Shown here: positions 1 to 64,000 of the stretch, piece by piece
How the letters are laid out: each line of letters starts with the position of its first letter
Position numbering within the stretch: the stretch's first letter is position 1
NCBI GenBank assembly: GCA_049521795.1
Contig: JBEKOM010000001.1
Coordinates: 672,001 to 736,000 of the forward strand
Length of the DNA stretch: 64,000 nucleotides
Reading direction: 5' to 3'
Source of the DNA: Candidatus Bathyarchaeia archaeon
GTDB lineage: Archaea; Thermoproteota; Bathyarchaeia; Bathyarchaeales; Bathycorpusculaceae
The notes under the pieces: generated by a model
Database searches by the model: none
The model's input: only the letters and a program-made list of their open reading frames with translations
Told to the model about the DNA's origin: nothing
Position numbers and translations under genes: made by a program

Positions 1-752
1 TCGGGATCGACTACCCTGATTTTTCCATCGTAGAAGTTCACTTTGTTGTTCTCGTCCACCAAGCCCATGTAGTATGTCTTCATAGTGTAGGCGTCGCTTT
101 TGATCATGTCAACATATTTGCTGTTGCCCAGGACGATGTCGTGGAATATCTTAAGCGTCAGTTTCGCGAATTCCAGCGATGACGCGGCCATCTTTTCGAT
201 TTCCTGCCTGTTCTCTTCGGTGAGGGCCTTGGAGATTCCGCCGGGCAGTCCGCACACGGGATGCGTCGCTTTTCCTCCGAGAATCTCTGTTATCTTTTGA
301 CCGTAGGCTCTGTGTTTGATGACTTCTTTGGCCACGTCCATGCCTGCTTTTTCAATGACGCCAAGGATGTTTCTTTTCTCAGGCGGAGCGTCGGGGCCTA
401 CTATGAAGTCTGGGCCACCTAGGTAGTAGAAGTGGAGTGTATGGTCATAGATGATGTATCCAGCGTACATGAGTTCCCTGAGCTTCTTGGCTGTGGACGG
501 CGGTTCAACGTTGAAAGCAGCGTCCAAGGCTTTAACTGACGCGAAGTGATGCGCGACGGGGCAGACTCCGCAGATTCTGGTGGTCAAAATCGGCATGAGT
601 TCAGCTCTTCTTCCGATGCAGAACTTCTCGAAACCTCTCAGTTCGGGAATTTTCAGGTAAGCGTTTTCCACTTCTCCTGTATCGTTGAGAAATATCGAAA
701 CGTTTCCGTGGCCCTCGAGTCTCGTGATAGGGTCTATGACTATTTCCTTCAT
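1..752 (-). CDS. mvhA: F420-non-reducing [NiFe]-hydrogenase large subunit (partial, runs off window start)
   Basis: Not in ORF track; manual translation gives MKEIVIDPITRLEGHG... and the L1 motif TRICGVCPVAHH; its ATG overlaps the mvhG stop (ATGA). Confidence 0.93.
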   Translation of the reverse strand, partial: MKEIVIDPITRLEGHGNVSIFLNDTGEVENAYLKIPELRGFEKFCIGRRAELMPILTTRICGVCPVAHHFASVKALDAAFNVEPPSTAKKLRELMYAGYIIYDHTLHFYYLGGPDFIVGPDAPPEKRNILGVIEKAGMDVAKEVIKHRAYGQKITEILGGKATHPVCGLPGGISKALTEENRQEIEKMAASSLEFAKLTLKIFHDIVLGNSKYVDMIKSDAYTMKTYYMGLVDENNKVNFYDGKIRVVDP

Positions 753-1735
753 TTTTTCATCACTTTCCTTCTGAGAATCGATGATGGTAACGAGTACATG
801 TAGAAAGTTCCCACAGGGTCTTTAACCTGGCTCATAAGCTTCTCAACTTCCTCTTCCGTGGCGTAGTGTTCCTGTTCGCCTTCCAGACCCATTATGGAGG
901 CCAGTGCACCTAGCATGGCTGATCCCTGCTCTGGCGCGTTGGGACACGGTCCGCCGCATCCTGTGCACGGCATGTCAACCGTCAGACATTGTGCTCCGCA
1001 TCCGCTGCGGGTCGCTGGGCCCATGCATATGATCCCTTGCTCAAGCAAGCATCGTTCGGGCTCTGGAGCTTTTTCATGGACTCGGTATATCTTGGATATC
1101 TTCTTGTTTTCTTTCTTTCGCGGACACTCGTCGCACACAGACTTTAGAGGGGCAAGCACGGAGCCTTTTGGCGGTAACTCATTTTTGGCTATGGCTTCCA
1201 CAGCGTTTACTATGAGTTTGACTGGAGGCGGGCATCCGGGCAAGTAATAGTCGACGTCTACGGTTTGATCCAGAGTTTTGACTGTGTCATAAAATTCTGG
1301 AAGCTTCAGCACGCCTTCTTTCACTTCGGACTTTGTTTTGGGGACTGCTCCTTTGGGGTTTGAGATCGATTTGCTTTCTAGATACACTTTGCTGAAAATC
1401 TCTTTTCGATCGTGAAGGTTGGCAAGGCCAGGCACGCATCCTTCTTGGGCGCATGAGCCGAAGGCCACGAGCGTCTTGGATTTTTGTCTCAGGAGCTTCG
1501 CCATGTGTTCTTGTTCTGCGCTCCTCACTGAACCGTTGAAGAAGCAGACGTCGATGTACTTGTCAGGCATGGCTTCGACATCTTTGTATTTGATGTCCAT
1601 AGCTACTGGCCAGAAGACTATGTCTGCAATGTTCACTACGTCCAGAATCTTCTCGTTCATGTCCAAGACTGCGATTTCGCATCCGCCGCAGCTCGCAGCC
1701 CAGTAGAGACCTATTTTCAGTTTTTCTTTAGGCAT
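749..1735 (-). CDS. mvhG: F420-non-reducing [NiFe]-hydrogenase small subunit
   Basis: SCGGCE, FGSCA, PGCPP, CDECP, CLLEQGIICMGPATRSGCGAQC motifs. Confidence 0.93.
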   Translation of the reverse strand: MPKEKLKIGLYWAASCGGCEIAVLDMNEKILDVVNIADIVFWPVAMDIKYKDVEAMPDKYIDVCFFNGSVRSAEQEHMAKLLRQKSKTLVAFGSCAQEGCVPGLANLHDRKEIFSKVYLESKSISNPKGAVPKTKSEVKEGVLKLPEFYDTVKTLDQTVDVDYYLPGCPPPVKLIVNAVEAIAKNELPPKGSVLAPLKSVCDECPRKKENKKISKIYRVHEKAPEPERCLLEQGIICMGPATRSGCGAQCLTVDMPCTGCGGPCPNAPEQGSAMLGALASIMGLEGEQEHYATEEEVEKLMSQVKDPVGTFYMYSLPSSILRRKVMKK

Positions 1736-2624
1736 ATGCTTTTACCTCACAGACTTTTCCTAATATTTTTGAGCAGTCAACTCGAAGCTCGTTAAATCCG
1801 AGTTCCTCAGGTGGCAATCCCATCGCTAAACCGAGCAACTGTGGATAGTGCAGCACAGGGATGCCGTAGACCTCGTTAAACATTTTCTCGATGCGAAGCT
1901 CGTTTGTGTCGTACATTATGTGGCAGAACGGGCAGATTGTTATCAGGGCTTGAGCTTCAACCTTCTTGATGTGATTGAGTTTGTCTCTGGCAAGTTGCAA
2001 CGCTATCTTGTCGTTGACGCCCACGCTTGGGGCGCCGCAGCATTCAGTTTCGTCCAAATAGTCTAGGCACGTCGCGCCTGTTGCTTCAATAAGGGTTTTG
2101 AGGGTCTGCGGGTCCTCAGGGTCATCGAAACCGATGTACTCCTTGGGTCTCAAGATGTGGCAACCGTTGTGTTCGGCAACTTTGATCATCGTGAGCGGTT
2201 TAGCAACGGCCTTTTTTATTTTGTCCAAGCCGACATCTTCGGTCAGCACCTGCATTATGTGCTTCGCGTTTGCGGTTCCCTTAAACTCCAATCCAGCTTC
2301 TTTCAGGTGCTTGTTGATCTCTTCGCGGAGAGCCTTGTCTTCCTTCAGCATCTTGCTGACTTTCTTTAGCGTTCCTGCGCAGCCAGGGCACAGGGCTATT
2401 ATGTTCAGACCTTTCTGCTCGGCCATGGCTAGGTTTCTTGCTGCCAGTACGAGCATCGTCTCGTGGCTTACAGGGTCTAGCGGTAAGCCGCAACAGTTGA
2501 ACTCGGGCATTTCAACAATCTCTACCCCTAGTTTTTGAAGGACTTTGCGAGCTGAGATTTCGTAAGCTGAAACACGGTATGGAATTGCGCACCCGAGAAA
2601 CATGAGGTATTTGAGCTCGGCCAT
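1728..2624 (-). CDS. hdrB: heterodisulfide reductase subunit B (copy 1)
   Basis: Two CCG domains (FLGC, CCG, CPGC, GCH, CCG, CPFC); start set at MAELKY just after the hdrC stop. Confidence 0.93.
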   Translation of the reverse strand: MAELKYLMFLGCAIPYRVSAYEISARKVLQKLGVEIVEMPEFNCCGLPLDPVSHETMLVLAARNLAMAEQKGLNIIALCPGCAGTLKKVSKMLKEDKALREEINKHLKEAGLEFKGTANAKHIMQVLTEDVGLDKIKKAVAKPLTMIKVAEHNGCHILRPKEYIGFDDPEDPQTLKTLIEATGATCLDYLDETECCGAPSVGVNDKIALQLARDKLNHIKKVEAQALITICPFCHIMYDTNELRIEKMFNEVYGIPVLHYPQLLGLAMGLPPEELGFNELRVDCSKILGKVCEVKAYA

Positions 2625-2625
2625 T

Positions 2626-3156
2626 CTAGTCACTTTTCTTCTCAACGCATTTCATGAGGTTCACGTCGTGGAGCGTTTTGCGTATGCTCTCGGGGTTGCC
2701 TTTCGGCAGTGGAGGCAGTCCCAGTGTTTGTCGCTTCTTCAGTCTCAGTTCTGGAATCCTATAAGCGTAGCCTGATTCAAGTATGCTTGCGGCTTCTTCT
2801 TTGAACACTTGTGGCATGATGCCTTGTTCAGCCGCTATGTTTCTTAGCACGCGTATGACGCTCGCGACTTCAACGTCCTGTGGGCATCTGTCTGTGCACG
2901 TGAAGCATGCGGCGCACAGCCATATCGTATCGCTCTTCAGGACTCGGTCTTTGAGTCCTAGGTGTGCCATTCGGATGATCTGTCTTGGACGGTAAGTTTC
3001 GCTGAACCTTGCAACTGGGCAGTCTGACGTGCATGTTCCACACTGGTAGCAGCGCATCAGTTTTTCCCCGCCGGGCATCTTTGCAATTTCATACTTGAAT
3101 TTGGGGTCAATTTCGGAGGCTTGAATTGGTTTCTGCTTGTTTTCTTGTTCCGTCAT
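2626..3156 (-). CDS. hdrC: heterodisulfide reductase subunit C (copy 1)
   Basis: CYQCGTCTSDCP and WLCAACFTCTDRCPQ. Confidence 0.93.
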   Translation of the reverse strand: MTEQENKQKPIQASEIDPKFKYEIAKMPGGEKLMRCYQCGTCTSDCPVARFSETYRPRQIIRMAHLGLKDRVLKSDTIWLCAACFTCTDRCPQDVEVASVIRVLRNIAAEQGIMPQVFKEEAASILESGYAYRIPELRLKKRQTLGLPPLPKGNPESIRKTLHDVNLMKCVEKKSD

Positions 3157-3593
3157 CTCGCTTCAGTCTCCGTGTTTTTCACGCGGTTCGGCCCGATCTT
3201 CTTCAGGTTTGCCACCATGTCGCGTACGACCGTGGCAAACTTGTCTCCTTCACTCGCTGAGATCCATTCGAGCCTCACGCGTTCCGGCTCGATTCCGAGT
3301 TCTTTCAAAGTGGTCTTTAGCAGAGTTATTCTTCTCAAAGCCTTGAAGTTTCCACTTATGTAGTGGCAGTCGGACGGTAGGTGGCAGCCGGCGACGAGCA
3401 CTCCGTCTGCGCCATCCTTGAAGGCTTCAAAAATGAAAGTTGGGTCGATTCTGCCGCTGCACATGACGCGTATGATCCTGATGTTTGTTGGATACTGAAT
3501 TCTGCTTACTCCTGCAAGATCCGCGCCTGCATAACTGCACCAGTTGCACAGGAACCCGATTATCTTCGGTTCAAACCCATCGTTGTCGCTCAT
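3153..3593 (-). CDS. mvhD: [2Fe-2S] hydrogenase delta subunit (copy 1)
   Basis: FLCNWCSYAGADLAG, RVMCSGR, GCH..DCHY, WISASEG; ATG at 3593 overlaps the hdrA stop. Confidence 0.94.
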   Translation of the reverse strand: MSDNDGFEPKIIGFLCNWCSYAGADLAGVSRIQYPTNIRIIRVMCSGRIDPTFIFEAFKDGADGVLVAGCHLPSDCHYISGNFKALRRITLLKTTLKELGIEPERVRLEWISASEGDKFATVVRDMVANLKKIGPNRVKNTETEAR

Positions 3594-6500
3594 CGGCACA
3601 CCTCCACCAGGGCAGCTTTGACCTGGGCAAGTATCTCTTCCGTAGTGAAGTGCCCTAATAAAATTGCTTTGGTCGGGCATGCTGTTCCGCATGCGCCACA
3701 GCCCTTGCACATGGCTTCGATCACATGCGCGACGGGTTTTCCATTCTTGTCCTTGATCTCAACGGCGCCGTATGGGCATAGGTTTTCACAAACTTTGCAT
3801 CCGCTGCACAGGTCTTCGTTGACCTTTGCGATGATTCCTTCTGTCTCAAGCGTTTTCTTGGACAGTATGGTCGTTGCCCTTGCAGCGGCCGCGCATGCTT
3901 GGGCAATGCTTTCGTCAATGTACTTCGGTGAGTGGGCCATTCCGCAGAGGAAGACGCCTTCTGTGGCAAAGTCAACAGGTCTGAGTTTCATGTGGGCTTC
4001 CAAGAAGAACCCGTCCTTTGTGAGAGGTACTTTCAGCATTTCGGCTACGTGCTTATTGTCAATGTTTGGGATAGTCGCTGCGCTCAAGACCACCATGTCA
4101 GGTTCGACTGTCACTTCTTCTCTGAGCACAGGCTCCCAGAAGGTCACCTTGAGCTTGCCGTTCTCATTTATCACTCTTGGTTTCCGTTCGTCTTCATAAT
4201 TGACGAACAAGACGCCTTTCGTTGAGGCTTCACGATAGTAGTCTTCCTTGAACCCGTACGCGCGGACGTCTTTGTACAGGACTAGGACCTCTGTGTCAGG
4301 ACATGCTTCCTTGATTTTCAAGGCGTTCTTTATTGCCTGCCCGCAGCATATTCTTGCGCAGTTTGGTCGTTCCTTGGTTCTGGCTCCGACACATTGAATC
4401 ATGACAACGTTATTGGCCTTGAATGTGCCGTCTGCCAGCCTTTCCTCCAGCTCATGTTGTGTAAGGATTCTCGGGTCTTGACCGTAAAGGTACTCTGTTG
4501 GCAGGTACTCGGTTGCACCTGTGGCTATTATAACGATGCCAACGTCGACTTCTTTCTCTTTGCCTTTGTGCGGCTTGATTTTTGCCTTATAGTTGCCAAC
4601 GAATCCTGTGATGTCAGTTACTTCTGCGTCGGCGTAAACGTGTATCTTCTCGTTCTGTCTTACCGCTTTGACCAAGCTGTTCAGCTTTTCATTCGGCTTT
4701 TCATCCGGTTCAAGCAGGTAGTGAATTGTACGTAGATGTCCACCTAACTCTTTTTCCCGTTCAACAAGATGAACATCGAAGCCTTGGTTGGCGAGTTCAG
4801 AGGCCGCAGTCATGCCTGCAACTCCACCGCCTATTACCAGGCCGACTTGTGTAACGTTTATCTGCGGCTTCTCCAGCGGCTTCAGAAGGGCTGCCTTCGC
4901 AACTATCGACCGGACCAAATCCTTGGCTTTTTGAGTTGCCTTCTCGGGCTCGTGCATGTGCACCCAGCTGCACTGGTCCCGAATGTTGGTCATCTCGAAG
5001 AGGTATGGGTTCAGCCCGGCCTCTTGGACTGTTTCTTTGAACAGGGGTTCGTGCGTGCGTGGAGTACACGAGGCGACGACAACTCGGTTTAGCTTGTGCT
5101 CCTGAATTTTCTCCCTCATCAGCTTCTGCGTATCTTGGGAGCAAGTGTAGACGTTTGCTTCTGCGTAAACCACGTTGGGCAAGGTCTTGGCATAGTCCAC
5201 GACTCTGGGGACGTTCACGACGCCGCCGATGTTTATGCCGCAGTGGCAAATGAAAACTCCTATCCGTGGTTGTTCTTTGCTCACGTCTCTTTCAGGCGGA
5301 TATTCTTTTGCAGTTATCAACTTTCCTCTTTCGGTTGCGATTATGCCCATGGCCTTTGATGCTGCACCGCTTGATTGGGCAACGCTTTCAGGGATGTCCT
5401 TCGGCGCTGAAAAGGCTCCGCAGACAAACACGCCTGGCCTCGACGTTTCCATAGGCTCGAAGGTCGTTGTCTCGCAGAAGCCGTACTTGTTAAGCTTTAT
5501 TCCCAGGATTTCAGCGAGTTTTTGAGCACTCTTAGGAGGCCGCATTCCAACTGAAAGGACAACCATGTCAAACTCTTCTCTCTTGGGGTCCTCGTTCTCA
5601 ACGTAGTGCAGAACCAGGTTTCCAGTCAACGGGTCCTCTGAGATGCTTGCCACCCTTGACCTGACAAAGTTTACGCCCCATTCCCCTTGGGCTCGGTTGT
5701 AGTAAGCGTCAAACTCCTTTCCGTAGCAACGCATGTCCATGTAGAAGATTGTACAATCCAGCGGGAAGGCGCTGTGCTCTTTGGCGATGACGGCTTCTTT
5801 GATGCCGTACATGCAGCATGCAGCAGAACAGTAGTTGTTTCCAAGCTGAGCGTCACGAGAGCCAACACACTGCACAAAAGCAATCTTTCGGGGTATCATC
5901 CCATCGAGTGGGCGCACGATTTTTCCGCCGAACGGGCCGGAAGCGCTCAGGATGCGCTCAAATTCTATGCTCGAAACAACGTTCAAGAAACGGCCGTAAC
6001 CATACTCTTTTTTCAGTCGGGGGTCAAATTCTTCAAACCCAGGCGCCAGTATTATGGATCCAACGTTAATTTTGAGAGTTTCAGGCTTCTGGTCAAAGTC
6101 CACGGCCTTAGCAGGACACACTCTTTCGCAGAGACGACATTTGATGCAGTGATCTTGGTCGATGCAGTATTTCAGCGGCACTGCTTGGGGAAAAGGAACG
6201 TAAATGGCTTTTCTTATGCCCATGTCAACGTCAAACTCATTCGGCACCTCAGTTGGGCAGTTCTGTGCACAAACGCCGCAGCCCGTGCACTTTTCAACGT
6301 TCACAAATTGCGGATGCTTCAGTATTGTGATTTCGAAATTCCCAGCTTTACCCTTGACCTCTTGCAATTCAGAATAAGTCAAGAGTTGAATGTTCGGATG
6401 TCTGCCTGCGGTAACGAGTTTCGGCGCCAGAATGCACATGGAACAATCGTTAGTTGGAAACGTTTTGTCCAGCTGCGCCATCGTTCCGCCGATGCTTGTT

Positions 6501-6610
6501 GACTCGTCAAGAAGGTAGACCTTAAAACCAGAATCCGCCAGATCCAAGGATGCTTGAATACCGGCGACTCCGCCGCCGACGACTAGAACGGCGCCGACTT
6601 TCCCGTTCAT
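3590..6610 (-). CDS. hdrA: large HdrA with two FAD/thioredoxin-reductase modules (1006 aa)
   Basis: Two GGGVAG Rossmann motifs, QLDKTFPTNDC, two QCVG(S/A)R...CxxxCC motifs, internal VFICHCG domain, ferredoxin motifs. Confidence 0.93.
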   Translation of the reverse strand: MNGKVGAVLVVGGGVAGIQASLDLADSGFKVYLLDESTSIGGTMAQLDKTFPTNDCSMCILAPKLVTAGRHPNIQLLTYSELQEVKGKAGNFEITILKHPQFVNVEKCTGCGVCAQNCPTEVPNEFDVDMGIRKAIYVPFPQAVPLKYCIDQDHCIKCRLCERVCPAKAVDFDQKPETLKINVGSIILAPGFEEFDPRLKKEYGYGRFLNVVSSIEFERILSASGPFGGKIVRPLDGMIPRKIAFVQCVGSRDAQLGNNYCSAACCMYGIKEAVIAKEHSAFPLDCTIFYMDMRCYGKEFDAYYNRAQGEWGVNFVRSRVASISEDPLTGNLVLHYVENEDPKREEFDMVVLSVGMRPPKSAQKLAEILGIKLNKYGFCETTTFEPMETSRPGVFVCGAFSAPKDIPESVAQSSGAASKAMGIIATERGKLITAKEYPPERDVSKEQPRIGVFICHCGINIGGVVNVPRVVDYAKTLPNVVYAEANVYTCSQDTQKLMREKIQEHKLNRVVVASCTPRTHEPLFKETVQEAGLNPYLFEMTNIRDQCSWVHMHEPEKATQKAKDLVRSIVAKAALLKPLEKPQINVTQVGLVIGGGVAGMTAASELANQGFDVHLVEREKELGGHLRTIHYLLEPDEKPNEKLNSLVKAVRQNEKIHVYADAEVTDITGFVGNYKAKIKPHKGKEKEVDVGIVIIATGATEYLPTEYLYGQDPRILTQHELEERLADGTFKANNVVMIQCVGARTKERPNCARICCGQAIKNALKIKEACPDTEVLVLYKDVRAYGFKEDYYREASTKGVLFVNYEDERKPRVINENGKLKVTFWEPVLREEVTVEPDMVVLSAATIPNIDNKHVAEMLKVPLTKDGFFLEAHMKLRPVDFATEGVFLCGMAHSPKYIDESIAQACAAAARATTILSKKTLETEGIIAKVNEDLCSGCKVCENLCPYGAVEIKDKNGKPVAHVIEAMCKGCGACGTACPTKAILLGHFTTEEILAQVKAALVEVCR

Positions 6611-6819
6611 TATTTTTCATCCTTGAATGGATTCAAAAGCTTTCCATATGTAAACCCCCTTATTAATTTGATGTCATTTCTCACGTGAAATCTACATTGT
6701 TCTAACAGCTTCCGGCACGGTCAAAAACATGCGTGTAACATCTCTTTTCTTGATTCATATGGACGTTTAAGTCCAAAGCTATACTCTTATTAGCATGCGG
6801 TCCAAAGTAGAACGTAACG
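6611..6819. promoter_or_regulatory. divergent promoter region between the two hdr operons
   Basis: AT-rich 209-bp spacer between divergent starts with TATA-like words (e.g. TTATTAA near 6660); exact sites not defined. Confidence 0.5.
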
Positions 6820-7320
6820 GTGATTTCATTGAGTCACTTGGACTCCAACTTCATGCATGAAGTTGCCAACACGCCTAGGGGACGAGGGGTCCTTGCGTGT
6901 ATACAGTGCGGAAGATGTACAAGCAGTTGTCCAGTTTCCAAGGTTGTACCAGAACATAACCCTCGGAAGCTGATGGAAATGATCATACTGGGCCTGCGTT
7001 CTGACGTGCTCGACGGACAATTGCCATGGTACTGTCTATCATGTTTCACCTGCCTTGACAGGTGTCCACAAGGCGGAGACGTGGGAGAGGCAATGTTTGC
7101 AATAAGAAACTTGACTGCAAAACAGGGAAACATTCCTGAGGGCATACTTGTCCAAGCTCAAAGTCTTTATGACAATGGACGCGTCGTGACTGCAGGCAGG
7201 ATGGCCGTGATCCAAAGGGAGAAGTATGGGCTGTGCAAAGAACCGGCGGTTGATGTTAAAGCCGTGCAGAAGATTCTCAAAAAGACCCATTTCGACAAGC
7301 TGCTGAAGAAGGGTTCGTGA
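6820..7320 (+). CDS. hdrC: heterodisulfide reductase subunit C (copy 2)
   Basis: CIQCGRCTSSCP and WYCLSCFTCLDRCPQ. Confidence 0.9.
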   Translation: MISLSHLDSNFMHEVANTPRGRGVLACIQCGRCTSSCPVSKVVPEHNPRKLMEMIILGLRSDVLDGQLPWYCLSCFTCLDRCPQGGDVGEAMFAIRNLTAKQGNIPEGILVQAQSLYDNGRVVTAGRMAVIQREKYGLCKEPAVDVKAVQKILKKTHFDKLLKKGS

Positions 7321-8201
7321 TACCTGTGAAATATGCCTTCTTCTTGGGCTGTCTGATACCTGCTAGGCAACCGCACTACGAGAATTCAGTGCGAAAGATT
7401 CTTCCTCAACTCGGCGTGGAGCTTGTCGACATGGATGGCGCAAACTGCTGTGCTCCGTTCAGCATTCAATCTTTGGACTACACTAGTTGGCTTGCGTTGG
7501 CCGCCAGAAACCTCTGCATAGCTGAGCAGATGGGACTTAACATCATGACTCTGTGCAACGACTGCTACGAATCTCTTCTGGCGGTGAACACGCTTTTGAA
7601 AGAGAACAAGGAGCTGCGAAACAGCGTAAACAAGATCCTTTCTGATGTGGGAATGGAGTTCAAAGGAAAGACAGATGTCAAGATCTTCAGTGACGTCTTG
7701 TACGAAGACGTGGGATTAGAAAAGGTGAAGGACGCGGTCAAGAAACCATTCGAAGGACTTCGAGTGGCAGTGCAGCCAGGATGCCACCTGACGAAGCCCA
7801 AACGGATACATTTTGAACAGCAGATAGGTCAACTGGCCTTGGAAAAGCTCGTGGAGGCGACAGGTGCAATATCTGTCCCGTACGAGAGAAAAGAGGCTTG
7901 TTGCGGCGGCCCACTTCGAGGCATCAACGATGAAGTTGCGTTGCAGGTAGCGAAGCAAAAACTGGATTGTATGAGGGCTGCGGGGGTTGATTGCATAACA
8001 ACTGTGTGTCCATTCTGCTATCTGGAACTCGACATGGGGCAGATCGAGATTAAAAGGCACCTAAACGAAGACTACAACTTCCCAGTGCTGCATTTTGCCG
8101 AGTTACTCAGGATAGCGATGGGCATCAAACTGGAAGATTGGGAAGTAAAAGCCCACAGGATTCCGATCACGAAAATATTGGATATGGCGGAGGCGAAATG
8201 A
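7317..8201 (+). CDS. hdrB: heterodisulfide reductase subunit B (copy 2)
   Basis: FLGCLIP, CCAP, CNDC, PGCH, CCGG, CPFC. Confidence 0.9.
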   Translation: MIPVKYAFFLGCLIPARQPHYENSVRKILPQLGVELVDMDGANCCAPFSIQSLDYTSWLALAARNLCIAEQMGLNIMTLCNDCYESLLAVNTLLKENKELRNSVNKILSDVGMEFKGKTDVKIFSDVLYEDVGLEKVKDAVKKPFEGLRVAVQPGCHLTKPKRIHFEQQIGQLALEKLVEATGAISVPYERKEACCGGPLRGINDEVALQVAKQKLDCMRAAGVDCITTVCPFCYLELDMGQIEIKRHLNEDYNFPVLHFAELLRIAMGIKLEDWEVKAHRIPITKILDMAEAK

Positions 8202-8202
8202 T

Positions 8203-9507
8203 ATGCCGAAAGCAGTCATGGTAGTAGGCGGCGGCATAGCAGGCATACAAGCTTCTCTAGACTTGGCGAACAGGGGACTAAAAGTATACTTGGTTGAGAA
8301 GAGGCCAAGCATAGGCGGAAGGATGGCGCAGTTAGATAAGACTTTCCCGACGATGGACTGTTCAATGTGCATTCTAGCGCCGAAGATGATAGAGTGCTCT
8401 CACCACCCGAACGTTCAACTCTTGACTTATTCGGAAGTGAAGGCTGTAAAAGGCTCGGCTGGCAACTTTAAGGTGACAGTTCTCAAGAAGCCGAGATATG
8501 TTGACGAGAAAAAGTGCAGCGGATGCCTGATCTGCGCGCAGAACTGCCCTACTGAAGCACTTAACGAGTTTGATGAGTACATAGGAGTGAGAAAGGCTAT
8601 CTACATGCCCTTCATGCAGGCAGTTCCAAGGGTCGCAGTCATAGACAAGGAAAGCTGTGTTGAGTGCGGACTTTGCGACAAGGTCTGCCCAAACAAGGCC
8701 GTGAACAGGGCTCAACAACCAGAAGAGATTGAACTTGACGTTGGAGCGATAGTCCTTGCAACAGGCTTCGACGTGTTCAACCCCTCAGTGATAACGCAAT
8801 ATGGATACAAGCGCTTCAAGAACGTCGTTACGGCCATGGAACTTGAACGCCTTCTGTGCGCATCAGGTCCAACTGGCGGACGTCTGATGAGACCGTCAGA
8901 CGGCAAGATACCTGGAAGCATAGCTTTCATTCAGTGCGTGGGTTCCCGTGACAGAAGACCCTGGATCGGCCACTCCTACTGTTCAAGCATCTGCTGCAAG
9001 TACGCGGTCAAGGACGCGGTGCTCATAAAAGAGCATGAACCGAGTTCTCTCGTCACGATTTTCTACATAGACATGCGGGCGTTCGGCAAAGGATTCCAAG
9101 AGTTCGTGAACAGGGCAAAGTCCGAGTTTGGAGTAGAATTCATTCGAAGCAATCCTGGAGAGATCTCAGAGGACCCGAAGACGGGCAACCTGATCGTTTG
9201 CTTTGAGGACCCGATAACCCGGACTGTTCAGAGTATCCCCTTTGACCTCGTGGTGTTGAGTCCAGCATTGGTCCCGAGCGAAGGAGTTGTCGAGCTGTCG
9301 AAGACGGTGGGAGTGGAGCTGGACAATTATGGATTCTTCAAGCTGGAAGATTCGGTGAGAAGACCGTTAGATACGACTGTGCCAGGCATTTTTGCCTGCG
9401 GCTACTGCGTCGGTCCCAAGACGGGAGATATTCCGGACTCGATAACTCAGGGAAGTGCCACGGCCGGTCGAGTGGCTGAGCTCTTGAAGGTCAAGGAGGC
9501 GGCATAG
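8203..9507 (+). CDS. hdrA: HdrA-like subunit matching the N-terminal half of the 1006-aa HdrA
   Basis: GGGIAG, QLDKTFPTMDCSMC, inserted 2x[4Fe-4S], QCVGSRD...YCSSICC. Confidence 0.9.
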   Translation: MPKAVMVVGGGIAGIQASLDLANRGLKVYLVEKRPSIGGRMAQLDKTFPTMDCSMCILAPKMIECSHHPNVQLLTYSEVKAVKGSAGNFKVTVLKKPRYVDEKKCSGCLICAQNCPTEALNEFDEYIGVRKAIYMPFMQAVPRVAVIDKESCVECGLCDKVCPNKAVNRAQQPEEIELDVGAIVLATGFDVFNPSVITQYGYKRFKNVVTAMELERLLCASGPTGGRLMRPSDGKIPGSIAFIQCVGSRDRRPWIGHSYCSSICCKYAVKDAVLIKEHEPSSLVTIFYIDMRAFGKGFQEFVNRAKSEFGVEFIRSNPGEISEDPKTGNLIVCFEDPITRTVQSIPFDLVVLSPALVPSEGVVELSKTVGVELDNYGFFKLEDSVRRPLDTTVPGIFACGYCVGPKTGDIPDSITQGSATAGRVAELLKVKEAA

Positions 9508-11295
9508 ATGAAGGAAGAACCACGTGTTGGCGTCTTCATTTGCAGCTGCGGAGTTAACATCGGCGGCGTGGTCAACGTTCCGGAAGTCACTGAGTACGCC
9601 AAGAAACTTCGGAATGTAGCTCACGCCGAGTACAACCTCTACACGTGCTCAGAAGCCGGGTTAGACGCCATAAAAGACGCAATCAAGGAGCACGGTCTGA
9701 ACCGTGTTGTAGTCGCATCCTGCACGCCGAGAACGCACGAGCCGCTTTTCCGCGCTTGCTGCAAGGAAGCAGGCTTGAACCCATACCTGTTCGAAATGGC
9801 CAACCTCCGCGAGCACGTCAGCTGGGTACACGGGCATGAGCATCTGAAAGCGACAGAAAAGGCCAAGGACATCGTCAGGATGGCTGTGGCAAAAGCTGCT
9901 CTGCTTGAGCCTGAGACTGAACCGGAGGTTGAGGTCAAGGATGTTTCGCTCGTGATCGGAGCGGGAGTGGCTGGATTGTCAGCAGCCATCACCATGGCGA
10001 ACCAAGGTTTTAAAGTGTACTTGGTCGAGAAGGAGAAGGAACCAGGCGGAATTACTCATTGGCTCTACAAACTCTACCCAACACTGGCAGATTCCTCCGA
10101 AGTTGTCGGACCCATGGTGAAAGCCGCGAAGTCCCATGAGAACATTAGACTTATGACATCAACAACCCTCAAGGACGTCAGCGGCTACGTTGGCAACTTC
10201 AACGCTGTCCTGACAGGCCCGAAGGGTGATGAGGAAGTCAAGGTTGGCACGATAATAGTGGCCTCCGGCTCTTCTAACTACACGCCTCCAAACGGTTTTT
10301 ACCAATACGGCGTGAGCGACCGCGTGATAACGCAGAAAGAATTCGACGGGATGCTTAGAAAAGACGAACTTGGAACGCCGGAAAGAGTCGTGATGATACA
10401 GTGCGTCGGAGCAAGGAAAGGTGAAATCCAACCGTCGGAGCTTGAGGCCTTTCCAAAATCAGATACAGCCGAGCTTCTCAGAAAGATCCTCAAGGCACGA
10501 AAGGACGAAGGATGGCCCTACTGTTCAAGAATCTGCTGCATGAACGCCATAAAGAACGCCATACTTGTGAAAGAAAGGTCGCCCAAGACAGACGTAGTCG
10601 TACTCTTTGGGGACCTGAGAGTTTACAAGGAATACGAAGACTTCTATCGGAAGGCAAGAGATCTTGAAGTGAGGTTTGTGAGGCACATTGAGGTGAAGCC
10701 CGAAGTTGTACAGGAGCAGGGCGGCAAGCTCGCAGTGATAGCCTATGACGCGCTATCGGGCCTTGAGGTCAGATTTCCATCAGACTGGGTTGTTCTTTCA
10801 ACCCCGCTCATTCCCAACAAGGATGAGATTACGCTTGGAAGAATGCTGAAGGTCCCGATAGGAACCGACGGTTTCATGATGGAAGCCCACTTGAAGCTCA
10901 GACCGGTGGACACGAACGTGGACGGCGTTTTCGTCGCGGGCACCGTTTCTGGCCCGAAGGACGTTTCAGAGAGCATAATCGGCGGCGAAGCAGCAGCGGC
11001 AAGAGCGTCAATCCTGATGGGTAACAGAAAGGTCAGAACAGAAGCCATAACAGCCGTCGTAGACGAGGATCAATGCATCGGCTGCGGCCTGTGCGAGGAG
11101 ATCTGTCCCTACGGGGCGCCGAAGGTTCAGGATGGTAAGTCAAAAATCCTAGAGGTGCTCTGCAGAGGGTGCGGTTCATGCGCAGCAGAGTGTCCGAAAA
11201 GAGCGATAGCGATGCGTCATTTCGGCGAAGATCAGATACTTGCTCAAGTGAAGGCGCTTCTGATGCCTGAGGCTCTGAAGGAGGTAGCATCCTAA
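9508..11295 (+). CDS. hdrA: HdrA-like subunit matching the C-terminal half of the 1006-aa HdrA
   Basis: RVGVFICSCG, VVASCTPRTHEPLF, GAGVAG, EAHLKLRPVD, C-terminal 2x[4Fe-4S]; SD GGAGG upstream. Confidence 0.9.
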   Translation: MKEEPRVGVFICSCGVNIGGVVNVPEVTEYAKKLRNVAHAEYNLYTCSEAGLDAIKDAIKEHGLNRVVVASCTPRTHEPLFRACCKEAGLNPYLFEMANLREHVSWVHGHEHLKATEKAKDIVRMAVAKAALLEPETEPEVEVKDVSLVIGAGVAGLSAAITMANQGFKVYLVEKEKEPGGITHWLYKLYPTLADSSEVVGPMVKAAKSHENIRLMTSTTLKDVSGYVGNFNAVLTGPKGDEEVKVGTIIVASGSSNYTPPNGFYQYGVSDRVITQKEFDGMLRKDELGTPERVVMIQCVGARKGEIQPSELEAFPKSDTAELLRKILKARKDEGWPYCSRICCMNAIKNAILVKERSPKTDVVVLFGDLRVYKEYEDFYRKARDLEVRFVRHIEVKPEVVQEQGGKLAVIAYDALSGLEVRFPSDWVVLSTPLIPNKDEITLGRMLKVPIGTDGFMMEAHLKLRPVDTNVDGVFVAGTVSGPKDVSESIIGGEAAAARASILMGNRKVRTEAITAVVDEDQCIGCGLCEEICPYGAPKVQDGKSKILEVLCRGCGSCAAECPKRAIAMRHFGEDQILAQVKALLMPEALKEVAS

Positions 11296-11754
11296 ATGGC
11301 GAAACAAGACGTTGTTGGAGAGAAGACTAAGGAGGAGTTTGAGCCGGTAATCGTCGCGTACTGCTGCAACTGGTGCTCCTATGCAGGCGCAGACTTGGCC
11401 GGGACGAGTCGGTTCGAGTATCCGACAAACATCAGAATCGTCCGAATAATGTGCACGGGCAGAATGGACCCGACGCTGGTGCTGGAAGCACTGAGCATGG
11501 GAGCCGACGGCGTCATAATCGCCGGTTGCCACCCGGGTGACTGCCACTATCAAAAGGGCAACTACATGATGGAAAAGAGGTTTGAGTACATCAAGAAAGC
11601 CGTTCAGAGCATAGGCCTTGAGCCGGAACGCGTGAGGCTCGAATGGGTCTCAGCGAGTGAGGGAGGAAAATGGGCAGCTCTGATAAGAGAGATGACGGAG
11701 CAGGTGAAAGCCTTGGGGCCCAGTCCTTTCCGAGCAGCCGGGAACTCGAAATAG
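11296..11754 (+). CDS. mvhD: [2Fe-2S] hydrogenase delta subunit (copy 2)
   Basis: CCNWCSYAGADLAG, IMCTGR, GCHPGDCHY, WVSASEG. Confidence 0.93.
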   Translation: MAKQDVVGEKTKEEFEPVIVAYCCNWCSYAGADLAGTSRFEYPTNIRIVRIMCTGRMDPTLVLEALSMGADGVIIAGCHPGDCHYQKGNYMMEKRFEYIKKAVQSIGLEPERVRLEWVSASEGGKWAALIREMTEQVKALGPSPFRAAGNSK

Positions 11755-11763
11755 GTGAAAACG

Positions 11764-12108
11764 ATGAGCGAAAAGAAGGAGAAGATGAAGAGAAGGACTG
11801 ACGCCACCATAGATGCTTTCAAGTCTCAGAGGTTGCGGTGGGTCATGGGAAGGTCGCAGATTAAAGTGGAAGTTGAGGAAGACAAGTACAAGAAAGCGGT
11901 GGATTCGATTATGCACGATGAGGTTGAGAGAAGCCTGATCAAATGTGCCCTCAAGGAGAAAGGCCCGCTTACGGTGGAGGAGATTTCGCAGTTAACCGGG
12001 CTTCAGCCCAGTGTGATAGTTCAGCACATCATAGCTCTCAGAAAGAACGGCGTTATCGCGGAAGCTGGAGAAAAGAACAGGCAATATCTCTACACGTGCA
12101 TAGCTTAG
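11764..12108 (+). CDS. small winged-helix protein, last gene of hdr operon 2
   Basis: GPLTVEEISQLTGLQPSVIVQHIIALRKNG wHTH pattern; ATG 11764 follows SD AGGTGA (ORF track starts at GTG 11755). Confidence 0.75.
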   Translation: MSEKKEKMKRRTDATIDAFKSQRLRWVMGRSQIKVEVEEDKYKKAVDSIMHDEVERSLIKCALKEKGPLTVEEISQLTGLQPSVIVQHIIALRKNGVIAEAGEKNRQYLYTCIA

Positions 12109-12160
12109 CGTGCAAGCGCGTGTGGCAGGTCGAGTGTTCAAGTTGACCCCCCCGATTTTG

Positions 12161-12204
12161 TGGTAACGTTTTTGGTAATGTTGCTTGGTAATGCTGTGTG
12201 GTAA
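12161..12204 (+). repeat. four direct TGGTAA repeats
   Basis: TGGTAA at 12161, 12173, 12186 and 12199 (spacing 12/13/13 bp). Confidence 0.8.
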
Positions 12205-12422
12205 CAAGTCTTGAAGAGGCAGGCATGGCATTTTCCAATAGTCGATGGTCACTCGTTACGGTTCGGGCTTGGTGCTGCATTCTCTCTCGCTCTCAGGCCC
12301 TCCCCCCGGGTATCCTATATGAGCCAAATATGGTTGAAGACCAAGTGAGCAGCACAAACTACTTGCCAAAAGACTTCAGAAACACGCTGGCGCGCGGAGC
12401 AAACGGCAACGCGTTCTCTTGA

Positions 12423-12707
12423 CTACAGTTTTTCTATGCACTCTGGGTGTATGTCTCCGGGAAAGTCGTGGTCGTAAAAGTAGATCGTGCCTTTTTCCAC
12501 GTCGATTTCAGCGCGGTCGTGAACGGTCGCTCGATTCAAAAGATCCTGATAGTCCTCGCTGCTCGAGATCTGAACCTTTCTTAGAGATTTCTCTTTGGTG
12601 CTTAACGGTTTCTGGCACACTTCGCAGAGCATTTCAACTACGCGGATCAACTCGAAGCATTTGCCTCTCAGTTCCTCAAACTTGACTTCTCTCAGATCTT
12701 TTCTCAC
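12423..12707 (-). CDS. hypothetical protein, possible Zn finger (CEVC...HPEC)
   Basis: 94-aa ORF filling the gap, GGAG SD before GTG, CxxC plus HxxC. Confidence 0.6.
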   Translation of the reverse strand: MRKDLREVKFEELRGKCFELIRVVEMLCEVCQKPLSTKEKSLRKVQISSSEDYQDLLNRATVHDRAEIDVEKGTIYFYDHDFPGDIHPECIEKL

Positions 12708-12851
12708 AAGAGTCTCCGTTCTTCATTGTTTGCAAACCTGAGATATAATTGTATGCGCATCCCGCACTCCTGAAAGGGACATCTGATTTTGATTCGTATC
12801 GGAATCATTTTTATATACAGCCTGCCGACTTGAGGTAGTCTTCTCAGGGAA

Positions 12852-13109
12852 GTGGCACGCTTGTCTGAAAAGCTGAAGATAAGCCCGGAAAAAGCGAAAG
12901 AGATGCAGGAGCGCAATAAGGAGAGAAACCTGATTGTTCAGGCGATGAAGAGTCACGGCTCATCGACAGTTGAGGAGATTTCAAAGGTCACAGGCATTGA
13001 AAAGTCGAGGGTTTTGAGACACCTGATTGCGATGACAGCATTTGGAAAAGTGCAGATTGAAGGGGACCGAGACAACCAGATCGTCTATTGTCTACCGAAA
13101 GAAGACTAG
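12852..13109 (+). CDS. small winged-helix protein, paralog of 11764-12108
   Basis: ERNLIVQAMKSHGSSTVEEISKVTGIEKSRVLRHLIAM aligns by eye with the 11764 protein. Confidence 0.75.
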   Translation: MARLSEKLKISPEKAKEMQERNKERNLIVQAMKSHGSSTVEEISKVTGIEKSRVLRHLIAMTAFGKVQIEGDRDNQIVYCLPKED

Positions 13110-13121
13110 TTCTGGGGAGAA

Positions 13122-15944
13122 CTAGGTTTCCACGTTTTCCAAGATGTCGTTTTGTGACATATCAGTTCTCTCTGCTTGTTCCTGTCTTAATGGTTCCTGA
13201 GATTCTTGCTGTGCCTTCTCAGCGGTTTGACCCTCTGAGCATGGAATTTGCTCTTCCTCTCTCAAGTTGAGTGTTGCCTTAACCGTGCCATCACCTGCGT
13301 ACTCAGTCGTGAAGCCCATCTTCTTCATGAGGCTGATGGCTCTGTAGTTGTCTGGAAGTATTATGGCGTAGACGGTTTCAATCTTCATGTCTTTGCAGAT
13401 TTCAAGGGCGTAATCAACCATTTTTGTGCCCAAGCCGAGACCTTGCCATGGATCAGCAACGATGAAGGCTATTTCGCCTTTTTTCCCGTCTGGTTCAATA
13501 CTGACCCTTGTGACTCCGAGGATTTTTCTGCGACCGTCTTCGGTCAGTTCTGGCACTATGGCGATTTCTCTGTCGTAGTCAATGTTGCAGTAGCGGACTC
13601 TGGTCTCGTGCGGCGTGTCTTTCAATATTTGGAAGAAGCGGTAGCGTATCGATTCTTCTGAAAAGTTCTGGAACATTTCCAGCCACAGGGGTTCGTCCTC
13701 GGGCTTTATTGGTCTCAGAATGACTGTTCGGCCGTCTCGAAGTTTCCACAGTGTTTCGTATTTTTTCGGGTAAGGAGTTATCACAAGGTGCTCGTGAGGC
13801 TCAAGCTTCTTGAAGACGCGGTCCCTGTCGATCACGATGCGCGCATCAAGCGCAATTGCTTCTTTCTCGTCGATGAACAGTGGGTTGATGTCAACTTCCC
13901 TGAGCTGTGGAAAGTCCACGAGCATCTGGCTGAATCGCACGAGTATCTCTTCGAGGAGTTTGATGTTGGCTGGGGGCACGTTTCTGTAACCTTTTAGAAG
14001 CTGGTAGACCTTTGTCTCTTCCATCATTCTTCGAACCAAGGTTTGGTTAAGCGGGGGGATTCCGAGGGCGAAATCTTTGAACAGTTCGACGCCGACGCCT
14101 CCCATTCCGAAAAGTATCACGGGACCGAACAGCGGGTCGGCTTTTGCGCCGATTATGACTTCATAACCCTGCTTCTTCACCATGGGCTGCACGGTGACTC
14201 CCAGAACCTCGGCGCTTGGGTCGTGCTCTCTGCCCGCTTTCAAAATACGGTTGAAAGCGTTTCGAACTTCGGTTTCGTTGCTGATGTCGAGTATGACGCC
14301 GCCTGCGTCTGTTTTGTGCACTATCTTAGGCGAGAGGATTTTGAGCACGACGGGGTAGCCTATTTGCTGGGCTAAGAGGGCTGCTTCGTCTTCGGTTCGG
14401 GCAACTCTTGTCTTGACGACGGGTAGATTGTAGTATTCCAAGAACGTCTTGGCTTCAGCTTCGTTCATTGTTTCGCGATTCTCGTTTGCAACGTTTCTCA
14501 TTATGACCATCAGCGGCCGCTTCGGGGGGACAACGTCAACTGGAAGTTCTTCAGGTGTCTCGTACTGTAGCTCTAGGTTGCGTTTGTATTGGTACATGTA
14601 GTGATAAGTTTTGATTGCTTGTTCAGGTGTGGAGTATGTGGGGATGCTGTTTTCGTGAAATATTCGGTTTGCCTCTTCCACGGCTCCGTATCCCATGAAA
14701 GAAGTCAGGACCGTCTTGTTTAGAGAACCTCTGCTCTTGCACAGTTCCACGATGCTCTTGGCAACTTCAACAGGTTCAGCAACTGCTTGAGCAGTGTATA
14801 TTATGGCTATGCCGTCGACGTTTTCATCGTCCAAGCAAGCTTCGACCACTGCTCTGAACCTGTCAGCCTTGGCGTCTCCCAGAATGTCGATTGGATTTCC
14901 TCTGCTCCAGTAGTGCGGTAAGATGTGGTTGAGTTTCTCCATTGTCTTTTCACTGAGTTTCGCTAGCTTTCCTCCGCGAGCTATGAGAGCGTCGGTCGCC
15001 ATCACTCCTGGACCGCCTGCGTTTGTGATTATGGCAAGGTTTGGACCTTGTGGTATAGGCTGCATGCCCAAGACTTCAGCGCAGTTGAAAAGGTCAGCGA
15101 TGTCATCTACGCGGACCATTCCGGCACGCTTGAACGCCTTGTCGTATATCAAGTCCTCACCCGTCAGTGAGCCTGTGTGAGACGCAGCGGCTTTGGCGCT
15201 TTCGCTGAACTTTCCAGCCTTAACCACGATTATCGGTTTGGTTCTTGCGAAGTGTCTGCCTGCGCTCATGAATCCTCGAGCGTCAGTTATTCCTTCTATG
15301 TACATGAGGATGCTTCTTGTCTTGGGGTCGGTGCCGAAATAGTCTATTAGGTCGCCGAAATCGACGTCAATCATTGAACCCAAGGAGACGAAGTTGCTGA
15401 AGCCAATGTTTTCATGCGTCGCCCAGTCGAGAATAGCGGACCCTAACGCGCCGCTCTGTGATATGAAGGCTATTTTGCCGGGTTTCGGCATCTTGCTTAT
15501 GAAAGTGGCGTTGAGACTGATGCTTGGACGAATTACGCCTAGGCAGTTTGGCCCCACGATCCGCATGCCATATTTCTTCTTGATCTCGGTGATCCTGTCT
15601 TCCAGTGCCCTGCCTTCGGGCCCGATCTCTTTGAAGCCCGCTGAAATTATGATTACGCCGTTTATTCCGGCTTTTCCACACTGCTCAAGCACGTCTGGGA
15701 CCGTTCTGCTAGGAGTGGCGATTACGGCAAGGTCAACTGCTTCAGGAATCTGCTCCACACTTTCGTAGGCCTTGAGGCCTAGAATCTCGGTCTTATGAAG
15801 GTTGACTGGGAAAACCTTTCCCTCAAACTTCAAATCTATGAAATTCTTGATGATTGCATACCCAACAGAGCCCACTTCGTCGCTTGCTCCGACAACCGCG
15901 ATGCTCTTTGGACTAAAAATCTTGTCCAGGTTCAACGTAACCAA
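13122..15944 (-). CDS. ADP-forming acyl-CoA synthetase (alpha+beta) fused to a C-terminal GNAT domain (Pat/PatZ-like)
   Basis: IAVVGAS, GPNCLG, SQSGALG, SHTGSL, TNAGGPG, IVHKTDAGGV, DINPL, then LRPIKPED...WQGLGLG. Confidence 0.9.
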   Translation of the reverse strand: MVTLNLDKIFSPKSIAVVGASDEVGSVGYAIIKNFIDLKFEGKVFPVNLHKTEILGLKAYESVEQIPEAVDLAVIATPSRTVPDVLEQCGKAGINGVIIISAGFKEIGPEGRALEDRITEIKKKYGMRIVGPNCLGVIRPSISLNATFISKMPKPGKIAFISQSGALGSAILDWATHENIGFSNFVSLGSMIDVDFGDLIDYFGTDPKTRSILMYIEGITDARGFMSAGRHFARTKPIIVVKAGKFSESAKAAASHTGSLTGEDLIYDKAFKRAGMVRVDDIADLFNCAEVLGMQPIPQGPNLAIITNAGGPGVMATDALIARGGKLAKLSEKTMEKLNHILPHYWSRGNPIDILGDAKADRFRAVVEACLDDENVDGIAIIYTAQAVAEPVEVAKSIVELCKSRGSLNKTVLTSFMGYGAVEEANRIFHENSIPTYSTPEQAIKTYHYMYQYKRNLELQYETPEELPVDVVPPKRPLMVIMRNVANENRETMNEAEAKTFLEYYNLPVVKTRVARTEDEAALLAQQIGYPVVLKILSPKIVHKTDAGGVILDISNETEVRNAFNRILKAGREHDPSAEVLGVTVQPMVKKQGYEVIIGAKADPLFGPVILFGMGGVGVELFKDFALGIPPLNQTLVRRMMEETKVYQLLKGYRNVPPANIKLLEEILVRFSQMLVDFPQLREVDINPLFIDEKEAIALDARIVIDRDRVFKKLEPHEHLVITPYPKKYETLWKLRDGRTVILRPIKPEDEPLWLEMFQNFSEESIRYRFFQILKDTPHETRVRYCNIDYDREIAIVPELTEDGRRKILGVTRVSIEPDGKKGEIAFIVADPWQGLGLGTKMVDYALEICKDMKIETVYAIILPDNYRAISLMKKMGFTTEYAGDGTVKATLNLREEEQIPCSEGQTAEKAQQESQEPLRQEQAERTDMSQNDILENVET

Positions 15945-16110
15945 CGGTACAACCTTCTGAGTCTAGGTCTTGATGTTTTAGGGAAAATTAAACTTTATGT
16001 CTCAACAATACAGCTACGGCTTGGAAAACTCTCCTCTCAGCCCTCTCTGGCGAAGCAAAGTCTCCATTTAGAAACGCTTAATTCACCGTTTTCTCTACGG
16101 GAAATAATCA

Positions 16111-16989
16111 TTGGAAGCGACAACACCGATGCGTGCACATAGCAAGCTGGTCTCAGGCAGCGAGCGTGAAACCGGGGGCAAAGAAGAACCGTTAGCGTTG
16201 ATCTTCATATACGGTGGAGAGTTTGCGGAGCGAGTGATTAGGAATTTGATAAACGATCCCAGCTTCTGCAAGTCCTGCGACCTGTCCTGTGATTCTTGCA
16301 AGTACGGTGTGTACAGTTATGTTCGCAATGTTCGAGCAGCCGTTGAACTGCCGAGCCCTTCTGATCTTCCAGCTTTCATAGACTTTCCGGAAAAACATAT
16401 GCCGAAGAACATTCCTCGAGCTGATTTATGCGTTGCCTCAGGTTTGCATAAAGACCTACTGCTTGAACTGCCAAATCACTTGAAAAAAGCCGGAGTGAAA
16501 GGCTTGATCGTGCCAATAGAAGACTTCGTCGATGTTCCCTCGGGCTTGGTAAAGCAGATGGAGGAGAAGTGTCGAGAACTAGGCTTGGAAAGTGCGTTTC
16601 CAAAACCCTTCTGCTCACTGAAAGCATCAGCAAGTATGCCGACAATATCGAGGTTCGTGACTGAGCTCAACGTTGGTAGACCCTTTGTGGAAATCTCGAC
16701 GACGAAAAAAGGCGGTCACGAAATGATAGATTATACCATTGTGAGACGAAGCGCTCCATGCGGCTCCACATGGTACGTAGCAAAAAAACTGATAGGAACC
16801 GAAACGAAAAAGGACACACTCTATGACGTTGTCGCAAAGGCCCATCACAGCTACCCATGCACCGCGACGATGGGAGTGGACCCAGAAACGAAGGAGCCGA
16901 TACTTCACATGGGAGGCTACATAATACGAGAAGAAGTGGAGAAAGCGTTGAAGACAGCTAAAGTGAGACTTAAGGAAAAACGCAAATAG
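16111..16989 (+). CDS. DUF166-family protein with an N-terminal Cys cluster
   Basis: PKPFCSL, RSAPCGST, HHSYPCTATM, ILHMGG; CKSCDLSCDSC near N-terminus; true start may lie downstream. Confidence 0.7.
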   Translation: MEATTPMRAHSKLVSGSERETGGKEEPLALIFIYGGEFAERVIRNLINDPSFCKSCDLSCDSCKYGVYSYVRNVRAAVELPSPSDLPAFIDFPEKHMPKNIPRADLCVASGLHKDLLLELPNHLKKAGVKGLIVPIEDFVDVPSGLVKQMEEKCRELGLESAFPKPFCSLKASASMPTISRFVTELNVGRPFVEISTTKKGGHEMIDYTIVRRSAPCGSTWYVAKKLIGTETKKDTLYDVVAKAHHSYPCTATMGVDPETKEPILHMGGYIIREEVEKALKTAKVRLKEKRK

Positions 16990-17234
16990 GTCAGTTAATG
17001 GCTTTACTGTCTAAGAAAGCTCTGGAGAGCGAGACGCGCGCCAAATAATTAGAGAACTCTCAAACGGCGAAGTTATCGTCAAGCGCGTCCGGTGACCTAC
17101 CCCCCTCTAGTATTTTTCCGAGCTTCTAAGAGTCTCCCTGCAGAAGCTTAAACGTCTGCGGAGAGAGCGTGCTAGAAGCGAGGCTGGAAGTGGGCCCTGA
17201 CTTGTTTTGCGCTTGAAGTCTGGGGTGAGGCAGA

Positions 17235-17411
17235 GCGAAGAAACGAGTAGAATGTAAACTCGAAGAGGAGCTGGTTGATCGCATCGACAGGGTAGCTGAG
17301 CTTCTCAAGACGAACAGGAGAGACATCATCAGAAGCGCATGCATCGCTTATTTGAAGAACTTAGATATAGGCTCTAGGAAGAGCACCAAGGGTAGAATAT
17401 GTGGTTTATGA
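17235..17411 (+). pseudogene. ribbon-helix-helix (CopG-like) ORF lacking a canonical start codon
   Basis: (GCG)KKRVECKLEEELVDRIDRVAELLKTNRRDIIRSACIAYL...; SD GGGGTGA 6 nt upstream; GCG where GTG is expected. Confidence 0.6.
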
Positions 17412-17477
17412 GCGCTCGCCCCGCTATTGCGCAAGCCTTAAATTCTTTTTCAGATGTCGTTCATGATGGTGAATAAA

Positions 17478-17894
17478 ATGCCCAAATACAAAACTACAGC
17501 CAAATGGATTGAGAATGTTCGTTCGGTGGTTGACAATTCAAGAACGCATAGCGTTGTCTGCGACCTTTCCATCCCCGCGGGTGGAGACGACAAAGGTCCG
17601 ACTGCTATTGAACTGGCCATGATGGCCCTAGCAGACTGCGCCGTAACGATATTCGCGGATGTCTGCAAGCAGAGCAAAATTGAAATCACCAAAGTCGAGG
17701 CCGTAGCGGAAGCAGAAAAATCTCCCGACTCTCCCATATTGAGTGGAGTAACCGTGAAGACCAAAGTATGTGCAGTTGCGAGGAAAGAACTGCTGGAGGC
17801 CGCGTGGCGGAGAACTGAGGCAAACTGTCCAGTGCTATCCATATTCAAAGAATCAATTCCCTTGAAAGTGGAATTCGAAGTAGTGCCCAAATAG
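17478..17894 (+). CDS. OsmC/Ohr-like family protein
   Basis: GGDDKGPTAIEL...LADC and ANCPV Cys pair. Confidence 0.85.
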   Translation: MPKYKTTAKWIENVRSVVDNSRTHSVVCDLSIPAGGDDKGPTAIELAMMALADCAVTIFADVCKQSKIEITKVEAVAEAEKSPDSPILSGVTVKTKVCAVARKELLEAAWRRTEANCPVLSIFKESIPLKVEFEVVPK

Positions 17895-17940
17895 CCAGAA
17901 CAGCCTACTTTAGGCTGAAATGCAGAAAGGAGGTGAATCT

Positions 17941-18225
17941 TTGCTGTTTGTCGCTACCCATACCCATCAAGCCGCAAAATGTCCGTTACTAACGCCTGAA
18001 GGAAAAACAATGATCAAAATGCTCTTTTCAGATGAGAACGTTAGGAAGTCGGGTCTCAAAATAGTCGGAGCCTATATGAGTTGTCCAAAAGACAAGAGTA
18101 CTGATCATAAGGGTTTCTTCATTATAGACGCCGACAGTGCCTTAACGGTTTCAAAGTTCTTCGGTCAAATGGCTGTTGACGTAAGACCAGTCGTACCCTT
18201 CAGCGAAGTCGCGAAAACCATGTAG
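17941..18225 (+). CDS. hypothetical protein (HTH..CP N-terminus)
   Basis: TTG start after strong SD AGGAGGTGA; follows osmC on the same strand. Confidence 0.65.
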   Translation: MLFVATHTHQAAKCPLLTPEGKTMIKMLFSDENVRKSGLKIVGAYMSCPKDKSTDHKGFFIIDADSALTVSKFFGQMAVDVRPVVPFSEVAKTM

Positions 18226-18230
18226 CGCCG

Positions 18231-18270
18231 TCCGAAGAAGCCTATTGACATATCCCTTTTTTATCAAGAA
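18231..18270 (+). repeat. imperfect ~40-bp direct repeat, copy 1
   Basis: tccgaagaagcctattgacatatcccttttttatcaagaa; 37 of 40 positions match 37443-37485, with 3 single-base gaps. Confidence 0.8.
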
Positions 18271-18329
18271 AAGGTGTCTATTTTTGAATTACCCAATTTG
18301 AGAGTGAATGTCCGACAGAAGGTTCAGCA

Positions 18330-20762
18330 TTGAACGAGAAGACCCAAGAGTTCAGTCAGATGACGATAGAGAATACAGTCAAGTCTCTGCAGTCAAATCT
18401 GAACCGTGGGCTCTCGCCGGATGAAGTTGCGACCAAGGTAGGCCAGTATGGATACAATGAAATCCCTGAGAAAAAAACTAACCCGCTGAAGATGTTTGCA
18501 AGTAAGTTCTGGGGTCTCACTGCATGGATGCTTGAAATCATAATTGTGCTTTCATGGTTCCTCCACAATTACCCAGACCTGTACATTGTGAGTGGGCTTC
18601 TTGTCTTCAATTCGATACTGGGTTTTGAGGAAGAACAGAGAGCATCAGGCGCTATGGAATCACTGAAACAGAAGCTGCAAGTCAATGCAAGAGTTCTCAG
18701 AGACGGCTCTTGGAGAAACTTGTCGGCTAGAGAATTGGTTCCAGGTGACATAATTAGGACGCGATCCGGTGACTTTGTGCCTGCCGACGTGAAAATAATA
18801 GATGGCGAGCTAGGAGTCGACCAATCAGCCTTGACGGGAGAGTCAATGACAATAGACAAAAAATCAAGCGACGTTCTCTATTCGGGCACCATTGTCAAGA
18901 GAGGCGAATCCAACGGCATCGTCATCTCAACAGGGCTGAAAACGTATTTTGGAAGAACTGCCCAGTTAGTCCAGCTTGCAAGGCCAAAACTGCACATGGA
19001 AGAAGTCATTTCAAACGTCGTCAAGTGGCTTCTGGTTATAGTTGTGTCGCTGATCATCATTGCTGTAGCTGTTTCAGCGTTCGAGGGTATCAGTCTTTTG
19101 GATGTGCTGCCAATAGTCTTGGTTCTATTTTTGTCTGCGATACCTGTTGCTTTGCCGGCAATGTTCACTGTCAGTATGGCGTTGGGCTCTATGGAGTTGG
19201 CCAAAAAAGGCGTGCTTGTGACTAGGCTGAGCGCGTCTGAGGATGCGGCAACGATGAGTGTGCTCTGCGCTGACAAAACGGGCACAATAACCATGAATAA
19301 GCTTTCAGTTGCAAACGTAATCCCTCTGAATGGGTTTACTGAGAAAGATGTAATACTGTACGGTGCCTTGGCTTCTCAAGAGGCTAACCAAGATCCTATT
19401 GATAACGCCTTTATTGTCAAGGCTAAATTGGAGAATTTGCCCGTTTCTTCGTTTGTACAGAGGAATTTTGTTCCTTTTGACGCGAAAACACGGAGAACTG
19501 AAGCCTTGGTGCAAAAGGACAACAGTGAATTCAAGGTCTTGAAGGGAGCTGTCAGTATCATAGCCAAAGAATGTGGGCTTCAAGACGACTTCGCAAGAGA
19601 CTTGGAATCCCGGATGAGCAAGTTGGCCGAAAAAGGTTACAGAACCCTAGCAGTCGCACGAGCACATGATCACGAGTCTCCTGATATTGTCGGTTTAGTG
19701 GCGCTTTACGACATGCCTAGGACTGATTCAAAACAGCTGATACAAGAGCTCAAGCACCTAGGGATATCAGTGAAAATGTTGACAGGAGACGCTCTTGCAA
19801 TAGCGAAGGAAGTTGCAGCTGAAGTAGGGCTCGGCGAACGGGTGATTAAAGCTTCGGACCTGAAAGAATTCGTAAAAGAGAACGCAATAGAAGCGGCACA
19901 GGCAGCCGAGAAAAGCGATGGGTTCGCAGAGATATATCCTGAGGACAAATACGCGATCGTCAAAAGCCTACAAGCCGCAGGACAGGTTGTGGGCATGACA
20001 GGCGACGGCGTGAATGATGCACCAGCCTTGAGACAAGCGGAAGTGGGCATAGCCGTGAGCAGTGCAACGGACGTTGCGAAGGGTGCAGCCAGCGTCGTCC
20101 TAACGAATGAGGGTTTGACCAGCATTGTCGATTTGGTCAGAAATGGGAGGGTAATCTTCGAAAGAATATCTGCATGGGTGCTGAGCAAGATAGTGAGAAC
20201 TTTACAGACTGCCATTTTCGTGGTCCTGTCCTTTATCTTAACGGGTAATTACGTCGTGTCAGCGTTCGCAATAGTTCTCCTCTTTTTCATGACCGACTTC
20301 GTCAAGATAGCACTGTCCACGGACGATTTGAAATGGTCACAGGAACCTAATACTTGGAACATAACTGGGATAGTGAAAGTGTCGCTGCTGCTTAGCACGC
20401 TGATTGTCATCGAGTCGTTTGGGCTCTTATATGTGGGACTCAACGTGTTCCATTTGAATGTCGCCGACGAAACCTTGTACACGTTCAGTTTTGAAATACT
20501 ATTCTATTTTGCCATGTTCCTAATATTCAACGTTAGAGAAAGAGAACATTTTTGGGAGTCGAGACCAAGCAAGACCCTGCTCACAGCAATGATACTGAGT
20601 ATGATTGCTGCAACAATAGTGACGACAACTGGAATTCCAGGCCTCAAACCTATACCATTGAATGAAACTCTATTTGTGGCGTTCTGCACTGCTACACTCT
20701 CGCTAACACTCAATGATCTGGCCAAGTTTCTCTTTGTTAAGAAAACAGAAAATAGATGGTGA
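18330..20762 (+). CDS. P-type ATPase, type IIIA (H+-ATPase-like), copy 1
   Basis: LTGES, IPVALP, DKTGT, MLTGD, MTGDGVNDAPAL, TM6 Asp (MTDF). Confidence 0.9.
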   Translation: MNEKTQEFSQMTIENTVKSLQSNLNRGLSPDEVATKVGQYGYNEIPEKKTNPLKMFASKFWGLTAWMLEIIIVLSWFLHNYPDLYIVSGLLVFNSILGFEEEQRASGAMESLKQKLQVNARVLRDGSWRNLSARELVPGDIIRTRSGDFVPADVKIIDGELGVDQSALTGESMTIDKKSSDVLYSGTIVKRGESNGIVISTGLKTYFGRTAQLVQLARPKLHMEEVISNVVKWLLVIVVSLIIIAVAVSAFEGISLLDVLPIVLVLFLSAIPVALPAMFTVSMALGSMELAKKGVLVTRLSASEDAATMSVLCADKTGTITMNKLSVANVIPLNGFTEKDVILYGALASQEANQDPIDNAFIVKAKLENLPVSSFVQRNFVPFDAKTRRTEALVQKDNSEFKVLKGAVSIIAKECGLQDDFARDLESRMSKLAEKGYRTLAVARAHDHESPDIVGLVALYDMPRTDSKQLIQELKHLGISVKMLTGDALAIAKEVAAEVGLGERVIKASDLKEFVKENAIEAAQAAEKSDGFAEIYPEDKYAIVKSLQAAGQVVGMTGDGVNDAPALRQAEVGIAVSSATDVAKGAASVVLTNEGLTSIVDLVRNGRVIFERISAWVLSKIVRTLQTAIFVVLSFILTGNYVVSAFAIVLLFFMTDFVKIALSTDDLKWSQEPNTWNITGIVKVSLLLSTLIVIESFGLLYVGLNVFHLNVADETLYTFSFEILFYFAMFLIFNVREREHFWESRPSKTLLTAMILSMIAATIVTTTGIPGLKPIPLNETLFVAFCTATLSLTLNDLAKFLFVKKTENRW

Positions 20763-20780
20763 GATGCCCGAAGTCGAAAA

Positions 20781-21023
20781 ATGTCGCATATAAGAAGTGG
20801 CTGCGTCGTCTGTGGGGAGGAACTTGTTTATGGACAGAGTGAGAAACTAGAGTGCTTCTGCTGTCACAAAATTCTTGATTCAAACGCAAAGTGCGGAAAG
20901 GGGCACTACGTCTGCGACAAGTGCTATAGTATGCCTGGAAACGATCTGATAGAGAATTTCTGCAATACCAGCAAAATAGCAGATCCTTTGGAATTTGCGC
21001 GCGCGAGCTTTGCTTTTTTTTGA
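20781..21023 (+). pseudogene. truncated Cys-rich protein resembling the N-terminus of DUF5714-type proteins
   Basis: CVVCG..CFCC..C..GHYVCDKC..DPLE, then breaks off at a (GC)n tract; the HGPEHH domain recalled for full-length homologs is absent. Confidence 0.65.
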
Positions 21024-21031
21024 ATTGAGCA

Positions 21032-23437
21032 TCATTGTGGACCGCTTTTGAATTTGCGTATCAGATATACCTTGACGGGGTCATTGATCAGAAACGTCAC
21101 TATTAATGTATAGCCCAAGATTGTAAGTACGGGTATGTAGCCGAGTGGAGCAAGTTCTAGGAAGCCTAAGAGCGAAATCGCAATCACAAACAGGATTTCC
21201 ACCGTGATTGTGATGTTTAGAAAATTGCTGGGTCGTGACTTCCAGAAATGATTCCGTTCACGTACGATCATGAGAGTGAATACTCCTGCAAGATTCAAAT
21301 AGGCAAACCCGAATGTGTAGATCTTGTCCACGTTCCCGGTCAGCCCGAAATATGATAAACTAGCCACGGTGAGAACTACACTTTCGATTATCATCAGTAT
21401 CCCTAATGATCCGCTGACTCCAAACAGCCGCGAAACTTTGAACGAATCAGGCTTCGAAGAAGACTGCACGTTATCCGTCGATATAGACATCGAGACGAAG
21501 TCGCCTAAGAAAAGCAGGAGCACTGTGCCAGTAATTGACAGCATGAAGGAGTGAGTGAGAAACAGCATGACAACAATGTACCCGACGATATGCAGTTTCC
21601 GAGCGACCATCATCAACGCCCAGCTATAGATCCGCTGGTAAATCGTCCTCGACGTCTTGATCATAGCTATTATGCCTCCAAGACCCTCACCAGTGAGCAC
21701 GGCGCTTGCCGAATCTTTAGCAATATCCATTGCATTCTTGACTGCTATTCCCACTTCTGCCTGACTCAAAGCGGGAGCGTCATTCACACCATCGCCAGTC
21801 ATTCCAACCACGTGCCCGCGGTCCTGAAGAGCCTTCACTATCGTGAACTTGTCTTCAGGGTAAATCTCAGCAATGCCATCACTATCTTCAACCGTGGAGT
21901 CCAGAATCTCCCTTTGATCTTCCAACTTCTCGATCTTTGCCATCTTGGTTATCTTGTCGCCTAAACCTATCTGCTGAGCGATGTTCCTTGCAATCGGGAG
22001 CGCGTCGCCTGTAAGCATCTTCAAAGACACGCCCAAATCGCGGATTCGATCTAATGCGCCACGCGAATCTTCCCGTACCCTGTCGGCCACCCCTGCGAGA
22101 CCGACGAACGCAAGTCGACTCTTGTGATTCCCTCTGGCAACAGCGATCACTCTGAGCCCCTTGGCCGAGAGTGCCTCGGCATGCCTGAACAGGTCTTTTG
22201 ATTCTTTATCTGGTAAATTGCAGGAGGAGCAAATGGTGTTAATTGAGCCTTTTCCCACGTAGAATGTTTCACCCGATTTCTGAATCGTAGCTTCTGTCAT
22301 TCTAGTTTTGGGATCGAATGGCACGAACTCCATTTGCGAGTAACCGTCTAATGAGATATGTTCCTCAGCTGCGGCCGTCAAAAATGCTATATCTATAGGG
22401 TCTTGATTGGCTTCTTTCGATGCGAGCGCCCCGTAGAGCAAAACATCGTTTTTGCTGAGCCCATTAGTCGGAATTTCTTCTTCGATGAAGAGTTTATTCA
22501 TGGTGATTGTGCCTGTCTTGTCCGCACATAATACGTCCATAGTGGCTGCATCCTCGCTTGCGCTGAGCCTTGTAACAAGGACTCCTTGCTTTGCAAGCGC
22601 TGAAGAACCTAGCGCCATATTCACGGTGAACATGGTCGGCATCGCAACTGGCACGGAAGCCACAAGAAGTACTCCTGCAAGCGGCAGCAACACGTCAAAC
22701 GGGAACCCTGTGAGAAGAGCGTACACGAAGACTATTAGAAGAGATCCGAGAACTATCGTAAGAAGTCGGTTTGCAACTTTTACTGTTACCTCCTCCATGT
22801 GCAGCTTAGGTTTTGCAAGCTCGAGCAACGAAACGGTTTTTCCAAAGTAAGTCTTTGTTCCCGTGGCATCGACCGTGCCTGTAGCTTCCCCACGTTTGAC
22901 CGCTGATCCGGAATATGCTTTTTCTCCAAGAGATTTTTCCACGATTATAGATTCGCCTGTGAGGGCTGACTGGTCAACGCCGAAAGAACCGTCGATGATT
23001 TTCACGTCTGCAGGCAAGAGGTCGCCTGCTCTGACTCTTACGAGGTCACCAGGGACAAGTTCCCTAGCTGGAATGATTGACCATTTTCCATCCCTTTTGA
23101 CTCTGCTCTGGATCCGCAGCTTCTGCTTCAACGCAGCCATTGCTGTTCTGGCTCTTTTTTCTCGCCACAGTGCCATTGCAGCATTGAAGAGAAGGAGGAA
23201 CACGATGACGAGAGTTTGTGGATACTTGCCGAGCAGAAACGTGATTACTGCCGTGGCTTCAAGCATCCAAGGGACGATGCCCCAGAACCGTTTTCCAAGC
23301 CTTATGACAAAACTTACTTTCTTCTCAGGGATCTCATTATATCCATACCTTTCAAGCCTTCTCTGGGCTTCAATAGTCTCCAGTCCATTTTCAAAGTTAG
23401 TTTCTGACAATTTCTGTTCTTTATCTGGACCGACCAA
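21032..23437 (-). CDS. P-type ATPase, type IIIA (H+-ATPase-like), copy 2
   Basis: LTGES, VPVAMP, DKTGT, MTGDGVNDAPAL, LGDF; TTG start chosen after SD AGGTGA just downstream of arsR. Confidence 0.9.
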   Translation of the reverse strand: MVGPDKEQKLSETNFENGLETIEAQRRLERYGYNEIPEKKVSFVIRLGKRFWGIVPWMLEATAVITFLLGKYPQTLVIVFLLLFNAAMALWREKRARTAMAALKQKLRIQSRVKRDGKWSIIPARELVPGDLVRVRAGDLLPADVKIIDGSFGVDQSALTGESIIVEKSLGEKAYSGSAVKRGEATGTVDATGTKTYFGKTVSLLELAKPKLHMEEVTVKVANRLLTIVLGSLLIVFVYALLTGFPFDVLLPLAGVLLVASVPVAMPTMFTVNMALGSSALAKQGVLVTRLSASEDAATMDVLCADKTGTITMNKLFIEEEIPTNGLSKNDVLLYGALASKEANQDPIDIAFLTAAAEEHISLDGYSQMEFVPFDPKTRMTEATIQKSGETFYVGKGSINTICSSCNLPDKESKDLFRHAEALSAKGLRVIAVARGNHKSRLAFVGLAGVADRVREDSRGALDRIRDLGVSLKMLTGDALPIARNIAQQIGLGDKITKMAKIEKLEDQREILDSTVEDSDGIAEIYPEDKFTIVKALQDRGHVVGMTGDGVNDAPALSQAEVGIAVKNAMDIAKDSASAVLTGEGLGGIIAMIKTSRTIYQRIYSWALMMVARKLHIVGYIVVMLFLTHSFMLSITGTVLLLFLGDFVSMSISTDNVQSSSKPDSFKVSRLFGVSGSLGILMIIESVVLTVASLSYFGLTGNVDKIYTFGFAYLNLAGVFTLMIVRERNHFWKSRPSNFLNITITVEILFVIAISLLGFLELAPLGYIPVLTILGYTLIVTFLINDPVKVYLIRKFKSGPQ

Positions 23438-23450
23438 ACGCTCACCTAAG

Positions 23451-23777
23451 CTAATAAACCAATTGTTCAACAATACGTTTTGAAATATCGTCCATCAGTT
23501 CGAGGGTCGCCGCATCAATTATCTCAAATATTCTGCGATCTGTAATTGAATAGAGTCTTCTGTTGCCGTCTTTTCTGTCCCTCACTAGACCACAGTCTTT
23601 GAGAATTTTCAAATGGCGGGATACAACGGGCTGGATTAGTCCAACATGCGGGATTATTTCACACACACATTTCTCGTTGGTGCGTAGGAATTCAAGGATT
23701 TCAAGTCTCGTCGGGTCCGATAGGGCGTTAAAAATCTTTGCCTTGAACTTGACGAGTTTCTCTGCTTTGGAATGCAT
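23451..23777 (-). CDS. arsR: ArsR/SmtB-family metalloregulator
   Basis: FNALSDPTRLEIL, EKCVCEI, VSRHLKILKDCGLV. Confidence 0.9.
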   Translation of the reverse strand: MHSKAEKLVKFKAKIFNALSDPTRLEILEFLRTNEKCVCEIIPHVGLIQPVVSRHLKILKDCGLVRDRKDGNRRLYSITDRRIFEIIDAATLELMDDISKRIVEQLVY

Positions 23778-23797
23778 ACTTAGGATAATAACAATAA

Positions 23798-23813
23798 CAA
23801 TATTTAAATATTG
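23798..23813. promoter_or_regulatory. perfect 16-bp palindrome overlapping a TATA box; candidate ArsR operator
   Basis: CAATATTTAAATATTG in the divergent spacer between arsR and the DGC operon. Confidence 0.7.
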
Positions 23814-23879
23814 CTATAGACTCTTCCGTATTGGTATGCTAGAAAAGTCAAACGAGACATACGAGAAGAGGAATAGTTC

Positions 23880-24248
23880 GTGGAAAAAAGAAAAGTGAGC
23901 TTCATATTCTGTGTCTGCACGGGCAAGTGCTCTGGGTTCAAGGATTTGGATATGTGGGATTTCATAAACGTCATAAGAGCCGAGTATCCAGTTGAATACG
24001 CATTCATTCATCCCATGCTTTGTGATGAAGATGGGGAACGTTTCTTTGCAGACTTTCTCCGAAAAGACAGACTCTATGTCATAGGAGGATGTGCCCCAGT
24101 GATGCAGAAAAAATTGTTTCGAGACGCCTTTGCAAAGGCAGGGCTTGACATAAACAAAGACTTGGTTTCTCTTGACGTCAGGAATATGACGACCGAAAAG
24201 GCATTAGAAACTGTGAAGAAAGCCTTGGAGACCGCGGGTCAAGCATGA
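23880..24248 (+). CDS. stand-alone HdrA N-terminal-like Fe-S domain protein
   Basis: FCVC..C...PMLC...GGCAP..QKKLFRDAF..AGL...DVR parallels ICHC...YTC...ASCTP..HEPLF...AGL...NIR in this window's HdrA. Confidence 0.7.
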   Translation: MEKRKVSFIFCVCTGKCSGFKDLDMWDFINVIRAEYPVEYAFIHPMLCDEDGERFFADFLRKDRLYVIGGCAPVMQKKLFRDAFAKAGLDINKDLVSLDVRNMTTEKALETVKKALETAGQA

Positions 24249-24535
24249 CAGAAGAAACATACATGGGTGTTCCACGAAGCAGAATCCCTTGGTGTCCAAA
24301 GATAGATACATTGAAATGTAACCAGTGCGAGGGCGACCCGCAATGCCTCAGATTTTGCCCCCATGGAGTGTTCGAATACAACAAGGAAAAGAAGGAATTC
24401 ATCGTCAAAAACCCAAATAACTGCGTCGTGTTCTGCAGGGCGTGTTCCAAAGTTTGTGCTGAGGACGCTCTGAGTTTTCCAGAGAAGAAGGAAATTCTGA
24501 AGCTGATAAAGAATGTCAGAGAAGAAAAAAAGTAA
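24245..24535 (+). CDS. 2x[4Fe-4S] ferredoxin-like protein
   Basis: CNQCEGDPQCLRFCP and CVVFCRACSKVC. Confidence 0.85.
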   Translation: MTEETYMGVPRSRIPWCPKIDTLKCNQCEGDPQCLRFCPHGVFEYNKEKKEFIVKNPNNCVVFCRACSKVCAEDALSFPEKKEILKLIKNVREEKK

Positions 24536-24917
24536 GTACATAATCATCCCGTGTAGCGGGATCGGAAAGGCACTGGGAACGATAACGCGTAGAGCCACAT
24601 GCATCGTAACTGAAGAACTGTTGCCGAATGATACTGATTCTATTTGTCTTCCTTTGCTCACAATCGAAGATGAGGAGACTGTGCGGAAGATAAGAGAGAA
24701 CCCTTGCATAACCCTAGATGGCTGCGTTGCTCAATGTGCCAAAAAAAATGTTGAACACCATTACGGAGAACTCAAAGGAAGCATCAGGATCCTGGACGTG
24801 ATCAAGGAGAATCCCAAGCTTAAGCCTGGAACCGTGCTGGACATCGGACCTGACGGTGAGAAACTGGCAAGAAAAACAGCCGAAAAAACCGTCAAAATCA
24901 TAGGGGATAAAAGTTGA
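24513..24917 (+). CDS. DGC-domain putative zinc-binding protein 1
   Basis: PCSG...ICLP...LDGCVAQCA. Confidence 0.85.
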   Translation: MSEKKKSKYIIIPCSGIGKALGTITRRATCIVTEELLPNDTDSICLPLLTIEDEETVRKIRENPCITLDGCVAQCAKKNVEHHYGELKGSIRILDVIKENPKLKPGTVLDIGPDGEKLARKTAEKTVKIIGDKS

Positions 24918-25318
24918 TCAAACGCAAAATAGGCCTGATCTCCTGCAGCGGAGAAGGGCTTCCTGAAGGAATGATATCCCGCGTAGCAACTCGAAGAATA
25001 CTAGAAGAACGCGACGATGTCGTAACAATCTGCCTTCCTCTCTTTCTCGCAGGAGGACAAGAAGAGAGAGACTTCGCCAAGGACAATCCTTGCATAACCG
25101 TTGACGGCTGCGACAAGATGTGTGCGGCCAAAGGCGTCCAAATGTACGGCAAAGTGCATCCCAAATCGTCAATAGTCATATCAGACATTGCAGAAAAACA
25201 TAAACATCTTAAACCCAAATCAAAAAGCAGAATAGAACCTCAAGACGAGAAGCTTGTTAGAGAAACCATGAAACGCATTACTGAGGAGATAGACAGAGCA
25301 GAGGAGGAAGAAGAGTAG
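24914..25318 (+). CDS. DGC-domain putative zinc-binding protein 2
   Basis: SCSG...ICLP...VDGCDKMCA. Confidence 0.85.
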   Translation: MIKRKIGLISCSGEGLPEGMISRVATRRILEERDDVVTICLPLFLAGGQEERDFAKDNPCITVDGCDKMCAAKGVQMYGKVHPKSSIVISDIAEKHKHLKPKSKSRIEPQDEKLVRETMKRITEEIDRAEEEEE

Positions 25319-25319
25319 C

Positions 25320-25739
25320 ATGCCAATAGAAAAGAAAGTTGCCGTTGCTGTTTGCACGGGCATGGACCGACCGCTTGCAACAGTGTCCCGATACGCAGGA
25401 TACCATGTTCTAGAAAAACTGAGGACAGACAAGACTGTCTTACTTTGCACTCCAGCCCTAATAGGTGGCGTTCAAGAGGACGTGACCTTTGCCAAAGAGA
25501 ACCCAGTTTTGGTTATCGATGGCTGTGGAGAAAAGTGCTGTGAAAAGATAGTCAACGAGGCGAAAGGGAAAATCAAAGCCGTCATAAACGTTGAAGACGT
25601 TCTTAAGGAGCATGAAGACCTGCAGCCGGAGTCTAGAGCTAAGCTTGGGCCGAAAGGCATGAAACTTGCCGAGATAGTGGGTGAGATGGCCGCGAAGAAG
25701 GTTGACGAGATACTCGCAGAGGTGAACAAGAGTGAGTGA
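25320..25739 (+). CDS. DGC-domain putative zinc-binding protein 3
   Basis: VCTG...LCTP...IDGCGEKCC. Confidence 0.85.
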   Translation: MPIEKKVAVAVCTGMDRPLATVSRYAGYHVLEKLRTDKTVLLCTPALIGGVQEDVTFAKENPVLVIDGCGEKCCEKIVNEAKGKIKAVINVEDVLKEHEDLQPESRAKLGPKGMKLAEIVGEMAAKKVDEILAEVNKSE

Positions 25740-26127
25740 CAAGAAAGTCGCCATAGTTGCTTGCTCTGGCATGGGAAAAGCCCTTGGAACAGTGGCTCGA
25801 CAGGTCGCTTACAAGGTTGTGGACGAACTGAGACCTGACAAGACAGCCCTAATCTGCATTCCATCTTTGACCGCAGGGGTCGGAGAGTACAAGAGCCTGC
25901 TGCAAAAGTATCCTTCTATCATACTCGATGGTTGTGTGGAAAGGTGTGCCACCAAGATCATTTCCAAGAACCGAGGCATTATGAGAGCCAAAGTGTTTAT
26001 GCCCCAAATGGTTGCGAAGTATGGCTTGAAGCCAAAGTCGCGAACTGACCTTGGTGAAGAAGGCGAGAAGCTAGTTTCTAAGATAGCTGAGGAAGTAGCG
26101 GCGCTGGTTGACCAACTATCAAGGTGA
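25732..26127 (+). CDS. DGC-domain putative zinc-binding protein 4
   Basis: ACSG...ICIP...LDGCVERCA. Confidence 0.85.
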   Translation: MSDKKVAIVACSGMGKALGTVARQVAYKVVDELRPDKTALICIPSLTAGVGEYKSLLQKYPSIILDGCVERCATKIISKNRGIMRAKVFMPQMVAKYGLKPKSRTDLGEEGEKLVSKIAEEVAALVDQLSR

Positions 26128-26132
26128 AACAC

Positions 26133-26606
26133 ATGGAACATCTACAACTGAAAGTTGACAAATATACGTTCACTGTTCCCAAAGGTCTCTTCTATAATGA
26201 GAATGATTTCTGGGCCAGAATTGACGGCAAGATAGCCACGGTTGGAATAACGTCCTACCTGCAAAATCATTTGAGTGACATAATCTTCGTTTCCCTTCCA
26301 CAAGTTGGCACGAAGATTGAACAGTTCGGTGAAGCCGGATCTTTTGAATCAGTTAAGGCTGCTCTCGACGTCATATCACCCGTTTCAGGTTCAGTGGTGG
26401 AAGTCAATAATGAATTGGTAATTTCACCTGATCTAGCTAACTCCGATCCATACGGCAAAGGCTGGTTTCTGAAAATCGAGCTGTCAGACTTTGAATCAGA
26501 CAAAGAGAACCTCGCAGACGCTGAAGGATATTTTGAGGTAATGAAGAAAAAAGTCGAGAAAGAACATGAACAACTGAAGGGTACGCACGCTGCAAACAAG
26601 ACGTAG
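26133..26606 (+). CDS. gcvH: glycine cleavage H-like lipoyl carrier protein
   Basis: ATVGIT, FESVKAALDVISPVSG (lipoyl-Lys retained), NSDPYGKGW; ATG after SD AGGTGA. Confidence 0.88.
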   Translation: MEHLQLKVDKYTFTVPKGLFYNENDFWARIDGKIATVGITSYLQNHLSDIIFVSLPQVGTKIEQFGEAGSFESVKAALDVISPVSGSVVEVNNELVISPDLANSDPYGKGWFLKIELSDFESDKENLADAEGYFEVMKKKVEKEHEQLKGTHAANKT

Positions 26607-26624
26607 AGAGGAGATCAAGCCATC

Positions 26625-26855
26625 ATGGATGCAAGCTATGAGGAAATAAGCAGAAAGTACCGGTTACTCAAAACTGAACAGGCGAGTATCGACCTATTCT
26701 CTCTGCAAAGGGAAATTCAGGACTACATAAAGAATCGCCAGGGCGCAAAACGAAAAGCTGGTGATATGGTGGAGGAAGCACAGGACATGTTAATGGATGT
26801 TACGCAGATGATTGAAGAGGGTCACTGTAACCCTCTTAGAAATAAGAAACTGTAG
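26625..26855 (+). CDS. hypothetical helical protein (76 aa)
   Basis: SD GAGGAG, operon position, protein-like composition. Confidence 0.65.
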   Translation: MDASYEEISRKYRLLKTEQASIDLFSLQREIQDYIKNRQGAKRKAGDMVEEAQDMLMDVTQMIEEGHCNPLRNKKL

Positions 26856-26977
26856 TCATTTCTTCTGTCTGGGTTGGAACTATGAAGAGAATTGTGCTTA
26901 TAGCGCTAAGAACGCAGGCAAACACGGGGGACTGAAGCGCTCGTCAGATGCGGGGGAAAGCGAAGAGGTGCTTGTAA

Positions 26978-27472
26978 ATGGACAGGATGAAGGTTCTTTT
27001 CCTGTGTGAACACAATTCAGCTAGATCGCAGATGGCTGAAGGTTTGCTAAGACATCTGTACGGTGAAAAATATGAAGTCTTCAGCGCGGGCGCAAATCCG
27101 ACGCAAGTCAATCCTTTTGCCATCAAGATTATGGCTGAGATAGGAATAGATATTTCCAAGCAGACTTCCAAGAGCATTGAAGAGTTCCGAAACAAGGAAA
27201 TCGACTTGGTTGTCTCAGTGTGCAGAAGCAGCGCCAAGCTAATGTGTTCACTGTGTTCTTCACCAATAGTCATGGGTAGACCAGAGATAATCAACACGAC
27301 AATACCCGGAGCAAAACACTATCTCCACCATGGATTCAACGATCCTTCTGAAGTAATCGGGAGTGACGAGGAAAAGACCATGGCCTTTCGACGCACTAGA
27401 GACGACATCAAACAGTGGATAATTGATAATTTTGCCGATCCAAAGACAATAAGCTCGGACAACGATGCATAG
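26978..27472 (+). CDS. arsC: thioredoxin-type arsenate reductase / LMW-PTP family
   Basis: LFLCEHNSARSQMAEG P-loop, VFSAG, SVC...C, FNDP, FRRTRDDI. Confidence 0.88.
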   Translation: MDRMKVLFLCEHNSARSQMAEGLLRHLYGEKYEVFSAGANPTQVNPFAIKIMAEIGIDISKQTSKSIEEFRNKEIDLVVSVCRSSAKLMCSLCSSPIVMGRPEIINTTIPGAKHYLHHGFNDPSEVIGSDEEKTMAFRRTRDDIKQWIIDNFADPKTISSDNDA

Positions 27473-27597
27473 GCGCGCGGAATTCTGCGTGCACGCTCAT
27501 GCGCGCGCTTGCGTTCTAATTGCATTGATAACCCGATCACCTCTTGATGCAGAGAAAAATCTACCTGTTATGCCAGGAGCAGTAAAGCTATTTATCA

Positions 27598-28017
27598 TCA
27601 GTCACTGTGATCCTTTTTTGGAGTGACTCTGTTTTTTATTCTGTGTGCGGGGATTTTGTTGTAGGTTGCTGAACATTTCTTTTTGGAGCATTGCCTAGTG
27701 GCAGCCCATTTCAGGATCGGGATCACCGCTTCTCTTAGCCCTTTTCCATCTTTTGTCAATGAGTATTGGACGCGAGGCGGGATTTCGGCAAATGATTCTC
27801 TTTTAATTAGCTCTTCCTCTTGAAGCTGTTTTAGCGTGTCTGCAAGTGTCTTGGGGCTTATGCCGTGTAGTTCTTCCATGAGTTTGTTGAATCTGAGGCT
27901 ACCGTAATTCCCAATTGCGTTTATGATAAGAAGTGCCCATTTCTTGCTTATTACGTCTATGATTCCTTCAAGCGGACAAAAGCAAACTACGTCATTCCTG
28001 TTCTGCGTACCTGTCAC
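27598..28017 (-). CDS. HxlR-family winged-helix regulator
   Basis: CFCPLEGIIDVISKKW, LRFNKL, ISPKTL, EIPPRVQYSLT. Confidence 0.9.
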   Translation of the reverse strand: MTGTQNRNDVVCFCPLEGIIDVISKKWALLIINAIGNYGSLRFNKLMEELHGISPKTLADTLKQLQEEELIKRESFAEIPPRVQYSLTKDGKGLREAVIPILKWAATRQCSKKKCSATYNKIPAHRIKNRVTPKKDHSD

Positions 28018-28041
28018 TTTCCTTTTGGATAGGAACTATTT

Positions 28042-28083
28042 CACTATAAACTTGATAGCATAAATACTTTACTTGTAATAGTA
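28042..28083. promoter_or_regulatory. tandem candidate HxlR operators
   Basis: CACT-N11-AGCA (28042-28060) and TACT-N11-AGTA (28065-28083) in the divergent spacer. Confidence 0.6.
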
Positions 28084-28104
28084 TCAGAATAGAGGTGATA
28101 ATAA

Positions 28105-28305
28105 ATGGACCAAGAGTGCGGGTGTGGGATGCATCATCATAGACATGAAGACCATTGTGGGTGCGGCATGCATGGAGATGGACACGGGTACAGAAGACGA
28201 TTCTTCACAAAGACCGAAAAAGTTGAGAAGCTGAAGAGCTACGCGGAAGAACTCAAGAATGAACTGAAAGCTGTCGAAGAGAAAATCAAGGAGATGCAGA
28301 GTTAA
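28105..28305 (+). CDS. small Cys/His-rich protein with C-terminal coiled coil
   Basis: CGCGMHHHRHEDHCGCGMH followed by RRFFTK...heptads; SD GAGGTGA. Confidence 0.8.
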   Translation: MDQECGCGMHHHRHEDHCGCGMHGDGHGYRRRFFTKTEKVEKLKSYAEELKNELKAVEEKIKEMQS

Positions 28306-28338
28306 ATATCCATACAACCAATCGGTGTGAGAAGGAAT

Positions 28339-29034
28339 ATGTCGAAACAAAACAATCTCCATGTTTATTCTGCTGGTGCAGTAGCACCCCCAATCAAGAA
28401 ATGCGCAGAAGAGTTCAAAGCAAGATTCGGAACAGAATTCGAGTTTACTGTCGGAAAGGCTGAAAACCTCATAGAAGAAATCGGAGAAACCAAAGAAGGC
28501 GACTTGTTAACTTGCGGTTCAGAGTACATACTTGACCATGCACAGTTGAAGGGATTAATTCTTAAAGAAACAAGAAGAAGCCTTGGTTCAAGAACCTCTG
28601 CTATTCTTGTGCAGACTGGAAATCCGAAAAAAATAAAGTCAATGTCCGATTTGGCGAAAGAAGGAATGCATCTTGGTGTTTCTGTAAGTGGCTGTTTGAC
28701 TGGGGTCTGGGATGATTTAGCAACTAAAGCGGGATTTGCCGAGCAAATCAGAAAGAACACCATTGCTTATGCCGATGGATGTGGGGAATTGATGTCTTTT
28801 GTCAACAAGAAGAAAGTGGATGCAGTTCTGGGATGGGATGCCTTCAAGAACTTGAACATGCAAACTATGGATAAAATAGACTTGCCGAAAGACCTTCAAG
28901 TGCACAGAAGTACAGCTATAGGGGTCATTTCTTTCTCCAAGAACAGAGACCTTGCGAAGAAATTCATCGACTTCCTTGTGTCCGTCAGCGGTAAGAAGAT
29001 TTATGAAGAATACGGCTGGCATCATTTAAGCTAG
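28339..29034 (+). CDS. ModA-like oxyanion-binding protein without a signal peptide
   Basis: LHVYSAGAV, GDLLTCGSE, VQTGNPKKIKSMSDL, AKKFIDFL..GKKIYEEYGW. Confidence 0.8.
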   Translation: MSKQNNLHVYSAGAVAPPIKKCAEEFKARFGTEFEFTVGKAENLIEEIGETKEGDLLTCGSEYILDHAQLKGLILKETRRSLGSRTSAILVQTGNPKKIKSMSDLAKEGMHLGVSVSGCLTGVWDDLATKAGFAEQIRKNTIAYADGCGELMSFVNKKKVDAVLGWDAFKNLNMQTMDKIDLPKDLQVHRSTAIGVISFSKNRDLAKKFIDFLVSVSGKKIYEEYGWHHLS

Positions 29035-29340
29035 CTGGGATAGAACTATCCTCCATAATTTTTAAGTCTGTTAGAGCATGTATGTAGGTTGAAGAGAAAT
29101 CGGAACTTGAAGTTCAGCTTTAGCGCGCGCGCTGAAGGAGAATTTCAGCTTCAAGATGAAAATCAACCGAACCATAACGTGCGAATTCAGAGATCTAAAC
29201 AAGGAGTGCTTGAAGAAAAAATGTCCATTTTACCTAGAAAATTGAGGGAAATTCTCTTCGCGTGCGCTCCATTTTTTTCTGTTTGATGTGTGCTCTGGTA
29301 GTTCTTATACTGAGTGTCAGCAACCTGACGTGCAGACTGG

Positions 29341-29937
29341 ATGGTATTCAGCTTGAGCAAGACCAAGCATAGAATGTTGGTATCCATGGGGAAAAATGTT
29401 GAAGCTCTTGCCGGAGAAGCGATAAGCGAGAAGGTCATGGAAGGCAGCGAAGAAATAACCGAGAAAACTGACAAGATCAGGACAGCTGAATGGGTCAGAG
29501 GCGTGATGGAAAGACTGGACGCCTTGGTCAGCGAAGAAACGAGGATTCAGATCATGGAGAACTGTGGCCGCGACTGTGCTGATGTAAACAAGAGGGTCAT
29601 CGACAGGGCCAAATTGAACCGCAAGAAGTTCAAGAGCGCAGACGAGTTTCTTGAGGCAGAACAGAAAAAGCCTATGACTGGAACAAGACTCGTTAGAGAA
29701 AGCAACGTGCTCTACCAGTTCTACACGCCGAAGGCGTTCACTAGGCCGAAGAGGTGCTATTGCGGTTTGCTGAGAGGACTTCCTGACAGGACAACCGTAT
29801 CGAAAACGTACTGCCACTGCTCGAAAGGGTTTGTTAAGAAATTCTGGGAAAGTGTTCTTGAGAGACCTGTGAAGGTTGAACTCATCCAATCAGCTGTCTC
29901 GGGCGCAAATGAATGCAAGTTTGCCATTCATCTCTGA
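29341..29937 (+). CDS. DUF6144-like Cys-containing protein
   Basis: MENCGRDC, RCYC, YCHCSKG, VKVEL..S...G..ECKFAI. Confidence 0.7.
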   Translation: MVFSLSKTKHRMLVSMGKNVEALAGEAISEKVMEGSEEITEKTDKIRTAEWVRGVMERLDALVSEETRIQIMENCGRDCADVNKRVIDRAKLNRKKFKSADEFLEAEQKKPMTGTRLVRESNVLYQFYTPKAFTRPKRCYCGLLRGLPDRTTVSKTYCHCSKGFVKKFWESVLERPVKVELIQSAVSGANECKFAIHL

Positions 29938-30021
29938 CGGTGAGGAGAGGCAAAGGGTAAAAAATCTCTTGCGTGGCGCTCTAAAGAGACAGAAACAGGA
30001 TGGTAATACTATGCTGCAAAT

Positions 30022-30690
30022 CTAGGTTGTTTTGATTCCGGTGCGTGCGCTGTGCGTGTCGTAGAGTTTGTGTTTGTAGTATCCCTTTGCAGTGTATAAT
30101 GCTCCAACGGGATTGTGGCATAAGACCCTGTCCTTAGCAACCAAGACTGTTACGGGTGCTTTGGAATACTTGATGAAGGTTGAGTCATGTCCCACACAGA
30201 GTCCTACAATTATGTTCAATTCCGTTTTCGCCTTGTTCATGATTAGAGCTTGTGCTACTGGGTTGCAAATAGGCTCGAAGGCACCGGGATGCACTTTCTC
30301 ACTGTCTTTCAGTCCCAACTCTTCCTTTGGAACACCACCAGTCTTACAGAATACAAAAGTCACCTGAAAGCCGTTGGACTCTAAAATATCTGTCAATATT
30401 TTTCCCTCCTCGGCCAACCCTGCACAGCAGGCAACACCCAGCTTGTCGAAATTCATCGTTCTGGCAAATTCCATCGTGTCCTCGACTCTGGTCCACTTCA
30501 TATAACCCTCTGACTCCACCAGAGCAGAAGCATGAGCTAATTTCGCTACGCCAGGTTTTTCATATTCTTCCCTAGCTTTCTTTAAAACATCTTTCTCAAC
30601 GTTCATCGGACAAAAATCCAGCTTGGAAGTAACTCGAGCTCGTTGAGGATGTTCGCACACGAAAACGGTACATTTGCTACATTTAACCAC
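30022..30690 (-). CDS. DUF1847-family metal-binding protein
   Basis: TRVED, ACCAGL, CKTG, CNPVAQA, GLCVGHDS, KDRVLCHNP. Confidence 0.85.
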   Translation of the reverse strand: MVKCSKCTVFVCEHPQRARVTSKLDFCPMNVEKDVLKKAREEYEKPGVAKLAHASALVESEGYMKWTRVEDTMEFARTMNFDKLGVACCAGLAEEGKILTDILESNGFQVTFVFCKTGGVPKEELGLKDSEKVHPGAFEPICNPVAQALIMNKAKTELNIIVGLCVGHDSTFIKYSKAPVTVLVAKDRVLCHNPVGALYTAKGYYKHKLYDTHSARTGIKTT

Positions 30691-30850
30691 GATCTTTCCC
30701 CGCGAATAGGATAACGTTGTTTCTGCAGAACTTATGTCTTACCCGTCGCGTCACATTGTGAATTCCCATTTGCACCCTGCGCGGGCGCTGACCATTTATC
30801 TTAAATATGCAGCGGCTAAACACGAATCGATATGGTGCAAGGCGATAGTA

Positions 30851-31705
30851 ATGGACGTCAAGATTACCAACATCTACAATAATGAGGCTTTGCCCGGGAA
30901 AGGCCTCAAAAGTGGGCACGGAGAATGCTTTCATATCGCAATGGGCGACAAACAGATTCTTCTTGATACTGGATGGAAAGGCGGAAAACTCCTGCATAAT
31001 ATGAAGAGACTGGGAATAGATGCTGATTATATCGATAAGTTGGTGCTTTCGCATGGTCACAGGGATCACACGGGCGGGTTGAAATCGTTTCTTGGGGTGA
31101 GACCAGTCCAGAAACCAGTGCAGATCTTTGCGCATCCAAGTGCTATGGAGCCCAAGTCAGCGAAGATATTCTTGTTTCACATCTCGATGGGATTGCCAAA
31201 GCTTAGTAGGGAACTGACCAAAAAAGCGGAATTTCATTTGACTAAAGATTCAGTTGAAGTGCTTCCGAACCTCGTTACGACGGGAGAGATTCCGATTGCG
31301 GAACGACTGGAGAAGCCGGGGATAGTGACGGGTGCGTTTCATAAGGTTAATGGACGGCGGGAGTGGGATCCTGTCATTGACGATTTGTCGCTGATTCTTG
31401 AAGCAAAAGATGGATTAGTGTTGGTGACTGGTTGCTGTCATGCGGGATTGTTGAATACGTGTGCACGTGCCACACGACTCTTCAATGGGAGAATCATTGC
31501 CATACTCGGGGGCACTCACATGGTGGAATACTCGCAAGAGGATGTTGACCACGTAGGAGAGGTTCTGGAAAAGGTGTATGGAACTCCGGAACTGTACTTG
31601 AATCATTGCACCGGAAAAGACGCCATTGGACGACTGAGAGGCAAATTTGGATCAGAAGTAGTACACGATTGCCACGTGGGCACAGAAGTAGTTTTCAAAA
31701 TCTAA
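30851..31705 (+). CDS. MBL-fold metallo-hydrolase (COG1237-like)
   Basis: LLDTG, SHGHRDHTGG, TGCCHAG, GGTH, HCTG; start set at MDVKIT. Confidence 0.85.
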   Translation: MDVKITNIYNNEALPGKGLKSGHGECFHIAMGDKQILLDTGWKGGKLLHNMKRLGIDADYIDKLVLSHGHRDHTGGLKSFLGVRPVQKPVQIFAHPSAMEPKSAKIFLFHISMGLPKLSRELTKKAEFHLTKDSVEVLPNLVTTGEIPIAERLEKPGIVTGAFHKVNGRREWDPVIDDLSLILEAKDGLVLVTGCCHAGLLNTCARATRLFNGRIIAILGGTHMVEYSQEDVDHVGEVLEKVYGTPELYLNHCTGKDAIGRLRGKFGSEVVHDCHVGTEVVFKI

Positions 31706-31726
31706 GCGCGCGCTAAATTCCGAAAA

Positions 31727-32278
31727 TCATATTGTAAATTCCCATCTGCACCACGAGTCTGAAGGGTGCTTGTCTGGTGGACAGAACAAACAGCCTACTT
31801 CTACTTTTGGATTCAGAGTCTTCGCGAAATTCTTCAAATATCCAAACCGTACTCTCTTGCAGGGAAATTCGCATAAACCTTTGCCCAGGCGAGCCTCCTG
31901 AGTCCTACACCTATCGATGCCAAGGGTAACCCGCTTGTTTCCAATTTTGATGGTCTTGAAGGGTTGATCCAGTGCCCAACTGGATTTGCGCAAAAGACCA
32001 ATAATCGTTGCCACGTCCGGGTTCTCGGCAATCTTTAACATTCGCTGCAGGCTCTTGGCCTCGATTGCAGCCATGCTCTCCCAAACCTGAGCATCAATTT
32101 CAGTTGCCGCTTCAGTCCCAAACTTCTTTTCGATGCCTAGAAAATACAAGCCATCAACTCTCCAAATGTTACGAATCTGCAGAAAGAAATAATCAAACAG
32201 TTTCTCCATGGGCATTTCGGCCAGTGTCTCACGGTCTTCTCGACTTCCAGGAGGATATTCACTCATGCCTTTCACCAT
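31727..32278 (-). CDS. DUF6125-like protein
   Basis: DGLYFL, CRTQEAR, FPCK, CLFCPPD...WCRWEF. Confidence 0.7.
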   Translation of the reverse strand: MVKGMSEYPPGSREDRETLAEMPMEKLFDYFFLQIRNIWRVDGLYFLGIEKKFGTEAATEIDAQVWESMAAIEAKSLQRMLKIAENPDVATIIGLLRKSSWALDQPFKTIKIGNKRVTLGIDRCRTQEARLGKGLCEFPCKRVRFGYLKNFAKTLNPKVEVGCLFCPPDKHPSDSWCRWEFTI

Positions 32279-32380
32279 TAAGAGGCGCTTTAGTAATTGG
32301 CCGCTATGAAAAGCTATTGTTCTGATTTCATGTTTTCGGAATGTTGCTTTTCCAGCTTGCGCTGCGAAACCTTTAAGAGA

Positions 32381-32402
32381 GTTATGAATGTTTATTCATA
32401 AC
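32381..32402. promoter_or_regulatory. 9-bp inverted repeat; candidate DUF134 autoregulatory operator
   Basis: GTTATGAAT-gttt-ATTCATAAC between TATA-like CTTTAAGA and the GTG start at 32404. Confidence 0.75.
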
Positions 32403-32403
32403 C

Positions 32404-32865
32404 GTGCCTAGACCCAGAATCTGCCGACGAGTATGCTGCGAACCAGGCGTGACTTATTTCAAACCCAGAGGAGTTCCAATGACTTCCTTAGAAAGCGTCG
32501 GCCTGAGGGTGGATGAATTTGAGGCGATACGGTTGAAGGATCTCGAGGGATTGGAGCAGACAGCGGCGGCTGACAGTATGCGCATATCGCAACCGACATT
32601 CCACAGAGTCATAGAGGCGGCAAGAAAGAAGGTGGCAGATGCCTTGGTCAATGGCAAAGCAATACGAATAGAAGGAGGCGAATCCATGTCGGACGCAAAT
32701 AGAAAATTCAAATGCCTTGATTGCGGCCACGAGTGGGACGAACCCCATGGAAGAGGAAGACCCGGCACCTGTCCTACATGCGGAAGCAAGAACATCCATA
32801 GGGCTCCCCAAAACAGAGGGCATGCACGATTCGGAAGAGGCTACAGAGGCCATTTTGAAATATGA
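32404..32865 (+). CDS. DUF134 (UPF0251) DNA-binding protein with C-terminal Zn ribbon
   Basis: MPRPR, YFKPRG, EFEAIRLKD, ISQPTF, IRIEGG, then CLDC...CPTC. Confidence 0.88.
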   Translation: MPRPRICRRVCCEPGVTYFKPRGVPMTSLESVGLRVDEFEAIRLKDLEGLEQTAAADSMRISQPTFHRVIEAARKKVADALVNGKAIRIEGGESMSDANRKFKCLDCGHEWDEPHGRGRPGTCPTCGSKNIHRAPQNRGHARFGRGYRGHFEI

Positions 32866-32878
32866 AGGAGTTTTCGAA

Positions 32879-33736
32879 TTGACAAGTACGCAAGAAGTCA
32901 CAGAGAGGAAAAAACAGTTTTCGGAGCAGGAGCAGAAGCTTAAGGCCAAAATGGGCAAGGTCAGACACAAGATAGCCGTAATAAGCGGCAAAGGAGGCGT
33001 AGGCAAAAGCACAGTCGCAGTGAATCTGGCCGTGGCCCTCGCGATGCATGGACACTCCGACCGGATCGGGATTCTTGACGCAGACATACATGGTCCCAGC
33101 GTACCGAGAATGCTAGGACTGGCGGGCCAAAGACTCCAAATGAGCCCGCCTGAGGCCTTTCCAGCCTCTGGCACGTTAGGAATAAAGGTCGTTTCAATGG
33201 ACTTCCTATTGCCTGATGAAAATGCGCCAGTGATTTGGCGTGGACCGCTGAAGATGACCGCGATCCGCCAGTTTCTGTCAGAGATAGTCTGGGGAGACTT
33301 AGACATTCTGCTAATTGATCTTCCTCCCGGGACAGGGGATGAGCCGCTAAGCATTGCTCAGCTGCTGCCGGAAATGGACGGCGTCGTGATTGTAACAATC
33401 CCATCCAAGGTCTCACAAGTTGTCGTTAAGAAGTCTGTCACTTTTGCTCGGCAGCTCGGAATGCCCATAATCGGCGTCATCGAAAACATGAGCGGCTTCA
33501 TCTGTCCTCATTGTGGAAAAAAATCTGACATATTCGAGTCTGGCGGCGGGCGAAAGATAGCTGAAGAATTGAATATCGCGTTTCTTGGAAGTATTCCGAT
33601 TGATCAGAAAATCTGTGAGGATGCTGACCGAGGGGAACCGTTCATCGTCGAGCATCCTAACTCTGCGGCTTCAAAGTCCTTCATGGAAATAGTCAAGAAA
33701 GTCGAAGATTTCCTGAAACAGAAGGGAAAGAAGTAG
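32879..33736 (+). CDS. mrp: Mrp/NBP35 Fe-S carrier ATPase
   Basis: SGKGGVGKST, DADIHGPS, WRGP, DLPPGTGD, ENMSGFICPHC; TTG start after SD GAAGGAG. Confidence 0.92.
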   Translation: MTSTQEVTERKKQFSEQEQKLKAKMGKVRHKIAVISGKGGVGKSTVAVNLAVALAMHGHSDRIGILDADIHGPSVPRMLGLAGQRLQMSPPEAFPASGTLGIKVVSMDFLLPDENAPVIWRGPLKMTAIRQFLSEIVWGDLDILLIDLPPGTGDEPLSIAQLLPEMDGVVIVTIPSKVSQVVVKKSVTFARQLGMPIIGVIENMSGFICPHCGKKSDIFESGGGRKIAEELNIAFLGSIPIDQKICEDADRGEPFIVEHPNSAASKSFMEIVKKVEDFLKQKGKK

Positions 33737-33755
33737 TGGAAAGGGAGGTGACGCA

Positions 33756-34130
33756 ATGAAAACTACAGTTATTGTTCCTGTGTCAGATAACAACGGTTTG
33801 AACGCTAGGATAGCGGAGCATTTCGGAAGAGCGCCTTTCTATGCTGTTGTGGCTCTAGGCACGGATGGAAAAGTCGAAAACGTCGAGACCTTAGAGAACA
33901 AAGGCGAACATTTCGGTGGCGAAGGACACGTGCACGACCACATTTTGGAGCGGAAACCGAACGCGATAATAACCTATGGAATGGGCCCAAGAGGTTTAAC
34001 TGGATTCCAAGAAGCAGGAGTAGCAGTGCTGAAAGCGAACGCGGATACGGTTAAAGAAGTAATCGCTGCATACAACGATGACAAGCTTCAAGAGCTTACC
34101 GAAGGATGCCATCACGCACACCATCACTAG
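33756..34130 (+). CDS. NifB/NifX-family (IssA-like) protein
   Basis: EHFGRAPFY, GMGPRG, His-rich tail CHHAHHH. Confidence 0.85.
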   Translation: MKTTVIVPVSDNNGLNARIAEHFGRAPFYAVVALGTDGKVENVETLENKGEHFGGEGHVHDHILERKPNAIITYGMGPRGLTGFQEAGVAVLKANADTVKEVIAAYNDDKLQELTEGCHHAHHH

Positions 34131-34157
34131 GATTAGAACTCAGAGCTTGATTCTAGA

Positions 34158-35420
34158 ATGAACGAGAAGAATCAGCTTTTTAGAAAAGGAGAAAGAGCTG
34201 CGATTCTTTCTGCAGCTGTTCTCCTAGCGTTCAGCATTCTGAAGGGCACAGTATCGATAATCTCTGGGAGCGTGGCATTACTCGCAGACTCTATTCATTC
34301 CTTTGCTGACATTTTTTCCTCGATTGCTGTCTGGGCCGGACTCAAGCTGGTTCAGAAAAAACCTACCGAAAGATTTCCATACGGATATTATAAGGCAGAA
34401 ACCTTGGCCTTGCTGATAGTCGCCGTGACGATCGTTGTATCAGGTGTTCTGATCTTGAAAGAAGCTGTGGATAAACTGTTTGTACGCAGCGTTGTCCTGT
34501 TTCCATCTGTTGTTCTTGCGGTGGCCGCTTTTTCAGGGCTGGTCTCCTACTTTCTTGGTAGGTACAAGAAAAGCGTGGGAAGCCTTATTGGTTCTCAGTC
34601 GCTTATTAGTGAAGGACAACATTCTTTGGTAGACGTCTATACCGCATTAATGGTTTTCGTAGGTGTCTTGTTTGCCAGCCTAGGTTATCCTGTGTCTGAG
34701 GTTTTGGCGGGCTTGGCTATTGGGTTGTACGTTATGAAAGTGGGGTTGTGGTTTGGAAAGGATGCAGTGCTGGTTCTTATGGATGCTTGTTTGAGTCCGC
34801 AAAAGGCCAGAGAAATGAAGGAAATAGCGGAGAAGGTGCGAGGAGTAAGTGGAGTGCATGATCTCAGGTTGCATAGATCAGGACCAGTGTCCTTTGGAGA
34901 GATGCACATAGAGGTGGAAGAAGCTCTTCCTCTGGAGAAAGCACATGAGATTTCAGATGAGATCGAAGAGAAGATTAGAGGGCGTTTCAAGGATATTGAA
35001 TCAATCACGATTCATGTAGAACCAGCATACAAACAGAAAGTCAAGGTTGGCATTCCAGTGGTGGAAGACAAGGGGTTGGAATCAAAGACTTCTGCTCATT
35101 TTGGGAATGTACCCTTTTTTGCATTCATAGAGCTGGAGAATAGGCAAATAAGGAATGTGTATGTCAAGGTCAACAAAGCAGCGAGAACAGAGAGGAAGAA
35201 AGGAATAGGTGCTGCTCGATTCTTGGTGGACGAAAAAGTTGACGTGGTGCTTGCAGGAGGCATGGGCGAAGGTCCATTTCACCTATTGAGAGACAACCTT
35301 GTTCAGATATTTGTTCTTCCAGAACAGGTTGAACTCAAGGAAGCGATCCGTCTTCTCAACGAGAACAAGCTAGAAAGAATGACAGCGCCATTTGAGAAAA
35401 ATGAAACGGATGATAGGTAA
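34158..35420 (+). CDS. cation diffusion facilitator with C-terminal NifB/NifX domain
   Basis: LADSIHSFAD, FPYGYYKAE, HSLVD, AHEIS, IHVEP, then AHFGNVPFF...GMGEG. Confidence 0.9.
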   Translation: MNEKNQLFRKGERAAILSAAVLLAFSILKGTVSIISGSVALLADSIHSFADIFSSIAVWAGLKLVQKKPTERFPYGYYKAETLALLIVAVTIVVSGVLILKEAVDKLFVRSVVLFPSVVLAVAAFSGLVSYFLGRYKKSVGSLIGSQSLISEGQHSLVDVYTALMVFVGVLFASLGYPVSEVLAGLAIGLYVMKVGLWFGKDAVLVLMDACLSPQKAREMKEIAEKVRGVSGVHDLRLHRSGPVSFGEMHIEVEEALPLEKAHEISDEIEEKIRGRFKDIESITIHVEPAYKQKVKVGIPVVEDKGLESKTSAHFGNVPFFAFIELENRQIRNVYVKVNKAARTERKKGIGAARFLVDEKVDVVLAGGMGEGPFHLLRDNLVQIFVLPEQVELKEAIRLLNENKLERMTAPFEKNETDDR

Positions 35421-35473
35421 CGCGCATTGTGTATCGAAGTTATCTCGCGCGTTCTGGACGGTTTAAAGGCCAT

Positions 35474-35998
35474 TCAGAAATCGGTTATGTTGTGGCCTTT
35501 TGCTCTTGCTTTGGCTATTATGTTTTTGTACCATTCTGGCAGTTCGAATTTCTCGATTTTTCTCGCTGGAGAGTAGGGTTTGATGTCTAGCACCGGCGTT
35601 TCATTAAGAGCATCTAATCCTTTAACATGAAGGATTTTGCCCTTCCTCCATAGTAGTCTCACTGCAGACAAGCCTATAGGATTTGGTCTGTTAGGTGAGT
35701 CCAAGCAGAACACTCCAACCAAGGGGACCTCTTCCAGGTTCAGTCCATACCTGACAACGATTCTGGGCTTGATCTTGAGCCTTTTTCTGTTTTCCGCGGT
35801 GATGTTGTGCATGTAAAAGAGAATTAGCAGATGAGAAAAACCATCAATGGTTTCTAAACCATCGGCGTATTCGTCGAGAATTTCAATATCCGCTTCCAGT
35901 TCCTCAACCGGCTGATTTCTCATCTCTTCACCAGCAAACCTCGTTTTCACAAAGCCTATCGGATTTAACTGGATGCTCAAAACGCTCACCTTTCGCAT
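35474..35998 (-). CDS. tsaA: TsaA/TrmO-family SAM-binding methyltransferase
   Basis: PIGFV, GFSHL, SPNRPNPIGLS, GLDALNETPVLDIKPY. Confidence 0.85.
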   Translation of the reverse strand: MRKVSVLSIQLNPIGFVKTRFAGEEMRNQPVEELEADIEILDEYADGLETIDGFSHLLILFYMHNITAENRKRLKIKPRIVVRYGLNLEEVPLVGVFCLDSPNRPNPIGLSAVRLLWRKGKILHVKGLDALNETPVLDIKPYSPARKIEKFELPEWYKNIIAKARAKGHNITDF

Positions 35999-36180
35999 GT
36001 TATTTTACTTTTGGAGTAGATCTTGAGCCCCTTATATGCTTAACGCGCTCTATTTCCTTGTACCCATTGTTGGAAAACCTCTAGCGACCAGACTTGTAAC
36101 CGCGCGCGCTAACTGTTTTTTACTATTTGTCGATGGCTTAGAACCAGCTTGCGAGAAAGAGGTTGACTGGACACTAAGAG

Positions 36181-37353
36181 TCAATCATGGAGAAGAAGGG
36201 CGACAGGTATCAAAAGTGCGAACGCTGCTCCTGCTATGAAAAAGGTATCTCTGACGCTGATAAATCCCATCAGCGCGCCGGCTGCTAATGGTCCAATCGT
36301 GTAGCCCAAGTCTTTGAATGTGGCTATGGCTCCGGTAATCGCGGTTTTGCTTTCACCAATTATGTCTGACATTCTTGAATACAGCGCTATGAAGATCACC
36401 GTGTAGCTCATCGTGAAGGCTGTCACAGTCGCCAATGTGTAGTATAGGCTATTTGAGAATGGCATCATAACTGCAGTCAACGTTGTCAAGGAAGCAGCCA
36501 CAGCAAGTGTCTTCCGTATTCCATGTCTGTCTATCAGATTTCCAATCGGCACTTCAAGAGCAACCGCAGGCAGAAGGGCTACAGTAAGTATCACACCTAT
36601 CAGTGGAATAGCAATTCCTTCACTGTTAAGAAATATCGGAAGGAACGAGTAGTACACATTGATAAGAGCGTAGAACACGACTATGAGAAAAACAGTCTTT
36701 ACGAACCGGCTATTGCGCATGTAACTCAACAATGTAGTTACCTGAACGTTCAACGATGCTTTCTCGGACTTGGGCGTCTCCTTCAAACATAATGAAACCA
36801 CAACGAATGCGGTTAGACTCGTTAAACTCAGCACATAGAAAGGCAGAAAGAACGAAAGAACCGAGATAAGCCCCCCGACAACTGGAGATAAAGCTGAGGC
36901 GAAATCGTTCATCCCCGAAAAGAATCCAACCTCTTTTCCTTTCGCACTCTTCTCAGCATAAGCGAAAACATATGCCCACGAAGTCAACCATAAAAAAGAT
37001 GAAGCAACCCCTCTAGTGACGCTTACCAACAACAGCGATAGAAAAGTGTCTGCCACAGGATAGAGCAACGCAAGGGCCGAGTAGATTAGCAACACCATCT
37101 GTAGAACTCGTTTCACATTCATTCTGTCCTCTATGATTCCGAATGGTATGTTCAGGAATATCCCCATCATCGTTGTGAGCGAAAGGATAAGGCCGGTCAG
37201 GAACAGGTTTCCAGTGACGTTTTCAACATATATGGAAAAAACAGGGGAGGTAATTCCCCAGCCGAAAGTGTATATGAAAAATGCGATCGAGATCGGGAAG
37301 ATTACCCTTTTGAAATTGACAATATGCCGTAGTTCGCCAAACTCTTTGAACAT
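36181..37353 (-). CDS. MFS transporter
   Basis: About 12 hydrophobic segments; GNLIDRHGIRK motif A; DLGYTIGP. Confidence 0.85.
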   Translation of the reverse strand: MFKEFGELRHIVNFKRVIFPISIAFFIYTFGWGITSPVFSIYVENVTGNLFLTGLILSLTTMMGIFLNIPFGIIEDRMNVKRVLQMVLLIYSALALLYPVADTFLSLLLVSVTRGVASSFLWLTSWAYVFAYAEKSAKGKEVGFFSGMNDFASALSPVVGGLISVLSFFLPFYVLSLTSLTAFVVVSLCLKETPKSEKASLNVQVTTLLSYMRNSRFVKTVFLIVVFYALINVYYSFLPIFLNSEGIAIPLIGVILTVALLPAVALEVPIGNLIDRHGIRKTLAVAASLTTLTAVMMPFSNSLYYTLATVTAFTMSYTVIFIALYSRMSDIIGESKTAITGAIATFKDLGYTIGPLAAGALMGFISVRDTFFIAGAAFALLIPVALLLHD

Positions 37354-37442
37354 CTGAATCCTACTACAATTAAATATTGAATTGCATATTAATTCATCCG
37401 CGTGCCAACGTTGAAGCGTGTAATCTTTGCGCGCTAGTATTA

Positions 37443-37485
37443 TCCAAAGAAGCCCATTGACCTATTCCCCTTTTTTCATCAAGAA
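37443..37485 (+). repeat. imperfect ~40-bp direct repeat, copy 2
   Basis: tccaaagaagcccattgacctattccccttttttcatcaagaa, flanked by GCGCGC (37429) and GCGCGCGCG (37488). Confidence 0.8.
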
Positions 37486-37673
37486 TAGCGCGCGCGGCCC
37501 GCGCAATATCAACGGATTTTTTAGAACTCATCTAGCTGTGCATGGTGTTCGGCAGACGAACAGTATGGTCTCGTTTTTCGTGCGCGCACCATAGAAGATT
37601 GCTTATGCAGATTGTAGGCACTAACCTATCAGACCTATAAGAAACGACGGATATAGATAGACTCGGTAAGAAT

Positions 37674-37730
37674 ATGCCAAAGAAAAGAGCACACGCAGGA
37701 CTCAAGAAGAAGAAACGTCAAGAAACATAA
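37674..37730 (+). CDS. possible 18-aa basic peptide MPKKRAHAGLKKKKRQET
   Basis: ATG...TAA with a TATA-like word about 24 nt upstream; too short to verify. Confidence 0.3.
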   Translation: MPKKRAHAGLKKKKRQET

Positions 37731-37877
37731 TCAACGCACCGCGCTGATAGGATGAGAACAATATTGCCTCCATCACCCGACAGTTAACATGAAGACGAAT
37801 CACCCTCCAAGTTACCAGAACCTACTTTAGAAAACGTAAATAGGCGCTAAACACTTAACCAAAACAGGGAAAAACGA

Positions 37878-38657
37878 GTGAAGATTGCAGTTTCTGGCAA
37901 GGGAGGTGTGGGCAAAACTCTCATAGCAGCGGGTCTTGCCTGCTCTTTCGTCGATAAGGGCTTCAAGACGATAGCTATTGATGCTGATTCTTCCCCGAAT
38001 CTTGCCTTGACCCTGGGCTTAACGCCTGAAAAGGCAAGACAGATACTGCCCATTTCAGAGAACAAGAAATTGGTTGAATCAAAAACCGACACAGGCTTCT
38101 CGGGCGTTTACCGTCTTTCCTTCAAGGTGGACGACGTTGTCCGCGAGTATTCGGTGAAGACACCGTTTGGCGTGAACTTGATAGTCATGGGAACGGTGAA
38201 GTCGATGGGTTCAGGGTGCACTTGTCCAGAGAACGCTGTTGTGCGTGCTTTGCTTCGCCATCTGGTGGTGGAGCGAGATGAGGCGGTTGTTCTTGACACG
38301 GAGGCGGGGGTTGAGCACATGGGCAGAGGAACGGCTAAGCATGTGGACACTCTGCTGATCGTCGCGGACGCAAACATGAAATCTCTTGAGATAGCCAAAC
38401 ACATTCAAGAATTGGCCTTGGGCTCGAGCATAAAGCAGGTTTATCTGGTTGGAAACAAGGTCGGAGACAAGGTTCAAGAAGAAACGATCGGAAAATTCGC
38501 GCAGGAAAACGGTTTGAAAATCTTGGCCTTTATTCCCTTCGATCAGAAAGTCGCAGAGATGGAAATGAGGGGAGAAACGCCGCTGAAAGACAGGAGCTCA
38601 GAGGCCGTGCGAGCAATAGAAGTGATTGCTGATATGCTCACAGCAAAGAACGACTAA
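37878..38657 (+). CDS. cooC: CODH nickel-insertion ATPase 1
   Basis: SGKGGVGKT, IDAD, GCTCPEN, DTEAGVEHMGRG. Confidence 0.9.
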   Translation: MKIAVSGKGGVGKTLIAAGLACSFVDKGFKTIAIDADSSPNLALTLGLTPEKARQILPISENKKLVESKTDTGFSGVYRLSFKVDDVVREYSVKTPFGVNLIVMGTVKSMGSGCTCPENAVVRALLRHLVVERDEAVVLDTEAGVEHMGRGTAKHVDTLLIVADANMKSLEIAKHIQELALGSSIKQVYLVGNKVGDKVQEETIGKFAQENGLKILAFIPFDQKVAEMEMRGETPLKDRSSEAVRAIEVIADMLTAKND

Positions 38658-38705
38658 TAAAGAGTTGAGGAAATAATCGATATGCTAGAAGGTGTGAAGT
38701 AATAA

Positions 38706-39476
38706 TTGAAGAAGCTTGTGACAATAGGTCGCGGCGGAACTGGAAAGACTAGTTTTGTGGCGCTGAAGACAAAATACTTCATTGAGATGAGAGCTACGCC
38801 TCTGCTTTTGGTGGACGCTGATCCGGACCAGAACCTTGGGGAAATGGTTGGCGTAGATTTGAAGGAAGAGGGGAAGAAGACGATTTCAGAGCTGCTCATG
38901 GAGGCTTTTTTGAAGGAAGGTGGAACAACTGTCGGTGTTCCGCCCACTGAACGAATTGAAAATAGGATCTGGGCTCAAGGCATGTATGAAGGCGACTTTT
39001 TCGATTTCATTTCTATAGGCACAAAGTGGGTTGAAGGCTGCTATTGCTTGCCGAACGCGGCTTTGAAAGGAGCCTTGGAATCAGTTTCTAAAAATTACAA
39101 GTACGTCTTGATTGACTCGCCAGCAGGACTGGAGCATTTGAACCGTAGGATCACGTCGAAAGTTGATGACATCTTCGACGTTCTTGACCCGTCCAAAAAA
39201 TCGTTCGACCATGTTGACCGGGCCTACCGGATAGCGAAGGAGGTACGCATAGAATTCAAGAATTTCTACGTCGTCGGCGGTTACAGGTTTCCAGAAGGCT
39301 TGGAGAAGACGGCTGACAGCACCTTGAAACTTGATTTCTTGGGCAAGATTGCTCGAGACGACGAAGTTGAGGAACATGTTCTGGCTGGAAAATCACTCTT
39401 AGAACTGCCTCCTGACTCTCCGGCCTACCTCTCCGTTAAGAGAATAGTGGACAAGGCAGGCTACACGAAAGAGTAG
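38706..39476 (+). CDS. cooC: CooC/AcsF-like nickel-insertion ATPase 2
   Basis: GRGGTGKT, DADPD, GCYCLPN, DSPAGLEHLNR. Confidence 0.85.
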   Translation: MKKLVTIGRGGTGKTSFVALKTKYFIEMRATPLLLVDADPDQNLGEMVGVDLKEEGKKTISELLMEAFLKEGGTTVGVPPTERIENRIWAQGMYEGDFFDFISIGTKWVEGCYCLPNAALKGALESVSKNYKYVLIDSPAGLEHLNRRITSKVDDIFDVLDPSKKSFDHVDRAYRIAKEVRIEFKNFYVVGGYRFPEGLEKTADSTLKLDFLGKIARDDEVEEHVLAGKSLLELPPDSPAYLSVKRIVDKAGYTKE

Positions 39477-39634
39477 TTGGCCACATCTTTTTCAGTGTTC
39501 TGGGTGAACCCTGCCAAGAAGTACATGAATCATCTCTGCAGATCGATTATTCATAGTGGACTTTGGTTCCAGAAATGCTTATGAGCGAAGGTTTCATTAG
39601 ATTTCGTCTTCTTCGTCCTTAGGTAGTGCCATAA

Positions 39635-41983
39635 TTGAGTAGAAAAGATCTTAATGTGAAGATCGGAGAATTGAAGACCGATTTTGGTTTTGTCAAGAAT
39701 CTTGAACTAACAATCGGCAAGGTTGTCGATGGAACTTGGACCGAACCGATGGGACCTACGCCTTTTCCGTCCCTGACTACTCTGAGAGAGTGGGACATGA
39801 GGATCCTTCAGCGCTACAAACCTTTCTACATGCCCTTCTGCGACCTTTGCTGCCTCTGCACCATGGGAAAATGCGACCTGACAGGAAACAAGCGCGGAGC
39901 ATGCGGAATCAACATGCCGGCTCAACAGTCCAGAACAGTGCTTCTAGCATGCTGCATCGGAGCAGCAACGCACGTCGGCCACGCTCGCCATCTACTTGAA
40001 CATCTGATCAAAGAATTCGGACGCGAACACATCATTGACGTGGGCGGGCTGAACGTCCACGTTGAGGCTCCGACGATCCGCCTCGTTTGCGGGTTAAGAC
40101 CTCAAACACTGGCTGACCTGCGAGAGGTATTGGATTATGCTGAGTCTCAACTCACACACTTACTGTCCGTAGTGCACACTGGGCAAGAGGGAAACAACCT
40201 TGACTTCGAATCAAAAGTCTTCCACGCAGGGATGATAGATCATCTAGGCATGGAAGTCGCAGACGTTGCTCAAATTGCGGCCTACGGCTTTCCAAAAGCA
40301 GACCCAGACGCCCCGCTTGTTGATCTGGGCTTCGGCACGATAAACACGGAAAAACCCGTGATCCTAGTCATAGGCCACAATGTTGTCCCTTCCATTGGCA
40401 TAATAGACTACATGAAAGACAACGGCTTTGACGGCGAAATCGAGATCTGCGGACTGTGCTGCACAGCCCACGACATAACCAGATACTACAACCGCGCAAA
40501 GGTTGTCGGCCCAATCTCATGGCAGTTACGCTTCATAAGAAGTGGCGTTCCAGACCTAGTTGTGCTTGATGAACAATGCGTCAGAGCGGATGCCTTCAAC
40601 GAATCGCAAAACATCAAAACCCCAGTCATCGTTACATCAGAAAAGAACTGCATGGGTCTGCCAAACCGCACAAACGACCCAGCAGACGCGATAGTCGAAG
40701 ATCTAGTGTCAGGAAAGACGCCGGGCGCGCTGATTCTAGACCCTGAAAAAGTCGGAGAAGTAGCTACAAAAGTGGCGTTGAAAGTGGCGCCGCTTCGGAA
40801 AAAATTCAAGACGCTGCCAGACGTTGACGAAGTCATCAATGCAGGAAAGGAATGCACTCAATGCAACTCTTGCATTCGAGCATGCCCAGAAGGCCTGGAA
40901 ATTCCTGAAGCGATGAAGGCAGCGGGCGAAGGGAACTTGACGAAGCTCGCAGAACTGTACGACCTATGCATTGGCTGCGGTCGATGCGAGGCTCCGTGTC
41001 CGAAGGGCACGAAGATTCACAGTTCCATCGTGAGGGCTGGGGACAAGAAACTCAGGGACGAGACGTACAAGTTGAGAGTTGGAAGAGGGCCAATACAAGA
41101 CGACGAGATAAGGAACGTTGGAGCCCCGCTTGTGTTCGGCGAGATTCCTGGTGTGGTAGCCTTTGTCGGATGCGCCAACTATCCGAAGGGCGGAAAAGAA
41201 GTTGCTGAGATGTGTATGGAGTTTGCGAACAGACGCTACATAGTTGTGACCTCCGGCTGTGCCGCAATGTCTGCTGGTATGTACAAAGATGAAGATGGAA
41301 AATCACCGTACGAGAAGTACACTGGCGAATTTGCTGCCGGAGGAATCGTCAACGTCGGCTCGTGCGTCGCCAACTCACACATCGCTGGCGCCGCGATAAA
41401 GATCGCAAACATATTCGCGAAGCGAAATCTGAGGGGAAACTATGAAGAGATAGCCGACTACGTGCTCAACCGAGTGGGCGCCGTCGGCGTTGCGTGGGGA
41501 GCCTACTCTCAGAAAGCAGCTTCCATCGCAGCTGGGTTCTGGCGCTTAGGTATTCCGGTCATCGTTGGTCCTCACGGAACAAAGTACAGACGCATGCTTC
41601 TCGGAAGGGCTGACCGAGAAGAGGACTGGTGCGTTTACGATGCAAGGACAGGAGAAAAAACGTATGTTGGACCAACACCCGAGCATCTGTTCTGCGCCGC
41701 TGAGACAAAAGAGGAAGCAATGGTCATGGTAAGCAAGCTCTGCATGAGACCTAATGATACTTCGAAGGGAAGGGCCATAAAACTCACGCATTACATCGAT
41801 TTGCACAAGAGGTTGTACGGAATTATGCCTCAGGACACACGTATGTTTGTTCGCACACTTGGGGACGTTCCGATAACGATGAAAGATGAAATCATCAAGA
41901 CTCTCGAAGAGAAGAATTGGAAGGAAACAGTGATTCCTGACCCGACGCTTTTGCCACGACTGATCAGAAAGATGAAGGAGTAG
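39635..41983 (+). CDS. cdhA: archaeal CODH/ACS alpha subunit
   Basis: [20 protein letters not shown], two extra ferredoxin motifs, [23 protein letters not shown]. Confidence 0.96.
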
Positions 41984-42532
41984 ATGGACATGGCAACAGC
42001 TGAACCCTGGCAAATCGCTGAGATCGCCGGACCAAAAAAGGCGATGGTAATCACAAAACCAGAAGTGGCCGCGGCGATGATTAAGCAGGCAAAACGCCCG
42101 ATTCTCGTTGTCGGACACATGGCTGCTGAAATTGAACTGGGAGACAAGAAGCTGATCGATTACGTGATTGAGTTGTCCGAGAAAGCCAAGATCCCGGTTG
42201 TCGCAACTGCCCACATAGTGGGTGAGTTTTTGAAAAGGGGTTGTCAGCCCGCTGGTTGGATGCCCGCGGTTGACGTGGGCAACAGGCTGATCGACCCAGA
42301 CTGGTGCGGGTTTGACGGCAAAGGCCAGTACGACTTAGCCCTGTTTGTCGGTCTTCCATACTACATGGAGTGGACGATTCTTTCAGGCGTGAAACACTTC
42401 GCTCCAACCCTCAAGACTGTTACACTGGACAACGTTTATCAACCCAACGCAAGCTGGTCTTTACCAAACATTGCAAAGAAAATTTGGACAGAAGACCTCA
42501 GAGCGATAATTGAAAAAGTCGGAGGAAAATAA
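41984..42532 (+). CDS. cdhB: CODH/ACS epsilon subunit
   Basis: AKRPILVVG, W.GFDGKGQYDL, KHFAP; start 41984 or 41990. Confidence 0.92.
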   Translation: MDMATAEPWQIAEIAGPKKAMVITKPEVAAAMIKQAKRPILVVGHMAAEIELGDKKLIDYVIELSEKAKIPVVATAHIVGEFLKRGCQPAGWMPAVDVGNRLIDPDWCGFDGKGQYDLALFVGLPYYMEWTILSGVKHFAPTLKTVTLDNVYQPNASWSLPNIAKKIWTEDLRAIIEKVGGK

Positions 42533-42541
42533 GAAGTGTCA

Positions 42542-43945
42542 ATGTTCAAAGACATACCCGTCGACGTCGGCGTCATCTACGAGGGCGAAAGAATTCGAAG
42601 AAAAGACATGTACATTGAGCTAGGCGGACCTGACGTAAAAGAAAAGTTTGAGCTAGTAAGGGTCAAGAAAGCAAAAGAGGTCGAGGATGGAAAAATAACC
42701 ATCGTTGGACCTGACCTGAAAGAGATGGAAGAAGGCAAAGTCTACCCGTTTGGAATACTAATCGAAGTCGCCGGGCCCAAGCTAGAGCCAGAATTGGAGG
42801 GCGTGATAGAGAGGCGGATACACGCTTTCTCCAACTATATTGAAGGGCTCATGCATCTGAACCAACGCTACGACATTTGGCTCAGGCTAAGCAAGAGATC
42901 CTTCGAGAAAGGTTTCAACTCCTTCGATTACGTTGGAAAGGTCCTGCACAGACTCTTCAAGAGCGAATTGCCAATAATCGAGAAGATGCAAGTAACGTTC
43001 ATCACGGATTCGAAGAAAGTGAAGGAACTCTACGATGAAGCCTTGCAGGTTTACGAGGCAAGAGACGCAAGAGCAAGAGGCTTGAAGGACGAGGAAGTTG
43101 ACAAGTTCTACGGATGCGTTCTGTGCCAGTCCTTCGCTCCGTCCCACGTCTGCGTGATCACGCCCCAGAGGTACTCGAACTGTGGAGCCATAAGCTGGTT
43201 TGACGGAAGAGCCGCGGCCAGCATAGACCCGAAGGGGCCTGTCTTCACGATTGAGAGAGGCGAACTGCTTGACCCCGTCGCAGGAGAGTTCTCAGGTGTA
43301 AATGAAGCGGTGAAGAAGAAGTCTTTAGGCGAAATAACCAGGGTGCAACTTTACACAGCGTTCGGCCACCCGCACACGTCGTGCGGTTGCTTCGAGGGAG
43401 TAGCCTTCTACATTCCAGAAGTAGACGGGTTCGGCATCGTGCACAGAGGCTTCAAGGAAACGACTGTCAACGGTTTGGCCTTCTCAACGATCGCCGATTC
43501 CACCGCTGGAGGGCGCCAAGTGGATGGGTTCCACGGTTTGTCCATCGAGTACATGCGTTCTCCAAAGTTTCTACAGGCAGACGGCGGCTGGAAACGCGTC
43601 GTTTGGCTGCCTAAAGAAGTGAAAGAAAGGATAAAAAACTTCGTCGCAGCCGAGACCCTTGACAAAGTGGCCACGGAGGAAGAGGCGAAAACCATAGATA
43701 CGCTGAAGACTTTTCTGAAAGAACACAACCATCCCGTCGTAGAAAGATGGAAAGAAGAGGCGGTTCCCGTTGAAGAAGCGGCACCAACAGAGACGCCGCA
43801 GGAAGCAGATATGATTCCTGTGGCCACCGCGGCATCCTTGCCCATAACAGCCGGCGGGTTCAAAATCATTCTGAAAGACGCCAAAATCTATGCCAAAAAA
43901 GTCATCATACGTTCTCAGAAGAGCGAGAAAACTGAAAAAAGGTGA
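42542..43945 (+). CDS. cdhC: acetyl-CoA synthase beta subunit
   Basis: YEGERIR, MHLNQR, CVLCQSFAPSHVC, HTSCGCFE, FLQADGG. Confidence 0.96.
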   Translation: MFKDIPVDVGVIYEGERIRRKDMYIELGGPDVKEKFELVRVKKAKEVEDGKITIVGPDLKEMEEGKVYPFGILIEVAGPKLEPELEGVIERRIHAFSNYIEGLMHLNQRYDIWLRLSKRSFEKGFNSFDYVGKVLHRLFKSELPIIEKMQVTFITDSKKVKELYDEALQVYEARDARARGLKDEEVDKFYGCVLCQSFAPSHVCVITPQRYSNCGAISWFDGRAAASIDPKGPVFTIERGELLDPVAGEFSGVNEAVKKKSLGEITRVQLYTAFGHPHTSCGCFEGVAFYIPEVDGFGIVHRGFKETTVNGLAFSTIADSTAGGRQVDGFHGLSIEYMRSPKFLQADGGWKRVVWLPKEVKERIKNFVAAETLDKVATEEEAKTIDTLKTFLKEHNHPVVERWKEEAVPVEEAAPTETPQEADMIPVATAASLPITAGGFKIILKDAKIYAKKVIIRSQKSEKTEKR

Positions 43946-45168
43946 AAGCATTGCCAAAGGATGAGAAGAAAGAAACCGTAGGGCTCAAGCTGACTCCACG
44001 CCTAATAGAAATCCTAGCGAAACTTCAGGAGATCGAACTTGAAGACTTCCAGATGGACGTCGGAGACTTAGAAATATGGATACAGCCTGGAACAGCCGCT
44101 GTCCCCACGCTTGCTCAGCAGAGGATTGCACCCCAAGTGAAGCTCAAACCTACGGAAATAATCGAAGCAGAATTCGTTCCCCCAGTTGAAACCTACCCGG
44201 GCAAAATCGTTGAAGTAACGCTAGGAGGGACAAAGGGTGAAGGTGGAACCCGCGGCAAGTCGTTGACGATAGGAGGGGAGACTGCGCCTGCCTTTTACAC
44301 GTTTGAAAGGTCTATGCCACATCCTCCAGTCGTGACCGTAGACATCTTCGACATAAAGGTCCCACTGGCCAAAGCCGTGAAGATGCACGTGAAAGAAGTC
44401 ATGGAAGACCCGGCGGCTTGGGCCAAGCTTGCCGTCGAAAAGTTCGGAGCTGACATGCTGACTTTGCACCTCATAAGCATTGATCCGCTTATCAAGGATG
44501 CTTCACCGAAGGAAGCCGTGAAAACCGTTGAAAACGTTGTTCAGGCCGTCGACGTGCCGCTCATGATCGGCGGCTGCGGAGACCCCGTCAAGGATGCGGA
44601 TGTTTTTGCAGCCGTTTGCGAGACCTTTGCAGGAGAGAGGTTCCTGATAAACTCAATAACAAGAGACATGGACGTTGAAAGGTGCGCAAAGTTCGTCAAA
44701 AAGAATGGGCACGTAGCGTTGTCTTTCACTCCTATGGACATGAACATGGCCAGAGAGCTCAACCGTAGACTCTACGATTTTCTGCCAAGAGAGGACATAG
44801 TTATGGATTTGACGACGGCGGCGCTTGGTTACGGTCTGGACTATGCCTTCACAAACATGGAGAGAGCCAGACTCTCCGGACTGATGGGAGATTCAGAATT
44901 GGCTCATCCGATGTCCTCAGGAACCACCAACGCCTGGGCTGCTAGAGAAGCTTGGATGGAAATGGCTCCAGAGTGGGAACCCCGTGAACTCAGAGGGCCC
45001 CTTTGGGAACTTACCACCGCGCTCACCCTCCTGCTTGCAGGGGTCGACCTGTTCATGATGATGCATCCGGCCGCAATGAAAACCGTCAAGGACGTAACTC
45101 GCCAACTGTTGAGTGGAAACCAAAGCGACGCTAGTAAACTCGTGCAATGGGTTTCAATGAAGACCTAG
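43942..45168 (+). CDS. cdhD: corrinoid Fe-S protein small (delta) subunit
   Basis: GGTRG, IVMDLTTAALGYGLDY, NAWAAREAW, MMHP. Confidence 0.95.
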   Translation: MKALPKDEKKETVGLKLTPRLIEILAKLQEIELEDFQMDVGDLEIWIQPGTAAVPTLAQQRIAPQVKLKPTEIIEAEFVPPVETYPGKIVEVTLGGTKGEGGTRGKSLTIGGETAPAFYTFERSMPHPPVVTVDIFDIKVPLAKAVKMHVKEVMEDPAAWAKLAVEKFGADMLTLHLISIDPLIKDASPKEAVKTVENVVQAVDVPLMIGGCGDPVKDADVFAAVCETFAGERFLINSITRDMDVERCAKFVKKNGHVALSFTPMDMNMARELNRRLYDFLPREDIVMDLTTAALGYGLDYAFTNMERARLSGLMGDSELAHPMSSGTTNAWAAREAWMEMAPEWEPRELRGPLWELTTALTLLLAGVDLFMMMHPAAMKTVKDVTRQLLSGNQSDASKLVQWVSMKT

Positions 45169-45187
45169 CCAAGGAGCGCCACGCCAA

Positions 45188-46639
45188 ATGAGTGAAAGAG
45201 AAACAAAAGTCAAAACAGGAATCAAGGAGCTAAGCCCGCTTGACGTTTACAAGGTTCTTCCCAGGACAAACTGCAAGGAGTGCGGCGAAGAAAACTGCAT
45301 GGCCTTCGCAACGAAGCTCGTGAACCGCGAAGTATCGCTTGAGAAGTGCCCTCCGCTCTTGACTAAGAAGTATGAGAAATTCTACAAACAATTAAAGGAA
45401 ATGCTGAAGCCTGCTGTGAGAGAGGTCATTCTAGGCATGGGAGATAAAGCCGTCAAGATCGGCGGAAAACTTGTCATGTACAGGCACGAGTTCACGTACT
45501 CCGACCCAACGGCAATAGCTCTCGACGTCACCGACGAAATGCCTCAAGAAGAGATATTGGAAAGGATAAGGAAGGTTGAACACTTCAGCTTTGAATACAT
45601 AGGACAAACCCTGAAGCTTGACATGATCGCTGTCCGTTCCACTTCGGACGACCCGGACAAGTTCAAGGCAACAGTTCAGAAAGTGACTGAGAACTCAAAA
45701 CTGCCGCTGATCCTGTGTTCACTGAACCCAGCTGTCCTCGAAGCAGGATTGATGGTCGCCGCAAAAACAAGACCGCTTCTGTATGCTGCAACAAAGGATA
45801 ACTGGAAAGAGATGGCCGAACTGTCCCAAATGTACGACTGCCCCCTGACAGTTTTTGCGCCAGGCGATCTGAACCTGTTGAGATCTCTGACCAAGACCCT
45901 GCTTGATTACGGAGTTCAAGACCTCGTCTTAGACCCAGGCACTTTTCCTGATGAAGGCTTGGTCGACACGTTGAGCAACTTCACGATGCTTCGCCGAGCT
46001 GCATGCAAGAGAGGGGATGAGCTCTCAGGTTTTCCGCTGATCGGTATCCCGCTAGTCGCGTGGATGGACAGAGGCAACACTCAGCAAGAGATTCTGAAGT
46101 GGCGTGAAGCCTATTTAGCTGCGATGCTTATCACGCGTTTCGCAGACGTTCTGATAATGCACAACGTTGACGGCTGGGCGCTTCTTCCGCCCGTCGTGTT
46201 GCGGCAGAACCTCTACACGGACCCTCGGAAACCAGTAGCCGTCGAACCTGGACTGAAGGTTTTCGGGACTCCTGATGAGAACTCTCCCGTGATGTTCACC
46301 ACAAACTTCGCGTTGACATACTACACGGTGGCTTCAGACATAGAGTCTGCAAAGTTGAACATCTACGTCTTAGTAATCGACACTGAAGGAATAGCCGTGG
46401 ACAGCGCCGTCGCTGGAAGAAAGTTGACGGCAGAAAAGGTCGCCGATGCCGTAAAGGCTTCTGGAATCGAAGGCAAAGTCAAGCATAAGAAACTGCTAAT
46501 TCCAGGAAAAGCCGCACGTCTAAGCGGCGAAATCGAGGAAATGAGCGGCTGGCAAGTGTTGGTTGGACCCCGTGACTCATCAGACATCCCGAAGTACCTG
46601 AAGGAAAAATGGCAAAACACTGCACAACCTTCTGTCTAG
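45188..46639 (+). CDS. cdhE: corrinoid Fe-S protein large (gamma) subunit
   Basis: LPRTNCKECGEENCMAFA, YTDPRKP, TTNFALTY, VGPRDSS. Confidence 0.95.
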   Translation: MSERETKVKTGIKELSPLDVYKVLPRTNCKECGEENCMAFATKLVNREVSLEKCPPLLTKKYEKFYKQLKEMLKPAVREVILGMGDKAVKIGGKLVMYRHEFTYSDPTAIALDVTDEMPQEEILERIRKVEHFSFEYIGQTLKLDMIAVRSTSDDPDKFKATVQKVTENSKLPLILCSLNPAVLEAGLMVAAKTRPLLYAATKDNWKEMAELSQMYDCPLTVFAPGDLNLLRSLTKTLLDYGVQDLVLDPGTFPDEGLVDTLSNFTMLRRAACKRGDELSGFPLIGIPLVAWMDRGNTQQEILKWREAYLAAMLITRFADVLIMHNVDGWALLPPVVLRQNLYTDPRKPVAVEPGLKVFGTPDENSPVMFTTNFALTYYTVASDIESAKLNIYVLVIDTEGIAVDSAVAGRKLTAEKVADAVKASGIEGKVKHKKLLIPGKAARLSGEIEEMSGWQVLVGPRDSSDIPKYLKEKWQNTAQPSV

Positions 46640-46703
46640 CTCGCGTGTTCTTTTGTTCAAATCATTATGCGCTCTGCTTGTCACCTCAATCTTAAACTAA
46701 GGG

Positions 46704-47432
46704 ATGGATGATATTCAGTCATCGAGAAAGATGAAGCTCAGCGAAGGTAGAATCAAAGCAGTGCTTTTTGACTTGGGAGGCACGTTAATCAATATAGATA
46801 ACAGTAAGGACCCTCACGTAATGAAGAGGATTCTTGGAGACTGCGGAGTCAATCGTTCTTTGGAAGATGTGTCTAGGGAGTGGGTGAAATCTTGGGAACG
46901 ACTGAATTTCCGAGAGATGGCAAAGCTTCTTGATGAGTTTTGGGTTCAACTGGACGCCCGGGTTCTTCGCGACCTCCGGGTTAAATTGAATGTTGAAAAG
47001 CTGGCCAGGTTCATAGCGTCTCACTGGTGGGATTATGCCAAAGTGAGTCTTTACCCAGACGCTCAAGAGCTGCTTCCGCGACTTAAGGAAAAAGGTTTCA
47101 AGATGGGAATCGTAACGAATGGATTACAGAGCGACACAAGCCAGATACTGCCTAAAGTGGGTTTGCAGGGTTTTTTTGATGTCGTGGTTGTGGTTGACAC
47201 TTTGCGGAAGATGAAACCTGATGCAGAGGTTTTCCGTTATGCGTTAGAGAAGATGAATGCGACGGCGCCTGAAGCTGCGTTCGTTGGGGATGAAATGGAA
47301 GCAGACTACAAGGGAGCACAAAGGTGTGGGCTAACGGCGTTTTTGATTGACCGTGAGGGCAAAGTTCAGGATGAGAGCGTGAACAGAATATCCAGTTTAG
47401 AAGACTTACTTGAACCAAGCGACAGAAGGTAG
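46704..47432 (+). CDS. HAD-family hydrolase
   Basis: FDLGGTL, VTNG, KPD, VGD...D. Confidence 0.88.
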   Translation: MDDIQSSRKMKLSEGRIKAVLFDLGGTLINIDNSKDPHVMKRILGDCGVNRSLEDVSREWVKSWERLNFREMAKLLDEFWVQLDARVLRDLRVKLNVEKLARFIASHWWDYAKVSLYPDAQELLPRLKEKGFKMGIVTNGLQSDTSQILPKVGLQGFFDVVVVVDTLRKMKPDAEVFRYALEKMNATAPEAAFVGDEMEADYKGAQRCGLTAFLIDREGKVQDESVNRISSLEDLLEPSDRR

Positions 47433-47522
47433 ACTCTTTCAACAGTTCCACCTGCCTCGACTGTTGGCAGATAAGAATGCATGAAGAGGTCTTTTTCTTC
47501 AAGTGAGCAATTTTTTTGGAGT

Positions 47523-47996
47523 TTAGGACTTTGAATTCCGTCGTCTAGTGTAGTCTTCAGGTTTCGGAAAAGCTTCGTGAACTCTGTCAAAACGTCTTTT
47601 AGTGTCAATTCTATGCTGCAGAGTCACAAAGTCTCTTGACTTGCTGAATGTTTCTGAGCTTCCGTCTGGTCTTTTTCTCGTAATCTTTATGCAGTCATCG
47701 ACTATGCAGTTTAGGACGCAGGCGCCGCAGTATATGCAAAGATTTTCCGTGAGTCCAACTTCTCCCAGCTTCCAAAACAAAGCGTTTGTTGGACAAGCCT
47801 TTATGCAAAGCTTACACTCAACACCCTTGCACGTTCTCTTGTTAATGGTTAACTTTCCTTCGCCAAAGAATTCCTTGATGCCCAGCGGGGCCAGAAGCTC
47901 CTCTCTTCGTTTCCTTTTCTCCTGTTCAGCCGTTTCCGTCAACATTTGAAACATGTCGGCGCTCGAATCTTTGCTGGGCTTGCTTTCCTTTCGCAT
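47523..47996 (-). CDS. 2x[4Fe-4S] ferredoxin-domain protein
   Basis: CKGVECKLCIKACP and CIYCGACVLNC. Confidence 0.8.
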   Translation of the reverse strand: MRKESKPSKDSSADMFQMLTETAEQEKRKRREELLAPLGIKEFFGEGKLTINKRTCKGVECKLCIKACPTNALFWKLGEVGLTENLCIYCGACVLNCIVDDCIKITRKRPDGSSETFSKSRDFVTLQHRIDTKRRFDRVHEAFPKPEDYTRRRNSKS

Positions 47997-48220
47997 TCGT
48001 TTCCTCTTTCGACCAAGTATGGCATTTGAGATGTATAATCATCGTGAATTATAATTACTTATCCCAAATATGCAACCGAGAACCAAAATCAAAGCCGAGA
48101 GGAAAAAAATGTCTCAGAATCAGATTAAACAGTACTTGTCCCAACAAAGGTCTCTAGTTCTTAAGAGGAAGTTTATAACCGACCTTGGTGTTTTCGTCTA
48201 GGTGCTGGTTGGGCTGGAAA

Positions 48221-48400
48221 ATGTGTGAATTCACTGTAATTCTCGACGGAAAAGAAGTGTTCAAAGATGTGGTTTACGCGAAGATGGAAGGCGGCAAGGT
48301 GATCCTCCGGGATGTGCTTGGAGAATCTCTGCAATTTGGCAACTGTAGGATCACAGAAGTTGACGTGACCTCGACGCGGCTGGTACTATCGCGCATCTGA
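48221..48400 (+). CDS. cooT: CooT-family nickel chaperone
   Basis: MCE N-terminus, LRDVLGE, 59 aa, next to the CODH operon. Confidence 0.8.
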   Translation: MCEFTVILDGKEVFKDVVYAKMEGGKVILRDVLGESLQFGNCRITEVDVTSTRLVLSRI

Positions 48401-48494
48401 GTCGACTGTACCGGGAGTCGCATGCTTTGGAATGCGCGTCGTTCTCTCTTGATTTCGAAAATGGAATTGCAGAGAAGTGTGCTGTGTTCTTCAG

Positions 48495-50114
48495 TTACGG
48501 TCTTATCCCACTTTTTTCAATGATTTTCGGGAGGACCCATTCAAAACCGACGGCCATTAAATGAAGCCCTGAAGCACTGGTTGTTCTGCGGATTTCGCCG
48601 ATAAGGTTAGCGAAGGTTTCGATGTTTTCCTCCAGAAACGCTTCCTTGCTCTTTTCTCTTGCCTTTCGGAGCCGTTGCTCTAGGTCAGGTGGGACCTTTA
48701 TTCCTGGCACGAATTTGATCATCCAATCCATCATGGCTTGGGATTTGAAGGGTGCGATTCCAAGCAGGACAGGCGTGTTGAGGTAAGACACTGCTTTCAT
48801 GAAGTTTTCGGCCTGTTCTACGCTGTAGACGCATTGGGTTTGTATGAAATCGACTCCGAGTTTGACCTTTCTTTCGATTTTCAGAATTTCGGGCTCTAAG
48901 GGGTCAGCGTTGGGTGATGCTCCAATACCGATGTTAAATTTGGGCGGTTCTACTATTTTGTTTCCGTTCAGGTCTAAGCCCTCGTCGACCACTTTTCTCA
49001 GCATGTAAACCAATGTTGCCGAGTCTAAGTCAAAGACTGGTTTGGCCTGCGGCATATCGCCGACCGTCGTGTAGTCGCCTGTTATGGCCAAAATGTTCTT
49101 TATTCCCAGAGTACCAGCGGCTAACACGTCAGAAAGCAGCGCTATGCGGTTCCTATCCCTCGTGGTTATCTGAAAAACGGCTTCTACGCACGCTTCTCTT
49201 TGGACCAGATAAGATGAAACAAGCCCGTTGAAAAACCCGAAGGCTGTAGGATTGTCCGTCACGTTGATCGCGGCAACGTGGCCTTTCAAGATCTTCGCGC
49301 TTTCAATGACTTCGTGCAGGTTTGTCGTTTTCATCGGTTCAAGTTCGCCTGTGAATACGTACCTGCCCTCTTTGAGTTGCTTCATCAACTCACCGTAAGC
49401 TTCCCTCGTCACGTTTTTCGCAGGTTCCTCTTTCATCTCTGTCTTCGTCTTTTCTGTAATCGTTTCCATGGCCAGCTGTCGTGGGTGTTCGGAGATTCTG
49501 TAGTCCTTAGGTATCCTGAATTTCTTGAAGAGGTCTAGCTCGTTTCTTTCTGTAAGTCTGTTGTAGATCAGAATCCATGCGCAGTCGTTTTTCCAGCCTC
49601 CTGCCTCGCATTTTCCCTTCACCTGTCCCCCGCATGGTCCGTTGAGAAGACTTTTGGCGCATCGAGTTATTGGACATATGGAGCCTGTTTCGCCTAGGAG
49701 GCATTCTCCGCATCCTCTGCACCTCTCGTGCATCGTTGCGCCGTCGCGATCTTGCGACCCGAGGAAAACCGTGTCTTGGGCAGGATAAACCGGAATGTTC
49801 GGAAAAACTTCTGCTAGGGTTTGCACTCCGACGCCGCATGCCAGAGACAGTACAGCGTCGATGTCCTTGACTTGGGGTGTTAGCGTTGTGTTAACTTCAT
49901 AATTGTCACACTGTTTGCCCATTGTCGTTGGTGTGCACTTGAATTCTTTGTTTTTGAGTTTTCCACCCATTTCTACAAGCATAGTGTAGGTTTTAGCCTC
50001 TCGTAACCCTCTCGGAGGAGTCGTACATCCATCGCAGCCCACGACTAGAATCCTCTTGTAGGGTGCTAGTAGACGCAATATTTCCTCTAGAGCTTTCTCT
50101 TTTGTCACTATCAT
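48495..50114 (-). CDS. metF: MetV-MetF fusion (methylene-tetrahydrofolate reductase)
   Basis: N-terminal MetV motifs (GCDGC, LACGVGVQ, CRGCGEC, CPITRCAKSLLNGPCGG, CAW); C-terminal MetF motifs (NVTDNP, RDRNRIAL, ITGD, DLDS, QTQ). Confidence 0.9.
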   Translation of the reverse strand: MIVTKEKALEEILRLLAPYKRILVVGCDGCTTPPRGLREAKTYTMLVEMGGKLKNKEFKCTPTTMGKQCDNYEVNTTLTPQVKDIDAVLSLACGVGVQTLAEVFPNIPVYPAQDTVFLGSQDRDGATMHERCRGCGECLLGETGSICPITRCAKSLLNGPCGGQVKGKCEAGGWKNDCAWILIYNRLTERNELDLFKKFRIPKDYRISEHPRQLAMETITEKTKTEMKEEPAKNVTREAYGELMKQLKEGRYVFTGELEPMKTTNLHEVIESAKILKGHVAAINVTDNPTAFGFFNGLVSSYLVQREACVEAVFQITTRDRNRIALLSDVLAAGTLGIKNILAITGDYTTVGDMPQAKPVFDLDSATLVYMLRKVVDEGLDLNGNKIVEPPKFNIGIGASPNADPLEPEILKIERKVKLGVDFIQTQCVYSVEQAENFMKAVSYLNTPVLLGIAPFKSQAMMDWMIKFVPGIKVPPDLEQRLRKAREKSKEAFLEENIETFANLIGEIRRTTSASGLHLMAVGFEWVLPKIIEKSGIRP

Positions 50115-51331
50115 TCTTCTACAGCTCCCCTCATTGATGATGAGTCTATCTTTTCCATAAATGACTTAACGTGACCGTCCAGATCTCCGGCGTTCTTCGG
50201 GGATACGAAGCACATTTCAAGTCTTTCTCCAAGGTTGATTTCGGCTAGCAGTTTTTTCAGCGAACCGATTCGTTGCTCAGCTTCCTCGTTTCCCTTTTCC
50301 AGTTTGCACTCGTCCTTTTTGCAGGCTGCTACGAGAACGCCGTCGAAACCCAAATGGAACGCCTCGAGTATGTGCAACGTGTCCACTCTGCCCGCACACG
50401 GAAGACCTTCAAACACAACGTTTTTGGTAGCTGTTTTCCGGGGCAGGTCGAGGTTGGAAAACTCGCTCCATTGACAACCCAAAACTAGGATGACCGGTTT
50501 CTTGTTCTTCTGTCTCATTCTCGGAATCAGCGAGCGATAATTGCGAATCTGCTGGGAGATAGTTTCGTACTCGAAACCGTCCAGCTCGATGGCAAGCGCT
50601 GGACAGACCGCCACACAGGTTCCACAGCCTGAACAACTCTTCAAATCTAGCTGCGGCACTTTCGCGGCTTCCATTTTTATCGCGTCGTATGGGCAGACGT
50701 AGTGGCAGTTTCCACAGCCAATACATCGGTCGCTGTCGATGTGCGCTTTTATTGACCGTTTCGATATAGCCAAAGTGTCTGGCTTAAAACCCAGCTCACT
50801 TAAGAGGCTCTGAACTAGTACAAGTCTGCGCGTGCCGATCATGCTTCCATCCTTGAACCGGCAATATTTATCTTCACAGGGCATTATCGCCAGTTTGTCT
50901 ATTCCTGATGCTAGTGCTTTGAACAAGAATTCTGGTGGCACGCGTCCGACGCACGGCAGAATCAGCGAAACAAAGTTGTCAGAGTGCCGCTTGTCCAACT
51001 CGTCCGCAGTCACTTTCTCAGAGGAACCAGCACCCCGACAAGTCAGAAGTAGCTTATCTGAGCCCGTCTTACGCATGGTTTTCCTAATGTAACCTAGTAG
51101 TGAATCAGCATTGTAATAGATCGTCTCTATCGCAGAAGCTGGGCAAGCGCTGGAACAGATGCCGCAAGCTTGGCACTTTTCGATGTTTAACTTGACTTCG
51201 CCAGGTTTTTCTTCGAACGATATGGCGTCGAAGGGACAGACAGACGGGCAAATCATGCACCTGCCGCAATTGTCATCACTTATTCTTACGCTGGCTTCCA
51301 TCTGCATCTTTTCACTCGGATTTTCGGTCAT
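50111..51331 (-). CDS. tandem (ferredoxin-MvhD)x2 fusion protein
   Basis: Four CxxCxxCxxxCP motifs; two MvhD-like domains (LPCVGRV...C....C..G; GCQWS...LPCAGRV...DGVLVAAC....C...GN). Confidence 0.85.
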   Translation of the reverse strand: MTENPSEKMQMEASVRISDDNCGRCMICPSVCPFDAISFEEKPGEVKLNIEKCQACGICSSACPASAIETIYYNADSLLGYIRKTMRKTGSDKLLLTCRGAGSSEKVTADELDKRHSDNFVSLILPCVGRVPPEFLFKALASGIDKLAIMPCEDKYCRFKDGSMIGTRRLVLVQSLLSELGFKPDTLAISKRSIKAHIDSDRCIGCGNCHYVCPYDAIKMEAAKVPQLDLKSCSGCGTCVAVCPALAIELDGFEYETISQQIRNYRSLIPRMRQKNKKPVILVLGCQWSEFSNLDLPRKTATKNVVFEGLPCAGRVDTLHILEAFHLGFDGVLVAACKKDECKLEKGNEEAEQRIGSLKKLLAEINLGERLEMCFVSPKNAGDLDGHVKSFMEKIDSSSMRGAVEE

Positions 51332-51602
51332 TTCAACCCTCCTAGAACCGACTTTGGCAGGTCAATGATGGTGACAGTTCGGCCGCTCAACCTCGGATCG
51401 TCTCAAGAAGTTTGATACCAGAGTAGGCCTTTACAGATAAATGTTACTCGATGAACTCGAAAAAACTATCAACGTGCAGTGTGAAGTCAGATTGTCAAAA
51501 CAGCTAAGGACTGGCTGTGAATATCTCGAAGAGGAACTAGAGTGTATCATGGAGCGGGAAGGGATGAACGCGGCTGTTGATCAAGCACGCATGAACGGAG
51601 AG

Positions 51603-52397
51603 ATGTTTCCGAGGTTCGTTGACGCACATGTCCATCTCTCAGACAAAGAATATGCAGGATGCATCGACGAAATTATACAGGAAGCTCGAATGGCAAATGT
51701 TGTTGCATTGGTCTCAAATTCTGTTGACATGGAAACTAGCATCAAAAGTCTGGAGTTGGCCGAAAAATATGCTGGCCTGGTCTATGTTGCAGTAGGAATC
51801 CAGCCTGCAAGCGTTGAGCACTTGGCTGAGGAGGAGCTTGAAAGAACGCTGAACTTGATTTCGACGCAAAAGACGAACAAAGCATTGGTTGCCATTGGGG
51901 AGATAGGTTTGGACTCAAATCATATGAGCAGTTGGAATGATCAGCTGAGGGTTTTTGATGAAATGCTGCACTGCGCTGAAAGAATGAGATTGCCTGTCAT
52001 AGTTCATTCAAGGGGTACTGCTGAACTGGTGATAGATAGGCTCTTATCATACAACTTGGTGAGAGTTTTGCTTCATTTTTTCACCGGCCCAGCTGATGCG
52101 TTGTCCAAAGCTATTGAGAATGGCTATTACGTCTCAGAGGGACCTGCGGCTGTGTACTCCGAAGGCATACGTGAAGTCGTGAGAAAAGTCCCGATAACGA
52201 ACCTGCTGACTGAAACCGACGGTCCTGTACGTTTCTACAAACCGCCTTTCAAAGGGAAAAGGACAACGCCCGCTTTTATCCCTGAAGTTGTGAGGGCGAT
52301 CGCAAAAATCAAAGAGACTAGTGCACAGAGTGTTGCCGAGAAGATAGCCGGCAACTTTGAGCAGTTTTTCACGTTGAAACTTAGTGTGCCAAGGTGA
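51603..52397 (+). CDS. tatD: TatD-family nuclease
   Basis: DAHVHL, IGEIGLD, VHSR, LTETDGP; start set at ATG after GGAG. Confidence 0.9.
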   Translation: MFPRFVDAHVHLSDKEYAGCIDEIIQEARMANVVALVSNSVDMETSIKSLELAEKYAGLVYVAVGIQPASVEHLAEEELERTLNLISTQKTNKALVAIGEIGLDSNHMSSWNDQLRVFDEMLHCAERMRLPVIVHSRGTAELVIDRLLSYNLVRVLLHFFTGPADALSKAIENGYYVSEGPAAVYSEGIREVVRKVPITNLLTETDGPVRFYKPPFKGKRTTPAFIPEVVRAIAKIKETSAQSVAEKIAGNFEQFFTLKLSVPR

Positions 52398-52471
52398 GTC
52401 TGTGTTCCCAATGCTAAAGAGGTAACTGGCCAAATTCGGTTTTTCTGAGGTGTATATTGCAATATCGAGCG

Positions 52472-54472
52472 TTAGGTTCTTGTTCGTTTTCTTCTGGTCA
52501 GAATTGTTACAGTTATCGTGCAGGCGATGAGTGCTGCAATCAGAGTAGTTATGAAGGGGAATTCAGGAACGACTGTTACTGGAGACTGTAGGGTAACTGT
52601 GTTGTCGTCTGTGCTGACTTCGTATGGAACCATGCTTGTCGTTGCCTTCAGTGTGTGGTTGCCGAGGAGGACTCCTGTCGTATTCCATACGAAGGTCAGA
52701 ACGCGCGACTCCCCTGTATCTAGAGTCACATTCTGCAGGCCTATCTCGACAGAATCATAATATAGCGTTACGTTGAATGTTTCCGTGTAGTTGCCAGGGT
52801 TAGCTGCTGTCACGTTGACAGATATTTCTTGGTTTTGTTGTATGAGCGTTTCATCTGGCACTATGTTGACCACGGCTACGTCATGGATGGGCATTACGAA
52901 GAAGATTTTCACGTCCGTCGCGTTGCTGTTTCCCAGACTGTCGAAAAAGTATATTCTCCAGGCTATTGCGGCAGAAGCGATCGTCTCGTTGCACCAGGTG
53001 AACTTCGCCGTCACCCAGGTGTTTGAAACTTCTCCGAGATCCTGCGGCTCGGTCAATGGCCATCTGACGTATTCCACTCCTTGCTCTGAAAAACTGCTGT
53101 GAAAGTTGTTATGGCAGAACATGGGCCAAGCGCCAGAGCCTGGGCCTATCTTAAAAGCGTAGAGGCCTCCATCGTTCGTGATGAACACACATCCGTCGCC
53201 GATGCTTGGACTGCCAAAGCCAGTACTGCTCAACGTGTAGGACCAGAGTACGCCGCCGTCAGTCTCGTTTATTGCGTAGAACGTTCCGTTCAGGGCTTGA
53301 CAGTAGATGGCTCCGCCGGCTGATGCTGGGCTGCAGTACATGTAGTTTTGCAGGGTTCCGTTGTGAAGCGGTACAGTCTGCCAAAGTTCAGTTCCTGTTG
53401 CCAGGTCGAAAGCCCACATCGTCCAATCGTTGCTGGGAATGAAAACTTTGCCATCATGAACCAGCGGGGTTCCTGTGCTTCCCTTTGCCTCAAACCATCG
53501 TATAAACTCCCCATTCGTCTCGTTCAGCACGTAAGTTGACCAGACTCCTACAGTTCTGTTGACTTCAACCTGGATAATCATTCCATCGTAGATCACTGGC
53601 GACGTGTCCCACGACGCTCCATAGTCTTGATGCCAGATCAGGTCTCCCGTCGTCGCGTTGAATGCGTACTGACCTGGTGGGTTGTAAACTGAAATGAAGA
53701 CCATGCCGCTGTCATAGGCTACGGAGCCCACGATGTCTCCTATGTCCTGGCGCCACAGCACGTGTCCGTTGGTCTTGTTCAAAGCATAGACTCCGGAGCC
53801 TGTTGTGTAAGATGTGTCGTAGGACGTTGTGTAGTATACGTACTCACCGTTAACCAGAGGCGAGCCAACCCAAGTGTTGTTGTTTGGCTCTACGAAATCC
53901 CAGATCTCTTCTCCGTTGGTCTTGTTGAGTGCCAATGCTCTGGCGAAGGGCGTGGGTTCTCCGTACACTTCCATGCATTCTCCAACGTAAACAACGTCAC
54001 CATCTATGCAGGGAGACCCGTCGCATTGCCTGACGGTAGTGTTCCAGATTATGTCGCCGTTCGTGGCGTTCACTGCGTAGAGTTTGTTGTCTCCTTTAGA
54101 AGGAGCGTAGAGCACGCCGTCCTTGTAAGTCGCTGTGCCGAAGTTGTCAAACCCGAAGACAGCGTTCTGCACCCACAGAAGTGCACTCGTTGTCTCATTT
54201 CTCCAAGTTCCTGTTTCATTCGTTGAAAGAACAGCCTTTTGCAGAGAAGATGTGTCCATGCCGTCTGCTTGCAAGGTGACGTATCCGCCTTGTGGGACTA
54301 TTAGTGCACCTTGCTGCTGTTTTCTCCATTGTGGACTGTTATTCGTGCTCAAGCGTCCCTTGACTAGACCGGCCGCTAGAACAACAACTAGCACGGAAAT
54401 GATGCTGAAAAGTGCTAACAGACATTTGCGCAAACTCGCGCCTTCCCTTAATAGACTTGATTCAACTGCCAA
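52472..54472 (-). CDS. surface glycoprotein: PQQ-type beta-propeller + CARDB-like domain + PEF-CTERM
   Basis: Signal-like N-terminus, repeated A(L/F/V)NxTxG..(I/L)W blades, HDVAV...DDN domain, VPEF-TM-RRKR tail, many NxT sequons. Confidence 0.85.
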   Translation of the reverse strand: MAVESSLLREGASLRKCLLALFSIISVLVVVLAAGLVKGRLSTNNSPQWRKQQQGALIVPQGGYVTLQADGMDTSSLQKAVLSTNETGTWRNETTSALLWVQNAVFGFDNFGTATYKDGVLYAPSKGDNKLYAVNATNGDIIWNTTVRQCDGSPCIDGDVVYVGECMEVYGEPTPFARALALNKTNGEEIWDFVEPNNNTWVGSPLVNGEYVYYTTSYDTSYTTGSGVYALNKTNGHVLWRQDIGDIVGSVAYDSGMVFISVYNPPGQYAFNATTGDLIWHQDYGASWDTSPVIYDGMIIQVEVNRTVGVWSTYVLNETNGEFIRWFEAKGSTGTPLVHDGKVFIPSNDWTMWAFDLATGTELWQTVPLHNGTLQNYMYCSPASAGGAIYCQALNGTFYAINETDGGVLWSYTLSSTGFGSPSIGDGCVFITNDGGLYAFKIGPGSGAWPMFCHNNFHSSFSEQGVEYVRWPLTEPQDLGEVSNTWVTAKFTWCNETIASAAIAWRIYFFDSLGNSNATDVKIFFVMPIHDVAVVNIVPDETLIQQNQEISVNVTAANPGNYTETFNVTLYYDSVEIGLQNVTLDTGESRVLTFVWNTTGVLLGNHTLKATTSMVPYEVSTDDNTVTLQSPVTVVPEFPFITTLIAALIACTITVTILTRRKRTRT

Positions 54473-54572
54473 ACTATTTATTTTTGTCGTTTCTACCCTT
54501 TAGAACTCCTTCTCTCTGTTGAAACATGCTCTCAAGCTTAAGGCCGTGAGCGCACGCCTGCATTTTGTTGGT

Positions 54573-55469
54573 TCAAATGACCACGCCCATGCGGTGAAGT
54601 TCATCTAACAAGCCTGCCTTTGTCTGTTTGAGTCTAAGCCTCTGTTCAGCGTATTCGTCGCCGCTTATCTTGTCAGCTCGAAAGTCCTGGTCGAGTTTTT
54701 CCAATTGTGCATCCATGTCGGTCAGTCTTGATTTGAGCTGGTCAACGTATGAAATGGCTGCGGTCGGTTCTAATGTTTGAGCAGGTGTCAAAGCTGCTTT
54801 TATGGCTCCGTCTTCAATGCGTAGAATCCTGTCTCCTTGCCTAGCAACGTTTGGGTCATGGGTGACCATCACGATGGTCTTGCCCAGCTCTCGGCTTATC
54901 TTCACCAAGTAGTCGACCACTATTTTGACGTTAGTAGTGTCTAATTCTCCTGTTGGCTCGTCGGCTAGGATAACTGGGGCGTCGTTAGCCAGAGCCGCAG
55001 CCATCGTTATGCGTTGCTGTTCTCCGCCGCTTAATTCGTCGGGTTTATGATCCGCTCTCTGTGTTAGGCCAACTATTTCAAGGAGTTCTTGGACGCGCTC
55101 TCTTCGTTTGCTTCTTCCCGCACCTATGGCTATCATCGGCAGCTCAACGTTTTCAGCAGCTGTCAGCGTGGGAATCAGGTTGAGAGTTTGGAAGATGTGT
55201 CCCACAGTTTTTCTTCGATAATCAACGAGTTGAGAGGTCGAGAGGGCCGTTACTTGCGTGTCACCTACGACTATGGAGCCTGCGGTTGCGGCGTCTAGTC
55301 CTCCTATTATGTTCAGGAGAGTGGTCTTTCCGCTCCCACTGGGTCCGATGATTGAGACCACTTCGCCCTCTTTCACCGACATGCTCAGTCCACGCAGGGC
55401 TTGAACTTCCACTTTGCCCAAACGATACACCTTGATCAGGTCTTTCACGATTATTTCTGCGCTTTTCAA
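54573..55469 (-). CDS. MacB/LolD-type ABC ATPase with C-terminal helical extension
   Basis: [30 protein letters not shown]. Confidence 0.92.
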
Positions 55470-58276
55470 ACTTCTCGCACCGTCCTCTCCAATCTTGAAC
55501 TGTATCTTTTTGCCATGAGAATGACCGGGATGATGGTTGACGCAAAGACGAGTACGAAAGAAATGAACAGAGTCACGATTGCGTCAGGCGGAAAGACCAC
55601 GTGCCTGTTTAAGGGAGTGAATGAATAGCTCACGGAGTTCATGGCGTTGTTTGACGCGACTATTCCGCGTACCACTATGAGTCCCACGATCGTGCCTAGA
55701 AGCATCGCGAACGTGACAACCGTCAAGCTTTCGGTGAGAAGCATAACGAGCAGTTGCTTGAATGATAGCCCTCGAACACTCATGATTGAAGCCTCACGTT
55801 TCCTCTCTCTCAAGCTGACCAACGTGACTAAGGCGGTTCCAATAGAAGCCGCCACCACCATGAAAAGCACACCCAGGCGCAGAATGCTAAGCGGTCCCAT
55901 AACGGAAAGGTTGCTCTGTTGCTCCGTAAGCTGCTCATCCACCGAGGAAACCGAGCTGAGACCGTTTATCCCAGATTCGCGAACCTGATCTGCAACAGCC
56001 TTGCTGTCCGTGCCACTCTGCAACTTGATCAGTATTTTGGCCGAGGCGGAGCGAACTAGGTCTTCTTCTAACTGGTTGTACAGTCCTTCCGGAACATAGG
56101 ACCAGTACTGACCTGGAGTTTGTGCCGATTGAAGCCCGAAAAACCCCACGACCGTCAACTCTTCCGTGTGCACTGCTCCTGTGGATGAGTCACCAAAAGT
56201 CACAGCCACAACATCGCCGACCGTCTTGTTGAGAGCTTCGGCCTGGCCGCGATCCAAAATGATGGTGTGATTGCTTGAATTCATGGCTTCAAAAGCCTTT
56301 TCAACTGAGCTACCGCTGAACAGGTCGTTCTCGTAATAAGCAGTGGAAAGCCATGTTTCTGGGTTCACCGCCCGGAACTGCACCTGCAGCTGAAATGGCC
56401 AAGCACCAAGTGAACCCGTAAAACTGTATTCTGCGATCATAGATTGGACGTGCGACACGTTGTTCCTAACGGCACTCATTATTTGCGAGGCATTTGCCGG
56501 CGAACTCAACGTAAGACTGACGTCCGAACCGACTGCCCAGCGAGCTTCGCGAACAACCAAATCTTGTTCACTCGCCAAGGTTCCAACAACCTGAAAGCTG
56601 TAGCCGATGATGAAGGCTATGAGAAACGCGACGGCGGCGGCGCGAGCAGGGTTCCTCCGAATAGCCTTGGTGGCAAGCTTACCCATATCACCCAAAAACG
56701 AGGCGGCTCTAGCCGTGATTTCCTGGAACTTCAACGACCCACTTATGAAGATTTTCGTGATGCCCCAGAAGAACAGAAACGGCCCGACGTAATTTAGTGC
56801 AAAATCGATAGCAACAACCGTTTCTAACAAGAGGAAGACGAAAGCGTTCGCTCGGAGTCCTCCGGGCGAGCGCATCAATTCCGCTTGAAGATTGATGCCT
56901 AGAAGAAAGACGACCATCTTGAAAGAACCGAGAAGAAAGGCAGCCCAAGGCCACAGCCGCCTGTACGGTTTAACCTCTTCCACGTACACGTATTCTCTCA
57001 GAGCGTCCACTGTGACCATGTTTGAAGCCCTTCTTGCTGACCGATAGACCGAAAGAAAAGTGATGGTGACGGCGAAAACTAACGTCAATATGATGGTGCC
57101 AAGACCCAACACAGGCGCGCCCATCAGTTGGGTTCCGGCGGCCGCAACAAACCATGGAGTAAAAGTGAAACTCAACAGTATGCCCAGCAAACCTCCGAGT
57201 AACCCTATCAGTGCAGCTTCAAAAAGGAACATCCACCAGAGTTGCCGCCTAGAGAACCCCTTGGTCAATAGGAGACCGATTTCTCGTCGTCTCAGGTTGA
57301 AAGACACATCAGAAACCGTCGAGCCCATGTACCAAGCAACAAAAAACACGGGCAAAGCTGCTACGATGAAGATAAAACGCATCCCAAACGACGCGCTCTG
57401 AAAATCGTTCAACGAACCGGCTAGATTGTTTTGAGCAGACAGACCGAAAGTTGAAACCCTTTCGTTGATCTGCGCCGTGATCGCTGCAACCTTGTCAGCT
57501 GAACCAGCGACGTCCCATGGGCTGATGAGGCTCGAGCGGTCAACAAAAACCAGAATCACGGTGCTGAGTGGATTATTATACTGAGATGGAAAACCATACG
57601 CGACATCGAGGAGCTTCGCGAAAGTCTTCTCCCAACTAGTAATCAAGAGATTCGGTTGTGGATAAGAAAACTGGTTCAAAAACGCCAACGAAAGCGCCTG
57701 TTCACCGAGATGAACAAAACCAACTACTTTGAGATTCACAACAAATGATAATGTGTTTAAACTTCCTGTAGCACCCTGCTGGAACACGTAAGAATAGGCG
57801 GTGATGTTTACCGAAAGAACGTCACCAACGTGAATCTTTCCAACGTCAGGGGATTCTGCCCAAACGTAGGTTTCATTTTCTCCCAAAGTGGACGTGTCAC
57901 AGACGAGAGAGTGCTCAGATACCCCAATCAAATTAGTGCTGGTCGTGAAATTGGGTCCCTCAACATAATTGAGACCTGCATTTGTGGAAATCGCCTCAAC
58001 GTGAGTTATGCCTTGCACACTTGATATCGACTTAACAGCATCTGACACGTTTTTTGAGGACAACACCGTATTCCCTGATGGACCATAGTAACCGTGATCC
58101 ACAGAAACATCAACTGGAACTTTGCTCAGCTGTTGATCAAGAGCCTGCCAAGCGGCCGTATCCGCGCCCACGTTGATGCCCGCGAAAAACGTTGATGCCA
58201 AAACGATTCCAAGCAATAAGGCTATGAACAGTCGCCACGAACGAACCAGGCGCTTGAACGTGTACGAAAGCGACAA
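55466..58276 (-). CDS. FtsX/MacB-type ABC permease (two repeats)
   Basis: RRREIGLLLTKG and ERKREASIMSVRG motifs, two large extracellular domains. Confidence 0.88.
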   Translation of the reverse strand: MSLSYTFKRLVRSWRLFIALLLGIVLASTFFAGINVGADTAAWQALDQQLSKVPVDVSVDHGYYGPSGNTVLSSKNVSDAVKSISSVQGITHVEAISTNAGLNYVEGPNFTTSTNLIGVSEHSLVCDTSTLGENETYVWAESPDVGKIHVGDVLSVNITAYSYVFQQGATGSLNTLSFVVNLKVVGFVHLGEQALSLAFLNQFSYPQPNLLITSWEKTFAKLLDVAYGFPSQYNNPLSTVILVFVDRSSLISPWDVAGSADKVAAITAQINERVSTFGLSAQNNLAGSLNDFQSASFGMRFIFIVAALPVFFVAWYMGSTVSDVSFNLRRREIGLLLTKGFSRRQLWWMFLFEAALIGLLGGLLGILLSFTFTPWFVAAAGTQLMGAPVLGLGTIILTLVFAVTITFLSVYRSARRASNMVTVDALREYVYVEEVKPYRRLWPWAAFLLGSFKMVVFLLGINLQAELMRSPGGLRANAFVFLLLETVVAIDFALNYVGPFLFFWGITKIFISGSLKFQEITARAASFLGDMGKLATKAIRRNPARAAAVAFLIAFIIGYSFQVVGTLASEQDLVVREARWAVGSDVSLTLSSPANASQIMSAVRNNVSHVQSMIAEYSFTGSLGAWPFQLQVQFRAVNPETWLSTAYYENDLFSGSSVEKAFEAMNSSNHTIILDRGQAEALNKTVGDVVAVTFGDSSTGAVHTEELTVVGFFGLQSAQTPGQYWSYVPEGLYNQLEEDLVRSASAKILIKLQSGTDSKAVADQVRESGINGLSSVSSVDEQLTEQQSNLSVMGPLSILRLGVLFMVVAASIGTALVTLVSLRERKREASIMSVRGLSFKQLLVMLLTESLTVVTFAMLLGTIVGLIVVRGIVASNNAMNSVSYSFTPLNRHVVFPPDAIVTLFISFVLVFASTIIPVILMAKRYSSRLERTVREV

Positions 58277-58672
58277 GTTTAGTCAACCAACAGTTTAATC
58301 CATGATCAATTTCAGTCTTTTGGTTCAGATGCCTAATCCTTCGCTCGGAACATGAAAGACAAACGATTTCAAGTTGGAAAATGCAGCGTCAATTTGAAAG
58401 CATCTGGAGAGAACAAGTCAGAACCTTCCTTTAAGAAGGAATGTTATGTAGATGAGATCTGTATACGACGTCATGCATTAGAAGAGCATCGAAGTGTGTG
58501 AAACGTGCGCTAGAAAATTGAGGTTCTTGGATTTTGAAAGTGAGAAAAAGGACAATTCAGACATTCTCATATTAGGAAGGCAAGGCTGTTAGTGAAATGG
58601 CCGCGGATATGATAACCAATAGGTCGTTACCCTAAATGTTATTAGGGCTCAGGCAAAATAACTTTCCATTAG

Positions 58673-59620
58673 GTGCCCTTTTTGGCGTCCCATCCGGTCT
58701 TGAACGTTTCGAACGTGACGAAGTATTACGGAAAATTCAAGGCTTTGGACTCTGTTTCTTTCTCCGTAGACAAAGGCTGGGTTTACGGTTATCTCGGACC
58801 AAACGGGGCTGGCAAAACAACCACTATAAGAATTATTCTGGGTCTCCTCAAGCCGAATCAAGGAGAAGTTCAGATAACAGGTGCAAATCCATCCAAAGAC
58901 CCTGTTCAGGCATTCCAGTCTGTTGGATACGCTTCCGAACTTCCAACGCTTCAAACTTTCTTCACTGCAGAGCAATTGCTTGACTTTATGGGCAAAATGT
59001 TTGGGTTGCCCACTCAGACTAGGAAAGAAAAGACTTGGCAGCTCCTCGACCTTGTCGGTTTGAAAGAGTGGGGCAAAAAGAAGATTGGAACCTACAGCAA
59101 GGGAATGGTTCAGAGGCTGTCTGTAGCCCTTGCCCTCATCAACGACCCGATGGTTCTGATTATGGACGAGCCCACCATAGGCATGGACCCGGAGGCCGCA
59201 GTTCACTTCCGAAACCTTTTCATGAATCTCTCAAAGGAAGGCAAAACCATCTTCATATCATCTCACCTCTTGGACGAGGTTCAGCGAATCTGCACTCACG
59301 TCGGAATGATAAACAAGGGAAAGATCGTTTTCAGCGGTCCAATTGAACAAGTCTTAGAAACCTTCACTCAGCAATGGGTGGTGGAAGTCGAGCTTGAAAA
59401 AGTAACTGAAAACATAGTTTCAAGCGTTAAGGCGCTTGAGTCTGTGAGCGATGTTAAGGTGGAAGGAAACAGGCTAGTCATAGGGCTGAAGGAGAAGAAG
59501 GATGTGAGGGGTCAGATTTCTTCAGAAATCTTCAGACAAAAAGGCGTGCTATTGGGCCTGAACCTTCACAAGATCACGTTGGAAGATGCTTATCTCCAAG
59601 CTCTGAAGGGAGGTCAATAG
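58673..59620 (+). CDS. ABC-2-type exporter ATPase
   Basis: GPNGAGKTT, YSKGMVQR, MDEPTIGMD, SSHLL. Confidence 0.92.
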   Translation: MPFLASHPVLNVSNVTKYYGKFKALDSVSFSVDKGWVYGYLGPNGAGKTTTIRIILGLLKPNQGEVQITGANPSKDPVQAFQSVGYASELPTLQTFFTAEQLLDFMGKMFGLPTQTRKEKTWQLLDLVGLKEWGKKKIGTYSKGMVQRLSVALALINDPMVLIMDEPTIGMDPEAAVHFRNLFMNLSKEGKTIFISSHLLDEVQRICTHVGMINKGKIVFSGPIEQVLETFTQQWVVEVELEKVTENIVSSVKALESVSDVKVEGNRLVIGLKEKKDVRGQISSEIFRQKGVLLGLNLHKITLEDAYLQALKGGQ

Positions 59621-59621
59621 C

Positions 59622-60449
59622 GTGGGTGCACTTGGAAGGGTTCGTGTAATTGCTGGATACGAGTGGAAGAGAGCGGTAGCCAAGAAGAGTGTCCTCGCTC
59701 TTGTGATTCTGGCCGTGGCAATTCAGACATTGGTAGTTGTCAGCATCTATGAGTTTTCTCGCTCTTCAGGGACAACGTTCTTGGGCAGTAGTAATGACTC
59801 CATGTGGATTTTGGCTGTGCTGGGGGGAGGGGCCGAAGGGGCCTTCTTTGTTCAGCTGATAGCCATCATTATTGCAGGCGGTTCAGTGTCCGATGAATAT
59901 GAACACGGAACTGCTGACATAATACTGTCTAAACCGATCAGTCGAATTGAATACTTGTTCGGGAAGTTTCTCGGCGGGTTCTCCTTGTTAGCCGTGGTTG
60001 AAGCCCTAATAACCTTCGTAGGCGTTGTCCTTTCAATCGGCTTCTTTGGTGCACAGAGCTACCTGCAATTTGCTCCGTTAATGTTCTTGGCGATGGCGTA
60101 TTCTTCCCTCATCTTCTTCTGTCTATCATTCATGTTCAGCGAAGTTTTTAGAAGAACCACTCTAGCAATCCTTCTGGCCTTCGCAATATACATCGCCTCA
60201 TCAGTTATAACCCCCATCTTGGCCCTCTTCTACGGCACAGTCGAACAGGCTACTCCAACGTGGGCGGCCACAAGCTTTCCAGGGCTTCTGATGAGCGAAC
60301 TGATAACCGCCCGAAATACTGTTCTTCCTCCAGTCGACACTGGAACTCTATACGAAGCAGCATTGATCGTCGCAGTTTACGCCATCATCTTCGTCATCAT
60401 CGCAGCGTACAGGCTCCTCAAGTCGGATGTTACAAAGAAAACAGACTAG
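59622..60449 (+). CDS. ABC-2-type permease
   Basis: EYEHGTADIILSKPISR...GKF, about six TM segments. Confidence 0.88.
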   Translation: MGALGRVRVIAGYEWKRAVAKKSVLALVILAVAIQTLVVVSIYEFSRSSGTTFLGSSNDSMWILAVLGGGAEGAFFVQLIAIIIAGGSVSDEYEHGTADIILSKPISRIEYLFGKFLGGFSLLAVVEALITFVGVVLSIGFFGAQSYLQFAPLMFLAMAYSSLIFFCLSFMFSEVFRRTTLAILLAFAIYIASSVITPILALFYGTVEQATPTWAATSFPGLLMSELITARNTVLPPVDTGTLYEAALIVAVYAIIFVIIAAYRLLKSDVTKKTD

Positions 60450-60569
60450 ACACGATCACGATGTCTGAGCGTCGGGATCGAAAAGCGAGGTTATCATCAG
60501 ATTTCATAGAAGAGTTAAAACTCAAAACCAACCACGTTACGACCCTGAAGTCTTTTTCAGAGTTCTCGA

Positions 60570-61403
60570 CTAGTGGAAAAGCAGCGCGATGAGAGGCGCA
60601 AGACCTAAAGCCACTGGAAAGGGCAGACCAGGAAATATTCCTCTTCTTTCCAGCATCTTGAGGGCCACGAAAGCTCCGATGAGCACGCCTGTGATCGAGA
60701 CAGCACAGAGGACAGGACCTGCGTTGGTCAGAACTAGAGCGGTGAGCATGGAATAAAAGGTCAGGTCGCCCAACCCGATTTGGACATCTCTGAATGACAC
60801 GCTTAGGCCGCGGAGTTGTTCGAGCCCAGACTGAGCTATTTTCCCAACTGGTCCGCGGTAGACGGCGAAAACGTCGTAAGCCGCTAGAAAACTCAGGATC
60901 AAAACTGCGCTCAGGATGGGAATTGACATTCCTAGGAAGGCGCCCAGAGCTCCGCCGAGCAGCAATATTACTAAGCTGTAGACTCTGCCCCGGGCTCGAA
61001 AGATTGCTAGGTCGGCTAGCACGGTGATGGGCACTGATAGGGCTAGAACCAGAACATCGGCGTATGGAACGTTGAAGATCGATAATGCTGCGTAGAGATA
61101 CACCGAGGAAAGCAGGAAGGCTGCGGCTGTGATGGCGAAGCCCGTGATCAGCGTGACCAGCTTGAGGTTCTTTCGTTTCAGGAGCAGGTAAATCAGGGAG
61201 GCGCCGACTCCTGCCAGAATGACAAAGTAGAGTCCGTTGCCTAGTGAGCCTGCGGTGCTCTCTGGAAAAGGCGTGACCGCGATGAGGGAAAAAGGTGCGA
61301 CCAGCACTATTGAGGCGCAGAAGACTCCGACAAGGAGGCTTGCTACTACTGGTAGCAAGTGAATGGGTTCTGCTCTATACTTGTCGTTCAAGGTTCTTGC
61401 CAA
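60570..61403 (-). CDS. presenilin/SPP-like GxGD intramembrane aspartyl protease
   Basis: YDVFAV and GLGD catalytic motifs, PGLP (PAL-equivalent), multi-TM. Confidence 0.82.
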   Translation of the reverse strand: MARTLNDKYRAEPIHLLPVVASLLVGVFCASIVLVAPFSLIAVTPFPESTAGSLGNGLYFVILAGVGASLIYLLLKRKNLKLVTLITGFAITAAAFLLSSVYLYAALSIFNVPYADVLVLALSVPITVLADLAIFRARGRVYSLVILLLGGALGAFLGMSIPILSAVLILSFLAAYDVFAVYRGPVGKIAQSGLEQLRGLSVSFRDVQIGLGDLTFYSMLTALVLTNAGPVLCAVSITGVLIGAFVALKMLERRGIFPGLPFPVALGLAPLIALLFH

Positions 61404-61944
61404 GTCCGGTTATGGCTGCTTCTGCTTTGACTGAGCATCTGCGGCAGAATAAGCTGTGTTTCACGTCTGTTTCGTAGATAGAAGTGGAAAAGTGCATGAC
61501 GCAGAACACGTTGGAACAGTGTTCTAGACCGAAAGTGTGTCCAAGCTCATGAACCGCTTCTTTCACGCTTCTCTCATGAAACAGTTGCTCGTTTGGGAGG
61601 TCTCCGTAGTACTCTGGTCTGAGTCGCCACAGCGAGATCAACGCTGCTTTTCCATTGCAGTCTGCTTGTCCGAAGACGAAGTTCAAGTTCAGAACGAAAA
61701 CGTCAACGTCAGCAACTCCAAGAACTCGGTCGAAGCGACTCTTCTCAGCGTAGCTTCTCACTTTCCCCAGAATAACGTCCGAACGGTGCTGCTCTCTCGT
61801 CTTGTTGAACGCTTTTTCGGGCAATGGAATCTCCCCATCGATTACTGTACATGTTGACTGCGTGAGAATCGTGCTGATGCTCTCTTGAATCCTTTTTGTA
61901 GTGTCAGAATCAACCTGGCCGATGCGCAAGACTCCGATCTTCAT
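61375..61944 (-). CDS. amzA: archaemetzincin Zn protease
   Basis: LNFVFG, HELGHTFGLEHC...CVM, CRRC; start set at MKIGVL. Confidence 0.9.
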   Translation of the reverse strand: MKIGVLRIGQVDSDTTKRIQESISTILTQSTCTVIDGEIPLPEKAFNKTREQHRSDVILGKVRSYAEKSRFDRVLGVADVDVFVLNLNFVFGQADCNGKAALISLWRLRPEYYGDLPNEQLFHERSVKEAVHELGHTFGLEHCSNVFCVMHFSTSIYETDVKHSLFCRRCSVKAEAAITGLGKNLERQV

Positions 61945-61958
61945 CTTCCCTGTTCTCT

Positions 61959-63224
61959 CTAGACCTTGAATGTCTCGCCGGTCTTCGGCGCCGTGGCTTC
62001 GAGTCCCAATTCGGTCCGTGCCCATTTTGCCAAGAGTTCACAGTTTCCCTCTGCCCCGTGGACCACGAAGACTCTCGGTTTTCCGCCGAGTCTTTTCAGC
62101 GCTTCTCGAAGCTCGCTTGCTCCGCAATGGGATGAAAAATCAAAGTGCTCAACGCGAGCTTTGATCTTTCTCATCTTGCCGTCGATGACGCATATACGTT
62201 TCTCAAGCAGTTCCTTCCCAGGTGTTCCCGGAATCTGGTAGCTGACCAGAAACACCGCGTTCTCTGACCTCTTGCCGACCTTTGAAGTGTAAAAGACGGC
62301 AGGGCCACCTTTAAGCATGCCAGCGGGCGAAATGATGACGCCGGGCATTCTCGTGGCTTTTCTCCGGTCTCTCCATCCTTCAACCCAGTTGGTCGCGTGT
62401 ATGGCATCAGCAAAGGCTCTCTCGTCTTTCAGAAACTGCGAGTAGTTCATCATCACCCTGCTCACTTCACGAGCCATCCCGTCGATCGTGACTGGGTGTT
62501 CAAAATGATGAGCAGCCAAAACGCAGGCCAGCTCCTGTGACCTGCCGACTCCGAACGCTGGAACCAAGACTACGCCGCCTTTTTCCACGACTTCTGTGCA
62601 CGAATCCACGAATCGTCTTTCCAGCTCCGAGCGTTCAGTGTGGTCTTCGTTCGCGTACGTGCTCTCGATTATCACGGCATCAAGGTCTCCGTAGCTCATT
62701 TTTGCACCTTCAAGCAGTCTGGTGTTCATGATGTTGAAGTCGCCGGTGTAGAGCAGCCTCTTGCCTTCTGCTTCGATGAGCGTCTGCGTGCTCCCAGGGA
62801 TGTGTCCCGCGTTCTTGAACTGGAATGCCATGTCTCCTACTTTCTGTTCGGAGTCAAAGTCCACGTGCTTGCTGTTCTGCATCATCGACTTCAGTTCCAA
62901 GAATTCAAAAGGGAGGTAATAGCTGGACAGGTGGATGAAGTCTGATATCAACAGCTGATTCAGCTCCATGCTCAGCCTGTTCGTGTAGAGCGGTTTCTTT
63001 CCCTGAATGTAAAAAATCGGTATTGCACCCGAATGGTCCAGATGACTGTGGGACAGAATTATCCCATCAACATCCTTCGGCGGTATGTGCCTAGGAAACC
63101 CAGGTTCATGGTCCAACATAGCCCCATAATCAAGCAAAACCTGAGTTTTTTCAGTCTTAACCGTTATTGCTATCCTGCCAACTTCCTGGGTGCCACCCAG
63201 AAATCCAACTTGCAGCTGTCCCAT
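61959..63224 (-). CDS. beta-CASP MBL-fold ribonuclease (no KH domains)
   Basis: SHSHLDH, AGHIPGS, YTGD, IESTY, GRSQE, FSSH, VVHG. Confidence 0.9.
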   Translation of the reverse strand: MGQLQVGFLGGTQEVGRIAITVKTEKTQVLLDYGAMLDHEPGFPRHIPPKDVDGIILSHSHLDHSGAIPIFYIQGKKPLYTNRLSMELNQLLISDFIHLSSYYLPFEFLELKSMMQNSKHVDFDSEQKVGDMAFQFKNAGHIPGSTQTLIEAEGKRLLYTGDFNIMNTRLLEGAKMSYGDLDAVIIESTYANEDHTERSELERRFVDSCTEVVEKGGVVLVPAFGVGRSQELACVLAAHHFEHPVTIDGMAREVSRVMMNYSQFLKDERAFADAIHATNWVEGWRDRRKATRMPGVIISPAGMLKGGPAVFYTSKVGKRSENAVFLVSYQIPGTPGKELLEKRICVIDGKMRKIKARVEHFDFSSHCGASELREALKRLGGKPRVFVVHGAEGNCELLAKWARTELGLEATAPKTGETFKV

Positions 63225-63266
63225 TTCTTTTCAACCGCTGTTTCAGTAAACATGCCCTACGCTGTT

Positions 63267-63872
63267 TTAAAAACGTATTGACTTTCCAGTCGAAAAAGGT
63301 TTCACCAAACCTTTCTTAATAGCCTTAAGAACCTCATCAACATCCAGAGAAGCTTGAATTTCATTACAGACAGTCCACAGTTCATCAACGTTGTGAGCGT
63401 CGCTGCCCGCAACGCCGGGGAGGCCCATTTCTTTAGCCAGGTTTTCAGCCAGCTTATTCGCATGAAGCGATGTGGAGCCGTTCAGAGTCTCAATAGCGTC
63501 GACAGCGTAGAGTTTGGCCGCGCTTCCCAGACCGTACTCTCTGTACGGGTGTGGAACAATGGTCACACCGTTTTTTTCCTCGGCAAAACTGATCACATCA
63601 TTCACGTTCCATGGTTTGGGAGGGGCTTCATCTGTGCCCAAGACTATTAAGTCGCCCAGTGGTGTGCCTATTTCAATCCCTGGAATCACAAGAACGTCTG
63701 AATACGCAGAGGCCAATTCTCTGACCTTATTGTAGCCTTCGACCGTGTTGTGATCAGTTATGGCTATTGCTTTGATTGATTGGTGAGAGTAAAGCTGGTC
63801 TACCAGCGACTTCGGGTTTATTGAGGAATCAAACGAGTATTTTGTGTGTATGTGCAGATCGGCTTGGATCAA
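63267..63872 (-). CDS. PHP-domain metallophosphoesterase
   Basis: DLHIHT.YS.D, ITDHN, PHPY, GSDAH. Confidence 0.9.
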   Translation of the reverse strand: MIQADLHIHTKYSFDSSINPKSLVDQLYSHQSIKAIAITDHNTVEGYNKVRELASAYSDVLVIPGIEIGTPLGDLIVLGTDEAPPKPWNVNDVISFAEEKNGVTIVPHPYREYGLGSAAKLYAVDAIETLNGSTSLHANKLAENLAKEMGLPGVAGSDAHNVDELWTVCNEIQASLDVDEVLKAIKKGLVKPFSTGKSIRF

Positions 63873-63882
63873 CCTTGTTTCC

Positions 63883-64000
63883 TCAGTTTCTGGGCAGAAT
63901 TTTCTCTAAAAGCGTCAGCAGGGCCTCTTCTTGCTCTTCATCAGTGTTGAAGCATTGAAAACTCGTTTTTCTTTTCAAACAGGCTTTTCTGGACGCTTTC
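63883..64000 (-). CDS. C-terminus of an unidentified protein (partial)
   Basis: Open frame ...KASRKACLKRKTSFQCFNTDEEQEEALLTLLEKILPRN* ending just upstream of the PHP gene. Confidence 0.45.
   Translation of the reverse strand, partial: KASRKACLKRKTSFQCFNTDEEQEEALLTLLEKILPRN

Follow-up and report, generated by a model that had tools for sequence, protein, structure and literature searches.

Gene content and operator of the locus

In the window, the whole stretch of 64,000 nucleotides analysed here, eight tightly packed genes run on the plus strand from an HdrA-N-like gene to orf76, divergently from arsR (Table 1). Neighbouring genes overlap by 4, 23, 4, 8 and 4 bp at five junctions and are 1 and 18 bp apart at the other two, and 122 bp separate orf76 from an ArsC-like gene. 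The 102-bp region between arsR and the HdrA-N-like gene contains a perfect 16-bp palindrome, CAATATTTAAATATTG, which is the sole site with at most two mismatches in the 2.44-Mb genome and has equally placed counterparts (0-2 mismatches) in all 12 related divergent-arsR loci checked; it is likely the ArsR operator. Gene calls, junctions and palindrome confirm the initial annotation, which had described eight coupled genes divergent from arsR across such a palindrome. The source archaeon is peat-dwelling.

Table 1. Features of the cassette and its flanks (window coordinates)
Feature	Position	Strand	Supporting match or remark
P-type ATPase, plasma-membrane proton-efflux (P3A) type	21032-23473	-	TIGR01647, 699.6 bits (cut-off 615.5); Pfam E1-E2_ATPase
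arsR, ArsR/SmtB metalloregulator	23451-23777	-	HTH_5, E 8e-19; NF033788, 97 bits (cut-off 55)
Perfect 16-bp palindrome CAATATTTAAATATTG	23798-23813	.	Likely ArsR operator, serving the divergent promoters
HdrA-N-like protein, stand-alone, 122 aa	23880-24248	+	NCBIfam HdrA model, E 9e-4
Ferredoxin, 2x[4Fe-4S] type, 96 aa	24245-24535	+	Fer4_7, Fer4_6, Fer4_9
DGC1, four-Cys Rossmann-like protein	24513-24917	+	PF08859, 57.7 bits
DGC2	24914-25318	+	PF08859, 61.2 bits
DGC3	25320-25739	+	PF08859, 53.9 bits
DGC4, GcvH-adjacent paralog	25732-26127	+	PF08859, 57.8 bits
GcvH, H-protein paralog, 160 aa	26124-26606	+	PF01597, 122 bits; TIGR00527, 127 bits (cut-off 115.85)
orf76, small helical protein	26625-26855	+	No family; 18 bp after GcvH
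LMW-PTP-type, ArsC-like arsenate reductase candidate	26978-27472	+	LMWPc, 61.5 bits; TIGR02691, 108.5 bits (under cut-off 174.3)

The encoded ArsR carries an EKCVCE motif that places a CxC in helix alpha-3, and 36 of the 37 cassette-adjacent ArsR sequences in the alignment share this CxC. Since CxC sites of the ArsR type respond to Cd, Pb, Zn and Bi as well, As(III) and Sb(III) stay candidate inducers. The P3A-type ATPase gene, co-directional with arsR and overlapping its end by 23 bp, occupies the slot held by Acr3 in most related loci, and a P-type ATPase is found at the same position in three loci (L005, L006 and L011). The ArsC-like protein shows a CEHNSARS P-loop, and in L006 and L011 the region downstream of the cassette has copies 92-94% identical to it. 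Searches of the window's own genome, which is 98.75% complete, turned up no Acr3 and no ArsB, and tblastn found no ArsP-like gene.

The HdrA-N-like protein has no Pfam match; its residues 4-97 align with positions 6-95 of the 771 of the NCBIfam HdrA model. A profile of 17 homologues matches residues ~4-93 of HdrA structures in the PDB (7bkb_A, E 1.4e-4; 9sfi_A, 9.5e-4; 5odc_A, 4.3e-3), and Foldseek, run with the AF2 model (pLDDT 87.9), returned HdrA chains as all of its seven top matches (best 7bkd_A, E 4.7e-5, TMq 0.71), followed by MvhD chains. Sequence and modelled fold together identify the protein as a homologue of the [4Fe-4S]-bearing N-terminal domain of HdrA. Five cysteines (C11, C13, C17, C48 and C71) are invariant, and the protein is likely a [4Fe-4S] relay.

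All four DGC proteins pass PF08859 (53.9-61.2 bits, cut-off 27) and retain C14, C45, the D-G-C71 motif and C75 (DGC1 numbering), in agreement with the earlier description of four diverged paralogs with conserved cysteines; DGC2-4 are 32-38% identical to DGC1. The NCBI label for DGC is 'putative zinc-binding protein'. On their sequences, DGC1 (30 rows, SH-aLRT 97; common to Bathyarchaeia, Thorarchaeota and Firmicutes) and DGC2 (29 rows, SH-aLRT 98; spanning Archaea and Firmicutes) are resolved as ancient, separate orthogroups, and DGC2 is always the next gene after DGC1. DGC3 is an extra paralog present in part of the loci only (clade of 10 rows, SH-aLRT 98), and the DGC4 group (28 rows, SH-aLRT 85) includes four GcvH-fused DGC domains of Firmicutes. 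With the DGC1 model (AF2, pLDDT 94.3), no DsrE/TusD chain was found among the 50 best structural matches. For DGC1 with DGC2 a complex was predicted with a score of 0.83 against 0.00 for the best control, a score that 58 of 80 solved complexes attained, as did 2 of 110 mismatched pairs (counts that are approximate because the prediction was fed with custom alignments), and one that paralogs of a simple homodimerising family can also reach as apparent heterodimers. Between the three runs at least 94% of contacts are the same, with partner pLDDT of at least 86, and the interface segments contain C14, C45 and C75 of DGC1 and C11, C40 and C70 of DGC2; the predicted pairing of the two proteins thus involves their cysteine loops, in line with the interaction among DGC paralogs that had been supposed at the outset.

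The cassette GcvH has N- and C-terminal extensions and an ESVKA lipoyl-lysine motif, the lysine column of which is retained in 30 of 30 aligned cassette GcvH sequences. It lies ~636 kb from gcvT (C1:61641), a canonical gcvH is found elsewhere in the genome (C1:470035), and it is a second, dedicated copy distinct from the housekeeping H-protein, which speaks against service in a normal GcvPT system. Unfused in the window, DGC and GcvH are joined as a DGC::GcvH fusion in Thorarchaeota and many Firmicutes (examples being Dehalobacterium and two Thorarchaeota), and the best 120 of 1340 homologues all carry both domains. Six Firmicutes loci have an added dihydrolipoyl dehydrogenase (Lpd) gene, directly upstream in L083-L086 (TIGR01350, 502-531 bits; cut-off 408.8) and, as an Lpd-like gene assigned by similarity, upstream in L114 and L115; in L084 the operon itself includes a lipoate-protein ligase (TIGR00545, 356 bits; cut-off 280). 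The 76-aa product of orf76 has no Pfam or NCBIfam match, and the label of orphan initially given to it had to be dropped, with homologues downstream of the cassette in 10 related loci.

Conservation and arsenic-resistance context

Among 40 related loci, 26 extend at least 2.7 kb beyond the HdrA-N-like gene and could be judged. In 24 of these, ferredoxin, 2-5 DGC genes and GcvH come after the HdrA-N-like gene; ferredoxin follows it in 25 of the 26. The gene set is thereby found conserved together in Bathyarchaeia, Thorarchaeota and Firmicutes, that is, in two archaeal phyla and Firmicutes. Its distribution is patchy, with no carrier among 16 genomes from the family to which the window's archaeon belongs.

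Of the 40 related loci, 38 have an ArsR between -4 and +7 kb. Acr3 lies at most 7 kb away in 21 (representative: TIGR00832, 331 bits; cut-off 282.8), ArsC is nearby in eight and an ArsP-like permease in three, so that 26 have at least one of the three. The Firmicutes cassettes are flanked by arsR-Acr3-ArsC, ArsP-like genes and ArsM (NF008823, 362 bits; cut-off 263), and a small CMD/AhpD-family protein follows arsR there (25.6 bits; cut-off 23); Usp genes adjoin arsR in seven loci. In a sample of the phylum, 42 genomes have the HdrA-N-like gene and 259 lack it; Acr3 was found in 15 of the former and 49 of the latter, the genomes being related and not independent. As only 15 of the 42 have Acr3, the link to arsenite export is frequent, not obligatory.

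A link to ars genes is general in the DGC family: within 1.5 kb, DGC is accompanied by arsR, ArsP-like, Acr3, ArsC or ArsM genes in 24 of 30 Firmicutes loci, and stand-alone DGC genes in Firmicutes neighbour an ArsP-like permease in 15 of 30 loci and arsR in 12 of 30. The only paper found in the literature to name PF08859 is a preprint whose available text places a DGC gene within an arsR-arsP-arsE operon (10.1101/2022.10.17.512643). The literature searched yielded no published description of the cassette, which agrees with the earlier remark that no described system of such composition was known. The locus in the window is a four-DGC form, unfused and belonging to Bathyarchaeia, of an ArsR-regulon cassette that is widespread in strict anaerobes and so far undescribed.

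A possible lipoyl-based defence against metalloids

Lipoic acid is a classic victim of arsenic, and the recurrence of the cassette beside arsenic-resistance genes hints that lipoic acid is here turned against arsenic. Of the functions put forward in the initial annotation (metalloid detoxification, sulfur transfer or lipoyl handling), metalloid defence is clearly favoured, because of the ArsR CxC (36/37), the Acr3, ArsC, ArsP-like and ArsM neighbours and the 24 of 30 Firmicutes DGC loci beside ars-type genes; a sulfur relay found no support. Building on gene content, conservation, the DGC::GcvH fusion, ArsR/ars linkage, HdrA-N homology and the predicted DGC1-DGC2 interface, we infer cofactors, inducer, substrate, direction of electron flow, relay order and chemistry as follows, and tentatively propose, with a confidence somewhat short of even, a redox system for metalloid stress whose centre is a dedicated lipoyl dithiol arm. 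ArsR would be freed from the palindrome by a thiophilic metalloid, As(III) or Sb(III) being the likeliest, and the derepressed cell would make the lipoylated H-protein, a four-cysteine DGC hetero-oligomer and a short Fe-S wire of ferredoxin and HdrA-N-like protein. The lipoyl arm would receive low-potential electrons from wire and DGC heteromer and thereby stay in its dithiol state; in Firmicutes the co-encoded Lpd could likewise reduce it, with NAD(P)H as electron source. In its dihydrolipoyl form the arm may act as reductant of pentavalent arsenicals, directly or via the adjacent ArsC-like enzyme, as a chelating swinging arm that removes trivalent arsenic from essential lipoyl enzymes and passes it onward, or as both. 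Against this proposal count the Lpd-bearing Firmicutes loci, which leave the ferredoxin/HdrA-N branch without an explained role, and the window's genome, with no Acr3, ArsB or ArsP-like gene found and a P-type ATPase after ArsR.

The same arsenic context could fit a metallochaperone or sink, in which the DGC four-cysteine sites and the dihydrolipoyl arm bind As(III) or methyl-As(III) and pass it to an exporter (Acr3 or ArsP). The part of the Fe-S proteins and Lpd would then be limited to keeping thiols reduced, and arsenicals would not be reduced. Vicinal dithiols do bind As(III), the DGC cysteine loops lie at a predicted protein-protein interface, and both the stand-alone Firmicutes DGC genes beside ArsP-like permeases and arsR and the operon of the preprint point this way. 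However, the receiving pumps were not found in the window's genome, no Acr3 was found in 27 of the 42 phylum-sample genomes that carry the HdrA-N-like gene, and a pure chaperone has no obvious need for the conserved ferredoxin and HdrA-N-like protein (25/26 loci), which makes this reading unlikely. Quite unlikely, in our judgement, is a general defence against thiol or peroxide stress, with a lipoyl relay like Lpd/H-protein/OsmC or Lpd/DlaT/AhpD/AhpC and an ArsR-type regulator that senses thiol-reactive stress. It would account for the Firmicutes loci with upstream Lpd and a CMD/AhpD-family protein and for the Usp genes beside arsR, and GcvH paralogs are known or proposed for OsmC or oxidative-stress defence in the accessible parts of two sources (bioRxiv 10.64898/2026.10.01.755906; PMC12440151); yet neither the cassette nor its recurrent neighbours, which are arsenic-specific, include an OsmC, AhpC or peroxiredoxin gene, and the regulator retains a metal-type CxC.

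Two further readings start from the lipoyl protein. A sulfur relay akin to sHdr-LbpA or DsrEFH, in which DGC paralogs carry persulfide to or from it, for instance for thioarsenates or sulfide, is suggested by the pairing of a lipoyl GcvH-like protein with an Hdr-related piece; 3-4 adjacent paralogous alpha/beta proteins of ~135 aa also recall DsrEFH/TusBCD, and some ArsR-family members sense persulfide. We consider it improbable, as the cassette and the neighbours that recur beside it include no HdrB/C-type CCG domain, TusA, DsrE or rhodanese, HdrA is represented by its N-terminal domain only, and the ArsR cysteine pattern is of the metal type. Ordinary glycine metabolism, with GcvH serving glycine cleavage or reductive glycine synthesis and being reduced in a ferredoxin-dependent way, would agree with a protein that clears the GcvH equivalog cut-off and with the gcvT in the genome. 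Distant gcvT and separate canonical gcvH, the lack of gcvT and gcvP among the recurrent neighbour families of the 40 loci, the constant partnership with ArsR and ars genes and the patchy distribution render it highly improbable.

Relation to known systems

With ArsR-regulated ars operons (ArsR-Acr3-ArsC and the like) the cassette shares the CxC ArsR, the likely palindromic operator and a downstream ArsC-like gene, and Acr3, ArsP-like and ArsM are frequent neighbours in its relatives. Thiol accessory genes of ars operons include the thioredoxin system ArsT/ArsX. Described ars operons in the literature searched have no lipoyl H-protein, HdrA-N-like protein or DGC paralog array. The window's genome has no recognisable arsenite pump. 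The arsR-arsP-arsE-DGC operon of Pseudodesulfovibrio mercurii ND132, as far as the available account goes, has a DGC gene in common with the cassette.

The HdrA-N-like protein shares fold and cysteine positions with the HdrA N-terminal domain and MvhD of methanogen Hdr complexes, but stands alone, with a fifth invariant cysteine and the rest of HdrA absent. The sHdr-LbpA system of sulfur oxidation comprises an HdrA FAD domain, HdrB/C CCG subunits, TusA/DsrE and LipS1/S2 genes. Going by the accessible descriptions of that system, the cassette likewise encodes a lipoate-binding GcvH-like protein with an Hdr-related component, but of the remainder has only the ~120-aa HdrA N-terminal domain, without FAD domain, CCG subunits, TusA/DsrE or LipS1/S2.

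H-protein relays outside glycine cleavage, in the portions of the published accounts available, are Lpd/H-protein/OsmC of Trichomonas hydrogenosomes, also proposed for Hyphomicrobium GcvH_1, and GcvH-L/LplA2/SirTM of S. aureus. Shared with these are a GcvH paralog apart from the glycine cleavage genes and a proposed role as dithiol carrier in stress defence, and their own Lpd and lipoate ligase are matched in relatives of the cassette. In contrast to them, the cassette contains no OsmC, SirTM or macrodomain gene; its lipoyl protein is partnered by DGC and two Fe-S proteins, under probable control of ArsR.

Cassette anatomy and putative operator

The ORF listing and family scans bore out the gene anatomy of the initial annotation, in which arsR diverges from eight tightly coupled genes with an arsC-like gene behind them (see the table). 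The junctions of the eight genes consist of overlaps of 4, 23, 4, 8 and 4 bp and gaps of 1 and 18 bp, and a 102-bp intergenic region separates arsR from the first of them. The palindrome in this region, CAATATTTAAATATTG, is the sole site at up to 2 mismatches in the 2.44-Mb genome and is found at the equivalent place in 12/12 related divergent-arsR loci, including those whose ArsR is only 64-73% identical. Judged by this conservation, CAATATTTAAATATTG is a putative ArsR operator. Second exact copies occur in two related loci of other genomes (L035:5808 and L037:2213), so that the ArsR regulon may hold further operons in some genomes. The second palindrome of L037 lies just 5' of a 128-aa ferredoxin-like gene, which is followed by DUF169.

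ArsR itself belongs to the winged-helix ArsR family (NF033788) and carries a CxC thiolate site (CVC), which we take to be located in helix alpha-3; release by As(III) or Sb(III) is putative. The ArsC-like protein, a candidate thioredoxin-coupled ArsC of the pI258 type, scores 108.5 bits with TIGR02691, under the cut-off of 174.3, and possesses the CX5R-type P-loop CEHNSARS. Consensus scans for promoters and terminators gave no excess of sites over shuffled sequence (5 against 4.7 and 5 against 4.1, respectively), with a promoter consensus that does not cover archaeal promoters.

Features of the cassette and of the neighbouring genes in the window
Feature	Position (nt)	Strand	Description
P3A-type proton ATPase	18330-20762	+	convergent paralog of the ATPase at 21032-23473 (46% identical over 785 residues)
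Cys-rich ORF	20781-21023		80 aa, no family, between both ATPases
P-type (P3A-type) ATPase	21032-23473	-	plasma-membrane proton-efflux equivalog model, 699.6 bits vs cut-off 615.5; overlaps arsR by 23 bp
arsR	23451-23777	-	NF033788, 97 bits vs 55; CVC motif
Palindrome	23798-23813		perfect; arsR/HdrA-N-like intergenic region
HdrA-N-like protein	first cassette gene	+	122 aa, no Pfam match; NCBIfam HdrA E 9e-4, N-terminal 95 positions only
Ferredoxin	second cassette gene	+	2x[4Fe-4S] type
DGC1-DGC4	four consecutive genes after ferredoxin	+	PF08859, 131-139 aa
GcvH	after DGC4	+	160 aa, above GcvH equivalog cut-off, ESVKA lipoylation motif
orf76	last of eight cassette genes	+	76 aa, no family
LMW-PTP/ArsC-like gene	122 bp past orf76	+	LMWPc 61.5 bits vs 23.2
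HxlR-family regulator	27598-28017	-	
His/Cys-rich ORF	28105-28305	+	66 aa, no family
Molybdate/tungstate-type binding protein	28327-29034	+	SBP_bac_11
Unknown-function run	29341-32278		DUF6144, DUF1847, metallo-beta-lactamase-fold protein, DUF6125
Cation-diffusion-facilitator transporter	34158-35420	+	fused to Nitro_FeMo-Co (dinitrogenase cofactor-binding type) domain

The ATPase that is co-oriented with arsR stands at the place of Acr3 in relatives. On the other side of the cassette, the genes from the HxlR-family regulator to the molybdate/tungstate-type binding protein look like a metal-handling neighbourhood.

Conservation, distribution and habitat

A search with the HdrA-N-like protein, in which each species was represented by one genome, gave 40 loci, almost all from metagenome-assembled genomes of Bathyarchaeia, with further ones from Thorarchaeota and one from Dehalobacterium (Firmicutes). 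Among the 26 judgeable loci, which extend at least 2.7 kb past the start of the HdrA-N-like gene, 24 keep the core set, as the initial annotation had anticipated for a genuine system: the HdrA-N-like gene followed by a ferredoxin, two to five DGC genes and GcvH. The exceptions are a Nezhaarchaeota locus with the ferredoxin and HdrA-N-like gene alone and another locus that is matched only in part, over 29 residues. An ArsR gene is present within -4/+7 kb in 38/40 loci, and the CxC pair (CVC, CAC, CQC or CGC) is kept in 36/37 aligned ArsR sequences, one subgroup of which has an additional Cys-bearing N-terminal extension. The invariant core consists of ArsR(CxC), a pair of Fe-S proteins, a lipoyl H-protein and two or more distinct DGC proteins.

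Across the phylum sample the HdrA-N-like gene occurs in 42/301 genomes and 20/123 genera, and in 0/16 other genomes of the window's own family; this patchy distribution is that of an accessory island. Six genomes of the sample (G243, G365, G320, G185, G123 and G314) form a subgroup with weaker matches (E 1e-32 to 1e-36), every one of which is interrupted internally by a single in-frame stop, either TAA, TAG or TGA. One bin, to judge by the naming of two contigs, holds two cassette copies, L014, which is intact, and L034, in which HdrA-N-like, DGC2, DGC3 and GcvH are broken into pieces by frame breaks; the latter could represent either a duplicate in decay or an error of binning or assembly.

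The window's genome is 98.75% complete in 69 contigs, and near-identical DNA was found in peat metagenome runs from three studies, one of which is possibly its source. One peat RNA library yielded five contigs, 90-99% alike, over parts of DGC1, DGC3, DGC4-GcvH and the end of GcvH, one of them spanning the DGC4/GcvH junction. Because such libraries may contain DNA, and a contig is no proof of a transcript, these are at most a weak hint of expression, and no meaning is attached to the parts of the cassette without cover.

The Fe-S, DGC and lipoyl proteins

Within the 17 HdrA-N-like homologues, identity averages 65% per column and five cysteines are invariant. In profile comparison they align with solved HdrA over its residues about 4-93 (E 1.4e-4 to 4.3e-3), and the seven best Foldseek matches of the AlphaFold2 model (pLDDT 87.9) are HdrA chains, with MvhD next. 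The protein reaches 17.2 bits with the NCBIfam HdrA model (cut-off 1400) and, at 122 aa, is without the FAD-binding, thioredoxin-reductase-like domain and the ferredoxin domains of HdrA; the agreement of profile and fold identifies it as the N-terminal [4Fe-4S] cluster-binding domain standing on its own. Its family has few and strongly conserved members: among 1.84 billion representatives, 150 proteins match at E <=0.001 and 71 at 1e-10. HdrA-N-like and DGC proteins have a similar cysteine layout, but hhalign of the two profiles gave a probability of 1.1%, so that this likeness is not established as homology.

All four DGC proteins of the window score 53.9-61.2 bits with PF08859 (gathering cut-off 27). 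In an alignment of 31 DGC sequences, C14, G16, G70, C71 and C75 (DGC1 numbering) are invariant and C45, D69, R26 and G22 nearly so, with the D-G-C motif present. The AlphaFold2 model of DGC1 (pLDDT 94.3) has a Rossmann-like alpha/beta fold with the conserved cysteines just after strands 1, 2 and 3, which would place them at the usual cofactor edge of such folds. No specific relative emerged from structure or profile searches: the 31-sequence profile gave chance matches only in the PDB (E >=0.75), Foldseek with the DGC1 model no match at E <=0.001, the ESM Atlas unnamed clusters only (scores <=0.77), and a wide VIA-align search generic Rossmann/flavodoxin-like matches, the best being the uncharacterised 3pu6_A (Z 9.3, rmsd 3.0 over 115 residues). 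DGC may belong to the Pfam DsrE-like clan; DsrE/TusD chains are not within the top 50 VIA-align matches of DGC1.

A quick maximum-likelihood tree was built from 99 DGC domains, without the rows of L011 and L034, whose ORFs are frameshifted or fused, and with ORF length restricted to 100-190 aa. It contains a DGC1 clade (30 rows, SH-aLRT 97) and a DGC2 clade (29 rows, SH-aLRT 98), each spanning Bathyarchaeia, Thorarchaeota and Firmicutes, a DGC3 clade (10 rows, SH-aLRT 98) and a weaker DGC4-type group (28 rows, SH-aLRT 85) that comprises the GcvH-proximal paralog and the fused domains of Firmicutes. As clades are shared across Archaea and Firmicutes, the paralogs are old and not redundant.

That DGC paralogs interact, as initially proposed, is upheld by prediction for DGC1 and DGC2, whose complex reached a score of 0.83, while none of three controls exceeded 0.00. 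This mark is reached by 58/80 solved complexes and 2/110 mismatched pairs, a calibration that is only rough for this score because own alignments were used. At least 94% of the contacts agree between runs, with a partner pLDDT of at least 86, and the predicted interface (DGC1 residues 12-18, 43-53 and 73-76; DGC2 residues 10-16, 40-47 and 70-71) is made of the loops bearing the conserved cysteines. We know of no similar solved complex. The prediction supports DGC1-DGC2 binding, with the qualification that an equally high score could arise between paralogs if the family merely homodimerises.

The window's GcvH scores 122.2 bits with PF01597 (cut-off 22.2) and 127 bits with TIGR00527 (cut-off 115.85), and its lipoylation is predicted from the lipoyl-lysine column (E-S-x-K motif), which is kept in 30/30 aligned cassette H-proteins. 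It is the second copy in the genome. On the contig of the cassette (C1, cassette at about 696000), a canonical gcvH of 136 aa lies at 470035, about 226 kb away, and gcvT at 61641, about 636 kb away; by genomic association, taken as a proxy, the cassette copy stands apart from a normal GcvPT system. The canonical gcvH is directly followed by a 448-aa pyridine-nucleotide disulfide oxidoreductase (C1:470035-471802), not by gcvT or gcvP.

Dehalobacterium and two Thorarchaeota encode fusion proteins that have one DGC domain N-terminal to GcvH. The fused protein has 1340 database homologues at E <=1e-5; both domains are present in all of the best 120, whose hosts include Dehalobacter, Desulfitobacterium hafniense, Desulfosporosinus, Syntrophomonas and Desulfofundulus. 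The fused gene is carried by cultured Firmicutes (Dehalobacterium formicoaceticum, Desulfitobacterium hafniense, Desulfosporosinus), and full cassettes were seen in other genomes of the same class. The kept lysine, the DGC::GcvH fusions and the second GcvH copy make the lipoyl arm central to the cassette.

Arsenic gene context and proposed role

The commonest neighbour family, directly after arsR, is ACR3 (19 loci by clustering, 21 by tblastn; representative 331 bits, cut-off 282.8). Usp, DUF169, a DsbD-type membrane protein with a thioredoxin-like partner, an ArsP_1-family permease and a C_GCAxxG_C_C protein recur as well. About nine loci, among L016-L028 and relatives, carry a block 3' of GcvH in which DUF169 and orf76 are accompanied by genes for a thioredoxin-like protein (about 246 aa, weak ResA match), a DsbD/CcdA-type membrane protein and a 103-aa protein without family assignment, suggesting that some cassette versions export reducing power across the membrane.

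Four Firmicutes loci, all from one class, share the order dihydrolipoyl dehydrogenase (Lpd; TIGR01350, 502-531 bits, cut-off 408.8), HdrA-N-like protein, ferredoxin, DGC::GcvH fusion, DGC1-type, DGC2-type, ArsR and a small CMD-family protein, with a lipoate-protein ligase (LplA; TIGR00545, 356 bits vs 280) inserted before ArsR in one genome. The co-encoded Lpd and LplA point likewise to a central lipoyl arm. The same islands carry arsR-Acr3-ArsC, an ArsP-like permease and an arsenite methyltransferase (NF008823, 362 bits vs 263). DGC is carried by 53/401 sampled Firmicutes genomes, and at 24 of the 30 best loci an ars-type neighbour lies within +/-1.5 kb (ArsP-like in 15, arsR in 12, Acr3 in 3, ArsM in 2), as assigned by tblastn similarity with no per-locus Pfam check. 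In the full-text literature covered, the sole match to 'PF08859' (10.1101/2022.10.17.512643) describes an arsR-arsP-arsE operon that ends with a DGC gene.

We read the cassette as a metalloid-stress cassette, the step from conservation in ars islands to an action on arsenic being one that we infer. A simple pump-linked role is countered by three observations: neither Acr3 nor ArsB was found in the window's genome, the gene after its arsR encodes a proton-type ATPase, and Acr3 occurs in 15/42 phylum genomes with the HdrA-N-like marker and 49/259 without it (a cross-count that includes related, hence non-independent genomes). The Fe-S wire and the DGC heteromer, plus Lpd where present, would keep the dedicated lipoyl arm reduced, and the reduced arm would then reduce or capture arsenicals. 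A bolder proposal, to which we give only a small chance, is that DGC heteromer and lipoyl H-protein form an enzyme of a novel type, by which anaerobes transform arsenicals. It could act as a ferredoxin- or NADH-driven reductase for pentavalent inorganic or organic arsenicals (methylarsonate, aromatic arsenicals), the products then being exported or methylated, or it could process As-C or As-S species independently of oxygen, the lipoyl swinging arm shuttling arsenic from one four-Cys active site to another where DGC1 and DGC2 meet.

Arsenite is toxic largely by tying up the dithiol of lipoyl enzymes, lipoate being its textbook target. An ArsR-controlled cassette around a dedicated lipoyl protein would reverse this relation and, if the transforming-enzyme proposal holds, lipoate would be a catalytic cofactor of arsenic detoxification. 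The cassette would add a new component class to the arsenic resistance of anaerobes, which drive arsenic mobilisation in peat, sediments and aquifers, and would supply the first functional context for the DGC domain (PF08859) and the stand-alone HdrA-N-like protein. No description of it was found in the full-text literature covered, most subscription journals and supplements lying outside that coverage. The unfused four-DGC Bathyarchaeial form, the conserved operator and the orthogroup tree may be new, as may the predicted DGC1-DGC2 Cys-loop interface, the ArsP-like linkage of stand-alone DGC genes and the lack of a recognisable arsenite pump here.

Several other roles compete with a metalloid-stress cassette. 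The same proteins could serve as a chaperone or sink for arsenicals. Housekeeping glycine metabolism would account for an H-protein, but gcvT is distant, the canonical gcvH is encoded elsewhere, and gcvT and gcvP are absent among the recurrent neighbour families of the cassette loci. General thiol or peroxide defence finds Lpd and a weak CMD-family match in the Firmicutes relatives, but these have no OsmC/AhpC. A sulfur relay would join Hdr-type and lipoyl proteins.

Two known systems bear on the last two. The cassette differs from the Lpd/H-protein/OsmC or AhpD relay, in which Lpd and a peroxidase partner are encoded with the H-protein, neither being present in the window. It also differs from sHdr-LbpA, in which HdrB/HdrC-type CCG and ferredoxin subunits and a full sHdrA are encoded beside a lipoate-binding protein; such families are matched neither in the cassette nor among its recurrent neighbours.
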